From assembly GCA_021740175.1 (NCBI GenBank), contig JAIPAH010000001.1, positions 1 through 59,687 of the forward strand: a stretch of 59,687 nt of DNA. The letters run 5' to 3'. A program made the position numbers and the translations under genes. This document shows, piece by piece, positions 1-59,687 of this stretch. The stretch's first letter is position 1. The number at the start of each line of letters is the position of its first letter. Origin of the DNA: Bacteroidales bacterium. GTDB lineage: Bacteria > Bacteroidota > Bacteroidia > Bacteroidales > JAIPAH01. Under the pieces are notes generated by a model. The model made no database searches. It was not told the origin of the DNA and saw nothing but the letters and a program-made list of their open reading frames with translations.

Positions 1-176
1 AATTTAAAAGGATGATAAATGAGGGTTTATTAACAAAAAAGTGGGTTATTAACAAAAAGAAAAAAGTAAGCAAAAAAGAAAAAGTCAACATCACCATTAA
101 ATAGGTAAAAAAAGTCAACGTTATTTAGGCATGGACATCGCATTAATTCGCGATAATCCGAAATCCAAAATCTTTA

Positions 177-207
177 CCCCGTGAAACCTCTTACTGTTTC
201 ACCGGGG
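177..207 (-). terminator. Candidate stem-loop terminator downstream of hypB
   Basis: CCCCGTGAAAC (177-187) pairs with GTTTCACCGGGG (196-207) with one bulge. It lies about 20 nt past the hypB stop. The U-tract on the minus strand is poor. Confidence 0.35.
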
Positions 208-226
208 CTGAACGCGAAATACGTCT

Positions 227-889
227 CTAAACCCGCTTCACTTCCTTTTCTAACGCAACCTCCAACCACTCGACCCAATTCCAAAGGCCAGTTCCGAGTG
301 TTGAAGAGGTTTCAAATACCTGAAGGTTTGGATTCAGGTCTTGCAAATCCTTCTTAAATGTTTCATTATCAAAATCGATATAAGGCAGAAGGTCGGCTTT
401 GTTTAAAACAACCGCCCTGGCTTGCCGGAAAAGCATAGGATACTTGGCCGGTTTGTCGTCGCCCTCGGTGGTACTAAGGACAGCGATGCGAAAATCCTCG
501 CCCAGGTCGAAGGCTGTCGGGCAAATCAGGTTACCGACATTTTCCGTCAGGATGATGTCAAGCTCCTGCAAATCCAATTCTGCAAAAGCACTTTCAATGC
601 TGCTGGAATCGAGATGGCAGGTGCCTTCGGTGTTAATTTGGACAATAGGGATGTTGAATTGCTGCAGCCTTTCGGCATCCTTACTGGTAAAAGCATCGCC
701 TTCTATCACCGCCACATTCATTGTCTCCTGCAGGGTTGGGATGGTTTTTTCCAGGAGTGTCGTTTTTCCGGCTCCCGGCGAGCTTATGAAATTCACCATT
801 TTTACATTGTGTTTCATAAGTGCCTGGCGGTTTTGCTCCGCCTGGTTCATGTTTTTATCCAATACATTTTTTAATACTTTGATTTCCAT
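227..889 (-). CDS. hypB: Hydrogenase nickel-incorporation GTPase HypB
   Basis: 220 aa with P-loop GAGKTT, ENVGNLICP and NKADL motifs. It sits in a hyp gene string. Confidence 0.93.
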   Translation of the reverse strand: MEIKVLKNVLDKNMNQAEQNRQALMKHNVKMVNFISSPGAGKTTLLEKTIPTLQETMNVAVIEGDAFTSKDAERLQQFNIPIVQINTEGTCHLDSSSIESAFAELDLQELDIILTENVGNLICPTAFDLGEDFRIAVLSTTEGDDKPAKYPMLFRQARAVVLNKADLLPYIDFDNETFKKDLQDLNPNLQVFETSSTLGTGLWNWVEWLEVALEKEVKRV

Positions 890-891
890 AA

Positions 892-1233
892 CTATTCTCC
901 TTCTATGCTTTTGATGTTTAATTCCATTCCTTGCTGTACTTCAGTATCCTTAGAGCCGCATACCGGGCAGTAAAATTTTCCGTTTTCCGTCCCGAAAATC
1001 TGTTGGCACGAGTTACAGCGGAGTCTTACGGGAAGCCAGAAGAGTTTGAGCTCGGCCCCGGCAGCTACCGTGTCCTTTTTGGCGGCTTCAAAACCGTGTT
1101 GCATAATTTCCTCGTTCAGGTGCTGCATTCCCCCTACATCCAGGTTGATGACATCGATTCTCGACAGGTTGTTTTCCTTTGCCACCTGCCCGGAAATCTG
1201 TAATACGTTTTCTATGACGGTTAATTCATGCAT
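892..1233 (-). CDS. hypA: Hydrogenase nickel insertion protein HypA
   Basis: 113 aa with an MHE N-terminus and a CNSC...CPVC zinc site. It is adjacent to hypB. Confidence 0.9.
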   Translation of the reverse strand: MHELTVIENVLQISGQVAKENNLSRIDVINLDVGGMQHLNEEIMQHGFEAAKKDTVAAGAELKLFWLPVRLRCNSCQQIFGTENGKFYCPVCGSKDTEVQQGMELNIKSIEGE

Positions 1234-1237
1234 ATTT

Positions 1238-2251
1238 TCAACAAATTCTCGGTACTTTGGCTGCCCTGGGCGGCTCCAGCAGACGGCGACCGCCTATCAT
1301 CGTATCGAGCACCACATCACCGGGATGCTCTTTGGTGATTTGGCCTATTTGGGCAGCATTTTTCCCGAATTCATGATTTTTCATGATGGAGGCTACTCTC
1401 TCCGCCTCCGATTCATCGGCTATGACTATACATTTCCCTTCGCAGGCCATATGCAAAGGCTCATATCCCAGCGATTCGCAAAAGGCCTGCACGCCTTCGC
1501 TGATGGGAATTTTATCTTCGTTTATCTCAAAACCAAGGGAGGACATCCCCGCTACTTCATGGAGTATCCCAGCTAAACCGCCACGGGTTATATCCCGGAT
1601 AAAGCGAATGGTATTACACCGGTCCAGCAACTCACGAATCAGACCATTGAGTGATGCACAGTCCGACTCCAAACGAGAATTTTCAAAATACGCCTCGCGA
1701 GCATTCATGATGGCTGCTTCATGGTCGCCCAGGGTTCCATTCACCCAAACCCTATCACCCTCGGTAATCAGCTTCCCATTAGCGAGGTTTTTATGGAGCT
1801 CATCCACAAAGCCCATCCCGCTGGTGTTAATGAAAAGCCGGTCAGCCTGGCCTTTTTCCACCACTTTTGTGTCACCGGCCACGATGTGGACTCCCGCTTT
1901 GTCCGCTTCGGCTTTCATGCTTTTGACGATGTTTTCCAATGTTTCAAGCGATAATCCCTCTTCGATGATAAATCCGGCGGTGAGGTAGGAGGGACGGGCG
2001 CCTGTGACGGCCAGGTCGTTGACAGTGCCACACACCGCCAGCTTCCCGAGGTCTCCGCCCGGGAAGAACAGCGGATTGATAACGTATGAGTCCGTGGTAA
2101 AGGCGATTTTTTGATGGGTGGAATCCACTATTGCGCTGTCACCTTCGGCCTTCAGCCACTGGTTGTCGAAGTACTTCATGAAGAGCTCCTGAATCAGCTC
2201 CTGCGTCATCAGTCCGCCGCTACCGTGTCCTATTTCTATCTTATTAGCCAT
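1238..2251 (-). CDS. hypE: Hydrogenase maturation protein HypE (carbamoyl dehydratase)
   Basis: C-terminal PRIC motif and an AIR-synthase-like body. I chose the ATG at 2251 (MANKIEIGHGSGG) rather than the ORF-track start at 2341, because the longer form overlaps hypD by about 100 nt. Confidence 0.92.
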   Translation of the reverse strand: MANKIEIGHGSGGLMTQELIQELFMKYFDNQWLKAEGDSAIVDSTHQKIAFTTDSYVINPLFFPGGDLGKLAVCGTVNDLAVTGARPSYLTAGFIIEEGLSLETLENIVKSMKAEADKAGVHIVAGDTKVVEKGQADRLFINTSGMGFVDELHKNLANGKLITEGDRVWVNGTLGDHEAAIMNAREAYFENSRLESDCASLNGLIRELLDRCNTIRFIRDITRGGLAGILHEVAGMSSLGFEINEDKIPISEGVQAFCESLGYEPLHMACEGKCIVIADESEAERVASIMKNHEFGKNAAQIGQITKEHPGDVVLDTMIGGRRLLEPPRAAKVPRIC

Positions 2252-3329
2252 AATTCCTGTATTTAAAGTGTGCATTGCAACTACCCTCCGCCGATACCAT
2301 GCAGGCTCCTTTCGGATTACGCGGAGTACAAACCGTAGCAAAAAGCCTGCATTCTTCCGGTTCTTTTCTACCCTTCAGTATTTCCCCGCAGATGCAACCA
2401 TTATCTTCTTCCGGCTCGGGAATAGGGATGCTGAATTTTTTATCCGCATCATATTCCGAGTACCTGTTATTGAGTTTCAAACCGCTGGCCGGTATGGTTC
2501 CGAATCCCCGCCAACGGTCGACTTTTATTTCAAAAACCTCGTCCATGACCTGTTGAGCCCTGACATTGCCTTCCGGTTTTACCGCTCTTTTGTATTGGAT
2601 TTCGGTTTTGAAATCTCCGGAATTTACTTGCCGGATAAGCATAAGGATCGATTGAAGGATGTCCGTGGGTTCAAAACCCGATATAACGGTAGCTACCTTG
2701 TATTTTTCCGGGAAATCTTCATAAATCGACTTTCCGGTGATAGTACTGACATGGCCCGGACAGATATAGCCGTTGAGGGTGACTCCGTCATCGATCACGG
2801 CTTTCATGGCCGGAGGCATGATTTTATGAGCACTAAGGAAAAAAAGATTGTTGATATTCTGCGAGTCGGCTTTTTGAATGGCAATTGCGGTAGCCGGGGC
2901 GGTGGTTTCAAAACCGATGGCCAGGAAAACCACGGATTTCTCCGGATTTTGGGAGGCAATGGCCAGGGCATCCAGCGATGAATAAACTACTCTGACATCG
3001 GCGTCTTCTTCCCTGCAATCATTTAAGCTTTTGTCATTGCCGGGTACATGCAGCAAATCTCCGTAGGTAGCGATGATTGTATCGTTGTTCAAGGCCAGTT
3101 CGACAGCCCTGTTGATGTAGTTTTGGTCGGTGACGCATACCGGGCAGCCCGGCCCGGAAAGAAGCCGGATGTTTTCGGGAAGCAGCGAAGGGAGCCCGAA
3201 ACGTCGGATAGCATGTGTGTGGCTTCCGCATACTTCCATAAAATGGTAATCACCGGTAGCTTCCGCTTTAATATTTGTTAAAAGCGTTTCCACCAAATGC
3301 TTCTGCCGGTATTCGTTGATGTATTTCAC
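2244..3329 (-). CDS. hypD: Hydrogenase maturation protein HypD
   Basis: 361 aa with CGSHTH, GPGCPVC and GFETTAP motifs. Confidence 0.95.
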   Translation of the reverse strand: MKYINEYRQKHLVETLLTNIKAEATGDYHFMEVCGSHTHAIRRFGLPSLLPENIRLLSGPGCPVCVTDQNYINRAVELALNNDTIIATYGDLLHVPGNDKSLNDCREEDADVRVVYSSLDALAIASQNPEKSVVFLAIGFETTAPATAIAIQKADSQNINNLFFLSAHKIMPPAMKAVIDDGVTLNGYICPGHVSTITGKSIYEDFPEKYKVATVISGFEPTDILQSILMLIRQVNSGDFKTEIQYKRAVKPEGNVRAQQVMDEVFEIKVDRWRGFGTIPASGLKLNNRYSEYDADKKFSIPIPEPEEDNGCICGEILKGRKEPEECRLFATVCTPRNPKGACMVSAEGSCNAHFKYRNYG

Positions 3330-3556
3330 TTTAATCCTTTATTTACGCGGTTCATCTCTTCAATCAATTCCAGGGTTTCACGGGCATGCTGCTCACTGAT
3401 TTTTTGTATGGCAAAACCCGCATGAAGCAGAACATATTCCCCTTCATGTAAATCATCAATTAAGCTGATGTCCGCCCGGTATTCGTTTCCAGACATGGAA
3501 ACCCTGGCTTTATCACCGTTTATCGCTTCAACTTTTGCCGGTATGCTTAAACACAT
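3326..3556 (-). CDS. hypC: Hydrogenase assembly chaperone HypC
   Basis: 76 aa with an MCLSIPAKV N-terminus (Cys2). It has 4-nt overlaps with its neighbours. Confidence 0.92.
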   Translation of the reverse strand: MCLSIPAKVEAINGDKARVSMSGNEYRADISLIDDLHEGEYVLLHAGFAIQKISEQHARETLELIEEMNRVNKGLK

Positions 3557-5994
3557 AGTTGTTTCTTTTTGTCCGCAATAACCATTTGTCCTAAAGCAAT
3601 GCCCCCGTCGTTGGCGGGAACTTTTTCATTCGTATAAACAGTCATTCCGTTCTTTATTAATCGAGCTGTTAGTTTTTCTGTGATATATTTATTCTGAAAT
3701 ATCCCGCCCGAGAGAGCTACTTTTTTAATTCCTTCTGAAGCGGATATTTTTTTTACTCCATATTCAATCATTTCTATTATCGTATTATGAAAACGGGCAG
3801 CAATGGTTCCTTTTGGAGCGTTTGCTCTCAGCTCATCCACCATCGAGCGTATGATGGGCTCGTAGTTGAATGTTGCATTTTCAAGCCGGAAAGGATAAGA
3901 TTGCTCGGCACTGGTAGTGATGTTTTCCAGTTTAATGGGCCCTTCACCGTCAAAGTGGCTGGTGTGCAAAAGGTTGAGCAGAGCTGCTGCTACATCAAAT
4001 AATCTTCCCATACCACAGGATTTATGGATATTTAGGTTTTTCTGCACGGCTTTGATTACCGAAAGTTGATCTTTTTTTGCCATATCGCGGTTCTGGGGAA
4101 ATTGTAAAAATTCCCGGCCGAAAATTTGATAAAGGACTGCCGTAGCCACTCTCCAGGGTTCTTTGATGGCTTTTTCGCCACCCGGAAGCGGAAGGTAGGC
4201 GAGATGGTAATGCCGTTCATAGCTTTCCAGGCCATTAACAAAAAACTCACTGCCCCAGATTTTTCCGTCATCGCCATAACCTGTACCGTCCATGGCTACG
4301 CCGATTACTTTTTCATCGAGATGATGTTCGGCCATGACGGATGCTATGTGGGCGTGATGGTGCTGGACGCATACAAGCTGCGGTTTTTTGCCATTGAGAT
4401 TTGTGTCCTTTCGAATCAGCCTGACCGCATATTTTGATGAATGGTAATCGGGGTGAGTATCACAGGCAATAATTTCAGGCTTAACCCTGAAAAGACGGAG
4501 AAATTCGTGTATGGAATTTTGGTAAAGGTGAAATACGTCAAAATTCTCTAAATCCCCTACATACTGGCTCATGATCGCTCTCCGGTCTTTCCCCGTGCAA
4601 AAACTGTTTTTCAGGTCAGCACCCATAGCCAGGACACCTTCCACATTGGCTTTCATTTGAATCGGCTCAGGAACAAAACCCCGCGCTCTTCGAATTAAGG
4701 CCGGTTTACCATTTATAATCCGGACAATGGAGTCATCGAGCCTGTGGCTGATTTCCCGGTTATGCTGCAGAACAGCATCACAGAAATTATTTTCAAGGAG
4801 TTGCCGCGCTTTTTCATTTTCAGAAATTAGGGGTTGCCCCTTGAGATTGGCGCTTGTGAAAACTATGGCCGGTGTATCCAGAGCTTCCATCATCAAATAA
4901 TGGAGTGGCGAATAGGGCAAAACCACGCCAAGCGTTGGGAAATCCCGGTTGACTTCTTTCGATAGGGATTTCTTCTCCCGGAGTATAACAATCGGACGCC
5001 GCCAGCTTTGTAACGCTTTTGCCTCTGCATTACTTACCCGGGCAAATTGCTTAACCGTCTCCAGGTCTTTAAACATCACCGCAAAAGGCTTGCTGTGGCG
5101 CTGCTTGATCTTTCTGAGTCGCCTGATAGTCGCCTCATTGGTAGCGTCTGCTATGAGTTGGAAGCCACCGATGCTTTTGAGGGCGAGAATTTTGCCGGAG
5201 GTGATGGATTGTGCTAACTTGTTCAGGAGATGAGTGTTTTTAGTGGAAGGCTTTTTTAAGTTGGCAATAGGCAGTTGGCAGTTGGCAAACAAATATTCTT
5301 CTTGCATATTGCCAACTGTCAACTGCCAACTATCCGGGAGATTACTATCAAAATTATATTCAAGTTTCTTCTCAAGACTATTTTTATTGCCGATAAGTTC
5401 GAAGATCGGTCCGCACTTCCGGCAGGAGACCGGCTGTGCATGGAACCGCCGGTCTGTCACATTCTCGTATTCTTCCCGGCAATCAGGGCACATCTCAAAG
5501 TCTTTCATAGTGGTATGTTTGCGATCGTAGGGGAGATCCTTGACGATGGAGAATCTCGGACCGCAATGTGTGCAGTTGGTGAAAGGATACCGGAATCGAC
5601 GGGGTTGTTTTTTTATGTCTTCCAGGCAATCTTCGCACACGGCAATATCCGGGGAAATGTTGGTTATTTTTTGGGAACCATTCAAGCTGGGTTGGATGGT
5701 AAAAGAGCTGTAATGGTATGTATCCGTGGGGTTTTCTTTTATTTTCGAGATTTGAGAAGCCCGGGGAGCCTTATTTCTTAGGGTATCGATGAATTTATGG
5801 TAGTCTGCTTTATTACCTTCCAAATGAATTTCAACGCCACCGGTATAATTCCTGACCCAACCGGTAAGATCATGCTGTTTGGCATGCCGGTATATGAACG
5901 GCCGAAAGCCCACACCTTGCACTAATCCGCTGATATCAATATGCTTGGCCGTAATACTCATATCACTTATTTTGTTTTGCGTGATAGATGACAT
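3547..5994 (-). CDS. hypF: Carbamoyltransferase HypF
   Basis: It has an acylphosphatase-like N-terminus (VQGVGFRPF), two CxxC-x18-CxxC zinc-finger pairs, a YrdC-like block (KSIGGFQLIADA...KPFAVMF) and a Kae1-like C-terminus. An alternative ATG at 5961 would remove the overlap with rex. Confidence 0.93.
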   Translation of the reverse strand: MSSITQNKISDMSITAKHIDISGLVQGVGFRPFIYRHAKQHDLTGWVRNYTGGVEIHLEGNKADYHKFIDTLRNKAPRASQISKIKENPTDTYHYSSFTIQPSLNGSQKITNISPDIAVCEDCLEDIKKQPRRFRYPFTNCTHCGPRFSIVKDLPYDRKHTTMKDFEMCPDCREEYENVTDRRFHAQPVSCRKCGPIFELIGNKNSLEKKLEYNFDSNLPDSWQLTVGNMQEEYLFANCQLPIANLKKPSTKNTHLLNKLAQSITSGKILALKSIGGFQLIADATNEATIRRLRKIKQRHSKPFAVMFKDLETVKQFARVSNAEAKALQSWRRPIVILREKKSLSKEVNRDFPTLGVVLPYSPLHYLMMEALDTPAIVFTSANLKGQPLISENEKARQLLENNFCDAVLQHNREISHRLDDSIVRIINGKPALIRRARGFVPEPIQMKANVEGVLAMGADLKNSFCTGKDRRAIMSQYVGDLENFDVFHLYQNSIHEFLRLFRVKPEIIACDTHPDYHSSKYAVRLIRKDTNLNGKKPQLVCVQHHHAHIASVMAEHHLDEKVIGVAMDGTGYGDDGKIWGSEFFVNGLESYERHYHLAYLPLPGGEKAIKEPWRVATAVLYQIFGREFLQFPQNRDMAKKDQLSVIKAVQKNLNIHKSCGMGRLFDVAAALLNLLHTSHFDGEGPIKLENITTSAEQSYPFRLENATFNYEPIIRSMVDELRANAPKGTIAARFHNTIIEMIEYGVKKISASEGIKKVALSGGIFQNKYITEKLTARLIKNGMTVYTNEKVPANDGGIALGQMVIADKKKQLCV
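5267..5330. repeat. Imperfect inverted repeat embedded in-frame in the hypF linker
   Basis: ATAGGCAGTTGGCAGTTGGCAA (5267-5288) matches the reverse complement of TTGCCAACTGTCAACTGCCAAC (5309-5330) at 19/22 positions, with a 20-nt loop. The left arm also carries tandem GGCAGTT units. Confidence 0.7.
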
Positions 5995-6577
5995 GGCGCA
6001 ACTCGTTGCTTAAGCTTACATTTGAAACATATACTTCCTCAGGAACCTTCAGGTTGACCGGGGCAAAATTTAAAATGCCCTTTATTCCACAATAGACCAA
6101 CCGGTCACATACTGTTTGCGCAGAAAAAGCCGGAACAGCAATGATACCGGCTTCGATTTCATAACAATATATAATTTCCTGGCATTTGCCCATGCTATAA
6201 ACCGGGATAGAAAATTTTTTTCGTTGTTTGGCCGGATCAATATCAAAAGCAGCAACAATACGGAGTTTCTGATTTTGAAAATCTTTATACCGGGCAATGG
6301 CTGACCCGATGTTCCCCATACCGACGAGGATTACCTTGCTGACTTTATCATCTCCAAAATAATTATTGATAGCCTGCAGGATAACATCAATTTCATATCC
6401 CCCTCTTCTTTTCCCCTTGACGTTGATTCTTGAGAAGTCTTTTCGGATCAGAGCGGCACTGAATCCCGTTTCCCCTGCTATCAAATGTGAATATACATCA
6501 TTCAGCCCAATTTCCTGCAAATGGAGTAGGCTTAACCGGTAAGTAAGTAGTCGTTTGGTAAATTCAGTAGAAGACAT
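5963..6577 (-). CDS. rex: Redox-sensing transcriptional repressor Rex
   Basis: 204 aa with an N-terminal winged-helix region (AALIRKDFS) and a Rossmann motif VILVGMGNIGSA. It is the first gene of the hyp string. Confidence 0.85.
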   Translation of the reverse strand: MSSTEFTKRLLTYRLSLLHLQEIGLNDVYSHLIAGETGFSAALIRKDFSRINVKGKRRGGYEIDVILQAINNYFGDDKVSKVILVGMGNIGSAIARYKDFQNQKLRIVAAFDIDPAKQRKKFSIPVYSMGKCQEIIYCYEIEAGIIAVPAFSAQTVCDRLVYCGIKGILNFAPVNLKVPEEVYVSNVSLSNELRHVIYHAKQNK

Positions 6578-6773
6578 TTGTTTTATATATCACAATTAAA
6601 ATATGTATTAAAAATAATATATGATTCAATAAAAATCAAGGGTTTTGGTTTAAAGTCTCTTAAATAGCTTTATATGAGAGTTAAAAAAAATTAGATTAAA
6701 TAAAAAAAGTACATAATATAGAAAAAATTTGGATATTTATTTGACAAAAGATTTAATTTATATTAATTTTATA

Positions 6774-6791
6774 TTGTGAATATTGTCACAA
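6774..6791. promoter_or_regulatory. Rex operator (Rex box) in front of the hydrogenase structural operon
   Basis: TTGTGAATATTGTCACAA matches the consensus TTGTGAAnnnnTTCACAA at 13 of 14 specified positions. The outer hexamers TTGTGA/TCACAA form a perfect palindrome. It ends 12 nt before the ATG at 6804. Confidence 0.7.
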
Positions 6792-6803
6792 TAAATTAAT
6801 TTT

Positions 6804-7817
6804 ATGGAGACTTATTATACACTACTAAAATCGAACTGGGATACACTGTTAAACTCCATATTGAATGAGTATGATATTTATGCGCCCTTTCATTTCGGAG
6901 AAAGCATTGAGTATTCCATTGTGACAGAAAGTAACGTGAAAAATATTATTTACAACCGGCCCAAACCCTCTACTCCGTTAAAGACTTTTTTCCTTCCTGT
7001 AAAAGAGAATGTAGTTAACCCCTCTAAAAGTGATAAGAAACGCATTGTAATGGGAGCTCCTTCGTGCGATTTAAGCGCCCTTTCCATTCTGGATGAAATA
7101 TACCTGGATAAGGATTATATCGATCCGAATTATTCCGGCCACCGGAAAAACACGCTTCTTATTGGATTTGATTGCCATAGCACCCTTGAGCATTGTCATT
7201 GTACTACTTATGGTTTTAAGCCTTACCCGGAAGAGAATACGGATATTGTGATTTCCTATATCGAAGACAAAATTGTTCTCAACGTAAAAACCGAAGCAGG
7301 AGAGACCTTCAGAAAAAACTGGATAAATAGTTATGAGCGTATTACCGAAAAAGAATTAACCAAACTGAACGATATTCAGACGGATGTTGAGAAGGAGTTA
7401 AATGGTAAAAACGCCGATTTGCCGGATTATCAGCAGACCGGTAAGCTCATAACGGCTTCGGAGGAAGATATATGGCAGCGATATTCCGATACCTGTGTAT
7501 CATGCGGAGCATGCTCGGCGATTTGTCCTACATGCTCCTGCTTTCTCTTTATTGAGCGCCCGCAATTTGAGAAGGTCCGCAGTATCGATACCTGTCAGTA
7601 TCCGGGATTTGAAAGGGTCGCCGCCGGAGAAGATCCGCTAAGGCCCTTATCTAAGAGATTCCGAAACCGCTATATGTGCAAGTACGTCTGGAAACCGGAA
7701 AAATTCGAATCTAAGGCCTGTACAGGCTGCGGCCGTTGCATCGAAGCCTGTATTGGCGATATCAATAAAAACGACCTTTTCAGGGAACTGAATAAAAAAG
7801 AAACCGTTGAAACATGA
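6804..7817 (+). CDS. Iron-sulfur subunit, sulfhydrogenase beta (HydB) / anaerobic sulfite reductase AsrA-like
   Basis: 337 aa with Cys clusters CHSTLEHCHC, CVSCGACSAICPTCSC and CTGCGRCIEAC. It is paired by an ATGA overlap with a HydG/AsrB-like gene. Confidence 0.75.
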   Translation: METYYTLLKSNWDTLLNSILNEYDIYAPFHFGESIEYSIVTESNVKNIIYNRPKPSTPLKTFFLPVKENVVNPSKSDKKRIVMGAPSCDLSALSILDEIYLDKDYIDPNYSGHRKNTLLIGFDCHSTLEHCHCTTYGFKPYPEENTDIVISYIEDKIVLNVKTEAGETFRKNWINSYERITEKELTKLNDIQTDVEKELNGKNADLPDYQQTGKLITASEEDIWQRYSDTCVSCGACSAICPTCSCFLFIERPQFEKVRSIDTCQYPGFERVAAGEDPLRPLSKRFRNRYMCKYVWKPEKFESKACTGCGRCIEACIGDINKNDLFRELNKKETVET

Positions 7818-8641
7818 CCACTGCAACCGTTGACCTATATAAACCGGTTAAAGCTACTCTTACGAAGGTGATTGATGAATCGCCTTCCATTAAAACCTTT
7901 GTGCTTGAACCTGAGGTGGAATTCAGTTTCAAAACCGGGCAGTTTATCCAGCTGTCACTTGAGGGTATCGGTGAGGCTCCGTTTACTCCCTCCTCATCGC
8001 CTTTGGTTAAAGATAGGATTGAAGTAACGATCATGAAAGCCGGGTTTGTCACGGAAAAAATACATAACCTTAAAGAAGGCGCTGTTTTGGGTATCAGGGG
8101 GCCTTATGGCCGGGGTTACCCACTGGAAAAGCTTTACGGGAAGGAAGTGCTCGTGCTGGGTGGAGGATGCGGTTTTGCCCCAATCCGTTCGCTATTGTAC
8201 AACCTTGAAGCGGAAAAGGACAAGATTAAGAAGCTGACCTTCTGCTATGGTTCCAAAACACCCAAAGATTGCATTTACAAAGGATATATCGATCACCTGC
8301 GTTCAGTTGACAAATTTGAGGTATATCGTAGTGTGGATCAGGCCGATGATGAGTGGAACGAAACCGAGGGTGTTGTGACTTGTCTGCTGGATGAGATCAG
8401 CATTAATGTGGAAGAATCTGCTGCAGTGGTTGTCGGACCCCCTATTATGATGAAATTTGGTGTTCAGAAGCTTTTGGATATAGGATATCCCGAACACAAA
8501 ATCTTTCTATCCATGGAGAAAAACATGTCGTGTGCCGTGGGCAAATGCGGTCACTGCATGATGGGTAAATATTTTGTGTGCAAAGATGGGCCTGTGTTTT
8601 CGTATGACGAGATTAAAGATCAACCTGATATCTGGAAATAG
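7814..8641 (+). CDS. FAD/NAD(P)-binding 2Fe-2S oxidoreductase, sulfhydrogenase gamma (HydG) / AsrB / PyrK-like
   Basis: 275 aa with GEAPFTPSS (flavin site), VLVLGGGCGFAPIRSLL (NAD(P) site) and a C-terminal CAVGKCGHCMMGKYFVCKDGP 2Fe-2S motif. Confidence 0.8.
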   Translation: MTTATVDLYKPVKATLTKVIDESPSIKTFVLEPEVEFSFKTGQFIQLSLEGIGEAPFTPSSSPLVKDRIEVTIMKAGFVTEKIHNLKEGAVLGIRGPYGRGYPLEKLYGKEVLVLGGGCGFAPIRSLLYNLEAEKDKIKKLTFCYGSKTPKDCIYKGYIDHLRSVDKFEVYRSVDQADDEWNETEGVVTCLLDEISINVEESAAVVVGPPIMMKFGVQKLLDIGYPEHKIFLSMEKNMSCAVGKCGHCMMGKYFVCKDGPVFSYDEIKDQPDIWK

Positions 8642-8647
8642 GCGATT

Positions 8648-9148
8648 ATGAATAATATTTTGATAGACCTGACAAAATACCGGGAATGCATCAATGAGGG
8701 ATGCGATAAGAAAGTCCCTGAAGGCGTTATTGGTGGAGAACCTGAAACAAACGGGTTGAAGCCACTTCGGGAGCTTGCCGTTTTCACCTATACATGCCGG
8801 CAATGCGAGGATGCTCCCTGCGTTACCGTCTGCCCTGAAGATGCCCTGGAGAAAAATGAGGACGGGATGATTATCCGTTCCACCAATCTTTGTGTTGCAT
8901 GCAAATCGTGTGTTACTATTTGTCCTTTCGGAACGATGATGAGTGATTTTTATGAGTATAAACGAACCGAAAACCTCTATTTCAATCTGAAGGATGAGAA
9001 AGAGAAGGAAAGATTCATCAATGAGAGTCCGGAAGGAACTGTGCAATATACCGATAAGGAAAAAGATGAGGAAAATAATATATACGAATTGATGCCCGGG
9101 ATACTGGTTAAGGATTATCCCTGGGAAAAACTAAAAAAACTGGAATAA
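8648..9148 (+). CDS. 2x[4Fe-4S] ferredoxin-like electron-transfer subunit (HycB-like)
   Basis: 166 aa with CRQCEDAPCVTVCP and CVACKSCVTICP motifs. Confidence 0.8.
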   Translation: MNNILIDLTKYRECINEGCDKKVPEGVIGGEPETNGLKPLRELAVFTYTCRQCEDAPCVTVCPEDALEKNEDGMIIRSTNLCVACKSCVTICPFGTMMSDFYEYKRTENLYFNLKDEKEKERFINESPEGTVQYTDKEKDEENNIYELMPGILVKDYPWEKLKKLE

Positions 9149-9150
9149 CC

Positions 9151-10083
9151 ATGGGTGAACAGTTGTTTTACTTTTTGATATATCCGGGAATGCTCTTTGC
9201 GGGCGTTGTAGGCGGCCTGATTGCCTGGGTGGATCGTAAGGTTACAGCGCGCGTCCAGTTCAGACAAGGCCCCCCTGTATTACAGCCGTTTTATGATTTT
9301 CTGAAATTATTGTTGGTGAAAGAAACTGTTTTGCCAAAGAGGGGATCGGCTATCTTTTTCCTGTTAGCACCCGTACTGGGCTTATTCGGAGCCACTGCCG
9401 CTGCGCTTTTGGTGCTTTTGCCGGCCTTGGGTATTACGGCCGGTTTTCAGGGAGATATCATCGTGCTGTTTTACTTGTTGGCGATTCCTTCGCTGATGTT
9501 TGTTATCGGGGCAATGGCCTCGGGTAATCCACTTTCGGCAGTGGGTGCTTCCCGTGAAATAAAATTGATACTCAGCTATGAGCTGACATTCATGCTTGTT
9601 GTTGCCGGTGTTATTCTTAAGAGCGGACAAACGCTTCACATGGATCAAATTATGATGATGCAGCAATCCCAGGGAGCTTTTATAGGTAGTGTCTCAGGGG
9701 TTTTGCTCTTTATTGCTGCTTTGTTTGCCATCCAGGGAAAAGCCGGGCTTGTACCTTTTGACTTGGCTGAAGCGGAAACCGAGATCGCTGAAGGGGCATT
9801 CATGGAATATTCCGGGACAGCTTTTGCGATCATAAAATATACAAAATATATCCTGCTGTTTATCCTCCCGGTATTTGTTGCTGAGATATTCCTGGGAGGA
9901 CTGACATTTACCGGCATCCACATTTTGTGGTCCATACTTAAGATTGTGCTGGTCCTGGTGCTGATGATTTTGATCCGCAATACCAATCCGCGGGTAAAGA
10001 TCAGCCAGGCCATGCGCTTTTTCCTGTTATGGATGAATCTGTTGGTGATTGCAGGACTGGTGTTACATTATTTAGGACTTTAA
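9151..10083 (+). CDS. Membrane subunit NuoH / HycD / MbhM-like
   Basis: 310 aa, polytopic, with the DRKVTARVQFRQGP motif typical of the NuoH family. Confidence 0.85.
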   Translation: MGEQLFYFLIYPGMLFAGVVGGLIAWVDRKVTARVQFRQGPPVLQPFYDFLKLLLVKETVLPKRGSAIFFLLAPVLGLFGATAAALLVLLPALGITAGFQGDIIVLFYLLAIPSLMFVIGAMASGNPLSAVGASREIKLILSYELTFMLVVAGVILKSGQTLHMDQIMMMQQSQGAFIGSVSGVLLFIAALFAIQGKAGLVPFDLAEAETEIAEGAFMEYSGTAFAIIKYTKYILLFILPVFVAEIFLGGLTFTGIHILWSILKIVLVLVLMILIRNTNPRVKISQAMRFFLLWMNLLVIAGLVLHYLGL

Positions 10084-10093
10084 AATCAGGCTT

Positions 10094-10510
10094 GTGGGAT
10101 TAAAGAGTTTTTGTTTAAAAAAATCATTGTGGGTTTTCCATTTCGGTGGCGCTTCATGTAACAACTGTGACATCGAAATCCTGGATTGTCTGACGCCACG
10201 ATACGACGTGGAACGATTTGGTATTAAACTGGTGGGTAGTCCCCGCCATGCCGATGTTCTCCTTGTAAATGGTTCCATGAACGGGAGGGATAAATCCCGG
10301 CTACTGGATATCTATGAGCAAGTGACGAAGCCGGTTTATGTGGTAGCTTTTGGAGCTTGCGGTTGTACCGGAGGCATATTTGCCGAAGGTTTACCTTTTG
10401 CCGGCCCGGTGGATACCATTATCCCGGTGGACGCTTACATTCCGGGTTGTCCGCCAAAGCCTGAAGCTATGATATCCGGACTAATGAAGTTATCTGAAAC
10501 GATTAAATAA
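10094..10510 (+). CDS. Group 4 hydrogenase small subunit (NuoB / HycG / MbhJ-like)
   Basis: 138 aa with a GTG start. The CNNC, GACGCTGG and IPGCPP cysteines fit a proximal [4Fe-4S] cluster. Confidence 0.88.
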   Translation: MGLKSFCLKKSLWVFHFGGASCNNCDIEILDCLTPRYDVERFGIKLVGSPRHADVLLVNGSMNGRDKSRLLDIYEQVTKPVYVVAFGACGCTGGIFAEGLPFAGPVDTIIPVDAYIPGCPPKPEAMISGLMKLSETIK

Positions 10511-10513
10511 ACT

Positions 10514-10954
10514 ATGGAAAACAACCCATTCATAGAGGAGATAAAAAACCGGTTCGCGGAAAAAATTGTGGAGGTGACAGAGCATAATCCGCTTCGCATC
10601 ACTCTCACGATTGATCCGGCATCTCTGACAGTGCTGGCTGGCGTTTTTCTCTCAGAGAAAAATTTTCGCTTTATCATAGCCAGCGGATTACATACAAAGA
10701 AGGGGTTTGAGATTCTATACCATTTCAGTAATGATAGTGAAGGTCATGTCATCAATGTGCATGTCGTGTTACCCCATGAAAATCCCGTTGTGGATTCACT
10801 GACGAAACTGCTTTCAGGGGCTGAATGGATAGAACGGGAAATCCATGAATTGCTTGGTATCGAATTTAAAGGACATCCCAACATGGTGCCATTGATATCA
10901 GAAGGGAATTGGCCGGAAGGGACATACCCGTATCGAAAAGATTTTAAATCATGA
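10514..10954 (+). CDS. NuoC / MbhK-like subunit
   Basis: 146 aa with the EREIHELLGIEFKGHP motif of the 30-kDa subunit family. Confidence 0.85.
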   Translation: MENNPFIEEIKNRFAEKIVEVTEHNPLRITLTIDPASLTVLAGVFLSEKNFRFIIASGLHTKKGFEILYHFSNDSEGHVINVHVVLPHENPVVDSLTKLLSGAEWIEREIHELLGIEFKGHPNMVPLISEGNWPEGTYPYRKDFKS

Positions 10955-12147
10955 GCAAACAAAAGATCATACCCATAGGACCTTACCATCCGCTTCAGGA
11001 AGAGCCGGAATACTTTAAGCTCTACTGCGAAGGGGAGAATGTGGTTGATATAGAGTGGGAGACCGGCTATAATCATCGCGGAATCGAAAAACTGGCGGAG
11101 GAGAAGACCTTTGAGCAGGTTTTCTTCTTGGTGGAGCGTATCTGCGGTATCTGTTCCACATCGCATCCCTTTGCTTTTGCCAACTGCATGGAAGAGATTG
11201 GAAAGGTGGAAATCCCCGACAGGGCCAAATATATCCGCAGTATTATAGGCGAGCTGGAACGCCTTCACAGTCACCTTCTCTGGGTAGGGCTGGCCGGGCA
11301 TTTTCTGGGTTATGATACGGTCTTTATGTGGGCCTGGAAATACCGCGAACCGGTGCTCGATTTGTTTGAGATTATTTCGGGGAACCGCAACAGCTATGCG
11401 ATGTTTACCATCGGTGGTGTTCGCCGGGATATCGAAAAATCGAAATTCCCGAAAATAAGAGAAGAACTTGAGGGCCTGAAAAAGAAAATAGATCTTTTAA
11501 CCGGGGCAGTAATGGATGATCCGGTGATACACGCCCGGACTAAGGGTGTTGGCGTCATGACACGTGAAGATATTATTGATTACGCTGCCGTAGGGCCTAC
11601 AGCCAGAGCTTCAGGCGTCGAGATCGATGTGCGCAGGGATGACCCGTATGCCGCTTATGATTTGGTGGACTGGAAAGTGATCACCTCCCCGGAAGGGGAT
11701 GTATTTGCAAAAGCCAAAGTGAGACTGCTTGAAATGTATGAGTCTGTAAAAATCATTGAGCAGTGTCTCGATAAAATGGAGAAACTGGAGGAAGGAAATA
11801 TCCAGACAAAAGTATGGGAGATACCCGAAGGGATCGGAATGGGCCATGCCGAAGCACCGCGAGGAGAAGTCTTTCATTTTGTTAAAACCGATGGCTCGAA
11901 TTCCCCGGTTCGTCATAAAATCAGGGCGCCAAGCTATGTCAACATCGCTACGTTTAAGAAATCGTGTGTCGGACAAACCATTTCGGATGCGGCCATTTCA
12001 CTGGCCGCCGTCGATCCTTGCTACTGCTGCACGGAACGGATGGCAGTGGCTTATGACAGTAGTACCGGGAAACGAATCCTTAGCGGGGATGAACTAATTA
12101 AACATTCACAGGCCAGAACAAGAGAACTAAAGAAAAACATGTTATGA
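10951..12147 (+). CDS. Group 4 [NiFe] hydrogenase large (catalytic) subunit (NuoD / HycE / MbhL-like)
   Basis: 398 aa with both Ni-Fe ligand motifs intact: RICGICSTSH near the N-terminus and DPCYCCTER near the C-terminus. A 35-aa tail follows the C-terminal motif. Confidence 0.92.
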   Translation: MSKQKIIPIGPYHPLQEEPEYFKLYCEGENVVDIEWETGYNHRGIEKLAEEKTFEQVFFLVERICGICSTSHPFAFANCMEEIGKVEIPDRAKYIRSIIGELERLHSHLLWVGLAGHFLGYDTVFMWAWKYREPVLDLFEIISGNRNSYAMFTIGGVRRDIEKSKFPKIREELEGLKKKIDLLTGAVMDDPVIHARTKGVGVMTREDIIDYAAVGPTARASGVEIDVRRDDPYAAYDLVDWKVITSPEGDVFAKAKVRLLEMYESVKIIEQCLDKMEKLEEGNIQTKVWEIPEGIGMGHAEAPRGEVFHFVKTDGSNSPVRHKIRAPSYVNIATFKKSCVGQTISDAAISLAAVDPCYCCTERMAVAYDSSTGKRILSGDELIKHSQARTRELKKNML

Positions 12148-14003
12148 CAGACTTGTTAAACATACTCATTTTTCTACCGCTTGCCGTAGGAATACTTTTA
12201 TTCCTTGTACCGGATAAGCTGCGCATTTGGAAAGGGTCAGCTGCTTTTGCGGTAACGTTGTTAGTGCTGTTTGCAGCCATAAGAATTTATGGCGCGGAAG
12301 AGGTTATAGTTCCATTGATTCAACAAGTACAGGGTTCTGCTTTTCTTACACAGTTCACCCATACCCTTCAGGAATTTACGGTGCTTAATATGAATGCCCT
12401 GAGCAAACTTATCCTGCTTTTCCTGGCAGTTTTAGCCCCACTGATAGGTTTGTATTCGATTTACCGGGAAAAGAATGCTGATTTTCCGGCTCATTTTTAC
12501 TCATGGTTTTTGATAACCCTGGGCTGTTCAGCAGGAACCGTATTAGCGGAGAACCTTTTGCTTTTCCTTTTCTTCTGGGGGGTATTGGGTTATACCCTCT
12601 ATAAGCTGATAGCCCAGAATGATGAAGCGAGTTCTGCTTCTGCTAAAAAGACGCTTATTATTATCGGATCGTCCGATGCGTTGATGATCATAGGCATTGG
12701 TCTGATTTGGAATATTGCCGGCACGTTAAATATTAGTGAGCTTTCCATTGCTACAACCGGCGGTCCTGCTGTGATGGCTTTTTTATTACTGGCGATTGGT
12801 GCTTTTACCAAGGCCGGCGCCTTTCCCTTCCACACATGGATTTTGAATTTCACTGAAAAGGCTCACGGATTAAGTTCGGCTTACATGCCCGCATCTTTCG
12901 ATAAACTTATTGGCATTTATTTCCTGGCATTACTTTGCAGCCGCATCTTCGAGCTAAACCAGTGGCTTGTGTTTGCCTTGCTTATCATTGGCGTGTGCAC
13001 CATCATTTTTGCCGTGATGATGGCTTTAATACAGCATAATTTCAAAAAACTGTTAGGGTATCATGCCGTTTCTCAGGTAGGATATATGATAGTAGGGATT
13101 TCTCTGGGTTCACCCCTTGGGATAGCTGCTGGCTTATTCCATATGTTTAATAATGCGGTTTACAAAGGAGGACTTTTTCTTACAGCAGCATCCGTTGAGC
13201 GACGAACAGGGACCAGTGATATTGATAAGACCGGTGGATTAGCTTCCAAAATGCCCCTCACGTTTATTGCAGCTGTTGTTTTTGCCCTGTCTATTTCCGG
13301 AATTCCACCCTTAAACGGTTTTGCTTCGAAATGGATGATTTACCAGGGCATTGTTGATTTCGGACAGCAATCCGGAATAGCCAGTCAGTTATGGATTATT
13401 TGGCTGGCTCTTGCCGTATTCGGCTCTGCCCTGACATTAGCCAGTTTCATAAAATATGTATCAGGAATATTCCTGGGAAGGAAGAAAGAGATTTATGAAA
13501 AAATAAAAGAAGTGGGCCTATTACAGTGGATCCCCATGATGCTATTAGCTGTGATTTGTATTTGGTTTGGAGCCTTTGCCACCGAATATGTGATTAAAGA
13601 GCTGTTCATGCCGGTTTCCGGGACATTCGCTTTCGTTGGTATTTGGGATTCATCACTCTTGTTATGGCTCGTAGTGGCCTCTATTGTTGTAGGATTTTTG
13701 ATTTACTGGATTGGAAGTCTGAAAAATATGCGAAAGGTCGAGCCTTTTATAGGCGGGGAAAAAGCTGATGAGACACAGGGTTATCCGATAACGGGATTTT
13801 ATCATACGCTGCGTAAATCAAGATATCTGGCCTTTTTCTACGCCAGGGCCGAGGAGAAGTGGTTTGACATCTACGACCTTTTTAAAGGCTTTGTGTTGTG
13901 GACCAACAAAGGGTTTAGTACAATTCATACAGGGGTGCTGACAACCTATGCTTTTTGGATATATGGTGGTCTGGCTATAATACTATTGTTGTTGATTTTA
14001 TAG
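12144..14003 (+). CDS. Antiporter-like proton-conducting membrane subunit (NuoL / MrpA / HyfB-like)
   Basis: 619 aa, highly hydrophobic, with GAFPFHTW and HAVSQVGYM-type motifs of the NuoL/M/N family. Confidence 0.85.
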   Translation: MTDLLNILIFLPLAVGILLFLVPDKLRIWKGSAAFAVTLLVLFAAIRIYGAEEVIVPLIQQVQGSAFLTQFTHTLQEFTVLNMNALSKLILLFLAVLAPLIGLYSIYREKNADFPAHFYSWFLITLGCSAGTVLAENLLLFLFFWGVLGYTLYKLIAQNDEASSASAKKTLIIIGSSDALMIIGIGLIWNIAGTLNISELSIATTGGPAVMAFLLLAIGAFTKAGAFPFHTWILNFTEKAHGLSSAYMPASFDKLIGIYFLALLCSRIFELNQWLVFALLIIGVCTIIFAVMMALIQHNFKKLLGYHAVSQVGYMIVGISLGSPLGIAAGLFHMFNNAVYKGGLFLTAASVERRTGTSDIDKTGGLASKMPLTFIAAVVFALSISGIPPLNGFASKWMIYQGIVDFGQQSGIASQLWIIWLALAVFGSALTLASFIKYVSGIFLGRKKEIYEKIKEVGLLQWIPMMLLAVICIWFGAFATEYVIKELFMPVSGTFAFVGIWDSSLLLWLVVASIVVGFLIYWIGSLKNMRKVEPFIGGEKADETQGYPITGFYHTLRKSRYLAFFYARAEEKWFDIYDLFKGFVLWTNKGFSTIHTGVLTTYAFWIYGGLAIILLLLIL

Positions 14004-14106
14004 AAATATACAGACTATGCCTGATATAGTAAAAGATACACTTAGAGCGTGATAAAGAATATGGGACAACAGGTAAACTGTTACAAAATTTAAACGGTAG
14101 AAAACT

Positions 14107-14646
14107 ATGGAAACGCTGCTTTCAATACTGATTGGTTTTATGATTATCGGGGCTTTATATGCCCTGCACGCCAAAGACCTGCTTTCGGCACTGATTGCAC
14201 AGGGCATTGTAGGGTATGGGCTGGTGATTTGTTTTCTGAATTTACGGGCGCCTGATTTGGCTATTGTTCAGATAGTGGTGGAAACCATTACACTGGTCGT
14301 CATGGTAGCTGTGGTTTTAAACTCCAGCAGGAAGGAAGTGAAGGAGAGCTGGAACCGGAATAAGATTCTCAACATCGTGACGTCTGTCATCATTGTGGGA
14401 TTCCTGGTGTACATTTTTGCTTTTATGATTCAGCCACTCCAGCCATTTGGTGATCATTCCATGCGGATGGCCCAGTATTACACCCAAATGGGAGCCGAAA
14501 GCACGGGAGCAGCCAATTTGGTCACAGGCGTCCTGTTTGATTTCAGAGGATATGATACGCTTGGCGAAGCTACCATACTTTTTACAGCAGCGCTGGGAGT
14601 AGTAACAATCTTGCGTTCCAAACCCAAAAAAGAATCGGCATCATGA
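14107..14646 (+). CDS. MnhB-domain / MrpA C-terminal-like membrane subunit (MbhD/E-like)
   Basis: 179 aa, 4-5 TM, with a GYDTLGEATILFTAALGV motif. Confidence 0.6.
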   Translation: METLLSILIGFMIIGALYALHAKDLLSALIAQGIVGYGLVICFLNLRAPDLAIVQIVVETITLVVMVAVVLNSSRKEVKESWNRNKILNIVTSVIIVGFLVYIFAFMIQPLQPFGDHSMRMAQYYTQMGAESTGAANLVTGVLFDFRGYDTLGEATILFTAALGVVTILRSKPKKESAS

Positions 14647-15080
14647 ATGGAATGACGCAAATAGTAAAAAAAGTAACACAGCTAATGAGCGGACTGATAT
14701 TTATGTATGGGCTCTACATTATCACCCACGGACACCTGACGCCCGGTGGGGGATTTGCCGGCGGGGCGATTGTGGCCGGAGGATTTATTCTTTTGATTCT
14801 GGCTTTTGGCAGTAAAGTCATCAGCCTGAGAAAGGAGGAAACCCAAACGTCCATTACCGAAAGTGCAGCCTTGCTTATCGTTATATTACTTGCACTTGCC
14901 GGGTTGTTCCTCGGTGTGCATGTATTTTTCAATAACTATTTACCGCAGGGACAAGTAGGAGAGCTAATAAGTGCGGGTGTTATCCCGATATACAATATTT
15001 TCATAGGGATGGAGGTAGCGGCAGCATTGCTGACGATTTTCCTCGCATTGGTAATTTATAAAGAGGAGGTAGCATCATGA
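14643..15080 (+). CDS. MrpB / MnhB-like antiporter subunit (MbhF-like)
   Basis: 145 aa with a GHLTPGGGFAGGAI motif. Its start overlaps the previous gene as ATGA. Confidence 0.72.
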   Translation: MNGMTQIVKKVTQLMSGLIFMYGLYIITHGHLTPGGGFAGGAIVAGGFILLILAFGSKVISLRKEETQTSITESAALLIVILLALAGLFLGVHVFFNNYLPQGQVGELISAGVIPIYNIFIGMEVAAALLTIFLALVIYKEEVAS

Positions 15081-15415
15081 CCGTTTATATAATGTGCTTC
15101 ATACTGTTTTTGGTAGGACTTTACGGCGTTCTGACGCGGCGTAACATGATAAAGATTGTGATTGGATTTTCGATCATGGAGTTCAGCTGTTTCCTGTTTC
15201 TGGCTATGATAGGCTATATCGAAAACGGATTGGCTCCGATTCTTAAAGAGGAGATGGAAAATCCAGTGTACGTTGACCCGTTGCCGCAGGCGATGGTGCT
15301 GACGGCTATTGTGATTGGTCTGGCCACCACGGCATTGCTTCTGGCTATCGCGATAAGGATTTATAAAAAATACGGAACGTTTGATATCCGCAAAGTGAAT
15401 GAACTAAAAGGATAA
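15077..15415 (+). CDS. MrpC / NuoK-like antiporter subunit (MbhG-like)
   Basis: 112 aa, three TM helices, placed between MrpB-like and MrpD-like genes. Confidence 0.72.
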   Translation: MTVYIMCFILFLVGLYGVLTRRNMIKIVIGFSIMEFSCFLFLAMIGYIENGLAPILKEEMENPVYVDPLPQAMVLTAIVIGLATTALLLAIAIRIYKKYGTFDIRKVNELKG

Positions 15416-15417
15416 TT

Positions 15418-16956
15418 ATGGAACTGATACCGGCTTTATATATCATTTTACCGCTTTTGGGAGCCTTCCTGATACCCATTGTGGGGCATTTTGTGAAAGG
15501 CTTTCAGAAGACGCTTAGTGTTTTGATCACATTGTTCCTTGTTGTTTACAGTGTATGGTTTTACGTAGTGGGTTATGATGCGCCGGCTGTAACTAAAGTT
15601 GGTGGATGGGAAGCGGTGAAAGGCATCCCGATAGCCATTTACCTTGTTTATGACGGGTTAAGCGCTTTTATTCTTCTTACCGTCAACCTGATTGCTTTTC
15701 TCTCCACTTTTTATGCGATGGGATACATCAAGCGGTTTACGGCAGAAAATAATTTTTATGCTCTGCTTTGCCTGATGATTGCAGGTATGAATGGTGTAGT
15801 CCTTTCCGGTGATATCTTTAATATATATGTCTTCCTCGAAATAGCTGTTATCGCCTCTTATGCTTTGGTCGCTTTCGGAACGGAGAAAAGGGAGCTGGAG
15901 GCTTCTTTCAAATACCAGGTTTTAGGGGGTATCGCTTCCCTTCTGATACTTTTTGCCGTCGGATTGCTTTACTGGCAGACCCAGACGCTGAACCTGGCAG
16001 ACATTTCGGCCATACTTCAATACGAGGATCAAAGCACAGCTTTGATATTTACCGAAGTTCTCCTGATAGTTGGATTTGGGTTGAAAGCGGCCATGATACC
16101 GTTTCATGCCTGGCTGCCGGATGCCCATTCCTCTGCGCCTTCACCCATTTCGGCAATGCTGTCCGGGGTTTTGATTAAGGCTGTGGGCGTTTATGCGTTG
16201 ATCAGGTTGTTTTTCAATATCTTCACCATTACCTATGAATTAACTCTGGTAATTATTGTTTTAGGCACGCTGTCCATGGTGATAGGCGTCCTGCTGGCGA
16301 TTGGCCAATGGGACCTGAAGCGCCTGCTTGCCTACCACAGCATCAGTCAGATGGGCTATGTGGTCATCGGTGTAGGCATTGGTATGATGATCATTTTTGA
16401 GGACGGCAACCGAACCGTAGCAGCCCTGTCGATAGCAGGTGGATTGTTCCACCTGATTAATCACGCGGTATTTAAAGGTTTACTCTTTCTGGATGCCGGG
16501 GCGATTGAGTATTTAGCCGGAACAAGGAATTTGAAGGAGTTGGGCGGACTTTCCCGAAAGATGCCGGTAACTTCTTCCACATCGCTGGGGGCTTCTATGG
16601 CTATTTCAGGAGTTCCACCGTTTAATGGCTTTTTCAGCAAATTATTGATCATTATCGCTGCAGTACGGGCCGAGTTTTACCTGCTGGCTGCATTGGCGGT
16701 ATTTGTGAATTTTGTGACACTGGGTTCTTTCATGAAATTTATTCGCTATGCCTTCTTTAACCTGAAAGAATCAGGGGTGAGCCTAATAAAACTCAGGCTG
16801 CCATTTTCCATGAAGTTTTCCATGATCACGATGGTGATTCTCTGCGTGCTGATGAGTTTAATGGTTTTTCCCTTTTTCAGGGAGATATTGCTGAATCCCG
16901 CAGTGGATGTTTTAATGAATACAGGTGAATATGCATCGAAAATAATAGGATCATAA
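15418..16956 (+). CDS. MrpD / NuoM/N-like antiporter subunit (MbhH-like)
   Basis: 512 aa with an AAMIPFHAWLPDAHSSAPSPISAMLSG motif. Confidence 0.88.
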   Translation: MELIPALYIILPLLGAFLIPIVGHFVKGFQKTLSVLITLFLVVYSVWFYVVGYDAPAVTKVGGWEAVKGIPIAIYLVYDGLSAFILLTVNLIAFLSTFYAMGYIKRFTAENNFYALLCLMIAGMNGVVLSGDIFNIYVFLEIAVIASYALVAFGTEKRELEASFKYQVLGGIASLLILFAVGLLYWQTQTLNLADISAILQYEDQSTALIFTEVLLIVGFGLKAAMIPFHAWLPDAHSSAPSPISAMLSGVLIKAVGVYALIRLFFNIFTITYELTLVIIVLGTLSMVIGVLLAIGQWDLKRLLAYHSISQMGYVVIGVGIGMMIIFEDGNRTVAALSIAGGLFHLINHAVFKGLLFLDAGAIEYLAGTRNLKELGGLSRKMPVTSSTSLGASMAISGVPPFNGFFSKLLIIIAAVRAEFYLLAALAVFVNFVTLGSFMKFIRYAFFNLKESGVSLIKLRLPFSMKFSMITMVILCVLMSLMVFPFFREILLNPAVDVLMNTGEYASKIIGS

Positions 16957-16957
16957 T

Positions 16958-17443
16958 ATGAGATTTATAGCGCTTTTTATAATACTCCTGGTTTTCTGGC
17001 TGCTGATAACGTTCAGCCTGACACTGGCGAATATTGTCGTTGGAGCGGTAGCCGCTTTAATCGGCGCCTTACTGTTCGGGAAGTATTTCGTACATAATCT
17101 TTACAAATTCGGGCAGCCAAAAAGGTATTACTGGTTTGTGATTTATCTGGGCATCTTTATCTGGGAGGTGCTGAAAGCCAATTTTGATGTGGCTTACCGG
17201 GTGATACATCCGGCCATGCCTATCAAGCCTGGAATTGTACGGGTACCCCTCGAAGTAAAATCGGAGATAGCCCGCACGATGCTGGCCAATTCGATTACCA
17301 TGACACCGGGAACCATTACGGTAGATATAATAGGCGATGATATTTTCGTGCATTGGATTTATGTGAAATCGGACAAACCTGAAGAATATGCCCGTGAGGT
17401 TTCAGGACGGTTTGAAAAATACATCAAAAAAATATTTGAATGA
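16958..17443 (+). CDS. MrpE / MnhE-like subunit (MbhA-like)
   Basis: 161 aa with two N-terminal TM helices. It lies directly before MrpF/G-like genes. Confidence 0.68.
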   Translation: MRFIALFIILLVFWLLITFSLTLANIVVGAVAALIGALLFGKYFVHNLYKFGQPKRYYWFVIYLGIFIWEVLKANFDVAYRVIHPAMPIKPGIVRVPLEVKSEIARTMLANSITMTPGTITVDIIGDDIFVHWIYVKSDKPEEYAREVSGRFEKYIKKIFE

Positions 17444-17700
17444 TGCTTGAAGTATTGTTATACATACAAATCGGTTTATGCGCTTTTTGCCTTTACCGGA
17501 TTATCAGAGGCCCAACGGTAGCCGACCGGATGGTGGGGATCGATATTTTCGGTATCCTGGTAGTGGGTATTTGCGCCATTATGGCCATAACTACCGATCG
17601 CATGTTTTTGCTGGATATCGGAATCGCCTGGGTCATCCTGAGTTTTATAGGAACACTGACATTAGCGAAATATCTGAGTGGTAAAAAATTAAACGAATGA
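17440..17700 (+). CDS. MrpF / MnhF-like subunit (MbhB-like)
   Basis: 86 aa with an RIIRGPTVADRMVGID motif. Confidence 0.72.
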   Translation: MMLEVLLYIQIGLCAFCLYRIIRGPTVADRMVGIDIFGILVVGICAIMAITTDRMFLLDIGIAWVILSFIGTLTLAKYLSGKKLNE

Positions 17701-17701
17701 T

Positions 17702-18019
17702 ATGGTTAGTACAATTATCATAACGATTGGCATTGCTTTTAACTTCCTGGGCTGCCTGGGGCTGATTCGGTTTCCTGATGTTTACAACAGGCTCCAATCA
17801 GCTACAAAGTGTGTGACCCTGGGTACGTGCAGTATTTTGTTAGGTGTGCTTGTCCATTACGGATTTGTGGAAGTGGGAGTGAAAGCGTTGATAGCCATAC
17901 CATTGCTTTTCTTTGCCGCCACAGTCGGAGCACATGCTTTGGTCAGGGGATCACATATAGCAGGCATTAAGCTTGGTGACAAGAGTGTGAAAGACGATTA
18001 TAAGGAGGTAGAAAAATGA
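17702..18019 (+). CDS. MrpG / MnhG-like subunit (MbhC-like)
   Basis: 105 aa with an LGLIRFPDVYNRLQSATKCVTLG motif. Confidence 0.72.
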   Translation: MVSTIIITIGIAFNFLGCLGLIRFPDVYNRLQSATKCVTLGTCSILLGVLVHYGFVEVGVKALIAIPLLFFAATVGAHALVRGSHIAGIKLGDKSVKDDYKEVEK

Positions 18020-18642
18020 AATATCCGAAACTCAGAGAAGTGAGAGAAGCGGTGACTTCATTGTTTACGGCTCCATATACAACGAAGTTTCCAAAAGAAC
18101 CGCATACACCGTTTGAGGGTTTCAGAGGCAAACCGACCGTTAACGATGAAAAATGCGTTGGTTGCCTGACCTGCTCGAATGTTTGTCCTTCTTATGCGAT
18201 TACGGTTGAAGACGACAAGGAGCGTGGCATCAGGAAGATAGTACGGGATTACGGGAAATGTATTTTCTGTGGGCAATGTCAGAACTATTGCATTACTGGC
18301 GAAGGGGTGATTCTTTCGGATACGGATTACGACCTGTCCACCTTCGACCGAAAAGATGAAAATACGGTCGAGACACAGGAAAAAGAGCTGCTGCTATGCG
18401 AAAATTGCGGAGCGGTCATTACTACCAAAGAGCATATTCAGTTTCTGCATAAAAAGTTAGGCCCCAAAGCATACTCGTCCCTTATTGATTTAAATGCTTT
18501 AAATGATGAGCTGAAACTGTCAAAACCTGGAGAAACGAAGACCGAAGTGACAGAGGGCTTGAGAAGAAAAGACACATTTAAGGTGCTTTGCCCGAACTGC
18601 TTGCGTAAAGTATTGGTGAATAATTTGTTGCCTGATGAGTAA
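18016..18642 (+). CDS. 2x[4Fe-4S] subunit NuoI / HycF / MbhN-like with an extra Cys4 C-terminal extension
   Basis: 208 aa with CVGCLTCSNVCP and CIFCGQCQNYC motifs, plus distal CENCGAV...CPNCLRKV. Confidence 0.8.
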   Translation: MKYPKLREVREAVTSLFTAPYTTKFPKEPHTPFEGFRGKPTVNDEKCVGCLTCSNVCPSYAITVEDDKERGIRKIVRDYGKCIFCGQCQNYCITGEGVILSDTDYDLSTFDRKDENTVETQEKELLLCENCGAVITTKEHIQFLHKKLGPKAYSSLIDLNALNDELKLSKPGETKTEVTEGLRRKDTFKVLCPNCLRKVLVNNLLPDE

Positions 18643-19114
18643 TTGGTTTAATATTGATAGAATTGACTGGAATGCATTGCTTTTTGTCGGTATGGGAAAC
18701 CGCATCAAAAGGGATGACGGTGTCGGCATATATATCAGCGAACAGTTGAAGGAACAAGGGATTGAAGATATAGTAATCGCTGAAAACAGCATTGAAAATT
18801 ATATCGGAAAAATAAATGATCGGCAGGCTAAGACCATTGTGATGATCGATGCTATGGATATGACAGAGGAGCCGGGGTTTTATAAACTTGTTACCGTTAG
18901 CGATGTGCAGAACACAACAACCAACACACATAACTTATCCTTAAGCACGATTTCTTCGTTTTTCGATGCGAAAAATCAGTGGGTTTTAGGTATTCAACCG
19001 GAAGAAGTGACTTTCGGCATGGGGTTAACCCCGCAGGTTCAATCAGCCGCCGATAGAATAGTCAGAGCATTAATAAATAGTTATAATAAAAATCAAAAAA
19101 TACCGAAGCCATGA
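18635..19114 (+). CDS. hycI: Hydrogenase maturation endopeptidase (HycI/HyaD family)
   Basis: 159 aa with FVGMGNRIKRDDGVG, IDAMD and a downstream His. Confidence 0.85.
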   Translation: MSNWFNIDRIDWNALLFVGMGNRIKRDDGVGIYISEQLKEQGIEDIVIAENSIENYIGKINDRQAKTIVMIDAMDMTEEPGFYKLVTVSDVQNTTTNTHNLSLSTISSFFDAKNQWVLGIQPEEVTFGMGLTPQVQSAADRIVRALINSYNKNQKIPKP

Positions 19115-19515
19115 AAAATTATTATTGCCCAATCTGTCGAGCGCATTTAAGGGTTGGAGATAACATTGTTCTTGCGGCAAAGAGCCCTTATAACGAAAAA
19201 GGATTGATTTTTCTCAATCCGGAAGTAGGAAACTATTCGAAAGAAACGCATCCCGATTTTGAAATCAGGGAGGGGGAGGAGTACAAATTTTATTGTCCGG
19301 TTTGTCATGCTACCCTCAACGACAAGGAAAAGAAAAATCTTGTAAAAATGAATATGGAAGAAGAAGGCACACACTATGATTTTTACTTTTCCAACATTGC
19401 CGGTGAAGAGGTGACCTACAGAATCAGCGAACAGGAAGTGGAAAAGTACGGATATCATAAGGACCGTTATGAAAAGTATTTTGACCTTCCGGATGAATAC
19501 AAAAAATACTTGTAA
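19111..19515 (+). CDS. Small zinc-ribbon-like protein of unknown function
   Basis: 134 aa with two CPxC pairs (CPICRAHL, CPVCHATL). Its start overlaps hycI as ATGA. I recognise no family. Confidence 0.6.
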   Translation: MKNYYCPICRAHLRVGDNIVLAAKSPYNEKGLIFLNPEVGNYSKETHPDFEIREGEEYKFYCPVCHATLNDKEKKNLVKMNMEEEGTHYDFYFSNIAGEEVTYRISEQEVEKYGYHKDRYEKYFDLPDEYKKYL

Positions 19516-19518
19516 GAT

Positions 19519-20196
19519 ATGGAGCAACAGTTAATCGTATTGCTTACCACGGCAGCTGGTTTGGGCTTTCTCCACACAGTGCTTGGCCCGGACCATTATG
19601 TTCCGTTCATTGCCATCTCCAAAGCCCGGCAATGGACGTTAAAGAAAACCGCCTGGATTACCGGAGTTTGTGGGCTTGCCCATGTGGGTAGTTCAGTGGT
19701 TATCGGCATTTTCGGGATTGGCCTGAGCATTAAACTGGCTCAGCTGGAAGCGTTTGAAGCCTTGCGCGGCACTATCACCGGCTGGCTGATTATCGCCTTC
19801 GGACTGGCTTACCTTGTCTGGGGCATCCGTAAAGCCGTGACTTATCATCAGCGAAAGAGAGTTATGGAAAGCCTGGAAAAGGAATCGGGAGCGTCTTCTA
19901 AAAAATCCTACAAACAGCTCATCCCGTGGATGTTGTTTGTGGTATTTATTTTCGGCCCCTGCGAACCTTTGATTCCGGTATTGATGTTTCCCGCCGCCGA
20001 TGTCAGCATTGCCGGAATGATCATGGTAGCTGCGGTTTTCGGACTGGTAACCATAGGAACCATGCTGCTGTTAGTTTTAGTACCTCAATACGGTATTCAA
20101 AAGCTCCGTTTCTCCGGTTTGAAACAATATGGCCACGCCGTGGCCGGTGCTCTGATTCTTTTCTGCGGTGTAGGGATTCAGTTTCTGGGGCTGTAG
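19519..20196 (+). CDS. Putative Ni2+/Co2+ transporter (NicO/RcnA- or HupE/UreJ-like membrane protein)
   Basis: 225 aa, about 6 TM, with LHTVLGPDH and FGPCEPLIP motifs and a charged central loop. It is the last gene of the hydrogenase cluster. The family assignment is tentative. Confidence 0.45.
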   Translation: MEQQLIVLLTTAAGLGFLHTVLGPDHYVPFIAISKARQWTLKKTAWITGVCGLAHVGSSVVIGIFGIGLSIKLAQLEAFEALRGTITGWLIIAFGLAYLVWGIRKAVTYHQRKRVMESLEKESGASSKKSYKQLIPWMLFVVFIFGPCEPLIPVLMFPAADVSIAGMIMVAAVFGLVTIGTMLLLVLVPQYGIQKLRFSGLKQYGHAVAGALILFCGVGIQFLGL

Positions 20197-20725
20197 GCAA
20201 GAAGGTATTTTTATTTCGGGTTTCGGGTCCCGAGTTTCGAGTGGGAAGAAGTCATTCGGTAGTCATTCATCGTCATTGATTGTAATTTATTGTAATTCGT
20301 AGTAATTGGTTGTATGTAGCTGAAGGGTTTGGTGCTGCTGACCTTCCAGCTTTTTAGGAGGACATACGGGGTGGAGAAGATGGAAGGTCTTGGCGAATGG
20401 TTGCTTGAATGGTTGAATGGATGAATGATAGCTACTAATTGCTGAATTATTGAGTAATAGCTAATTAATGTACTGGCTCGTGCTCGTTTTCAACGAGTAC
20501 GAATTACTCTTTGCGCTTGCAGCGCAAGGGGTAGCTTGGGTGTATCGTCTAGTGATCGATGTGGTCGTTAAACGACAAGAGGAGTAGGCATTCGTCGCAG
20601 ACAAGCGCCAGCAAAGGCCTTCCGGGAAAACGTTGAAAAGCACATATTATATAGCTTGTATGATAAGGGAATAATTACTATTTTTATTCTTTAAATAAAG
20701 AATGATTCGAGGGAGGATTATAAAT

Positions 20726-20938
20726 ATGAAATCAGTTAAATATATTGTTTACAGAGAAGGTGACTATTATGTTTCACAATGTTTGAATGTGGAAGTTTCA
20801 AGTTTTGGAGAATCAATTCAAGAGGCAGTGGATAATTTAAATGAAGCACTTGAGCTCTATTTTGAAGATAAAAATGTAGACACTGATATACCAGCTATTA
20901 ATGAAGCACTAATCGGCGAAACTTTTATAAATGGTTAA
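20726..20938 (+). CDS. hicB: HicB-family antitoxin
   Basis: YIVYREGDYYVSQCLNVEVSSFGESIQEAVDNLNEALELYFED. I prefer the ATG at 20726, which is preceded by GGGAGG, over the ORF-track start at 20702. Confidence 0.78.
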   Translation: MKSVKYIVYREGDYYVSQCLNVEVSSFGESIQEAVDNLNEALELYFEDKNVDTDIPAINEALIGETFING

Positions 20939-21137
20939 ACTTCCCTCCTCAAGACAAATCATCAAAACTTTGCAGCGTAATGGTTTTGTTTTTGTATCTC
21001 AGCGAGGAAGCCATGTGAAGTATCGAAAAGAAAAACAAACTGTCATTGTTCCTCATCCTCGTAAAAAAATTCCATTGGGTACCTTTAAGTCTATAATCAG
21101 GCAATCAGGATTAAAAGAAGATGAGTTTCATAGATAA
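20931..21137 (+). CDS. hicA: HicA-family mRNA interferase toxin
   Basis: 68 aa with IIKTLQRNGFVFVSQRGSHVKY...IPLGTFKSIIRQSGL. It overlaps hicB by 8 nt. Confidence 0.85.
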   Translation: MVKLPSSRQIIKTLQRNGFVFVSQRGSHVKYRKEKQTVIVPHPRKKIPLGTFKSIIRQSGLKEDEFHR

Positions 21138-21297
21138 ACAAATTAGAATTGTCGCTCCAATCGACAAAAAGATTAGGCTATTGTCATAGACGAGCACCAG
21201 CAAGGTGTAGAAAATAAAAACACAAAACACCAAACAAGGAACACCCCTTGCATATTCTGATTATTCCCCGTTATTTTGCCATACAAAATAAAAAGTT

Positions 21298-21939
21298 ATG
21301 AAAGTAATTGATTTGTCCCATACGATAAATGAAAGTATAACCGTCTTTAACGAAGATGAAAGACCGCAGATAAAACAAGTCGCCAGGGTCGAGAAAGACG
21401 GCTACTCCCAGTTGCATTTCTCAATGTTTACACATAATTCTACGCATATCGATGCGCCGTATCATATGATTGAAGGGGGAAGAACGCTTGATCAATTCGA
21501 TCCGGGAAAATTTATAGGCAAAGCATTTGTGGCTGATGTAAGAAATTCAGGGTCTTTAATTCAAAAAGATGATTTAATAGCTTACGAATCAAAACTCAAA
21601 GAATGCGATTTTCTATTGTTGAATACCGGATGGGCCGGAAAGTGGAAGACGGAAGCCTACAAGAAAGACTTTCCCGTCTTAAGCCAGGAAGCTGCCGAGT
21701 GGTTGATGAAGTTTCATCTTAAGGGTATAGGTTTGGACACTATTTCCATTGATCCTGTTGACAGTGTTGATGTCCCTATCCACAAAATTGTACTCGGAAA
21801 TGAGGTTTTAATTATTGAAAATTTAACCAACCTGGATATATTGGGTTCAAAAGTTTTTACATTTTCATGCTTACCTCTAAAGTTTGAAAGTGCCGACGGT
21901 TCCCCGGTTAGGGCAATAGCATTAAGCAATAGTTTTTGA
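21298..21939 (+). CDS. Cyclase family protein (kynurenine formamidase-like)
   Basis: 213 aa with a THNSTHIDAPYHM motif. Confidence 0.82.
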   Translation: MKVIDLSHTINESITVFNEDERPQIKQVARVEKDGYSQLHFSMFTHNSTHIDAPYHMIEGGRTLDQFDPGKFIGKAFVADVRNSGSLIQKDDLIAYESKLKECDFLLLNTGWAGKWKTEAYKKDFPVLSQEAAEWLMKFHLKGIGLDTISIDPVDSVDVPIHKIVLGNEVLIIENLTNLDILGSKVFTFSCLPLKFESADGSPVRAIALSNSF

Positions 21940-21977
21940 GTCAGAGAACGGTGTCACTTTTTTAATCTATGAGCCCA

Positions 21978-22122
21978 GTCTAAAAAGCCTTATGACCCCT
22001 AATCCCGAAAGCTTTCGGGACTAAGGGAAACTTTTTCAAACTGCTGATTTTTAGCAGTTCTCCGCCTAAGGCGGATCAGGGGTAAAAATGGTAAAAATCA
22101 GCAGTTTGAAGGCTTTTTAGAC
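21978..22122 (+). repeat. Nested palindromic element, copy 1
   Basis: The outer 14-bp perfect inverted repeat is GTCTAAAAAGCCTT / AAGGCTTTTTAGAC. The inner 19-bp perfect inverted repeat is TTCAAACTGCTGATTTTTA (22035-22053) / TAAAAATCAGCAGTTTGAA (22092-22110). Internal hairpins are CCCTAATCCCGAAAGCTTTCGGGACTAAGGG and CCGCCTAAGGCGG. Confidence 0.8.
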
Positions 22123-22351
22123 CATACTCATCTGTAACATTTTTTTTTATCATTACTTAGCGTTTTGATTGACGGCAGTGTTACCTATAGCAGATTGATT
22201 CATATGGATTTAAAATAGTTAAATTACATTAATTGTTAAATGATTTGCTTTAAGCTGTTATTATTCATAACTTCGTTCACAATATTTAAGTGAATTTCAG
22301 ATTATTTCTATGAATAAAACAAATGAATTATTAACAAAAAACCTATGAATT

Positions 22352-23008
22352 ATGCGTTTAAGAAATTTTAAGTATTTAAGTTTTTTTATTGCGTTGACAT
22401 TTTTTGGCTTTACGGCTTTAACCTCATGCGAAGAGGATAGTTCAAACGACCCCAATGGTAATAATAATGGTACGGAGAAGACCTGGGAGCCGTACAAATT
22501 CGATCCGAATGTATCCTTTACTTATGAATTTTATACTATGGAAAATGGCGAGGAACAAAGTTCCGGCACTATTGAAATAATGATACAGGATCCCGCTGTT
22601 GAGGTGAACGCTACTATTGATGGTGAGTTTTACAGCTTTTCGTCTGATAGCCATGATGCCATAAGCGAAAATTTTCAGGAAGCTGTAAATAATACTCCTG
22701 CAGGAATAGTTATTTACCAACCTTATTGGGAAAATGCTTTTGCTGACCAGGTGATTGAAGAAGGCGCTTCATGGTCATACAATTTTGAAGACGGATCGGT
22801 AAGTTTTGAAGTCACCGGAACCGATACATATGCTGGAATTGAAGGGTATGTAGTTGAATATGATATACAAAACGATTCAGGAGAAAACGCTATGTGGGAA
22901 CTTTGCGCAAATCTTGGTATGTCATTACCCCTGATGAGCCATGTTGAAAGTTCCGATGATTCTAATAGCGAAACTTTTCATTTAGAACTAACAGATTACC
23001 AAGAGTAG
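22352..23008 (+). CDS. Acidic lipoprotein, unknown function
   Basis: 218 aa with a signal peptide and lipobox ALTSCEED. Confidence 0.6.
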   Translation: MRLRNFKYLSFFIALTFFGFTALTSCEEDSSNDPNGNNNGTEKTWEPYKFDPNVSFTYEFYTMENGEEQSSGTIEIMIQDPAVEVNATIDGEFYSFSSDSHDAISENFQEAVNNTPAGIVIYQPYWENAFADQVIEEGASWSYNFEDGSVSFEVTGTDTYAGIEGYVVEYDIQNDSGENAMWELCANLGMSLPLMSHVESSDDSNSETFHLELTDYQE

Positions 23009-23067
23009 GCTTCTAGTCTTATACTTTAATACCATTATAATATTTGATTTGAAAACCTCCTTCTAAA

Positions 23068-23107
23068 CCTCCTCCGAATCAATTTTTGATAGGAGGAGGC
23101 TTTTTTA
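23068..23107 (+). terminator. Intrinsic terminator
   Basis: CCTCCTCC (23068-23075) pairs with GGAGGAGG (23092-23099) and is followed by CTTTTTT. Confidence 0.7.
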
Positions 23108-23279
23108 CCCGGATTTGAAAAAAAATAAAAGATGTATTACTGGATTAACCCGGGATATAAGAGCTTTAGCCGGCCAAATAAACTTTCTGTCACAACAAAA
23201 CAGTTATATCATTGCAGGATTCTTCTGATGTTTATTTTTGCATTGGAATTCGGGGAATTTAAGCTAAATACTCAATCTT

Positions 23280-23741
23280 ATGAATAGCCAGACTGTAAAG
23301 AAAATCAGGCATACGTATTTGCTTGAAGAAGGTAAGTGGTCGGTGTCGGGAGTTTATTTCGATGCCGAGAATGAGGAGAAGGAAGTGAAAGGCGAACAAC
23401 GCATCAAACATTATCCAAATCAATGGCAGTTGGATAGTAGGATGGAACTTCAGGATATGCCAAAGAAGGTTATTCAAAGTACCTACAAAATTGAGCCAAC
23501 TGCAGACGAGGGGGAGTTCACCTTCTGGGAGTCGGATGATCCCAATCTCGGGCAATTGCTTGGTCGTTTTATGATAGTCGGCAACACGATTATGTCGATG
23601 TACCAGTCTGAAAGCCGGCTCTATTTAGGAACGGAAATCCTGGAAAAAGTTGATGAGAATAGATATAAGGTAAAAGGCTTTTCTTTTAGTGGTGATGAAA
23701 AGCTTGCTAGTTGGGAAATTGCGCTCAAGCGGGAAACATAA
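23280..23741 (+). CDS. Hypothetical protein
   Basis: 153-aa ORF in an otherwise empty region. No motif recognised. Confidence 0.5.
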   Translation: MNSQTVKKIRHTYLLEEGKWSVSGVYFDAENEEKEVKGEQRIKHYPNQWQLDSRMELQDMPKKVIQSTYKIEPTADEGEFTFWESDDPNLGQLLGRFMIVGNTIMSMYQSESRLYLGTEILEKVDENRYKVKGFSFSGDEKLASWEIALKRET

Positions 23742-23887
23742 TTCTTATGTGCCCGAGAAACTTTTGTGGGCATAGCCGGGTAAAAATATTGAAAAATAAC
23801 CTCCGGGAAATAATTTTTTGATTCAGTCTTTGTCAGATTATGCTTATATTTGAGTAATCAATAATAGATTACTAGTAATTAAAGATC

Positions 23888-24325
23888 ATGACTAAAGAGA
23901 TCATTCTGGGGATAATGGCATTAGTAGGAATAGGTATGGCTCTGAGTAAGCGGGATATCGTATTTACTATCACAACCTTTGGACTTGCTGCCGGAGCTTA
24001 TATTTTTATTCTTGGTATTCAAACAATTAATATAAGCTTTTTTGTAGCCTTCACTCTACTCACTTTTCTCCTGGCTATCGGTCAAAAAGGTGTCCCGGCG
24101 CCAAACCGTCTGGCATTGGCCCTCATCAGTTTTTTTGTGATATTGGCTGAAATGGCGATTTATCAAGAATGGAATTCAGTGGATACATTACGTTATGCCA
24201 TGCTTATTCCCCTTCTCATATATTTTATGGCTTTGATAGGATCAATCCCGATAAAGCGGGGATTGAGCTGTGCAACCATCATAGCCGCCGATGCACTTGC
24301 TATTCTGGTTAAAGGGATTGTTTAA
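23888..24325 (+). CDS. Hypothetical membrane protein
   Basis: 145 aa with about four hydrophobic helices. Confidence 0.55.
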   Translation: MTKEIILGIMALVGIGMALSKRDIVFTITTFGLAAGAYIFILGIQTINISFFVAFTLLTFLLAIGQKGVPAPNRLALALISFFVILAEMAIYQEWNSVDTLRYAMLIPLLIYFMALIGSIPIKRGLSCATIIAADALAILVKGIV

Positions 24326-24437
24326 CCGGGGATAGGGTTTTAAATAAGGCGTTTTACGGAAAATTAAAAAGTATCGATTTATTTTTTTGCTGAACTAATG
24401 AAAATTTTAGGAGGTTAACTATAATTAAAATAACACG

Positions 24438-25439
24438 ATGAAAAGCTGGATGATTACAAAATATGGGGCTCCTTCCGAAAGCTTGTCCCAACAAGATGTT
24501 GATATTCCTATACCCAAAGATGATGAGGTACTTATAAAAACAAAGGCGGCTTCTTTTAATCCCATTGATTATAAAATACTGCGTGGTGATTTGAAAATGG
24601 TGATGAAATTAAAGTTCCCCTCACCTATAGGATTTGATGTTAGCGGAGAGGTTGTTGAAATGGGTAAAGATACCGATGCTTTTGAGAAAGGCGAGGCGGT
24701 TTACAGCCGCATTTCAAAAATGGGGGCAGTGGCGGAATATGTTACTGCTAAGGCTGAAAATGTGGCTAAGAAACCTTCAAATATAAATCACCGGCAAGCT
24801 GCCGGCATACCCCTGGCCGGGCTAACGGCTTACCAGGTGCTATTTGATGTAGCACAACTACAGCACGGGGAATATGTTTTTATTCCAGCGGGTTCGGGGG
24901 GTGTAGGTTCTTTGGCAATACAACTGGCTCGCCGGGCGGGAGCTTATGTGGCCACTACCACCAGCAGCGTTAACGTGGATTGGGTGAAAACACTTGGTCC
25001 GAACCAGGTTATCGATTATACACGCGATGAATACACCATACTTTTAAAAGATTATGATGTGGTCTTTGATACCCTGGGAAGGGAGCATACTATGGAGGCT
25101 TTTAAAATCCTGAAAGATGGGGGTAGACTGGTGACTATCGCCGGGGAGATTGATAATCACACAGCTAAAGAGCTTGGTCTTAATCAGATTATTCGCTGGT
25201 TCCTCTCATTTAAAGCCCGGAAAATTACCCGCAAAGCACGCAGCAAAAACATCATGTATCGCTATAAGCTCATGGCGCCGAATGGTGATCAATTGACGGA
25301 AATAACCCGGCTAGTGGAAGAAGGGCATGTCAGTCCGGTTGTCGATAGTGTGTTTCCCTTTGATAAAGCCCATGAAGCCCTGCAGCGACTCACCGAAGGA
25401 CGGGCTAAAGGTAAGATTATTGTAAGTATGGAGGAGTAG
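24438..25439 (+). CDS. NAD(P)H-dependent quinone oxidoreductase / zinc-type alcohol dehydrogenase family (MDR)
   Basis: 333 aa with a GroES-like N-terminus and an IPAGSGGVGSLAIQLAR Rossmann motif. Confidence 0.88.
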   Translation: MKSWMITKYGAPSESLSQQDVDIPIPKDDEVLIKTKAASFNPIDYKILRGDLKMVMKLKFPSPIGFDVSGEVVEMGKDTDAFEKGEAVYSRISKMGAVAEYVTAKAENVAKKPSNINHRQAAGIPLAGLTAYQVLFDVAQLQHGEYVFIPAGSGGVGSLAIQLARRAGAYVATTTSSVNVDWVKTLGPNQVIDYTRDEYTILLKDYDVVFDTLGREHTMEAFKILKDGGRLVTIAGEIDNHTAKELGLNQIIRWFLSFKARKITRKARSKNIMYRYKLMAPNGDQLTEITRLVEEGHVSPVVDSVFPFDKAHEALQRLTEGRAKGKIIVSMEE

Positions 25440-25632
25440 GGATGGATTCTGTTAATCTGAATTCACCAATAATTCCTCTCTACAGTCCTGAAATATTTTT
25501 GAGTCTTTCATTCTTATACAGCATTCTAAATGTTTTCCGAAGGCCTTAGGCGGATAGTTTTTTAAAGCGTTTATCGGCAAACATTTGTTTATATAGGGAT
25601 GTTTATAATCTGAAACTAAAAAATTAATAACT

Positions 25633-26190
25633 ATGGCAGTTACACAATCCAATATGTTACCTCTCGGGACGAAGGCTCCCGAATTTAATCTTTATGATAC
25701 GGTATCCGGCGAGAATAAAACGCTCAGTGAATTGCGTTCAGATAAGGGTACGTTGATAATGTTCATTTGCAATCATTGCCCGTATGTTAAGCATGTAAAT
25801 CCCGAGCTGGTGCGCGTAGCCAACGACTACAAGGAGAGAGGCATATCATTCATTGCTATTAACTCCAATGATGTGATAAGCCACCCGGAGGATGCACCGG
25901 CTAAGATGAAAAAAGTGGCCAAGGAGCAGGGCTATCCATTCCCTTATCTTTTTGATGAAACCCAGGAAGTGGCCAAAGCATATAAGGCTGTCTGCACACC
26001 CGATTTTTTCCTTTTCGACGGCCATCTCAAATTGGTATACAGCGGAAGGCTCGATGAATCTTCGCCCGGCAACAATAAGCCTCTCAACGGGAAGGACTTA
26101 CGCTATGCGCTTGATAAACTCTTGGAGGGGGAAACAGTACCTGAAGAAGAGCAATTTCCCAGTATGGGTTGTAATATAAAATGGAAGTAA
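25633..26190 (+). CDS. Thioredoxin-fold (AhpC/TSA-like) protein
   Basis: 185 aa with the CxxC motif FICNHCPYV. Confidence 0.85.
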   Translation: MAVTQSNMLPLGTKAPEFNLYDTVSGENKTLSELRSDKGTLIMFICNHCPYVKHVNPELVRVANDYKERGISFIAINSNDVISHPEDAPAKMKKVAKEQGYPFPYLFDETQEVAKAYKAVCTPDFFLFDGHLKLVYSGRLDESSPGNNKPLNGKDLRYALDKLLEGETVPEEEQFPSMGCNIKWK

Positions 26191-26214
26191 ACAGTAGTAT
26201 TGAAAAATATGTAA

Positions 26215-26248
26215 AATCCCGCCGGCGTTAGTTGGCGGGATTTTTTTT
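26215..26248 (+). terminator. Intrinsic terminator
   Basis: AATCCCGCC pairs with GGCGGGATT and is followed by a T-run. It starts 25 nt after the stop at 26190. Confidence 0.78.
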
Positions 26249-26377
26249 GCTAATAGATCATCGGCGGCTAACCGAATTTTTGCATTAGCGCGAGGAATTT
26301 TGAAAGGGAAAACTTGATTTCTGAATGTACTTTTATTAATTTTAAGTGCTAAATATGTCACCACAAAATTTAAAATT

Positions 26378-26851
26378 ATGAACCCTAAAATTTTTTCTCT
26401 TGGCTTAGTGCTCTTCCTATTTATGTTAGTGAGTTGTGAAGAGCAAAATCAAAACGAAGACAAACCCGATCCGGATCCAACTCCCGAACCGGAGGAAACC
26501 TCTGCAAATCTTGCACAAACCGATTATCTCGGTTGTTTTAATGAATATGGCTTTCGAAAAGCAACCACGAATTCCGACACGATGTATTACGAGATGAGCA
26601 ATGACTCGCTGCTGCTCCATGTCCTCATGCGTAAAAATTGCGGGGCTTGCCTTGAAGATTCCGTTGTGATGCGGCAGGATACGGCCAATATCTACGTAGC
26701 GGATACTTGCGGACGCATTGCCAATTGTATATGCGATTTCCGCTTTGACTATTATTTCACCGATTTCGGAAAACAACTTTATTTTAAGGTCTATTACCAG
26801 GAATACGAAGCTCATGAATTCAACCTATGGGGTGAGTTGGAATATCCATAG
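26378..26851 (+). CDS. Cys-rich lipoprotein, unknown function
   Basis: 157 aa with lipobox LVSCEEQ, a Pro/Glu-rich linker and six further Cys. Confidence 0.55.
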   Translation: MNPKIFSLGLVLFLFMLVSCEEQNQNEDKPDPDPTPEPEETSANLAQTDYLGCFNEYGFRKATTNSDTMYYEMSNDSLLLHVLMRKNCGACLEDSVVMRQDTANIYVADTCGRIANCICDFRFDYYFTDFGKQLYFKVYYQEYEAHEFNLWGELEYP

Positions 26852-27101
26852 AAAACGGGGATAATTCCATTAATTTTAGAGAAGGCTATCAGATGCTGGA
26901 AATTAGAACACCAAAAGAAATTTTTCACTATGAAAACGACTAAAGGTAAAAAAGAAGATTCGATAAAGAGGATGCGTGAGATACGTGACAAATTAAGTCA
27001 TCAAAATATCATCCGAACCTACGTTTTGGAACATGATTGGTGTGGCAGTGGAATAGAATGAATCATTAGCACATCCAAACTGCTATCACCCTGAGCCATC
27101 A

Positions 27102-27274
27102 AAAACCTTATTCGTCTCTCTTCAGCTTAGTAGAAAGTAAATTCCCCCCATGAACTGTCAACCTTATTAGCTTATTGGGAGCAATGAAAGGGCGGGCATT
27201 TTATCAAATAAGGTTAGAAGGGAAGGTGGGACTATATACCTACTAAGCTTAAAGAGGCTGAGGAATAAGGTTTT
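27102..27274. repeat. Long imperfect inverted-repeat element (MITE-like or structured RNA)
   Basis: AAAACCTTATTC (27102-27113) pairs perfectly with GAATAAGGTTTT (27263-27274). AGCTTAGTAG (27124-27133) pairs perfectly with CTACTAAGCT (27240-27249). An inner pair is CAACCTTATT / AATAAGGTTAG. Confidence 0.65.
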
Positions 27275-27376
27275 ATAGTCTCACACGTTTTAGGTGGAAT
27301 GTGTGATAGCATATCGACTAGTATACTTGTTTTGTATACCAAAAAGATATACCTTTGTGGTACAAAAGATGAAATT

Positions 27377-27607
27377 ATGAAAACAGTATCACTAAAAATA
27401 GACGATTCAATTTTCGGCGAGACTGAAAGGATACTTGCCCGGATAAAGAAACCGCGTAATCGATATATTAATGAGGCGATTGCGTATTATAATAAACTTC
27501 AACGTAAGCAGATTCTTGAGAACAAACTAAAAAAGGAATCTGACCTCGTCAAATCGGATTCAATGTCCGTACTTAAAGACTTCGGGGAGATGGATTATGA
27601 CGATTAA
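27377..27607 (+). CDS. Ribbon-helix-helix (CopG/MazE-like) antitoxin
   Basis: MKTVSLKIDDSIFGETERILARIKKPRNRYINEAIAYYN. I prefer the internal ATG at 27377. It overlaps the toxin gene by 11 nt. Confidence 0.7.
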   Translation: MKTVSLKIDDSIFGETERILARIKKPRNRYINEAIAYYNKLQRKQILENKLKKESDLVKSDSMSVLKDFGEMDYDD

Positions 27608-27944
27608 ACAATACGAAATCTGGATTGCGGACTTAAATCCACAGATTGGAACCGTATCAGGAAAAACAAGACCGGTTTTAGCGATTCAGACTAATTTGCT
27701 CAATAAGATACCTCACCCATCAACAATTGTTTGTCCGATTACAACAAACGTTATTAGGGATTCTGAGATTTTAAGAGTTCATCTGAAAGAAGGGACTGCA
27801 AATATGCATCAAGCGTGTGATATAATGATTGACCAAATTCGCGCGATTGACAATAAAAGACTGACTGAAAAGATTGGTGTTTTGCCTGCTGAGCTGATTG
27901 AGAAAGTGAAAGAGAACATGCAGATTGTACTTGACCTTGAATAA
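27597..27944 (+). CDS. PemK/MazF-family endoribonuclease toxin
   Basis: 115 aa with YEIWIADLNPQIGTVSGKTRPVLAIQTN and IDQIRAIDNKRL. Confidence 0.88.
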   Translation: MTIKQYEIWIADLNPQIGTVSGKTRPVLAIQTNLLNKIPHPSTIVCPITTNVIRDSEILRVHLKEGTANMHQACDIMIDQIRAIDNKRLTEKIGVLPAELIEKVKENMQIVLDLE

Positions 27945-28322
27945 AGCACGACATCAACCCTATACTTTGTCGGGCTGGCAGTTTTTTTTCAGAACAGATT
28001 CAAAAATTGCAAGGTTTCAAATCCAAACAAAACCAAATCTATGCAGCATGTCGTGAAGATTGGAGTTCAACATGCTTTACATTAACATCCTGATTTTATA
28101 AATTCTATGGGTAATTTTATGGTTAAAACCGCAATTGTCATAAAATCGAACAGCTATGTACCCTAAGATTTTTTCAGGATACCGGGAAGAAATACTATTT
28201 CCAGGTATTTTTAAAAACCCTGTGATTCGACGAATTATAACTTTTAAGTAAAGCTGGTGTATCCGTAGGTCAGAGGTATAGGAACATTACTGCCTCCCAA
28301 GAGTTTTATACTGAATATGGGC

Positions 28323-28351
28323 TAAAAAAGACCGCTGTTAAAGCGGTCTTT
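28323..28351 (-). terminator. Intrinsic terminator of the lectin gene
   Basis: AAAGACCGC pairs with GCGGTCTTT around a 7-nt loop. A U-run follows on the minus strand. It begins 19 nt past the stop at 28370. Confidence 0.72.
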
Positions 28352-28369
28352 ATCGACATAGGGATGGCC

Positions 28370-28882
28370 TTAAACCTTCACAAACTTCCATTTTGCCATT
28401 TGGCTCTTATTCCACAAAATAACATTTGTTCCTTTTGAAGGATTGCTGTATTGCGGCGAGATAAAGTAGTCACTGTCGTAAGGCTGAAGGTGATAATACC
28501 CCGAACCGGCATAGATAATTTTGAATTTCTGCGCTTTGTCGCTGTTGGCGACCCAAATCTGCATGTTATCGCCATGGTTATTTTTACCCCCGGACACATC
28601 CAGCATCTTTCCACTTTTTTCGTTCAGGAGGTAATAATATCCATCGGGAGCCATGACAATCCGAAATTGTTGTGCTCGTGAATCGTTACGTTCCCATAAT
28701 CTTACATTGGTTCCCTTGTTTGTTTCACCACCTTCTATATCCAGCGCATAGCCCGAATGGTTAAGCAATACGTAGGCATGATTGTCATCGGGTAATCTCT
28801 TTTGAGCTTGATGACTCGTCTGTGCATGGGCACTCACGAGATAAATCGCGAAAAATAATAATATTGTTGCTGCTTTTTTCAT
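28370..28882 (-). CDS. Secreted ricin-B-type (beta-trefoil) lectin domain protein
   Basis: 170 aa with a signal peptide and three QxW-like repeats (AQQFRI, AQKFKI, MAKWKF). Confidence 0.72.
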   Translation of the reverse strand: MKKAATILLFFAIYLVSAHAQTSHQAQKRLPDDNHAYVLLNHSGYALDIEGGETNKGTNVRLWERNDSRAQQFRIVMAPDGYYYLLNEKSGKMLDVSGGKNNHGDNMQIWVANSDKAQKFKIIYAGSGYYHLQPYDSDYFISPQYSNPSKGTNVILWNKSQMAKWKFVKV

Positions 28883-29181
28883 TGCTACACTTTTTTGGTT
28901 TTCATGGTTATGGTTGTATCAGCAGATAGGATTTGAAAACCACATCCCTATTTTTGATAAATTTTTGAATCAACTCAAGAAATGACAGACCATTATGAAA
29001 CTCACAAACCTTATAGCTTTGCAACAATAAACCGGATTTCCTGATCAAGTTGTTAAAGAACAAGTTTGGAGTTTTTGGATGTCATAAGCGGGAAGTACTT
29101 TATAACATGTCTTGAAATATTAAAAAACTATTCTTATATTTTGCCGTTCAAAACAGTGAGAAACGAAAAAAACAAACAATC

Positions 29182-30015
29182 ATGGAAATAACAAATCTCA
29201 GAGGAACAACACGTTTATACAACGGAGTGGAAATGCCCTATCTTGGTTTGGGTGTTTTTCGAATGAAAGACGGAGAAGAGGTGGAAAATGCGGTAACCTG
29301 GGCATTGGATGCTGGATATCGCCATATTGATACTGCTGCTGTCTACAGAAATGAAACCGGCGTGGGCAATGCCATCCGCAACAGTACACTCAGGCGAAAC
29401 GAGATTTTTCTCACTTCCAAACTCTGGAATACCGATCAGGGCTACGACAGCACAAAAAAAGCGCTGGACGAATCGCTGAAACGCCTGCAGACCGACTACC
29501 TCGATCTCTACCTCATCCACTGGCCGGTGGAAGACAAATACACCGACACCTGGAAAGCGATGGAAGACCTTTACGACGAAGGGAAAGTCCGGGCCATCGG
29601 AGTGAGCAATTTCAAGCAACACCACCTCGAACACCTACTGGACTTTGTCCGCATTAAACCCATGGTCGACCAGATGGAGTTTCATCCTTATCTTATTCAG
29701 CAGGATTTGGTGGATTTTTGTGGCGCTAATGACATCCAGTATGAAGCATGGAGCCCACTGATGCAGGGCAATATTGTAGACGTGCCGGTAGTGAAAGAAG
29801 TAGCGAAGAAATACAGCAAACCCCCCGCCCAGGTAGCTATACGCTGGGGGCTGCAGAAAGGCATCGTCATGATCCCCAAATCTTCACGAAAAGAACGCAT
29901 TAAGGAAAATGCCGATGTTTTTGATTTTATCATTGAGGAAGGAGACATGAGAAGGCTCGATAATCTGGACCGGGATAAACGCTACGGCCCTGATCCGGAC
30001 TCATTTGCTTTTTAG
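29182..30015 (+). CDS. Aldo/keto reductase
   Basis: 277 aa with DTAAVYRNE, LYLIHWP and IPKSS motifs. Confidence 0.92.
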   Translation: MEITNLRGTTRLYNGVEMPYLGLGVFRMKDGEEVENAVTWALDAGYRHIDTAAVYRNETGVGNAIRNSTLRRNEIFLTSKLWNTDQGYDSTKKALDESLKRLQTDYLDLYLIHWPVEDKYTDTWKAMEDLYDEGKVRAIGVSNFKQHHLEHLLDFVRIKPMVDQMEFHPYLIQQDLVDFCGANDIQYEAWSPLMQGNIVDVPVVKEVAKKYSKPPAQVAIRWGLQKGIVMIPKSSRKERIKENADVFDFIIEEGDMRRLDNLDRDKRYGPDPDSFAF

Positions 30016-30197
30016 AAAGTGTCTCTGGATCCTGTGGTTTGCAGAATGAAAGCCTTCTTAATCCGAAGTTCATGGCCGAATCATGTTGACATAAAGAATG
30101 TCACATACAATTTGTTATAAAATAGAGAGAGCGTCAACAAATAGGTGTTTTTTTCCTATATTTGGAGGAAAAGGATTGACAACTATTTTATGAATTT

Positions 30198-31103
30198 ATG
30201 AAGCCACTTATCCAACAATTACAAGAAAAGCAGGAATCTTTCGATACTTTTATTGATCTCACAAAACGTATACTGTCATACGCTCCCAATGTGTTAAGCG
30301 CTAAATATACTAAGGGTGTATATGACTTATATATTGCAGAATCCGCAAATAATATTAAAAGAGTTCGTCCTGTTAACCGGGAATTGATAATATGGGATAT
30401 CAGCGAGTTTGAAAAATGTGCCTCCAATACAAAAGAAATTCTTAATCATCTTTATCAAAGACAAAAAATTGAAGCGAAGTACAAAAGAAATCTAAAAAAC
30501 CAAGTAAATAAAACATTATACACAATCCAGCAAATGATAGGAATTGGACTTGATCTACTTGGCGAGTCCAATAGTTCTCGAAAGCATGTCGGAAATCGAT
30601 TTGAAGAGTTGATAAGAAGTATTATCAATGAGATTGGATTAGCAAATAAGAGGATTGTGCTGAAAATCCCTTATAGCTCCTCGGAGGGGACAAAAATATA
30701 TCGGTGTGAAAATGATTTAATTGTTTCGCCCTATGCCAAAGTGGAATCGACAGAAAATAATATTGATGAAAATGAATTAGTCCTCTCCGTTAAGACCACC
30801 TCAAAAGACAGGATGGGAAAAATGTTTATCGATAAGATGCTTCTGGAGCGCTTTAATAACCATCCAATTAAATTCATTGGAATCTTTTTGAATGATGTTC
30901 AGCGAAAATCAGAGGAAAGCATAAGTCATACATTGGTTTCAGGTCTTTTCATGGTCTATTCTTCTTTTCTCGTTGAGCTGGATGGCGTATTTTACATTGA
31001 TAAGCCCCCTGTCACAGATAGGGAGCCACACAGCAAATTCATCAAAAGTTTTACTGATTTTATTTTTGATGATATCTGGAAGTTACTCCAATCACCCTCT
31101 TAA
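30198..31103 (+). CDS. Putative type II restriction endonuclease (PD-(D/E)xK-like)
   Basis: 301 aa. The candidate catalytic block is ENDLIVSP...ELVLSVKTTSKDR. It converges on the adjacent methyltransferase and overlaps it by 12 nt. The gene is AT-rich by eye. Confidence 0.5.
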   Translation: MKPLIQQLQEKQESFDTFIDLTKRILSYAPNVLSAKYTKGVYDLYIAESANNIKRVRPVNRELIIWDISEFEKCASNTKEILNHLYQRQKIEAKYKRNLKNQVNKTLYTIQQMIGIGLDLLGESNSSRKHVGNRFEELIRSIINEIGLANKRIVLKIPYSSSEGTKIYRCENDLIVSPYAKVESTENNIDENELVLSVKTTSKDRMGKMFIDKMLLERFNNHPIKFIGIFLNDVQRKSEESISHTLVSGLFMVYSSFLVELDGVFYIDKPPVTDREPHSKFIKSFTDFIFDDIWKLLQSPS

Positions 31104-32153
31104 ATCTTTTCTTCTCTTCACGGCCTCGTTTTCATCCTTTGATGTGGCAATACGTTGTATGTGCTCATTATCCGAAAGTCTTTTCTCTACTATTTCACAG
31201 TATACCTTTTCCAGTTCTGCCCCAAGCCATTTTCTTTTATAAGCTTCGGCGACAGCATAGGTAGTTCCCGATCCGCCAAACGGGTCGACGACAAGGTCAT
31301 TTTCATGAGATGAAGATAAGATGATTTTTCTTAAAAGTTCGACGGGTTTCTGCGTGGTATGCGGGTATTTTTCCCAGGAACCATTTGAAAGTGTTGGAAT
31401 CTCAAGTACGTCTTTGGGTTTTGCCCCAAGCGGGTTAGGCTCCCAATCATATTTTTTGTTGTTGTGATTATATTGCGAGGTGGTTGCCTGAGTGCGCCGG
31501 GGATATTTGAGCGTGTGTTGATTATAGGGAATGCGTATGGGATCAATATTGAATTGAAAATGTTTGCTCTTTCTGAAATGAAGGATGCTCTCATGGGACC
31601 GTCCCCAGTCATTTCCGAGATTGGCCTTATTTCGGTAATACCAGACTAACCACTTGCATCCTTTGAAAAGCGGTGCCGCTGCCCATTTTATATCAGCTAA
31701 TATTTCGGAAAAGCCGCAGATATAGAGCGATCCGGTAGACTTTAAAACACGATTTGCCTCTCTAATCCAGGTCATGCTCCAGTCAACGTATTCTTTTTGT
31801 GAAGAAAAAGTATCCCACTGAGCTTTTTTGATGTTGTAAGGCGGATCAGCAAAAATCAAATGAATGGAATCATCGTCCAGGCTTTTTAAAAATTCCACAG
31901 CATCCATATGATAAAGCTGTCCATAAGATGTTGAGAAATAAGAATTATAATCAACCAATTTCTTTCTGGGATAGGTAAGTTCCAGTTGCATTTCTTCAGC
32001 CAATGTCATAAGTTGTTCCTCGGGATAAACCCGATAGTTATTCATAGGGTTACGCACACTCTTAAACTTGCCTTCTTTGTCCCATCTCCTGAGTGTCTCT
32101 GTGCTTACTTTCAGAAACGCGGCTGCTTCGCTGATTGAATATATTTTTTTCAT
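31092..32153 (-). CDS. DNA methyltransferase (beta-class N6-adenine or N4-cytosine) with N-terminal MerR/excisionase-type HTH
   Basis: 353 aa with HTH YSISEAAAFLKVSTETLRRWDKEG, motif IV IFADPPYNI and motif I VDPFGGSGTT near the C-terminus. Confidence 0.9.
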   Translation of the reverse strand: MKKIYSISEAAAFLKVSTETLRRWDKEGKFKSVRNPMNNYRVYPEEQLMTLAEEMQLELTYPRKKLVDYNSYFSTSYGQLYHMDAVEFLKSLDDDSIHLIFADPPYNIKKAQWDTFSSQKEYVDWSMTWIREANRVLKSTGSLYICGFSEILADIKWAAAPLFKGCKWLVWYYRNKANLGNDWGRSHESILHFRKSKHFQFNIDPIRIPYNQHTLKYPRRTQATTSQYNHNNKKYDWEPNPLGAKPKDVLEIPTLSNGSWEKYPHTTQKPVELLRKIILSSSHENDLVVDPFGGSGTTYAVAEAYKRKWLGAELEKVYCEIVEKRLSDNEHIQRIATSKDENEAVKRRKDLRG

Positions 32154-32282
32154 AACTTTAGGTAAGGTTATACAACGTTATGCAAAATTATGATTTTTGT
32201 GATAAAATATTACTGTTTGGTAATAAAAGTTTAAATTTACATGTAAGATATTTTACTGTTTTATTAAATTAAAAGAAAAACA

Positions 32283-33299
32283 ATGTACAACAAACTAATA
32301 ACGAACCTCCGCCCCTTGGGCTTTACCTGGCAGACCAGCGATCCGTTTCTGTTTTGCGTCCACCATAATGATAAATATCCCAAAGGCAATGACCGGATGG
32401 GGCCTGATGCTTCGCTGGCCGGGAGAAATCTCGGACAGGATTTTGCGGTGAAGGATGGCTGGCGAATGTATCACGGTGAAACCGTTCCGGGCTTTCCGGC
32501 GCATCCCCACCGTGGATTTGAAACCATCACCGTGGTGCTGGAAGGGTTCGTCGACCATTCGGATTCGTTTGGTGCAGCCGGCCGTTATGGCAACGGCGAT
32601 GTGCAGTGGATGACCGCAGGAGCTGGCCTCCAGCACGCCGAGATGTTTCCGCTGGTCTACAAGGATAAACCCAATCCGCTGGAGCTTTTCCAGATTTGGC
32701 TGAACCTGCCCAAAGCCAAAAAGTTTGCCGAGCCTTTTTATAAAATGCTGTGGGCAGAAGATATCCCGGTTCATGAAGTAAATGATGAGCAAGGGTTAAC
32801 CTCAAAAATAACCGTCATTGCCGGTGAATTCGGGGAGGCCAATGCGCCGGCGCCGGCCCCCGATTCCTGGGCCGCCGATCCTGAGAATGAGATAGGAATC
32901 TGGTTGATAGAAATGGAGCCTGATGCCTTTTTGGAAATTCCTCCGGTCTCTCTCGAAACGCGGCGCTCACTCTATTTTTATCGTGGTTCGGGAATCAACA
33001 TCGCCGGAGTAGATGTAAAGCCTTACAATGAGGTGGAATTGCTGGCCGATCAGCCGGTAAAGATAGAAAATGGTTCGGAGAGAGGCTACCTGCTGATGCT
33101 GCAGGGACGCCCAATCAACGAACCAGTTGTGCAGCACGGCCCGTTTGTCATGAATCACGGAGCTGAAATCAAACAGGCCTTCCTGGATTATCGCAAAACG
33201 CAATTCGGTGGCTGGCCATGGGAACGTCATGACAATGTTCATTCCCGCGACACAAGAAGGTTTGCTAAATATGAGGATGGAAGCGAGGAGAAAAGGTGA
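32283..33299 (+). CDS. Pirin family protein
   Basis: 338 aa with the cupin motif HPHRGFETITVVLEG. Confidence 0.9.
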   Translation: MYNKLITNLRPLGFTWQTSDPFLFCVHHNDKYPKGNDRMGPDASLAGRNLGQDFAVKDGWRMYHGETVPGFPAHPHRGFETITVVLEGFVDHSDSFGAAGRYGNGDVQWMTAGAGLQHAEMFPLVYKDKPNPLELFQIWLNLPKAKKFAEPFYKMLWAEDIPVHEVNDEQGLTSKITVIAGEFGEANAPAPAPDSWAADPENEIGIWLIEMEPDAFLEIPPVSLETRRSLYFYRGSGINIAGVDVKPYNEVELLADQPVKIENGSERGYLLMLQGRPINEPVVQHGPFVMNHGAEIKQAFLDYRKTQFGGWPWERHDNVHSRDTRRFAKYEDGSEEKR

Positions 33300-33552
33300 G
33301 TCAGGTTATGGATGGGATGATGATTATCAGGATAGTTCAAAGCCAGCTTTATAGCATTTTTTTATCCAAAACCGGAAAGCCATGAAAAACGTATAGGCCG
33401 TCCCGAGTTAAAAGGAAGTGTCTAAAGTTTTGCATTTCTTTTAAAATCATGAATATTAATCTTCTATAAAAATACTGTTTTTGTAAATAGTCCTATATTA
33501 ATTTTTAATATTTTCCAATTATACTATACGTCTTTCTTCGTGAATCTTAGTG

Positions 33553-33602
33553 TCTTGGTGCCTTGGTGGCCTTCTTGAAGTACTGCCACAAAGACACCAA
33601 GA
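33553..33602. repeat. Imperfect 18-bp inverted repeat (hairpin)
   Basis: TCTTGGTGCCTTGGTGGC matches the reverse complement of GCCACAAAGACACCAAGA at 16/18 positions. The loop contains the palindrome CTTCTTGAAG. Confidence 0.6.
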
Positions 33603-33770
33603 CTCAAAGAAGCACAAAGCTATAACTTATCTGAAGGTAAGTCATTGCAAATCAAAGTTTCACAATCCTAACTTTCAAACGCGAAACTTTAGTAAGTGTC
33701 TCTTTTGGCTGGATCATTACCCATTACAGTTTCAGTTCTGACTATTTTATGACCCGGAGCAGCTTCCTCT

Positions 33771-34390
33771 CTAGAAATAAATTCTGTACTGCATTACAGG
33801 CATAAAGCCTAACTGGTTAATTGTCTCCACCTTATCTTTTGTGAGATTATAAGTCTGGTAATACGGATTGGTATGATTCGTAACATTTTAAATGTCAATG
33901 GCCCATTCCTGCGATATACGGGATGTTTCCATACGAAACGCCGCCCTGATGTCAGCCCTGAAATAATTGCCATATTGCCTGGAAAAAGCTCGCTCATCAT
34001 CGTAAACGGTGGTCTTTTGTTCTTTGGAAGCTTGCTTATCAATAGGTGTATAACGCTTTCCCCCGGAGGCCGTAACCCTGGCATCGAGAGAAAGCCACAT
34101 CATTTTTTCGGCATAATAGACCAGTCGTAACCTGCCACATAATGCTGGGCCTTTGAAAAATCCAGTTCATCATTGGTACGAATGTAATTTCCCTGAGTTA
34201 CTTCGGTGCGCTGCATATAAAACTGAAGGGGCAGCATTTGACTATGCAGGCCGTATGCCAAACTAAACGTATGTTTCGGGTGGGCCTTCCATTGTATTCC
34301 TGCTCTGGGTTCAACGGATTGGCTGCCTGTTAGCTCAAGGGTCATAAAATCCGATAAAATAAACGTTAATAACCATTGCTTTGTGCCCAT
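33771..34390 (-). pseudogene. Decayed C-terminal fragment of a TonB-dependent outer-membrane receptor
   Basis: Three ORF pieces join into a barrel C-terminus ending ...INQLGFMPVMQYRIYF. There is an in-frame TAA at 33888-33890 and a frameshift near 34100. No N-terminal plug or barrel remains upstream of 34390. Confidence 0.7.
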
Positions 34391-34524
34391 AATTTATGGA
34401 ATTTGTTTTTAAGGCTATGCCATGTATTAACTTTAAATATTGGCGCTAAAAATAAGCGGGCGCAAATTTATTAAATTGATGTGAATATTATCAATGATTT
34501 GTAGCTGAAATGCAAACAGGGGAA

Positions 34525-34560
34525 TACAAAACAAAAGGCTACCCTTACAAGAGCAGCCTT
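34525..34560 (-). terminator. Intrinsic terminator at the distal end of the PUL
   Basis: On the minus strand, AAGGCUGC pairs with GUAGCCUU (one G-U pair) and is followed by UUGUUUUGU. It lies about 100 nt past the stop at 34658. Confidence 0.55.
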
Positions 34561-34657
34561 TTTGCGTTGAAAAAATCAACTTCTATGAAACTTCGGAGAA
34601 AACTTTCCCTTTTACGGGATAAGATTAAGCCCTGACAAAGCAGATACCACCCTGCTT

Positions 34658-36397
34658 TTAGCGCTTAATCAATTTGCTAAAACCAACTAATTTAGTATCT
34701 TGATATACGTTAATGATGTACATTCCCTTTTCCAGTGAAGACACATCTATACGCGATGCATTCGTTTTATTTGATGTTTTCACTAGCTTACCGCTGATAT
34801 CCATGATTTCAACCCGGTTAAAATTTGCGTCTGAATCAATGGAAACAAATTCATTCACGGGATTCGGGTGAATGGACAACCGCTTTAGCTGATGCTCATT
34901 GATGCCAAGACCACCGCGCAACATAAAATCATCGAAATAGAACTGGCCGGGAGTGGTGTGGGCTTCTCCGCCAAATTGCACCACGATTTGGTCATAATTC
35001 ACACTGTCGGACACTTCGTTGAAGTCGAACTGCATGGTAACCCATTCATCGTAGGTTTCAACCGTATGTTTGACCTCAAATTGTGTTTGCCATGCATTGG
35101 CACCAAGTAAGCTGTTTTGCAGCTTCACGGCAGCAGTAGGAGTAAGGTCGCCGGAATAATCGTTGGATGAAGGGAAGTAGACCTTCATTTCAAAGACATG
35201 GCGCTCGCTCAGGTCCATTCTGTGATCAAGCTCTACTTGAGCGTTGGTATATTCAAAGTCACCGGAGCGATTGTAGTCTCCTACGTTGTTTGCATCATCC
35301 TGAGGATCCGTTGTAACCGGTAAGGCCACCATGTCCGGGTCCTGGAACATCCACTCTTCATCCGTACTCCAGTCGCCGTCTTCAAAATTTTTCTGGATAT
35401 TATTGGCTTCCAGCGGTTTTTCTTCTCCGCCGCCACCACTTTCATATCCAGGTCCTGCTACTTCATCAAAATAGTAGGTGGTGTCAGTATTGTTGCCCGG
35501 ATCAAAGAAAAGCACAATTTTGGAGTAAACGCCGTTTTCCGCATCCGGAAAATCAAATGACTTTTCCACCCATTCTTCTGTGGTCTCAATGTTTTTGAAG
35601 TTCTCAATAACACTGCTGCCGTCGGCGCTTTCCAGCTTGAGCAACATTTCTTTGGCGAGAGGCGACCACACTTTTACCGTAAAAGTGGTTGTTTCGTCAA
35701 AGTTAATGGTTCCATCCAATTCGCAGATCGCATGAGCCCAAGCCTCACTGGAACGCACAAACTCAGCAACACTGTCGCTGGTATTGATGCCTGATGGATC
35801 GGGATTTTCAATGGTTACAGGTGGATTCGGCCAGCCTGAAAAGCTTTCGTTCTGATTTTCATCAAAATCAGAGTAAATGTAAGTTTCCTGCTGTTCCCCA
35901 AACCCGGGTCCTTCCAGATCGTCGAAATAGTAGGTGTTGTCGGTGTTGTTTCCGGCATCAAAGAACAGAACGATTTTAGAGTAGACGCCGTTTTCCGCAT
36001 CCGGAAAATCAAAGGACATTTCTACCCATTCCTCGGTGGTTTCGATAGTTTGAAAATTTTCAATAAAGTTGCTGCCGTCGGCGCTTTCCAGCTTGAACAG
36101 CATTTCATTGACGATGGGCGCCCACACTTTTATCGTGAATGTGGTACCTTCATCAAAGTTGATGGTTCCATCCAGTTCGCAGAGCGCGTGGGCCCATGCT
36201 TCACCGGAGCGAACAAACTCGGCGACACTGTCGCTGGTGTTGATTCCCGATGCATCTGGATTTTCAATGGTTACTGGCGAATTAGGCCAGCCTGTAAAGC
36301 TTACGTTTTGATTGTCTTCAAAATCTGTGTAAACGTATTGAGCCTGCAGACTGAAGCTCAAAATCATTACACTCAAAAAAGTAAAAAGTGTTTTCAT
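34658..36397 (-). CDS. Secreted glycan-binding protein with three CBM-like beta-sandwich modules and a T9SS C-terminal sorting domain
   Basis: 579 aa with a signal peptide, two about 150-aa near-identical modules ending YYFDD/YYFDE, a third diverged module, and the tail SIHPNPVNEFVSI...IINVYQDTKLVGFSKLIKR. Confidence 0.75.
   Translation of the reverse strand: MKTLFTFLSVMILSFSLQAQYVYTDFEDNQNVSFTGWPNSPVTIENPDASGINTSDSVAEFVRSGEAWAHALCELDGTINFDEGTTFTIKVWAPIVNEMLFKLESADGSNFIENFQTIETTEEWVEMSFDFPDAENGVYSKIVLFFDAGNNTDNTYYFDDLEGPGFGEQQETYIYSDFDENQNESFSGWPNPPVTIENPDPSGINTSDSVAEFVRSSEAWAHAICELDGTINFDETTTFTVKVWSPLAKEMLLKLESADGSSVIENFKNIETTEEWVEKSFDFPDAENGVYSKIVLFFDPGNNTDTTYYFDEVAGPGYESGGGGEEKPLEANNIQKNFEDGDWSTDEEWMFQDPDMVALPVTTDPQDDANNVGDYNRSGDFEYTNAQVELDHRMDLSERHVFEMKVYFPSSNDYSGDLTPTAAVKLQNSLLGANAWQTQFEVKHTVETYDEWVTMQFDFNEVSDSVNYDQIVVQFGGEAHTTPGQFYFDDFMLRGGLGINEHQLKRLSIHPNPVNEFVSIDSDANFNRVEIMDISGKLVKTSNKTNASRIDVSSLEKGMYIINVYQDTKLVGFSKLIKR
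35432..36337 (-). repeat. Tandem duplication of a CBM-like module inside the CDS
   Basis: aa 21-172 (35882-36337) and aa 173-322 (35432-35881) align without gaps at roughly 80% identity. Confidence 0.85.
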
Positions 36398-36436
36398 AAG
36401 TAGTAGTGTTTAGTTAATTAATATTTATTCATAGAA

Positions 36437-38245
36437 TCATTGTATGATTAATTTTGCATGGTACTTTGGCAAACCTTTTTTGTCACTGATTTTCAATAAG
36501 TAAAGTCCCTGCGGCAAGCCGGATACGTCTATTTTTTGAGCCGTATAGGCTTGATTTACCCTTTTCACCGTTTGTCCGGTTGCACTAAAGATAACAATAT
36601 TTATTGATTCTATCTGATTGATATCAAGATAAAAATAAGTTTCTGCCGGGTTTGGGATCACTTTTATTTTCCGGGTTTGGCGCAGCTCACTTACAGCTTC
36701 CGGTTCGGCATTCATTTTCAAAACATCAATCCATAAAGAATCGGATGCATTATCAACTCCATTAGATCCGTAATTCAGGTAAATCACTGCTTTTCGTATT
36801 CTTTCTTTATTCACGGTTTCTCCAAAATTTGGTGCGCCGGCTGCCCAATTACCCGCGAAATTGAAGTGGTAATCGTGATATTTTCCGTCACTGTATGGCT
36901 CAATTGTAAAAACCGGTGATTTGTTGGTTTGTCGTCCCTGCTGGTCTATGAGATCTATGCGCATATTGACAGAGCCACTTTTGTTAAACGTTTTTAACCT
37001 GGCTTCCATACTTTGATGATTGGAGAGGTCTATGGGCCGTTCAAAGTCAATAATAAACTTTGGCCAGAGGTCGGGGTCCGTATTATGATATGAAATTTTG
37101 AGTTCGCTGGCTGTTTCACTAAAAGAAAATGAAACTTCCTCGCTGTTGGGGTTAGAGATATTTTCGATATTTCCATCATCAAAATGCTCCAGGACATGTT
37201 CGGCTCCTTCAGGAACGGTTAACAGCTTTACCGGTAGTTCATAGTGATACGTTTCCTCATTCACCGTCAGTTCAAGAGCAATACTTCCTTCGCTATCTCC
37301 CCAGTTGACAGAAATGGCATTTGTACCTTGTCCGGAAACAATCCCGGCATCTTCGGGTACCGACCAATCAAATTCTGCATCCACCACATTTGATACCGAA
37401 TACTCTACATGTTCGGCATAAGGTTGGATATATTCATCTCCGGAGATTTGAAATTCATCGATTTGTTTATACACGCGCACGTAATCCACTTCCATTTGCA
37501 CCGGGAAGATGGAATCGTCTACGCCCTGAACACCTCCCCAATTACCTCCAATGGCAACATTAAGAAGGAGATGGAAACGCTTGTCGAACGGCCACTTTTG
37601 CCATGTACCTTCATTTTCAAAAGTAAAACGCAGTCTGCCATCCACGAAGAAATCAATTTTATCCGGCGTCCATTCGATGGCATAAAGATGGAACTCTTCT
37701 TCGGCTGTTTCCACGTTGGAAGCATTACTTTGCTCCGTTCCGTTCAGGTGATTATAGGCTTGCGTATGCACGGTTTGGTGAATTACATTGGGCTCATACC
37801 CCACGTACTCCATAATATCTATTTCACCTGAGGAAGGCCATCCGCCATATTCCCAATCGGTAGGCAGCATCCAGATGGCGGGCCAGGTACCTGTTCCGGC
37901 CGGTACTTTTGCTTTGATTTCAAAACGGCCATATTTCCAGTCGCCTTTATTTTTCGTTATCAGACGCGTCGAGGTATATTGATTGCCTGAATAATTTTCT
38001 TTATGGGCTTCGATAATCAATTTTCCATTTTGCACGCGGGCATTATTTGTGTCGGCTTCGGTATAAAACTGAAGCTCGTTGTTGCCCCAGCCGTCTCCAC
38101 CAACATCGTAGCCCCACTTTTCGGAATCGGGCAAACCGGTGTAATTAAATTCATCCTGCCACACCAAAACGGTCGACTGAGTGACGCCCAAAAGGGGCGC
38201 CACCAGTAGAACCGCAATCAAATGTATCCTAAACAACCAACTCAT
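36437..38245 (-). CDS. GH16 endo-beta-1,3-glucanase (laminarinase) with accessory domains and a T9SS C-terminal domain
   Basis: 602 aa with GWGNNELQFYT, the catalytic motif GEIDIMEY, and the tail KVIPNPAETYFYLD...GLYLLKISDKKG. Confidence 0.9.
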   Translation of the reverse strand: MSWLFRIHLIAVLLVAPLLGVTQSTVLVWQDEFNYTGLPDSEKWGYDVGGDGWGNNELQFYTEADTNNARVQNGKLIIEAHKENYSGNQYTSTRLITKNKGDWKYGRFEIKAKVPAGTGTWPAIWMLPTDWEYGGWPSSGEIDIMEYVGYEPNVIHQTVHTQAYNHLNGTEQSNASNVETAEEEFHLYAIEWTPDKIDFFVDGRLRFTFENEGTWQKWPFDKRFHLLLNVAIGGNWGGVQGVDDSIFPVQMEVDYVRVYKQIDEFQISGDEYIQPYAEHVEYSVSNVVDAEFDWSVPEDAGIVSGQGTNAISVNWGDSEGSIALELTVNEETYHYELPVKLLTVPEGAEHVLEHFDDGNIENISNPNSEEVSFSFSETASELKISYHNTDPDLWPKFIIDFERPIDLSNHQSMEARLKTFNKSGSVNMRIDLIDQQGRQTNKSPVFTIEPYSDGKYHDYHFNFAGNWAAGAPNFGETVNKERIRKAVIYLNYGSNGVDNASDSLWIDVLKMNAEPEAVSELRQTRKIKVIPNPAETYFYLDINQIESINIVIFSATGQTVKRVNQAYTAQKIDVSGLPQGLYLLKISDKKGLPKYHAKLIIQ

Positions 38246-38251
38246 TATCTC

Positions 38252-39067
38252 TTATTTCTTTTTGTATACGCGTACGTAATCCACAATCATTTCCTGGGGG
38301 AAGATAGCATCATCCACACCTTCTTTGCCTCCCCAATTACCACCAACGGCTACATTGAGCAGGATATGAAACGGTTTATCAAAAGGCCATTCCTTGAATG
38401 TTTTGTTCTCATTTTCAAAAGTGAAAAAATGGATGTCATCAAAAAACACGCGATATTCATCCTCTTCCCATTCCAGGGTATAAGTGTGAAACTCGTCGTA
38501 AATATTCCTGACTTTTATTCCTTCGGTTTTGTTTGTTCCCTTTACATGGTTGTAAGCCTCAGTATGTGCTGATGCAAAGACTGAATCGGGGTTATACCCC
38601 ACATGTTCCATAATGTCAATTTCACCTGATGCCGGCCAGTCGCCGTATTCCCAGTCTGTGGGCAGCATCCAGATAGCCGGCCATATTCCTCTGCCCTGGG
38701 GTAGTTTGGCGCGGAATTCAAAGCGACCGTATTTCCAGTCACCTTTGTTTTTTGTAATCAGCCTTGCCGAAGTATAGTCACGTTTTCCTTTCTCTTCTTT
38801 GATAGCTTTGATGTGAAGCTTTTCTCCGTCTACAAAGGCATTGTCTTTGTCTCTGCTGGTATAATACTGTAGCTCGTTATTTCCCCAGCCATAATCATTG
38901 CCTACGGTATCATAACTCCACTTTTCAGCATCGGGGAGCCCATTGTAATCAAACTCGTCATGCCATACGAGTTGGTACCCTTCCGGTACGGGAATTTCTT
39001 TCTTTTCATTTTCGCATGAAGCAGCTAGAAAAGCTAGGGCAATCAGAAATCCTGTTATTTTATTCAT
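38252..39067 (-). CDS. GH16 endo-beta-1,3-glucanase lipoprotein
   Basis: GWGNNELQYYT and GEIDIMEH motifs. I prefer the start at MNKITGFLIALAFLAASCENE (39067). The ORF-track TTG start is at 39115. Confidence 0.9.
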   Translation of the reverse strand: MNKITGFLIALAFLAASCENEKKEIPVPEGYQLVWHDEFDYNGLPDAEKWSYDTVGNDYGWGNNELQYYTSRDKDNAFVDGEKLHIKAIKEEKGKRDYTSARLITKNKGDWKYGRFEFRAKLPQGRGIWPAIWMLPTDWEYGDWPASGEIDIMEHVGYNPDSVFASAHTEAYNHVKGTNKTEGIKVRNIYDEFHTYTLEWEEDEYRVFFDDIHFFTFENENKTFKEWPFDKPFHILLNVAVGGNWGGKEGVDDAIFPQEMIVDYVRVYKKK

Positions 39068-39209
39068 ATAATTATTTTTTAGAACGGCCGCTAATTTTAA
39101 AAGTCCGGTTTTCAAAATTTACGATAGGTAGCTAGAAAACTGCTATTTTCACAGTTGCTGAATGATAACATTAAAAAAGTTCTAAAGTAAAAAGTAGTAA
39201 ATTAATACT

Positions 39210-39240
39210 AAGGTGGGGCCGGATATACCGGCCGCACCTT
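39210..39240. other. GC-rich hairpin between the PKD-protein and GH16 genes
   Basis: AAGGTGGGGCCGG - ATATA - CCGGCCGCACCTT forms a 13-bp stem with one central mismatch. It begins 15 nt after the stop at 39255. Confidence 0.55.
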
Positions 39241-39254
39241 AGTAAAAGATTATT

Positions 39255-40712
39255 TTATTCAAAAGTAAGGTTGCGAACATATATAGTAGCGCCGACCTCG
39301 TGTCCGCCGCCACCAAAACGAAGGTACATCTGATCTAAATCAGTCCGGTTCAACACTTCCGTAGTTGATAGATCAAATGTATAAGTGTGCCATTCGCCTA
39401 CGACGAGATCACCCCCTTCAATAAGATAATACTCATTATCTGTCCACCATTCTTCAGTTTGGCTCATATCGGCAAAACCGAATTCAAGGTTTTTCGCGAG
39501 ATCAGTACCTTCAAAGTCAATATTATCGGGGACATAAACATCAAATGATACAGTTGTAAAGTTATCATATTGAATGTCTTTAGGCTCAGGGCTTGCCCTG
39601 AACATAAGCTCCTGGTATTGTACTCCCTCTGTTCTGGTAAATTCACCCACCTGGGCTGATGCATTCATAGGGTCATCAACACCAAATTCAACAGTAGAAC
39701 CTGAATCGACGGTATCGATTGTTGCCATATCGGCATCATCTCTTGAGGCAAATGTTAAATACATTTCATTCGGAGTAATATCCTCAAGGTCTTCTCCCCA
39801 CTCTGGTTCTTCTTCTACCAAATCAGGCTCCAAAGAAGGATCGGAATAACTCACATAAGTAAAGTCCCAATATAACTCGTCTTCTTCGTAATAATAAGAG
39901 ATGGTCATTAAGTCATATCCTTCGTGTTCTTCAATTGAGACGATATTAAACGTTCTGTCGGTAGTAGGAACTATTGATTCTCCTGATGTTCCAAGCTGCG
40001 GCATTCCCATCCAGGCGCCTTCACCGATTAAGGTAACTTCGCCTGCTTCAGCATCGTATTCATATTCGTGTGTTCCGCTTAACCATGCACTTACGTCGTC
40101 ACCTTCGCTGTTAACCATATTGTCAGCAGTAGCTTCAAAACAAGTGCCTACCACATCGGTTCCATCAAATACAGCTTCTTCTCCCCAGAAGACGCCATTA
40201 TCATTGAATTCAAATGTGCCGTCAAAATGGAAAGTGAACTCGTGTTTGTATACGCAAGGCCGGCTGCCGTCATTCTTGAGCGACCACCAAATACGTGCCT
40301 CATCGGGACTGGGGCCTACACCCATACTGGTTTCTTCGCGATAAAGTTTCCATGTTTTGGAATCGCTTCCAGCTAACATGTTTGAACCTAAGCTAATCGT
40401 TTTTGTAACGTCAGTGCTCACATCATCAGCATTCGTTGCCGTTAAAGTCACATCATAGGTTCCACCTTCTGCATATTCATGGACAGGATTTTCTTCTGTT
40501 GACGTTTCACCATCACCAAAGTCCCACATGTAGCTTTCAGAGTTTGTTGATTTATTAGTAAAACTAACTTCCAACGCATTCTCTTCACTGATTTCATAGT
40601 CGAAATCGGCATAAGGATCTTCAACTTTTGTGTCATCATCTTTTTCACATGCGGTAAACATGCCCAGCATTGCTATCATTGCAATGCTTAAAATCAAATT
40701 CATTCGTTTCAT
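39255..40712 (-). CDS. PKD-domain surface lipoprotein (candidate surface glycan-binding protein)
   Basis: Lipobox MFTACEKDD and a PKD block FTNKSTNSESYMWDFGDGETS...GTYDVTLTATN. It lies directly downstream of susD. I prefer the start at 40712; the ORF-track start is 40781. Confidence 0.8.
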   Translation of the reverse strand: MKRMNLILSIAMIAMLGMFTACEKDDDTKVEDPYADFDYEISEENALEVSFTNKSTNSESYMWDFGDGETSTEENPVHEYAEGGTYDVTLTATNADDVSTDVTKTISLGSNMLAGSDSKTWKLYREETSMGVGPSPDEARIWWSLKNDGSRPCVYKHEFTFHFDGTFEFNDNGVFWGEEAVFDGTDVVGTCFEATADNMVNSEGDDVSAWLSGTHEYEYDAEAGEVTLIGEGAWMGMPQLGTSGESIVPTTDRTFNIVSIEEHEGYDLMTISYYYEEDELYWDFTYVSYSDPSLEPDLVEEEPEWGEDLEDITPNEMYLTFASRDDADMATIDTVDSGSTVEFGVDDPMNASAQVGEFTRTEGVQYQELMFRASPEPKDIQYDNFTTVSFDVYVPDNIDFEGTDLAKNLEFGFADMSQTEEWWTDNEYYLIEGGDLVVGEWHTYTFDLSTTEVLNRTDLDQMYLRFGGGGHEVGATIYVRNLTFE

Positions 40713-40831
40713 AGTATTTCTGCTTTTTAGATTAAAATTAATATTAAATAAATTGTTTCTTGTCAAAAAAATTGCTTTCATTCTTATTGTTTTAAAGCTT
40801 TATTTTTTTGGGAATATTCCCAATATATATT

Positions 40832-42352
40832 TTAGTAATTGCTGTTTTGTTCCAGTTTTCCATTCGAGTTGTCGATTTCTGATTGAGGAATAGGAAATAC
40901 TTCATGTTTACCTGGAATGAATCCAAGTTCCCCCAGTTCACTGGCCGCATCACCCCAACGAACGAGGTCGAAAAACCGGTGCCCTTCCATAGCAAGTTCC
41001 AGACGGCGCTCCAGTTTGATATCCTCCATAGTTACAGAACTAAGAGGATCGTCAGGCATAGCTCGCTCACGCACCTGATTTACGAGAGGTAAGGGATTAC
41101 CCGTCCCTGATTGCAGATAAGCTTCAGCACACATGAGAAGCACATCGGCGTAGCGAATCATGCGTTCATTCGTTTCAAAATTCCACTCTGGTGAAGATTC
41201 GGATGTGAGATGAGCCCAGGGAGCACGTTTCTTGCTATACCATCCGGTATAACCTTCGGGTTGTTCCCATTCGCTGGCTCCAATCTCCGTAAGGAAGTCT
41301 TCGCCATAGGCGGTTCCATATTTTCTTGCCGAATCACCTTCAGCCTCATAGGCTGCAATCAGGTCTTGTGATACCATGTCAAAGCCCCAGCCTGCCAATA
41401 GCGTATCTGTGGATATTCCACGGGGACCTGACATCTGAACATCGATATTTCCTCCGTTGACACGACCATTACCCCAGTCGCCTCCTCTGTCAATATTGGC
41501 ATATTCAATTTCAAATATGGATTCAACTCCGTTTTCATGGCTGTATTGCCAGATATCATCGTAGTTATCCTCCAGTTCATATCCTGCGTTGATCACTTTC
41601 TCAAATTCAGCAGCGGCAAGTTCATAGTAGTTATTTGCCGGTTCAGGGAAATCATACTCTTGCTGATAATAGGGTGAAGCCATATACAAGTACGCCTTTC
41701 CTAACAAGGCATTTGCAGCCCCTTTCGTAGCCCTGTATAGTTCATCGCCTGCAAGTTGTGATTTCGCTGGTAAATCATCAGCAGCTTCTGTCAAATCAGC
41801 AATAATTTGAGCAAAAACATCTTCAGCAGGATCTCTGGGGCGATTATATTCATCAGGACTTAAAGTACCTGTTATTAAAGGAACATCCCCAAAAAAGCGT
41901 ATCAATTCAAAATAGAAGTAAGCTCTCAGGAATTTGGCTTCAGCAATATATTCTACTGATTTTTGAGAGGCTTCCGGATTGGCATTCGCCAACACCACAT
42001 TGGCCCGGTATATTCCATAGAAATTTCGGCGCCAAAGCTGCAATACGGCAGGGTTCGTTGGCGCAATGTTAAAGTTACCAATTGCATGATATTCCGGACG
42101 ATCTCCCGGGCCTCCGCCAACTACCTTTGCATCATCGCTGGGAAAGTTGGCTAGAAAATAGTAAGAAGACCAGCCACTGTAATATTTCGGTTGCAATATT
42201 GAATAAGCGGCAACGAGTCCGGAAAAAATTTCCTCTTCGGTTTCATAATAGTTTGTCTCAAATTTTTGCCCGATTGGTTCCAAATCGAGCCATTCCTTTT
42301 CGCATGAGGTTGCGAAAACGATAAGCAAACTAAATAGAACTATCTTTTTCAT
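40832..42352 (-). CDS. susD: SusD/RagB-family nutrient-binding outer-membrane lipoprotein
   Basis: Lipobox VFATSCEKEW and a TPR-like body with RAYFYFELIRFFGDVPL. It lies downstream of susC. I prefer the start at 42352. Confidence 0.92.
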   Translation of the reverse strand: MKKIVLFSLLIVFATSCEKEWLDLEPIGQKFETNYYETEEEIFSGLVAAYSILQPKYYSGWSSYYFLANFPSDDAKVVGGGPGDRPEYHAIGNFNIAPTNPAVLQLWRRNFYGIYRANVVLANANPEASQKSVEYIAEAKFLRAYFYFELIRFFGDVPLITGTLSPDEYNRPRDPAEDVFAQIIADLTEAADDLPAKSQLAGDELYRATKGAANALLGKAYLYMASPYYQQEYDFPEPANNYYELAAAEFEKVINAGYELEDNYDDIWQYSHENGVESIFEIEYANIDRGGDWGNGRVNGGNIDVQMSGPRGISTDTLLAGWGFDMVSQDLIAAYEAEGDSARKYGTAYGEDFLTEIGASEWEQPEGYTGWYSKKRAPWAHLTSESSPEWNFETNERMIRYADVLLMCAEAYLQSGTGNPLPLVNQVRERAMPDDPLSSVTMEDIKLERRLELAMEGHRFFDLVRWGDAASELGELGFIPGKHEVFPIPQSEIDNSNGKLEQNSNY

Positions 42353-42425
42353 TTTTATATAAATTTTTGTTTCTCTTTTGTTTAACATTTTGAGGTCTTA
42401 ATAATCCTGTTTTTTCAATCTTACA

Positions 42426-45400
42426 TTAAATAGTAATTTTAGCCCCAAAACTTATAACTCTTGATCGGGGATATAGCCCACGATCCACACCAATGCTGGA
42501 GCCGCCATAACCTCCTGTGTTTCCTATTTCAGGATCACCAGGGTATTTGGTTAACAGAAACAGATTCTGACCTGATACAAATAATCTTAATTTCTCAACT
42601 TTAAATTTATTAGTTAATGTACCTGGCAGGGTATAACCCAGTTCTGCTGATTGCAGACGTATGAAAGAGCCGTCAAACACAAACAGACTGTTATGAGAGA
42701 AGTTTCCGTTTGGATCAGATACGGTCATTCTTGGAAAATCAGCCGAATTATTTTGCGGTGTCCATGCATCTTCATAGAAAAATTCCGGTTTGTTATTCTT
42801 AGCCAAATCCGAGCGATAGGCTCCGAAATATGTATCAACCCCAGTACGGGCATTGAAAAACAAATTCAAGTCAAACCCTTTATATTCGAATGAAGTAGAT
42901 AGACCGAATGTCCATTTGGGGTGTGGGTTCCCAATCATGGTTTTATCCAATTCTGTTATCTGCCCATCTCCATTAATATCTTTGAATCTCACATCTCCGG
43001 GAACGGCTCTGGGTTGAATCAAGTCTCCTTCCTCGTTGGTATAACTCTGGACTTCTTCCCAGGAGCTAAAGATACCATCGTCTTCAAATCCATAAAAGTA
43101 CCACATAGGCTTGCCTTCTTCGGCTCTGGTGATAGCTCCGGTAGTTCCTAAATTGGCGCCTAATAAAACAGAAGCCCTGTTACCGATATAGGTGACTTCA
43201 TTTTTTAAATATGCAGCATTAGCAGCTATATCATAGGAAAAATCACCCATTTTCTTCTTTAATCCTAATTCAAGTTCTACACCTGTATTCACTACATCGC
43301 CTGCATTGACCAGAGGCTGGTCATTACCCACATAAAGTGGAACCGGACCGGTTGTGATCAAATCAATGGTGGTTTTTTTATAATAATCCGTAGACAGCGT
43401 TACCTGGCTATCGAACAGGTACAGGTCAAAACCTATGTCAATCTGTTCACTGGTTTCCCAAACAAGGTTCGGGTTGGCTAACCTTGACGGCTCAGCCCCG
43501 GTAAGTCTGGTTCCACCGCTCAAGTAATAGCTTGATTCGGCATTACTTACAATGGTTGATACATAGTCAAAATTTCCCAGTGAGCTAATTGAACCATTGC
43601 GCCCCCAACTGGCACGCAGCTTCAAAAAATCTATAGCTTCCGGTAGCTGAAAATCTTCCTTTGTAACTACCCATCCCAGAGAAACTGCCGGGAAATATTT
43701 GTATTTATTACCTTCAGCTAATTTTGAGGAACCATCTGCCCGCAACGTAGCATTTAACATGTATTTCTCCTGATAGTCATACTGAACACGTCCAAAATAG
43801 GAAAATAAGCGGTTTTCATCACGGGACCCACCTGCTGCTGCCCGGGTGGTATCACTGAGTACTGCATTAAGCACCGCAAAATTCCAACTTTCCTCCTGGA
43901 GCACTTCACCATACCCATTCAAATTGAAATGATTATAATCTCTTGCAGTCATACCAGCCATAACGTTCATTGAATGATTACCAATTGTTTTGGAATAATC
44001 CGCTACATTTTCTAATTGCCAGGTATACCACTTGTCTGTTGACCGACCTGTGTTGGTTCTGTAGTTATAATTGATGGAATGATAGTAGTACTTCGGTGTC
44101 CAGTAGAGTGAATTACCATATGAAAGGTCAATATCATAACTCGACCGGATATTTAATCCTTCCAATGGTTTTATTTCAGTGTAAAAACTGGCCAATACTT
44201 TATCCTGCTGCCATCGGTTATGTTCGTTATTCATCTGGGCGATAGGATTGGCAATTTCATTCTGCACATAAGGCGACATTCCGAAATATCCCTTATCACC
44301 TGGCGCTTTCAGCGAAGAATTTTCAGGATTACTGAAATTGTCTTGAATCTGGGGGAGGTATTTGTCCGGTAGGTCTTCAAGGTTATTAACATAAACCGAT
44401 GTCAGCGGGTCAATAGCCATCGCATTGCTGATTACTCCTCCGAATTCATTATTTTCATTAATACTCTTTCGGTTTAAATTTGTATAAGATATCCTGGTTC
44501 CCACTTTCAACCAGTCTTTCGCTTCATGATCCAGGTTTAAACGGGCCGTAGCGCGGTTGAAATTGGTTTTATTTCCTCCAACAATTCCATCCTGATCATA
44601 ATAAGAGGCAGAAGCGAATACTTTGGTTTTTTCAGATCCTCCTTCTATGGACAAGTTATGCTGCTCCATCGGAGCTACCTGGAATATTTCATTCATCCAG
44701 TCTGTTCCTTTACCCAGAGCATCGGGATTTTCATCAAGCCACTCTGCATCACTGAAATAATCGGCATATTGATTGGCATTCATCACCTCTACATAATTTA
44801 CTGCCTCCTGGATTCCACGGTTATAACTGTAATTGATTCTTGATTCACCCTTTTTTCCTGATTTTGTGGTAATAAGAACAACGCCGTTAGCCCCTTCGGC
44901 TCCGTAAATGGCTGCTGAAGCCGCATCTTTCAGTACTTCAATCGATTTAATATCGTCAGGATTCAAATAGTCCATTCCCCCGGTCCGCATTCCGTCTACA
45001 ATAAATAATGGTTCAGAATTTAGATTACTTCCTGTTCCACGAATGCGTATCGTCATATTTGCGCCAGGTGAACCGGACTCTTGCATAATATTGACGCCGG
45101 CTGTTTTACCCTGAATGGATTGTTCGATACGGGATTGATTTTTGCTCATATCCTCAGCTTCAATCTTTGAAATCGATCCGGTAACAAGGCTTTTCTTTTG
45201 GACGCCATAACCCACAACCACGACTTCTTCCATAGCCCTGGCTTTCATTTGCAGCGAAACGTTGATAGATGTTTTATCACCAATTTCCACTTCCTTTGGG
45301 GAGTAACCCACAAATGAAAATCGCAGCGTTCCTCCCTCCGATGGGACTTCGAGGGAATATCTCCCCTCTGTATTTGTTACTGTTCCCGTTGTGGTGCCTT

Positions 45401-45533
45401 TCAGGACGATATTTACTCCAGGAAGCGTTTCCTGGTTAGATGCATCCTTCACCACTCCTGTAACGGTTTTTTGGGAATAGGTGAAGCCCATACCCACAAA
45501 AATTGCAAACACTAATGTGACAAGCTTCCTCAT
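42426..45533 (-). CDS. susC: SusC/RagA-family TonB-dependent transporter
   Basis: It has a carboxypeptidase-regulatory-like N-terminus (VTGVVKDASNQETLPGVNIVLKGTTTG), a plug (FIVDGM), a long barrel and a C-terminal ...SFGAKITI. I prefer the start at MRKLVTL. Confidence 0.93.
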   Translation of the reverse strand: MRKLVTLVFAIFVGMGFTYSQKTVTGVVKDASNQETLPGVNIVLKGTTTGTVTNTEGRYSLEVPSEGGTLRFSFVGYSPKEVEIGDKTSINVSLQMKARAMEEVVVVGYGVQKKSLVTGSISKIEAEDMSKNQSRIEQSIQGKTAGVNIMQESGSPGANMTIRIRGTGSNLNSEPLFIVDGMRTGGMDYLNPDDIKSIEVLKDAASAAIYGAEGANGVVLITTKSGKKGESRINYSYNRGIQEAVNYVEVMNANQYADYFSDAEWLDENPDALGKGTDWMNEIFQVAPMEQHNLSIEGGSEKTKVFASASYYDQDGIVGGNKTNFNRATARLNLDHEAKDWLKVGTRISYTNLNRKSINENNEFGGVISNAMAIDPLTSVYVNNLEDLPDKYLPQIQDNFSNPENSSLKAPGDKGYFGMSPYVQNEIANPIAQMNNEHNRWQQDKVLASFYTEIKPLEGLNIRSSYDIDLSYGNSLYWTPKYYYHSINYNYRTNTGRSTDKWYTWQLENVADYSKTIGNHSMNVMAGMTARDYNHFNLNGYGEVLQEESWNFAVLNAVLSDTTRAAAGGSRDENRLFSYFGRVQYDYQEKYMLNATLRADGSSKLAEGNKYKYFPAVSLGWVVTKEDFQLPEAIDFLKLRASWGRNGSISSLGNFDYVSTIVSNAESSYYLSGGTRLTGAEPSRLANPNLVWETSEQIDIGFDLYLFDSQVTLSTDYYKKTTIDLITTGPVPLYVGNDQPLVNAGDVVNTGVELELGLKKKMGDFSYDIAANAAYLKNEVTYIGNRASVLLGANLGTTGAITRAEEGKPMWYFYGFEDDGIFSSWEEVQSYTNEEGDLIQPRAVPGDVRFKDINGDGQITELDKTMIGNPHPKWTFGLSTSFEYKGFDLNLFFNARTGVDTYFGAYRSDLAKNNKPEFFYEDAWTPQNNSADFPRMTVSDPNGNFSHNSLFVFDGSFIRLQSAELGYTLPGTLTNKFKVEKLRLFVSGQNLFLLTKYPGDPEIGNTGGYGGSSIGVDRGLYPRSRVISFGAKITI

Positions 45534-45572
45534 AATTTTTGGTTTAGGTTGTACTATCATTTATTAGTTATT

Positions 45573-47843
45573 TTATTTCGTTATTTCAAATTCTTTTTCA
45601 AGACCACCGATTTTGGCCGTAAACATTCCTTCCTCGGTTATCCATTTATTATTTCGTCCCACAAAAGCCATATCTGAAGGTTTTAAAGTAAACGTCACCG
45701 TTTTTTCCTCCTTTGGTTTCAGGGCTATTTTTTCAAATGCGCGCAGCCTTTTCACTGACGGAGTGACTGAGGCATAGTGATCGGAAATGTAAAGTTGCAC
45801 TGTTTCTTTACCTTCCCGTTTGCCAGTGTTTTTTACTTTGACGGATAATTTTATTTCATCCTTTTCTTTAAATGCGTCTTTATTGATTTTTAGATCAGAG
45901 TATTCGAAAGAAGTGTAGCTTAACCCATAGCCGAACGGATATTGCGGATTGTAAGCATTTTCTCCGTTGGTCGCATCAATCCGCTCGGTATGCTTGTGGT
46001 CATAAGTAATGAGATCATTGCTGTAGCGGGGATAAGTAAAAGGAAGTTCTCCACTCGGATTTACTTTGCCGGTTATGATGTTTGCAATAGCCGGTCCACC
46101 CTCGTTTCCGGGGAGGTAAGCCATTAAAACAGCATCTGTCAGCTCTTCTATTTCTCTTATAAGCCTTGGGCGTCCTTCTGTTAAAACCAAAATTACCGGT
46201 TTACCTGATTGCCCGGCTGTTTTAGCCAGGTCGGTTTGCGCCTGAGAAAGTGCTAAATCATTGATATCTCCCGGCTTTTCGGTATAGGCCGTTTCGCCCA
46301 GGCAAAGAACAACGTAATCCGCCATGGAAGCCTTTTTCTTTACTTCTTCCAGGCTTAATACCGAGTCGAAAGTGGCCCCCTTAGCATATGTTACATGCTC
46401 TTTTCCCAGCTTATTCCTTAAACTTTCCAGAATGGTTTTCTTGTCGGTAGCATACTTGTCTGTTTCCAAGCCCTGCCATGTATAAGTCCATCCCCCGTTC
46501 AGGGGAACCATTGAATTGGCGGCCGGTCCTGTGATTAAAACGTTTGCATTCTCAGGAAGAGGCAATACGTCATGTTTATTTTTGAGAAGTGTGATGGACT
46601 CTTCTGCCGTTTTTTGGCTGGCCTTTCTAAACTCCTCAGAGCCAAATTTTGGATAATCTTCCGGATAAGTAACCGGGGTGTCGAATAGTCCCAGGGCATA
46701 TTTTACTCTCAGGATACGACGCACGGACTTGTCCAATCTTTCTTCGCGAATTTTTCCCTCTTTAACCAATTCGATCAGGTATTTTGAGAAAGAGAAATCG
46801 TTGGGAACCATGCTCATATCCAAACCGGCATCGATAGCCATTTTTACAGCTTCCTTATGTGTTGCGGCAACTTTGTGGCGGTCATGGAGGTACTTGACGT
46901 CTTCCCAGTCGGAAACGACAAAGCCTTTAAAATTCATTTCATTTCTTAAAATATCTGTAAGCAGAAATTCACTGGTATGGGCCGGAATACCGTTAATTTC
47001 AGCCGAATTAATCATGGCCGTTAACGAGCCGGCATTTGCCGCTTTTTGAAACGGAGGAAGGAAATACTCGCGGAACATACGCTCCGGAAGCCATGCCGGG
47101 GTGCGGTCTTTACCGGAGAGCGGCATGCTGTAACCGGCATAATGTTTCATACATGAGGCTACTTTTTCTTTGCCGGAGATACTTTCCCCCTCATAACCTT
47201 TTACCATAGCCTCTCCCAACACATTTGCCAGGTGAACATCTTCTCCGAATGTTTCCCAGAATCGGGGCCAAAGTGGTGTTCGTCCTAATCCTAAAACAGG
47301 GGAGAAATTCCAGTGGATGGAGGAAGCCCGCGTTTCATAAGCTGTGATAGAGGCGGCTTGTTTCACCAGTTTGGGATCCCAGGTGGCCGCCTGCCCAAGC
47401 TGCTGAGGGAACAAAGTAGCTCCCGTGGTATAGTTCATGCCATGAATAGCATCAATTCCATAAATCACCGGTATATTTAGTCGTGTTTCTTTTATGGCCA
47501 TATTCTGGATGGTGGAAACAATTTTAAGCCATTTTTCCCGCGGGTAAGCATGACCTCCGCAATTCAATATAGATCCCACTCCATAATCAACAACGGCTTT
47601 TCGGAGTTTCTCTTCATCTATTTGATGGGGCTCAATCAAGCTATCGCCGTCTTTTTTGAGTATAACATCTAATGTGATTTGGGTCATTTGCCCGGCTTTC
47701 TCCTTCAGCGTCATCGATTGAATAGTATTATCGATTTTTTCCTCATAGCGTTCCGCCATATTTTGAGCAAAACCCGATAACACTATTACATGTGTTATAA
47801 AAACGATTAATAAACTTCTACTTAGTTTTTTTCTTATCTCCAT
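45573..47843 (-). CDS. bglX: GH3 beta-glucosidase
   Basis: 756 aa with a signal peptide, a GFVVSDW nucleophile region and a C-terminal Fn3-like domain. Confidence 0.92.
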   Translation of the reverse strand: MEIRKKLSRSLLIVFITHVIVLSGFAQNMAERYEEKIDNTIQSMTLKEKAGQMTQITLDVILKKDGDSLIEPHQIDEEKLRKAVVDYGVGSILNCGGHAYPREKWLKIVSTIQNMAIKETRLNIPVIYGIDAIHGMNYTTGATLFPQQLGQAATWDPKLVKQAASITAYETRASSIHWNFSPVLGLGRTPLWPRFWETFGEDVHLANVLGEAMVKGYEGESISGKEKVASCMKHYAGYSMPLSGKDRTPAWLPERMFREYFLPPFQKAANAGSLTAMINSAEINGIPAHTSEFLLTDILRNEMNFKGFVVSDWEDVKYLHDRHKVAATHKEAVKMAIDAGLDMSMVPNDFSFSKYLIELVKEGKIREERLDKSVRRILRVKYALGLFDTPVTYPEDYPKFGSEEFRKASQKTAEESITLLKNKHDVLPLPENANVLITGPAANSMVPLNGGWTYTWQGLETDKYATDKKTILESLRNKLGKEHVTYAKGATFDSVLSLEEVKKKASMADYVVLCLGETAYTEKPGDINDLALSQAQTDLAKTAGQSGKPVILVLTEGRPRLIREIEELTDAVLMAYLPGNEGGPAIANIITGKVNPSGELPFTYPRYSNDLITYDHKHTERIDATNGENAYNPQYPFGYGLSYTSFEYSDLKINKDAFKEKDEIKLSVKVKNTGKREGKETVQLYISDHYASVTPSVKRLRAFEKIALKPKEEKTVTFTLKPSDMAFVGRNNKWITEEGMFTAKIGGLEKEFEITK

Positions 47844-48089
47844 GATTTGTACTTAAATCATTATTATAATTTTGTTGAAGCAAACTTAAACCGAAAACGT
47901 TTTAAAAAGCAACTCAAAGCACCCTACTATGCTACAACATGGCTTCAAGGGGATTACATAATTACCACAACATAAGGGTAGTCACAATCGATTTCATTAC
48001 ATCATTAGTACATCATTAGCTTGGTTGCAACGAGCAATTAGCACATCAAACGAGTGGTGTGATGGGAGGTTTAGATAAATTTTTGAATT

Positions 48090-51008
48090 TTAATTTATAT
48101 TCATTATAAAATCAACCAGGTTTTGATCTTTGGGGACATCCAATTTCTTTCTCAAACGGTAACGGCTTATTTCTACACCCCTAACAGAAATATTTGATAT
48201 AAGGGCGATTTCTTTTGTAGAGAGATTCATTCTAAGATAAGCGCACATTCTCAAATCTTTTGGTGTAAGTTCCGGGTATTTTTCATGGAGGATTTTGAAG
48301 AAATCGCTATGTACATCTTCAAAGTGCTTTTGGAATTTTTCCCAGTCTTTGTCCATTCGCACGTCATTATCTATCGTACTAATAAGTTTTTGTATCTCAT
48401 CCTGTGCCTGATCGTTTACTTTCTGGGAAACATTCGTAAGCTTCTTTTTTATTTCGTTAAGTATTTCATTTTTATGAGTGATCTGCATAGCAGTGGAAAC
48501 GACCTCTTTATTTTTTAATTCTACATCTGCTTTTTTCTTGTCCAGTTCCACTTGCAGCTTCTCATTCCTCAGTTGTGTTATTTTCTGATCGGCCTCCAGA
48601 GCTTCTTGTCTGTATTTCCTTTCTTTTTCCTGCAGTTCTTTTTGCTGCTTTTCTTTTAATTTGGCTTTTTCCCGTTTGATGCGTCGCGACAGATAATATA
48701 TCAAAAGCGTGATTAGGAAAGCCGTGATAATGCCGTAAATAATGTAAGCCGCTATGGTTCTGTACCAGGGGGGGAGTATTTCAAAATGAAATTCGGTGAC
48801 TTTGCTTTCTTTGATTCCGCTGGCCTTGGCCATAAAAGTATATTCCCCGGGAGGTAAATTTGTATATTCTTTGATGTTATTGGAACTTTGAACAGACCAA
48901 TGATTATCATATCCTTTAAGGAATGTTTTATAGGTGAGCACATCATTAGTTTCAAAAAAAGTGGCGCTTATATTGAATCGCAGGTCGTTATTACTGAAAG
49001 GAAGCGTATTGATATCTTTCTGCCGGTTATCTTTTTTATAGGAGGTTTTTTCCGAATTTCCCATATAGATAACGGAATCTCCGTTGGAGGTGCTTACTAC
49101 ACTACGCACCAATGGATAAAAATGTTTTTTTGTTTTTTTTCTAAATCGGGGATCGTAATGCACGAAGCCATTTTCGGCCGAAAATATAATATCATGTGGG
49201 CCAAAGACTTCTATATCTTCAAATCCTCCCACCAAAACATCTTTGATTTTGGCAAACAGTGAATCTTTTTTTGTGTAGCCCTCCTTAGTTTTTTCAAGGA
49301 AGTGTGGAGTTTCATTCACCGAATACCAAATGTTACCGGCAGAATCTTCTTTAGGAAAACGTATATTTTTTTCCTGGCCGAACCATTGCTGCCAATAAGG
49401 ATGGGGCGCAAAAGTTCCGGTTGTGGTATCAAATTCATAAATACCTTTTTCAGTCCCAAAGACGACTTCGCCTCTAAGCTTGTAGACGTAATTATCAATA
49501 TTAGAGGGTAATCCATGGTGGGTATCGTAAAAATCTTTCGTTTCAACTGAGTCGTAGCTTTCGCTTAACCGGAGCCGGTAAATGCCTTTATAGCCATGAC
49601 TAATCCATATATTGCCGGTAGAATCCTGTTCCAGTACGCGGCTTGACTCATTAAACCCTTTCACCTTATTCCTGTATTGCCATCTGCCGTTTTCTTTGTT
49701 CAAAATAATCAGTGAATTGTAGGTGCCGGCAAGAACTAATTCCTTTTCAGCGTCAAGTTTAATAAATTCCCAGGTACCCTGATTGTGAAATATTTCGTTT
49801 ACAGTCGTATTACCGATAGCATACACGCCTCTGTTATGGCCGACCAACAGTTTATTGCCGAATTTATTCAGACTCCATACTTGCCCTTTTATATTGGGCA
49901 AAAGCTTATAAGTATTGCGGGCGTTTTGATCCCATTTTTTAGTAAAAAGGCCCTGATTCGTGGCGAGAAAAATATCCCCTTCAAAAAGTTTGGCGTCATA
50001 ACCGGTTCCTTCAATCCCCATACCATCTCTGAAATAGGTGAAGGGAGAGTTGATTTCCAGATAATTGATCCCATTATCCAATCCCAGCCACAGTTGCCCG
50101 TTATGATCTTTGAAAACCTGCAATACCGTGTTATTTAACAACCCTTTTTCTTTGTTTAGATGTTGCAGCACTTCTCCGTTTTGATTGATAATAATCACTC
50201 CATCCTGAATCGTGCCATAAGCAAAATGATTTGAATCGATTTTTGCCGAAGAAAAGACCTGCTTTTTGGAAAGTTTTTTATTAGCCTGACATTCAAATTG
50301 TTTTATATCGTACCCGTCATATAAGTATAGTCCGTGTTGCTGAGTCCCAATCAGGATTTGACCATTTTGAAATTCATGCATACTCCAGATTTCCATATCA
50401 TCGCGAAAAATCCGGCCCCCATTTACCAGGTAGAGATGATTACCCCGAAGCTCTTTCAATCCCTCGTTTTCATCATGCACAAATAGCCGATCATCCACAT
50501 AAAAAGAAAATCCGAAATTTTCGCCGGAAGCAATCACTTTGACCGTATCATTTTTATAAGCAAAGACGTAATTGAAGGATTGGAAAATTATCCCTGAAGA
50601 AGTTTCATGAATACGCCAAACATCTTCCATGTTTTTATACTCTTCAGGCAGCTCCCTTATCAGGGAAACGTATTCAAGATCCCCCTTTTTAGTCACCTCG
50701 AAATACCCGAATTCATTGAATCCTGAAGCATATAATGTCCCCTCTTCTGATATTTCCACATTTCTGACGATAGAATTATTGGCTAAAGAGTAGGTCCGCC
50801 AGTTAGCGCCGTCGTATTGCAATACACCGTCGTTGTTGGCAAAGTACATTATGCCCCGCTCATCCTGGCAAATATCCCAGTTTTGGGTACCTGCCTTATA
50901 ATCCGATTTGGGATAATCCCGGATATAGGGCAATCCGGTGGTCTTTATCTGTCCGACAATTGATGCAGACCATACTCCCAAAAACGCTATCAATAATACT
51001 ATCCTCAT
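48090..51008 (-). CDS. Sensor-regulator with two-component-regulator propeller / Y_Y_Y domains, one TM helix, a coiled coil and a LuxR-type HTH
   Basis: It has long beta-propeller repeats, the TM helix TIAAYIIYGIITAFLITLLIYYL, a KEKQQKELQEKERK coiled coil and the C-terminal LTPKDLRMCAYLRMNLSTKEIALISNISVRGVEISRYRLRKKL. I prefer the start at MRIVLLIAF; the ORF-track start is 51080. Confidence 0.88.
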   Translation of the reverse strand: MRIVLLIAFLGVWSASIVGQIKTTGLPYIRDYPKSDYKAGTQNWDICQDERGIMYFANNDGVLQYDGANWRTYSLANNSIVRNVEISEEGTLYASGFNEFGYFEVTKKGDLEYVSLIRELPEEYKNMEDVWRIHETSSGIIFQSFNYVFAYKNDTVKVIASGENFGFSFYVDDRLFVHDENEGLKELRGNHLYLVNGGRIFRDDMEIWSMHEFQNGQILIGTQQHGLYLYDGYDIKQFECQANKKLSKKQVFSSAKIDSNHFAYGTIQDGVIIINQNGEVLQHLNKEKGLLNNTVLQVFKDHNGQLWLGLDNGINYLEINSPFTYFRDGMGIEGTGYDAKLFEGDIFLATNQGLFTKKWDQNARNTYKLLPNIKGQVWSLNKFGNKLLVGHNRGVYAIGNTTVNEIFHNQGTWEFIKLDAEKELVLAGTYNSLIILNKENGRWQYRNKVKGFNESSRVLEQDSTGNIWISHGYKGIYRLRLSESYDSVETKDFYDTHHGLPSNIDNYVYKLRGEVVFGTEKGIYEFDTTTGTFAPHPYWQQWFGQEKNIRFPKEDSAGNIWYSVNETPHFLEKTKEGYTKKDSLFAKIKDVLVGGFEDIEVFGPHDIIFSAENGFVHYDPRFRKKTKKHFYPLVRSVVSTSNGDSVIYMGNSEKTSYKKDNRQKDINTLPFSNNDLRFNISATFFETNDVLTYKTFLKGYDNHWSVQSSNNIKEYTNLPPGEYTFMAKASGIKESKVTEFHFEILPPWYRTIAAYIIYGIITAFLITLLIYYLSRRIKREKAKLKEKQQKELQEKERKYRQEALEADQKITQLRNEKLQVELDKKKADVELKNKEVVSTAMQITHKNEILNEIKKKLTNVSQKVNDQAQDEIQKLISTIDNDVRMDKDWEKFQKHFEDVHSDFFKILHEKYPELTPKDLRMCAYLRMNLSTKEIALISNISVRGVEISRYRLRKKLDVPKDQNLVDFIMNIN

Positions 51009-51111
51009 TGGTCTTATTCTTAAGGGGGTAAAAATAAAGAAATTATGAAAATAGTCTCTTAATATAAGGTTATTATTCAAGATTATAAAAGAAATGTGAA
51101 ACTTTAGTTAT

Positions 51112-51579
51112 TTACTTTTGGTTTTCTTCCTGAAACTGCTCATACATATTTACCAACGCTTTCGGCATCAGTACCGGTTGCTTCTCTTTAAGATCATAGA
51201 AAAATCCTGACTGCTGCCCTGTGCAGTATATTTGCCCGTTTTGAACGATCTCGATATCCACTGCCCACCGGACACGTTTGATTTTGCTTACCCATAGAAT
51301 ACCGGTGGGTTTGTCATAGATTGTCAGGGGTTTTTTATACTCTACCTGTGTTTTTTGAAGGATAGGAGACTGGTCTTGTTGAAGCATATGCTCCAGCGGC
51401 CAGTATTGGTCGAGGAATTCCTGCCTGAGATGCTCAAACCATTTTATGTATACGATGTTGTGAACGATTCCCATGACATCTATGTCGTACCCGTAAATTT
51501 TTATGGGAAGTTCCACCTGCATGGCGCCTTTGATATTGGTGGTACTTTTCATGGATTGTGATTTTATTGCTTTGGGCAA
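51112..51579 (-). CDS. Acyl-CoA thioesterase (4HBT/YbgC-like hotdog fold)
   Basis: 155 aa with YGYDIDVMGIVHNIVYIKWFE. Confidence 0.72.
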   Translation of the reverse strand: MPKAIKSQSMKSTTNIKGAMQVELPIKIYGYDIDVMGIVHNIVYIKWFEHLRQEFLDQYWPLEHMLQQDQSPILQKTQVEYKKPLTIYDKPTGILWVSKIKRVRWAVDIEIVQNGQIYCTGQQSGFFYDLKEKQPVLMPKALVNMYEQFQEENQK

Positions 51580-51706
51580 AGATTTGGTTTTTTATGGAAA
51601 GATGAAAATTATTTGATAATGAACTCTAATATCCCGGCAAACAAAGCTTGCTTTATCCTGTTTTAAAAACGATATTATTTTCCTATAATCAAAAAAGCCG
51701 AAAATA

Positions 51707-52411
51707 GTGAAATTCAGTAATGATCTCGTACACGGCCGGCTCCTTAAACGCTACAAACGCTTCCTTGCAGATGTAGAGCTGGATAACGGAGAAATTGTGA
51801 CGGCTCACTGCACAAATTCCGGGTCGATGAAGACCGCTCTGGAAGAAGGTGCTGAAGTTTATTTGACTTATCATGGAAACCCGGACCGAAAAACCCAATA
51901 TACGTGGGAAATGATTGAGATTAACGGTGATTGGGTAGGAATCAATACTAACCATCCCAATACCCTTGCCTACGAAGCAATCCGGGATGGCCAAATAGAT
52001 GAATTGAAGGGATATACAAGCGTTCAGAAAGAGGTGAAAACGGGACAAAGTCGAATTGATGTTTATGCCGAAAATGAAAAGGAGCGATGTTTCGTTGAGG
52101 TGAAGAATGTCACTATGAGAGAAGGAGCATATGCTTTATTCCCTGATGCAATCACATCACGCGGTCAAAAACACCTGGACGAATTGATTAAAATCCGGGA
52201 GCGAGGGTTGCGTGCTGTTATGTTTTATGTAATTCAGCGAAGTGATGTGCAATATTTTTCACCTGCATGGGAGATTGACCCGGATTATGCTAAAAAGCTG
52301 GAGGAGGCGTATGGAATCGGCGTGGAAGTTTTAGCTTTTCACGCGAAAGTATCACCAAATGAGATAAGCATAACCGGCACGCTTCCATTCGTTCTGAAAC
52401 GCCAACCATAG
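51707..52411 (+). CDS. sfsA: DNA/RNA nuclease SfsA (sugar fermentation stimulation protein A)
   Basis: 234 aa with a GTG start, LLKRYKRFLADVEL, and CFVEVKNVT...FPDAITSRGQKHL. Confidence 0.88.
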   Translation: MKFSNDLVHGRLLKRYKRFLADVELDNGEIVTAHCTNSGSMKTALEEGAEVYLTYHGNPDRKTQYTWEMIEINGDWVGINTNHPNTLAYEAIRDGQIDELKGYTSVQKEVKTGQSRIDVYAENEKERCFVEVKNVTMREGAYALFPDAITSRGQKHLDELIKIRERGLRAVMFYVIQRSDVQYFSPAWEIDPDYAKKLEEAYGIGVEVLAFHAKVSPNEISITGTLPFVLKRQP

Positions 52412-52485
52412 ATTGATTCTAAATTGTTATACATCGAACAAAAAATTGAAATATTCGTTATTTTTGACGAGTTCTTAGACCGAAT

Positions 52486-52604
52486 GTTTCTTCAGGGCAG
52501 GGTGCAATTCCCGACCGGCGGTAAAGTCCGCGACTCCCGGTTTTTCCGGGATTGAGACGGTGCGATTCCGTTGCCGACAGTATAGTCTGGATGGGAGAAG
52601 AAAC
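52486..52604 (+). promoter_or_regulatory. FMN riboswitch (RFN element) aptamer
   Basis: The P1 stem is GTTTCTTC / GAAGAAAC. Conserved cores are AGGGCAGGGTGCAATTCCCGACCGGCGGTAAAGTCCGCGA and CCGACAGTATAGTCTGGATGGGAGAAG. Confidence 0.93.
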
Positions 52605-52670
52605 GAATATTTTTCGAACATAAGGAAAATGGGTGTATTAAATACAACCCGACTACGAGAAATAGGAGTT

Positions 52671-52710
52671 AAGCCCTGACTAGAATACCGGTTCTTTCAG
52701 GGCTTTTTTG
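52671..52710 (+). terminator. Riboswitch expression-platform terminator
   Basis: AAGCCCTGA pairs with TCAGGGCTT and is followed by TTTTG. It ends 2 nt before the ribD ATG. Confidence 0.72.
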
Positions 52711-52712
52711 TT

Positions 52713-53810
52713 ATGGCACAAGACGAAAAATACATACAGAGAACTTTTGAGCTGGCCCGTCGCGGTGTCGGTAAAGTGAATCCCAATCCACTGGTAGGGG
52801 CGGTAATCGTTAAAAATGACCGGGTTATTGCCCAAGGTTATCACCATTACTTCGGAGGCAATCATGCGGAAGTGGATGCCCTTAACAATGCCACCGAGAG
52901 TGTTGAAGGGTCAACGGTTTACGTGAACCTGGAACCATGTGCCCACTATGGCAAAACACCCCCTTGTGCCGAAAGATTGGTGGAAACGAAGGTGAGCAGG
53001 GTAGTGTTATCCATGCGTGATCCGAATCCGGAAACAAGCGGTGAAGGAATTGAAATCCTGAAAAAAGGGGGGGTTGAAGTCCTTGAAGGGGTTTTGCAAA
53101 AAGAAGCAGAGGATTTAAACCGGGTCTTTATCAAATATATGAGTACCGGCCTTCCCTTTGTTGCCATGAAGACGGCTATGACACTTGACGGCAAGATTGC
53201 TACACGAGTGGGAGATTCCAAATGGGTTACCGGCGAAAAAGCTCGTTCATTGGTACATGAGCTGCGTGATGAGTATGCCGGGATTATGGTAGGAGTAAAT
53301 ACCGTTATTGCCGACGATCCCAGTCTTACAACCCGCAAGGAGGGGGAGAAACGTAACCCGGTAAGGATTGTGGTGGATCCCTCGGGCAGGACGCCTACGG
53401 ACGTTTATGTAGTCAACAGTAAGGAACAGGCAAGGACAGTTCTGGTATTCACAGAAAAAACTTCCCCCGAAAAGCGGGAGATTTTCAATAAAGAGGGAAT
53501 AGATACTGTCGTTCTCCCTCAGAAACAGGGAATGGTCGATCTACAGGTGTTGATGGAGGAATTGGGTAAGATGAATATTGATGGAGTATTGCTTGAAGGA
53601 GGCAGTACACTCAATTTTTCCATGATAGAAGCAGGATTGGTGGATGAAGTGTTTGCTTTTATCGCTCCCAAAATAGTGGGAGGGGAGAATTCGAAAACTC
53701 CGGTTTCCGGAAAAGGAGTAGACTTGATGAAAGATGCTATAGAATTGACGGATGTAAAAACCATGGCTATCGAGAATGATTTTATGATTCGTGGAAAAGT
53801 GAAGCAATAA
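52713..53810 (+). CDS. ribD: Bifunctional riboflavin biosynthesis deaminase/reductase RibD
   Basis: 365 aa with the HAEVDAL...LEPCAHYGKTPPC deaminase motif. Confidence 0.95.
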   Translation: MAQDEKYIQRTFELARRGVGKVNPNPLVGAVIVKNDRVIAQGYHHYFGGNHAEVDALNNATESVEGSTVYVNLEPCAHYGKTPPCAERLVETKVSRVVLSMRDPNPETSGEGIEILKKGGVEVLEGVLQKEAEDLNRVFIKYMSTGLPFVAMKTAMTLDGKIATRVGDSKWVTGEKARSLVHELRDEYAGIMVGVNTVIADDPSLTTRKEGEKRNPVRIVVDPSGRTPTDVYVVNSKEQARTVLVFTEKTSPEKREIFNKEGIDTVVLPQKQGMVDLQVLMEELGKMNIDGVLLEGGSTLNFSMIEAGLVDEVFAFIAPKIVGGENSKTPVSGKGVDLMKDAIELTDVKTMAIENDFMIRGKVKQ

Positions 53811-54454
53811 TGTTTACGGGAATTATAGAAGATATAGGAAGTGTAGAAACGGTTCAAAGCGGGGTGAATTCCGCGCAGATACGGATTAATTCACGGGTGG
53901 TTCCTGCAGATTTGAAGACAGGGGACAGTGTATCGATCAACGGCGTATGCCTGACGGTTACGGCGTATGATGTAAGTGGATTTACCGTGGAAGCAGTGCC
54001 TGAGACCATGAGCCGCTCGAATCTCGGGAATCTGCATGCAGGTGCGCCCGTTAACTTGGAACGCGCCTTGAGAGTGGGTGACCGCATGGGAGGACATATG
54101 ATGAGCGGACATGTGGATAGCAAAGGAATTATTCAGTCGGTCGATCAGGAGGAAAATGCTGTCTGGTATACAGTTTCACTAGCGAATGATTTTATCCGGT
54201 ATCTGATTCCCAAAGGTTCTGTAGGCATCGACGGGATTTCGCTGACGGTTGTGGATGTAAGTAAGGATAGCTTTACTGTCTCCGTGATTCCGCATACATT
54301 GCGGGAAACAACGCTTGCCTACCGCAAAAAAGGCGATGAGGTGAATATTGAATGTGATATGACAGCAAAATATATAGAACGCTTTCTGACTTTTAAGGAA
54401 GAGCCAAAGAAAGATATTACAATGGATTATCTTAAAGAAAACGGTTATTTGTAA
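53810..54454 (+). CDS. ribE: Riboflavin synthase
   Basis: 214 aa with an MFTGIIE N-terminus and duplicated barrel repeats (GDSVSINGVCLTV / GSVGIDGISLTV). Confidence 0.93.
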   Translation: MFTGIIEDIGSVETVQSGVNSAQIRINSRVVPADLKTGDSVSINGVCLTVTAYDVSGFTVEAVPETMSRSNLGNLHAGAPVNLERALRVGDRMGGHMMSGHVDSKGIIQSVDQEENAVWYTVSLANDFIRYLIPKGSVGIDGISLTVVDVSKDSFTVSVIPHTLRETTLAYRKKGDEVNIECDMTAKYIERFLTFKEEPKKDITMDYLKENGYL

Positions 54455-54458
54455 ATAG

Positions 54459-55694
54459 GTGGAGATGACACAATTTAATACAATAGAAGAAGCCATAGAA
54501 GATATCAGACAGGGGAAAATGGTGATTGTTGTGGATGATGAGAACCGCGAGAATGAAGGAGACCTGGTTATGGCTGCTGACAGGGTGACCCCTGAAGCAA
54601 TAACTTTTATGGCTAAGCAGGCAGGAGGGTTGATATGTTCTCCGGTCGATAAAAAACGACTGGACGAACTTGATATAGATATGATGGTTCATAACAGCAC
54701 CGATAAAAAGCAGACGGCATTTACTGTTTCGGTGGATGCTGCGGATTGCAGCACCGGCATTTCAGCTTTTGAACGGGCTCATACCATTAAAAAGTTGGTT
54801 GACCATGAGGCAGGTCCGGAAGATTTTACAAAACCCGGACACATCTTTCCATTGGCTGCCAAAAAATATGGCGTACTGGAAAGAGCCGGGCACACCGAGG
54901 CTGCGGCTGATTTGTCCGAACTTGCCGGGTATCAGCGCGCCGGAGTGATTTGTGAAGTGATGAATGATGACGGTACAATGGCGCGGGTGCCTAATCTGAT
55001 GGATTTTGCCGAAAAATTTAATTTAAAAGTTATTACCATCGAGGATTTGATTCGATATCGCCGGGCTCAGGAAAGTATTGTGAAACGGGTTACGGAAACC
55101 GATTTGCCCACTAAGCACGGCAACTTCAGGGCAATAGGTTTTGAGAGCAAAAAAACCGGGGAACATCACCTTGCCATGGTGAAAGGGGAGATTCAACCCG
55201 ACGACGAAGTGTTGGTTCGGGTACATTCAGAATGCCTGACCGGGGATGCTTTAGGATCGCTCAGATGCGATTGTGGCGACCAGCTCCATGAAGCTATGCA
55301 GCGGGTCGAAGAGGCCGGTAAAGGTGTGGTGGTTTACCTGCGCCAGGAAGGCCGGGGAATTGGCCTGATTAACAAGCTTAAAGCCTACTCATTGCAGGAC
55401 CAGGGTTTCGACACCGTGGAAGCCAACCATATGCTCGGGTTTAAAGCCGATCTCAGGGAATATGGTATCGGCGCGGAAATACTGGCTAATATCGGGGTGC
55501 ACAAAATGCGACTCATGACCAACAATCCCCTGAAAATTAAGGGCTTGAAAGGTTATAATCTTGAGGTTGTGGAAAGGTTGCCTATTGAAATGACCTGCAA
55601 CGAAAAGAACGAATATTACATGTCCACAAAGATGGAGAAAATGGGGCATATGCTTCATGTTAAACAATTCAATACACATCAGTTAAAGGATTAA
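54459..55694 (+). CDS. ribBA: Bifunctional 3,4-dihydroxy-2-butanone-4-phosphate synthase / GTP cyclohydrolase II
   Basis: 411 aa with VVDDENRENEGDLV (RibB) and RVHSECLTGDALGSLRCDCG (RibA). Confidence 0.95.
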   Translation: MEMTQFNTIEEAIEDIRQGKMVIVVDDENRENEGDLVMAADRVTPEAITFMAKQAGGLICSPVDKKRLDELDIDMMVHNSTDKKQTAFTVSVDAADCSTGISAFERAHTIKKLVDHEAGPEDFTKPGHIFPLAAKKYGVLERAGHTEAAADLSELAGYQRAGVICEVMNDDGTMARVPNLMDFAEKFNLKVITIEDLIRYRRAQESIVKRVTETDLPTKHGNFRAIGFESKKTGEHHLAMVKGEIQPDDEVLVRVHSECLTGDALGSLRCDCGDQLHEAMQRVEEAGKGVVVYLRQEGRGIGLINKLKAYSLQDQGFDTVEANHMLGFKADLREYGIGAEILANIGVHKMRLMTNNPLKIKGLKGYNLEVVERLPIEMTCNEKNEYYMSTKMEKMGHMLHVKQFNTHQLKD

Positions 55695-55712
55695 TCGAAA
55701 AAATCATTAAAC

Positions 55713-56174
55713 ATGAGAACAATAGAAGGAAAACTATCAGGCAAGGGATTAAAGGTTGGTATTATTGTCAGCCGCTTTAACGAATTCATTAGCGGTAAAC
55801 TACTTGATGGAGCCATGGATGCGCTACACCGTCACGAAACCTCCGGGGAAGATGTGGAAGTCGCATGGGTTCCGGGTTCCTACGAAATTCCCCTGATGGC
55901 TAAAAAGATGGCTACAAGTGGGAAATATGATGCGGTCATTACCCTGGGAGCGGTTATTCGCGGCTCAACACCCCACTTTGATTTTATTGCTAACGAAGTA
56001 ACGAAAGGGGTCGCCCAGGTAGGGCTCGAAACTGAAAAGCCCGTGATTTATGGAATTATCACTACCGATACCCTTGAGCAAGCCATCGAGCGTGCCGGAA
56101 GCAAATCAGGCAACAAAGGCTTCGATGCTGCCATGTCAGCCATTGAGATGGCCAACTTGATGAAGGAGTTGTAG
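55713..56174 (+). CDS. ribH: 6,7-dimethyl-8-ribityllumazine synthase
   Basis: 153 aa with [20 protein letters not shown] and [13 protein letters not shown]. Confidence 0.95.
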
Positions 56175-56671
56175 AGTTGGAGGAATGCATGAGTGAATGG
56201 TTGGGAGTCAGTGTTTAAGTGCGTATGTGTTTAGGTGTTTAATCTCCGGTAAAAAATACAACGTTCTCTTCCTTTAAGGATAAATTTCCGGTGTTGTTCT
56301 TTCATATACAGAGACAGAAATTTTGCCAACCCCCATAAAGCACTGACATACTGATAAATATTATTGCTCAAGAAGACACTCCCAATTTGCTCTGGCGTAT
56401 ATTTGGTGATCGGTATTAATAAGTATAACCTCAATGGCTATTGTTTATAATGATTTTACCTCGAATAAGATAAAAGGTCTACAAAAATGTTTAACATATT
56501 TTGGGTTGGCCGGTAGAATATTTTCGGATCCTTATATAGGTTTGGATTATGAGATTTCAATAATAGATGCTGTTACAGGATTTCCCTACATTCCGTAAAG
56601 AATTTGAAAAACACAGGGACACTCGTGTGAGCTATGCTTTGTATTTTTGGAGATTCTCCAAAAGGTCACAA

Positions 56672-56784
56672 ATGCTATTTTCAGCAAATTTTCACCTGAA
56701 CCCTAAAGGGAGAAGTTGCTGAAAATCAGGACTCCTTCTAGTTCCGAAAGCTTTCGGAATGGGGTGAAGACGGATTTTTAGCAT
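56672..56784 (-). repeat. Nested palindromic element, copy 2 (inverted relative to copy 1)
   Basis: The reverse complement aligns with 21990-22110. Shared pieces are CCCC.ATTCCGAAAGCTTTCGGAACTA, CTGATTTTCAGCA and TTCTCC.CTTTAGGG. Its own inverted repeat is ATTTTCAGCAA (56677-56687) / TTGCTGAAAAT (56716-56726). Confidence 0.6.
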
Positions 56785-57033
56785 ACCTTGTTGAATAGTC
56801 TTTTTTGATAGCCTCTTCGATAAAGCTGCTGATCAAAGCTATTCAACGTATCGATCTTTCCCTAAAAATTAGTAAAAAAAATTTCAATTCTGAGATTCAA
56901 TGCAACTACCAAGATGAGGGTTTTATCGCTTTTCCGAAGGATAAAAACCAGAGGCGGTAATTCAAATTTGATACAAATCAAACGAGGATACCGAAAATCG
57001 AAAAGAGTAGGTGATTGATAAACTATAAACTAT

Positions 57034-57903
57034 ATGATTATGAAATTAAAAGAATGGATCACATTTGTGTTACTTTTTATTGCAGCAAGTACATTTTCAC
57101 AAAACAACTACATGTTATTCTACGAGGCCCCTACTGGGTCCGGCTCCATGTACACCATAGCATCGCATGGAGGATTGGGAAACCACAAGGGAGCAATTAA
57201 TGGCTGGAGAAGTACCTGGTCAGATATTGAGTATTACACAGCAGGCGGTAAAAACCTGAAGTTATTCTACGAAAACTCATCCGGTTCGGCCAAAATGTAT
57301 GAAATAGACAGTGATGGTACCCTGGGAAATAAAGTAAATCAAACCAGCAGCTGGAGAAATTCGTGGACCGACATTGAATATTATAGCGTAAACGGACACG
57401 ACTTGATGTTGTTTTATCAGGGATCGACCGGTTCGGCAGCCATGTATAAACTTGCCGATAATGGTGGCCTGGAGCGAAAAATTGGTGCAACGAACAACTG
57501 GAGAAAGACCTGGACTGATATTGAATATTACCGCGCCGGCGGCAAGGATATGCTGTTGTTCTATGAAAGCTCCAAGGGCTATGCAGCTATGTACGAAATA
57601 GCCGATAATGGCGGTTTGGGTAGAAAAGTCACTGAAACAAATAACTGGAGAAAGACCTGGTCAGACATAGAGTATTACCGGGCCGGCGGTAAGGATATGC
57701 TATTGTTTTATGAAAAATCCACCGGTTCAGGTACTATGTATGAAGTCGCTAACAGCGGCGGACTAGGAAGAAAAGTGGATCAAACGGATAAATGGCGAAA
57801 CTCATGGTCGGAGATTGAATATTACTCTACCGCACACAAAGCCAAACGAAAACCCAATCCACTGAAGGAAGGATTGAGGAAAATTAAGAAAATAGGAAAT
57901 TAA
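57034..57903 (+). CDS. Secreted protein with five tandem 49-aa repeats (predicted five-bladed beta-propeller, lectin-like)
   Basis: It has a signal peptide and 5 copies of [LLFYExxxGxxxMYExxxxGGLGxKVxxTxxWRxxWxDIEYYxxGGK], followed by the basic tail AKRKPNPLKEGLRKIKKIGN. Confidence 0.72.
   Translation: MIMKLKEWITFVLLFIAASTFSQNNYMLFYEAPTGSGSMYTIASHGGLGNHKGAINGWRSTWSDIEYYTAGGKNLKLFYENSSGSAKMYEIDSDGTLGNKVNQTSSWRNSWTDIEYYSVNGHDLMLFYQGSTGSAAMYKLADNGGLERKIGATNNWRKTWTDIEYYRAGGKDMLLFYESSKGYAAMYEIADNGGLGRKVTETNNWRKTWSDIEYYRAGGKDMLLFYEKSTGSGTMYEVANSGGLGRKVDQTDKWRNSWSEIEYYSTAHKAKRKPNPLKEGLRKIKKIGN
57103..57837 (+). repeat. Five tandem 147-bp coding repeats
   Basis: Units 3 and 4 are about 85% identical at the DNA level by eye, for example AACTGGAGAAAGACCTGG...TATTACCG.GCCGGCGG.AAGGATATGCT.TTGTT.TATGAAA. 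Confidence 0.85.
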
Positions 57904-57939
57904 TAAATGGTGGATTTCCCAATCTTACTGGGTTAATAT

Positions 57940-57972
57940 GGGTCTTGGTTTCCAGGGCCCGTTTTTGTTTTT
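57940..57972 (+). terminator. Intrinsic terminator
   Basis: GGGUCUUGG - UUU - CCAGGGCCC forms a 9-bp stem with two G-U pairs, followed by GUUUUUGUUUUU. Confidence 0.78.
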
Positions 57973-58375
57973 AGAAAGCGTCATTCTACGTGGCAAGTGT
58001 TGTTAATCTTTATTTTTACATAAAAATATTTCGGGTTTGTATAGTACCTGAAAATATCATATCCAAAAATCTATTGTTAACTGTCACTTTTCTTTTTCGG
58101 ACATGGACGCCTAACGGCCAATTATCGACTTGGTTCGGGATTCCGAAAGGCCCTCCAAAAAGGTAACTATTTACCGTTAAAGTAACTTGGTAAAGTCCAA
58201 TTAAAAAACAAAAATCTCTGATATTCAGCAACTTCTATTCAGGGAATTTAAGAGTAAAAGTTGCTTAATATCCTATTATGATATGAAATCCGTTACCGTA
58301 ACTCAAGGCGTAGAACGAAGCGGCAAAAGGAATTAAAATGAAAATAGACAGATTTAGAATCAAAAAGACCCTGAT

Positions 58376-58405
58376 GAAAAGGGGAGGTTTGTAACCTCCT
58401 TTTGT
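58376..58405. terminator. Bidirectional terminator-like hairpin
   Basis: GGAGGTT (58383-58389) - TGT - AACCTCC (58393-58399), flanked by an A-run upstream and TTTTG downstream. Confidence 0.55.
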
Positions 58406-58607
58406 GAGTTTAGTTACCGCGTGTCTTTGAAGTGCGGCAATATTCCTGGCGTCTGTAACGTCCATATTGGGGCTTGAGCGCTGTAAAAAAATCAACGTCT
58501 TGCCAGGGCGCCATAGACGCCAGAATCATCCGTACGCGAAAAACTTGCGCGTGAGCTTGAATTACGGCAGCGTCCGATAAAAGAGAACCGGAATCACCAT
58601 AATTGAT

Positions 58608-59687
58608 CTACTTCAATTCCACTATCACCGGATAGGTTCCGACCTTGATGCTGTATCGGTTCCCTCCTTTTGAGGTATAAGGAATGGGTTCCTCTACGGC
58701 ATTGGGCAGAAACGCTCTCTTTATCTTTCGCCGGGTTGTGAAGGTGATTTCTTTTCTTAGCTGAGGCCGGTGTTTTTCGGGCAGCCATAAGACTAAATAA
58801 GATGGGGTTTCCGATGAGTCTTTGAAATGGTATATCCAGGCTCCGGAATTATTTTCGCTAATATCGTACAGAAACTTATCACCGACTTCCAGGATGAGAG
58901 ATTTGACGGCATGCCATGATTTTTTAGGCTTCAGACCGTTTTGAGGCGAGGTGAGCAATCCCGAGCGTGTAAAGCGGTGCGAGGGCTTGTCCTCATCCGA
59001 GAAAAAATACCAGAAAACCTTCTCTACATTCAGCCGGTAAAACATCAGCAATGCCCTTATTGCATAAGCCGCCTGGGCTTCTTCGGTAACGCATTCGTTA
59101 TGGGTGCAATCCATTGCTCCTGAAGAAGCGTCCCAGCCCCATTCTGTAATATGGACCGGTTTCCCCGGCATGTTGCTGTTGCGGAATTTGAGCATGTTGA
59201 GAATCCCCCGCATTTCTGATTCGGGGTGTTCCGGGTGTACGGCCACAGCTTCTCCCCGGTCATTATTGGTAAAGCTGTATAAATGGGTGTTCAGTGCGTC
59301 TATCCGCTCCTTCATCCCGGCATTTAACCAATCCCCGGCATAATTATCAAGATGAGGACGTTGTTTATTGGCCGATAGCGCGCAGGGTAAAACGGTCATA
59401 CGGGGAGAAGATTCCTTCAATCCCCGGCTCATACCATTAAATATTTTTTTATAGAATTGCGGCCCGTATTTCCACGGTTCATTCCCGATTTCAGCAGCTT
59501 CCACTAGCATAGGATTATTCGAGCCGAAATATTGTCCGTATGCTTTACCGTAATTATAAGCCGACTCAACCGGGGTATTCCACACTTCAGGAGAGAAGGA
59601 TTCCGGAATTTGTAAGGTGGTCTGGATAGAAAATCCCTTATCCCAAACGGGCTTATATTCCCGGTCCCAATCCAGCCACTTTTGTTT
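58608..59687 (-). CDS. Clan GH-A (beta/alpha)8-barrel glycoside hydrolase, partial (N-terminus beyond the window)
   Basis: AAEIGNEPW (acid/base Glu) and VHITEWGWD (nucleophile Glu). The frame stays open from 59585 to the window edge at 59687, so the GTG start in the ORF track is not the real start. Confidence 0.72.
   Translation of the reverse strand, partial: KQKWLDWDREYKPVWDKGFSIQTTLQIPESFSPEVWNTPVESAYNYGKAYGQYFGSNNPMLVEAAEIGNEPWKYGPQFYKKIFNGMSRGLKESSPRMTVLPCALSANKQRPHLDNYAGDWLNAGMKERIDALNTHLYSFTNNDRGEAVAVHPEHPESEMRGILNMLKFRNSNMPGKPVHITEWGWDASSGAMDCTHNECVTEEAQAAYAIRALLMFYRLNVEKVFWYFFSDEDKPSHRFTRSGLLTSPQNGLKPKKSWHAVKSLILEVGDKFLYDISENNSGAWIYHFKDSSETPSYLVLWLPEKHRPQLRKEITFTTRRKIKRAFLPNAVEEPIPYTSKGGNRYSIKVGTYPVIVELK

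Follow-up and report, generated by a model that had tools for sequence, protein, structure and literature searches.

The Hun hydrogenase, a membrane-bound [NiFe] enzyme joined to a sodium/proton antiporter, was described from genomes and named by Glass et al. 2021 (bioRxiv 10.1101/536078) as a 16-gene operon, hunA-P, carried by Atribacteria, Firmicutes, Omnitrophica, Elusimicrobia, Bacteroidetes and Kosmotoga. Carriers in culture include Labilibacter sediminis CG51, Saccharicrinis sp. GN24d3 and Kosmotoga. The same authors remarked on the large subunit with its CGIC/CYCC motifs and on the AsrA/AsrB-like lead genes, and assumed ferredoxin to be the electron donor, a model that was also stated for the Hun/group 4g family by Williams et al. 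Related clusters have been reported from Saganbacteria, and in some relatives of Hun a molybdopterin protein is found between HunB and HunC. Hun-type enzymes are placed by HydDB in group 4g (Mrp-linked), as is the hydrogenase of Ca. Saelkia tenebricola, from which one relative of HunA comes.

Here, a 59,687-nt stretch of DNA from a Bacteroidales bacterium (the window) was analysed. Positions 227-20196 hold a complete hydrogenase locus, and the 16 genes at 6804-18642 are an intact copy of the Hun-type operon hunA-P (Table 1). In the order and content of its genes, this copy agrees one for one with the operon of Glass et al., including the AsrA/AsrB-like HunAB and the diagnostic CGIC...CYCC motifs of HunG. 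The novelty of the cluster implied in a preliminary description of this DNA was thus not upheld, and the NAD(P)H reading given below is a reinterpretation of the electron donor in the known Hun family, not the discovery of a cluster.

Layout of the locus, maturation genes and Rex

In the ORF listing, positions 6804-20196 are tiled by 19 ORFs, all co-directional on the + strand. The tight packing described earlier was confirmed, but the earlier count of 20 genes was not: no 20th gene was found in this interval by the ORF listing, and the gap at 14004-14106 contains no more than an 11-codon ORF. The eight ATGA overlaps of stop and start codons that were reported earlier (at 7814, 10951, 12144, 14643, 15077, 17440, 18016 and 19111) are all present, and the remaining junctions are of 1-10 nt, together with one 8-nt overlap and that 103-nt gap. 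Every part of the proposed six-part anatomy was recovered by Pfam and NCBIfam searches. The cluster is also, as claimed, without fdhF, cooS or a ferredoxin oxidoreductase gene, and neither a PFOR nor a ferredoxin gene was found within it. The gene of the 134-aa CxxC protein comes after hycI in most related Bacteroidota loci (tblastn), and the DsbD_2-family gene, the last co-directional one, was found in only 4 related loci. The candidate terminator was taken from a consensus scan in which the counts of terminator-type hairpins were not above those of shuffles.

The maturation genes for the Hun hydrogenase are those of the rex-hypFCDEAB string, which is divergent from hunA and has rex as its first gene. 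For hypE, an internal ATG is the probable true start, given the ~100-nt overlap of the ORF with hypD. The Rex gene and the Rex operator described as adjoining the cluster are both present, according to the NF003996 score and the consensus scan, respectively, and TTGTGAATATTGTCACAA is the one site in the whole window that departs from the Rex consensus at fewer than 3 positions. Of 58 related Bacteroidota loci, 54 have a divergent rex no more than 1.2 kb from hunA. In 47/61 related loci, the rex-hunA spacer carries Rex boxes (at most 2 mismatches), which are grouped around -24 and -210. In an Omnitrophota locus, hunA is directly preceded by a Rex gene. Rex had been taken to fit an NADH-linked role; the linkage held, but as evidence it is weaker than was assumed, since in Caldicellulosiruptor bescii the targets of Rex repression include a ferredoxin-dependent membrane-bound NiFe hydrogenase and PFOR. 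The linkage is therefore supportive of such a role, not diagnostic of the substrate.

Table 1. Features of the hydrogenase locus (positions in the window)
Feature	Position	Strand	Evidence
hypB (Ni-inserting GTPase)	227..889	-	Pfam cobW/HypB/UreG 1.6e-22
hypA, 113 aa	892..1233	-	MHE... N-terminus, CxxC...CxxC; place between hypE and hypB
hypE (ORF limits)	1238..2341	-	Pfam AIRS, AIRS_C
hypD	2244..3329	-	Pfam HypD 1.1e-147
hypC, 76 aa	3326..3556	-	starts MCLSIP; sequence and position
hypF carbamoyltransferase	3547..5994	-	Pfam Acylphosphatase, zf-HYPF, Sua5_yciO_yrdC, HypF_C, HypF_C_2
rex, redox-sensing repressor	5963..6577	-	NCBIfam NF003996, 187 bits (equivalog cut-off 138)
Rex operator (predicted), TTGTGAATATTGTCACAA	6774..6791		1 mismatch to TTGTGAANNNNTTCACAA; 13 nt 5' of hunA ATG
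hunA, sulfhydrogenase-beta/AsrA-like Fe-S protein	6804..7817	+	Fer4_22 6e-22
hunB, sulfhydrogenase-gamma/AsrB-like FAD, NAD(P) and [2Fe-2S] protein	7814..8641	+	FAD_binding_6, NAD_binding_1, DHODB_Fe-S_bind
hunC, HycB/CooF-like 2x[4Fe-4S] connector	8648..9148	+	Fer4_11
hunD, NuoH/MbhM-like membrane anchor	9151..10083	+	NADHdh 1.5e-62
hunE, NuoB-like small subunit, GTG start	10094..10510	+	Oxidored_q6 1.3e-30
hunF, NuoC-like	10514..10954	+	Complex1_30kDa 1.8e-23
hunG, [NiFe] large subunit	10951..12147	+	NiFeSe_Hases, Complex1_49kDa
hunH, MbsH'/MrpA-N/NuoL-like antiporter subunit	12144..14003	+	Proton_antipo_M
hunI, MbhD+MbhE (MrpA C-terminal part)	14107..14646	+	Pfam MbhD, MbhE
hunJ, MrpB-like	14643..15080	+	MnhB 8.9e-25
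hunK, MrpC/NuoK-like	15077..15415	+	Oxidored_q2 7e-30
hunL, MrpD/MbhH-like antiporter subunit	15418..16956	+	Proton_antipo_M 1.3e-65; 6cfw_H 277 bits
hunM, MrpE-like	16958..17443	+	MNHE 1.9e-45
hunN, MrpF-like	17440..17700	+	MrpF_PhaF 2.1e-13
hunO, MrpG-like	17702..18019	+	PhaG_MnhG_YufB 1.9e-21
hunP, NuoI/HycF-like 2x[4Fe-4S] subunit	18016..18642	+	Fer4 families
hycI-type large-subunit maturation endopeptidase	18635..19114	+	Pfam HycI 2.6e-11; TIGR00072 84 bits (cut-off 47)
134-aa protein, two CxxC pairs	19111..19515	+	sub-threshold zinc-ribbon matches only
225-aa DsbD_2-family membrane protein	19519..20196	+	DsbD_2 2.6e-06
Candidate operon terminator, 11-bp-stem hairpin and T-rich tail	20478..20502	+	consensus scan only

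The HunAB pair, the hydrogenase core and the antiporter subunits

HunA and HunB have their nearest solved relatives in the beta and gamma subunits, respectively, of sulfhydrogenase I (SHI), the NADPH-linked enzyme of P. furiosus, matched nearly full-length (HunA to 9nez_B, 3.9e-31, residues 4-321; HunB to 9nez_C, 1.2e-48). These and the profile matches agree with the earlier placing of the two lead genes in the sulfhydrogenase beta/gamma (AsrA/AsrB) family. The ShyB/HydB/AsrA models match HunA with scores far under the cut-offs, and the AsrA and AsrB equivalog scores are both below theirs (119 vs 323 bits and 215 vs 289 bits, respectively). The motifs GEAPFTPSS, GGGCGFAP and CAVGKCGHC...C were all found as reported, and the flavin/NAD(P) motifs are intact and not degenerate: across 71 sequences, with distant phyla and SHI gamma among them, essentially no variation is seen in GEAPFTPSS, KxGxVT, GGGCGxAP, GPP and CxxGKCGHC...C. 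The cues for nucleotide preference differ, as the conserved basic residue of the HunB beta2-loop (CYG[S/A][K/R]TP, with no acidic residue) aligns with the Arg of the NADPH-using SHI gamma and Rex senses NADH.

In 62 of 65 Bacteroidota loci, the genes for HunA and HunB precede that for the large subunit; full colinearity of the 16 hun genes was seen in 44 of 45. The order hunA-hunB-hunC heads the operon in six loci outside the Bacteroidota (two from Omnitrophota, one each from Bipolaricaulota and Spirochaetota, and two from unassigned lineages), where HunA is only 31-43% identical and the core and Mrp genes follow as far as each contig reaches; in a seventh, on a short contig (L085), hunA comes after Mrp/NuoI genes instead. 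The pair is thus conserved in synteny with the Mrp-hydrogenase genes. In a further locus (L086), a HydBG-like pair is partnered with a molybdopterin enzyme and no hydrogenase is present, in keeping with a portable pyridine-nucleotide module.

Both Ni-Fe motifs named earlier (RICGICSTSH and DPCYCCTER) are present in HunG and essentially invariant in 84 sequences; the protein ends in a C-terminal tail of 35 aa. HunG was matched to MbhL (6cfw_L) with 290 bits and to HycE (7z0s_E) with 283 bits, and falls outside the characterised ferredoxin, formate or CO subgroups. HunE has the four Cys for one [4Fe-4S] cluster in SCNNC, GACGC and GCPP. The best solved matches of HunC are the HycB-type connectors of HDCR (HycB4/HycB3, 7qv7) and FHL (HycB, 7z0s_B), and HunP, with a Cys-rich C-terminal extension, is closest to HycF of FHL (7z0s_F, 5.5e-20; MbhN 6cfw_N, 5.1e-15). 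In FHL, subunits of the HycB/HycF type form the electron link between the hydrogenase and the subunit that oxidises the substrate; in Hun, the distal module has no recognisable substrate site other than that for FAD/NAD(P).

Glu-TM5, Lys-TM7, Lys-TM8 and Lys-TM12 are aligned and conserved in HunL. HunH (best solved matches 6u8y_X and 6z16_A) keeps the Lys of TM7, TM8 and TM12 but has, in 84 of 85 sequences, Gly in place of the canonical Glu of TM5, so HunH may not pump in the usual way.

Electron donor and direction of coupling

It is plausible that the Hun complex links NAD(P)H to H2 across an ion gradient, a credible reinterpretation of the donor to which a probability of about 0.55 is given; both the pyridine-nucleotide coupling and the ion pumping are what we infer from sequence. 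The NAD(P)H reading withstood all of the computational checks made here. NAD(P)H would be bound by HunB at the FNR-type FAD/NAD(P) domain, and electrons would leave FAD for the [2Fe-2S] cluster of HunB, continue through the [4Fe-4S] clusters of HunA and the 2x[4Fe-4S] of HunC and then of HunP, and reach the Ni-Fe site of HunG by way of the single [4Fe-4S] in HunE. HunD and the Mrp module would couple the movement of H+/Na+ to the reaction NAD(P)H + H+ <-> NAD(P)+ + H2.

The published ferredoxin model, by which PFOR-reduced ferredoxin would donate to HunABC (an Fe-S wire only) and the H2-evolving, ion-pumping enzyme would export H+/Na+ as P. furiosus MBH does, is possible but rather unlikely. 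Its reaction is exergonic and agrees with every characterised Mrp-linked relative, the core is about equally close to the ferredoxin-dependent MbhL and to HycE, and the Rex control in C. bescii is a precedent. However, it leaves unexplained the FNR-type FAD/NAD(P) domain, with dinucleotide motifs essentially invariant across several phyla, and the NADPH module of SHI as the source of the closest characterised homologues. Moreover, MBH takes ferredoxin directly at MbhN, without need for HycB, beta and gamma subunits, and the lack of a ferredoxin or PFOR gene in the cluster also speaks against this model.

An improbable alternative is a three-way redox hub, in which the complex would take electrons from ferredoxin at an exposed Fe-S cluster of HunA, HunC or HunP and would exchange them with the H+/H2 couple as well as with NAD(P)+/NAD(P)H, so that an ion-translocating ferredoxin:NAD(P)+ oxidoreductase and a hydrogenase would be combined in one enzyme, functionally between MBH and Rnf. 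A pyridine-nucleotide site and many surface-candidate Fe-S clusters are indeed both present, and the molybdopterin protein of some relatives shows that the arm is open to more than one partner; yet no ferredoxin-docking feature was recognisable, HunB resembles the non-bifurcating NfnA/PyrK type of subunit with no bifurcating-type flavoprotein present, and the scheme is more complex than the data require. That HunAB reduces a sulfur compound or other acceptor, with H2 oxidation or the ion gradient coupled to that reduction as in the activity ascribed to sulfhydrogenase or in AsrAB feeding sulfite reductase, is very improbable despite the homology to these proteins, given that an AsrC/sirohaem subunit is absent from the cluster, the equivalog scores are under the cut-offs and, unlike MBS/Mbx, HunG keeps all Ni-Fe ligands and has a dedicated HycI protease.

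For the NAD(P)H-H2 reading, the conversion of NADH to H2 was calculated from E0' values of -320 and -414 mV to cost about +18 kJ/mol under standard conditions and to be near equilibrium at 1-10 Pa H2. The link to a beta-glucan PUL suggested earlier amounts to proximity only (PUL start at 34658, 14 kb off). Because of the energetic cost, the likely role of the complex in this fermentative Bacteroidales would be the ion-gradient-assisted disposal of glycolytic NADH as H2, with expression induced once a high NADH/NAD+ ratio is sensed by Rex; at high H2, the complex could also run in reverse, making NAD(P)H from H2 and exporting ions. As the forward reaction is endergonic at standard state, such a complex would consume an ion gradient and not make one, which would be unusual among group 4 enzymes.

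Gene content and surroundings of the hydrogenase locus

The interval 6804-20196 was tiled in the ORF map by 19 co-directional ORFs on the plus strand, the first 16 of which are designated hunA to hunP (6804-18642). In the preliminary description 20 tightly packed genes had been counted; the packing and the common direction stood, but the count did not, and the search of the ORF map of 6804-20196 for a 20th gene found none, the 103-nt gap at 14004-14106 holding an 11-codon ORF only. The eight ATGA overlaps described there were all present in the sequence. The remaining junctions were spaced by 1-10 nt or overlapped by 8 nt, with 14004-14106 as the sole sizeable gap. This non-coding gap, between hunH and hunI, measures about 13 nt in a 96%-identical relative (L001), as judged from the spacing of tblastn matches.

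Every part of the complex listed in the preliminary description was recovered by the Pfam and NCBIfam scans. HunA was detected as a Fer4_22 protein with sulfhydrogenase beta and AsrA as the top models, and HunB as a protein with FAD_binding_6, NAD_binding_1 and DHODB_Fe-S_bind domains and with AsrB and sulfhydrogenase gamma as the top models. They are followed by a HycB-like 2x[4Fe-4S] protein (HunC), by NuoH-, NuoB- and NuoC-like subunits (HunD, HunE and HunF, respectively) and by the 398-aa large subunit HunG with RICGICSTSH and DPCYCCTER. Downstream of HunG lie a NuoL/MrpA-N-like subunit (HunH), MbhD+MbhE (HunI), MrpB, C, D, E, F and G (HunJ to HunO), a NuoI/HycF-like subunit (HunP) and a HycI protease. 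The four Cys Ni-Fe ligands in the NuoD-like large subunit, the NuoB-like small subunit with one [4Fe-4S] cluster and the NuoH-like anchor were all present.

Two small genes stand 3' of hycI (Table). The first, for a CxxC protein, was found at this place in most related Bacteroidota loci, with 45-59% identity, and may encode a maturation accessory; the second, for a DsbD_2-family protein, was found in only 4 of 80 related loci, and a metal-transport role for it is only a guess. The minus strand carries rex, which runs into the start of hypF, and then hypC, hypD, hypE, hypA and hypB as far as 227. Since this rex-hyp string adjoins the hydrogenase gene string, 227-20196 was regarded as a self-contained hydrogenase unit. 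For internal promoters, a scan of 5900-21400 for sigma-70 promoters and intrinsic terminators was uninformative, because the counts were not above those of shuffles; the consensus used does not cover Bacteroidota promoters.

Features of the locus and of the surrounding sequence
Feature	Position	Strand	Remarks
rex	5963-6577	minus	score above the NCBIfam equivalog cut-off
CxxC protein, 134 aa	19111-19515	plus	two CxxC pairs, without family assignment; ATGA overlap with the hycI stop
DsbD_2-family membrane protein, 225 aa	19519-20196	plus	N-terminal LHTVLGPDH motif; final gene of the string
N6_N4_Mtase DNA methylase	31092-32153	minus	MerR-type HTH domain fused at the N-terminus
Beta-glucan utilisation locus	34658-51080	minus	two GH16 (one with a T9SS sorting tail), CBM-containing T9SS protein, PKD protein, SusD, SusC, GH3, Y_Y_Y hybrid two-component regulator
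FMN riboswitch	52484-52606		118.5 bits against a gathering score of 66.2; upstream of the riboflavin operon
Riboflavin operon ribD, ribE, ribBA, ribH	52713-56174		
DUF805b RNA motif	56981-57013		40.5 bits against 35.6; just 5' of ORF 57034-57903

The beta-glucan locus, whose glucans had been put forward as the fermentation substrate behind the hydrogenase, is indeed present, but it begins 14 kb downstream and has no demonstrated link to the hydrogenase. Elsewhere in the window, the 289-aa ORF behind the DUF805b motif had no Pfam match, and the same was true of a 301-aa ORF adjoining the methylase gene with respect to any family.

Assignment to the Hun family

The genes at 6804-18642 were compared with the published description of the 16-subunit "Hun" Ni-Fe hydrogenase-Na+/H+ antiporter supercomplex, named by Glass et al. 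2021 (bioRxiv 10.1101/536078), and the same 16 genes were found in the same order: AsrA-like, AsrB-like, Fe-S connector, NuoH, NuoB, NuoC, large subunit, NuoL-like, MbhD/E, MrpB, C, D, E, F, G and NuoI-like. In that work HunAB were likened to AsrA/AsrB, the hydrogenase module was defined as HunEFGP and the membrane modules as HunDHILK and HunIJKLMNO, and HunG was reported to have the unusual ligand motifs CGIC...CYCC and to be called group 4g by HydDB, yet to stand apart from other 4g sequences. In the present analysis the L1 CGIC and L2 CYCC motifs were essentially invariant among 84 related HunG sequences. There is no structural difference between the two, the AsrA/AsrB-like pair, the HycB-like connector and the full Mrp set being common to both; extra in the window copy are the downstream hycI, the genes for the CxxC protein and the DsbD_2-like membrane protein, and the divergent rex-hyp operon.

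Related clusters have been described more than once. In Saganbacteria, asrA, asrB and cooF beside a Mrp-linked group 4 hydrogenase were reported by Matheus Carnevali et al. 2019, with the donor given as unknown; this RX5A cluster resembles the window in its cooF-, asrA- and asrB-like genes and its Mrp-linked group 4 hydrogenase, but it has a molybdopterin oxidoreductase that the window lacks. The Elusimicrobia clusters, grouped here with the Saganbacteria one as 'Mbh-Mrp-oxidoreductase' clusters (PMC6349859; bioRxiv 10.1101/765248), were described only as a related type with an oxidoreductase of unknown function. "Group 4g, Mrp-linked" hydrogenases, with ferredoxin assumed as the donor, were reported by Williams et al. 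in Omnitrophota and Cloacimonadota, and a HunA relative from Ca. Saelkia tenebricola, whose hydrogenase was published under this designation, heads the same operon. Upstream of hun in that genome (L088:1240-5966), an 822-aa GAPDH-domain protein and PFK are encoded. Given the match with Hun and these descriptions, the window cluster was assigned to a known, biochemically uncharacterised family, and the novelty implied in the preliminary description did not hold, the cluster type, the AsrAB-like genes and the occurrence in Bacteroidetes having been published already. The family was absent from a review of complex-I-like enzymes, no related cluster was found in the Pelobacter carbinolicus genome paper, and the group 4 clusters in the Staphylothermus and Asgard papers differ from Hun.

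Other identities were rejected. For a sulfhydrogenase or an anaerobic sulfite reductase, the scores fell below the cut-offs and the catalytic partners were absent: against the group 3b (HydABDG/ShyABCD) models, ShyB gave 136 versus 690 bits, HydB 122 versus 750, ShyC 174 versus 600 and HydG 168 versus 650, and the large subunit is NuoD-like, that is, group 4; against the NCBIfam equivalogs of AsrABC, AsrA gave 119 versus 323 bits and AsrB 215 versus 289 bits, and no AsrC-like (sirohaem) gene was detected in 6804-20196. Judged from these comparisons of sequence, HunA and HunB are homologous to group 3b sulfhydrogenase subunits, yet the cluster is not a member of that group. A formate hydrogenlyase (FHL) or CO-dependent hydrogenase of groups 4a-c was rejected on the absence of fdhF and cooS; HycB- and HycF-like subunits are present, and no molybdopterin or CODH gene was found among the scanned window ORFs of at least 150 aa.

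The family is abundant, with 581 HunG relatives in the genome-collection scan, the best 80 of which were all from Bacteroidota, and with HunA matching, in an exhaustive search at E<=1e-30, 248 representatives of the library's clusters at 50% identity. The operon range published for hun covers Atribacteria, Firmicutes, Omnitrophica, Elusimicrobia, Bacteroidetes and Kosmotoga, the last a cultured carrier (bioRxiv 10.1101/536078). Labilibacter sediminis CG51, among the best 80 of the 581 HunG relatives, and the isolate Saccharicrinis sp. GN24d3, among the protein matches, are also cultured carriers. The synteny check proposed in the preliminary description came out in its favour, hunA and hunB preceding hunG in 62 of the 65 Bacteroidota loci with enough sequence (tblastn); in the other three HunB was present and HunA gave a weak match only. 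All 16 genes were colinear in 44 of 45 complete Bacteroidota loci (tblastn). Seven distant contexts with HunA 29-43% identical were inspected (two Omnitrophota, one Bipolaricaulota, one Spirochaetota and three unassigned contigs), and in six of them hunA-hunB-hunC came first, with core and Mrp genes following up to the end of each contig, the Spirochaetota contig stopping at nuoB; in the seventh (L085, a short contig) hunA comes after the Mrp and NuoI genes.

Some loci carry additions. A stand-alone 151-aa protein with a cyclic-nucleotide-binding domain (Pfam cNMP_binding, 6.2e-10) is encoded between hunB and hunC in L011 (7206-7661), and by gene spacing such an insert, which may be a regulatory subunit, occurs in 22 of 65 related Bacteroidota loci and is absent from the window. 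In one metagenomic lineage (L084:4221-5696) HunA has an N-terminal response-regulator receiver domain, with two more receiver-domain genes upstream.

Lead pair, Fe-S arm and membrane arm

Among solved structures, HunA and HunB came closest to the beta and gamma subunits, respectively, of the NADPH-linked sulfhydrogenase I (SHI) of P. furiosus (9NEZ), matched at 3.9e-31 and 1.2e-48 and nearly over the full length, and these matches are decisive for the predicted folds. When 71 HunB-type sequences were aligned, among them those of distant phyla and SHI gamma, GEAPFTPSS (flavin), KxGxVT, the dinucleotide motif GGGCGxAP, the C-terminal GPP and the [2Fe-2S] cysteines were essentially invariant. The flavin and NAD(P) motifs had been listed in the preliminary description, and their possible degeneration, named there as a ground for refutation, is contradicted by this invariance. 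The feature set of the FNR type (PyrK/HydG/AsrB fold), namely the FAD motif, GxGxxP, GPP and Cx3GxCGxC...C, is complete in HunB, which is predicted on these motifs to be an FNR-type NAD(P)H flavoprotein. In the beta2 loop CYG[S/A][K/R]TP, the conserved basic residue aligns with an Arg of SHI gamma and an acidic residue is absent, which hints at NADPH as the cofactor of HunB; Rex, by contrast, senses NADH. The FAD, NAD(P), 2Fe-2S and 4Fe-4S motifs are common to HunA/HunB and SHI (PDB 9NEZ/9NF0; group 3b, cytosolic); however, the hydrogenase partner is a membrane-bound group 4 core in the window and a group 3 alpha/delta dimer in SHI, and HunA and HunB scored far below the SHI-type equivalog cut-offs of NCBIfam.

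At L086:7138-10999 the pair recurs at 26% identity, with HydG-like and HydB-like genes on either side of a split molybdopterin oxidoreductase and no hydrogenase, which suggests a soluble molybdoenzyme that is NAD(P)-linked and uses the same module. On this ground the HydBG-type pair was regarded as a portable module.

HunC was nearest to HycB-type connectors (of HDCR and FHL) and HunP to HycF of FHL; the peripheral arm therefore has the FHL layout, with HycB and HycF connecting a distal substrate module to the small subunit. E. coli FHL-1 (PDB 7Z0S; group 4a) shares with the window this HycB-HycF-type arm, the C-terminal tail of the large subunit and the HycI protease, and differs in its distal module (FdhF for formate, as against the flavoprotein pair), in HycE being a NuoC-NuoD fusion and in the absence of the Mrp E/F/G set. 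The 35-residue tail of HunG past CTER aligns with that of HycE, in keeping with its removal by the HycI encoded in the operon, a cleavage that we infer. P. furiosus MBH (PDB 6CFW; group 4d, ferredoxin-dependent, Na+/H+-translocating) has the catalytic core and the Mrp-like membrane arm in common with Hun, with MbhL, MbhH and MbhN ranking first or close to first among the solved matches of HunG, HunL and HunP, respectively; it is, however, without HycB-, beta- or gamma-like subunits, has one antiporter-like subunit only and carries CLSC in L2 instead of CYCC, the solved MbhL chain ending at this motif. A place of HunG inside a characterised subgroup had been named in the preliminary description as part of a ground for refutation; by bit scores HunG lies outside both groups, with similar values for MbhL (290 bits) and HycE (283 bits).

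The Mrp set in the window is complete by Pfam, with MrpA split in two genes and B, C, D, E, F and G. In HunL, Glu-TM5, Lys-TM7, Lys-TM8 and Lys-TM12 were all kept. HunH (12144-14003) was most like MbsH' and MrpA and kept the Lys of TM7, TM8 and TM12; at residue 146, Trp-Gly stands in place of the canonical TM5 Trp-Glu of MrpA/MbsH', with Gly in 84 of 85 Hun sequences and Glu only in the Bipolaricaulota locus L089. The NuoH/B/C/D/I/K/L-type membrane scaffold is shared with complex I (NADH:quinone oxidoreductase), and both enzymes would feed NADH into it if Hun is coupled to NAD(P)H; the NADH modules are unrelated (NuoEFG in complex I, a putative one of an FNR-type flavoprotein with an Fe-S protein in Hun), and the acceptors are quinone and H+ at the Ni-Fe site, respectively.

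Electron donor, energetics and significance

NAD(P)H coupling of the window hydrogenase, as read from its sequence, was given a probability of roughly 0.55. This hypothesis passes every computational test applied and departs from the published Hun model, in which ferredoxin is the donor; in the literature searched, whose coverage is incomplete, only ferredoxin-based models and no proposal of NAD(P)H coupling for a group 4 or Mrp hydrogenase were found. The observations of the preliminary description stood except for the gene count, and its interpretation was supported in part.

Ferredoxin as the only donor, in line with that model and with ferredoxin-dependent MBH, is less likely. The sole recognisable substrate site of the distal module in the window is the FAD/NAD(P) pocket, and the evidence from the window family favours NAD(P)(H). 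A hub accepting both donors is more doubtful still.

The adjacent rex gene and operator had been taken as pointing to an NADH-linked role. Both are present: the Rex regulon is indicated by the Rex protein and by a predicted operator in the promoter region matching TTGTGAANNNNTTCACAA, the box TTGTGAATATTGTCACAA at 6774-6791 lying 13 nt 5' of the first ATG as the sole window match with fewer than three mismatches. Rex was divergent and adjacent in 54 of 58 Bacteroidota loci, and Rex boxes occurred in 47 of 61 rex-hunA spacers at two recurrent positions. The pointer itself carries less weight than that: in Caldicellulosiruptor bescii, Rex acts as a repressor of PFOR and of a membrane-bound NiFe hydrogenase that depends on ferredoxin, so Rex is not a substrate indicator. 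In the Omnitrophota contig L083 (4247-9799), rex stands directly upstream of hunA, co-directional and beside Wood-Ljungdahl genes (FTHFS, RACo and a CbiA-family ATPase).

The energetics were computed from standard potentials of -320 and -414 mV. By this calculation NADH-driven H2 formation requires +18 kJ/mol when H2 stands at 1 bar and releases energy, about -5 to -10 kJ/mol, at 10 to 1 Pa, and one ion moving inward down 150 mV (~14.5 kJ/mol) would permit H2 evolution from NADH to ~0.2 bar. In magnitude this span is comparable with that of MBH; its sign is the opposite. Consumption of the gradient to vent NADH as H2 would be the most plausible direction, and at high H2 the oxidation of H2 would build the gradient. 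With NAD(P)H as the donor, Hun could tentatively be viewed, at somewhat under even odds, as a reversible NAD(P)H:proton oxidoreductase on a complex-I/Mrp scaffold, with a sulfhydrogenase-type flavoprotein module unrelated to NuoEFG recruited as the electron input.

H2 formation from NADH in strict fermenters and syntrophs, which runs against an unfavourable potential, is usually explained by electron-confurcating [FeFe] hydrogenases or reverse Rnf. Cultured carriers of hun exist, so that the donor question is open to direct experiment. Should ferredoxin prove to be the donor, Hun would be a Mrp-linked hydrogenase of the ordinary sort, and its flavoprotein would lack an explanation. If NAD(P)H coupling is true, a membrane hydrogenase taking NAD(P)H directly, balanced by an ion gradient, would add a third site of coupling and would carry a second, independent NADH module on the complex-I scaffold; Bacteroidales common in sediments and digesters, Omnitrophota, Bipolaricaulota, Atribacteria and Kosmotoga could in that case draw on ion-motive force to vent glycolytic NADH as H2, or could instead gain it from H2 oxidation, with no need for ferredoxin or electron confurcation.
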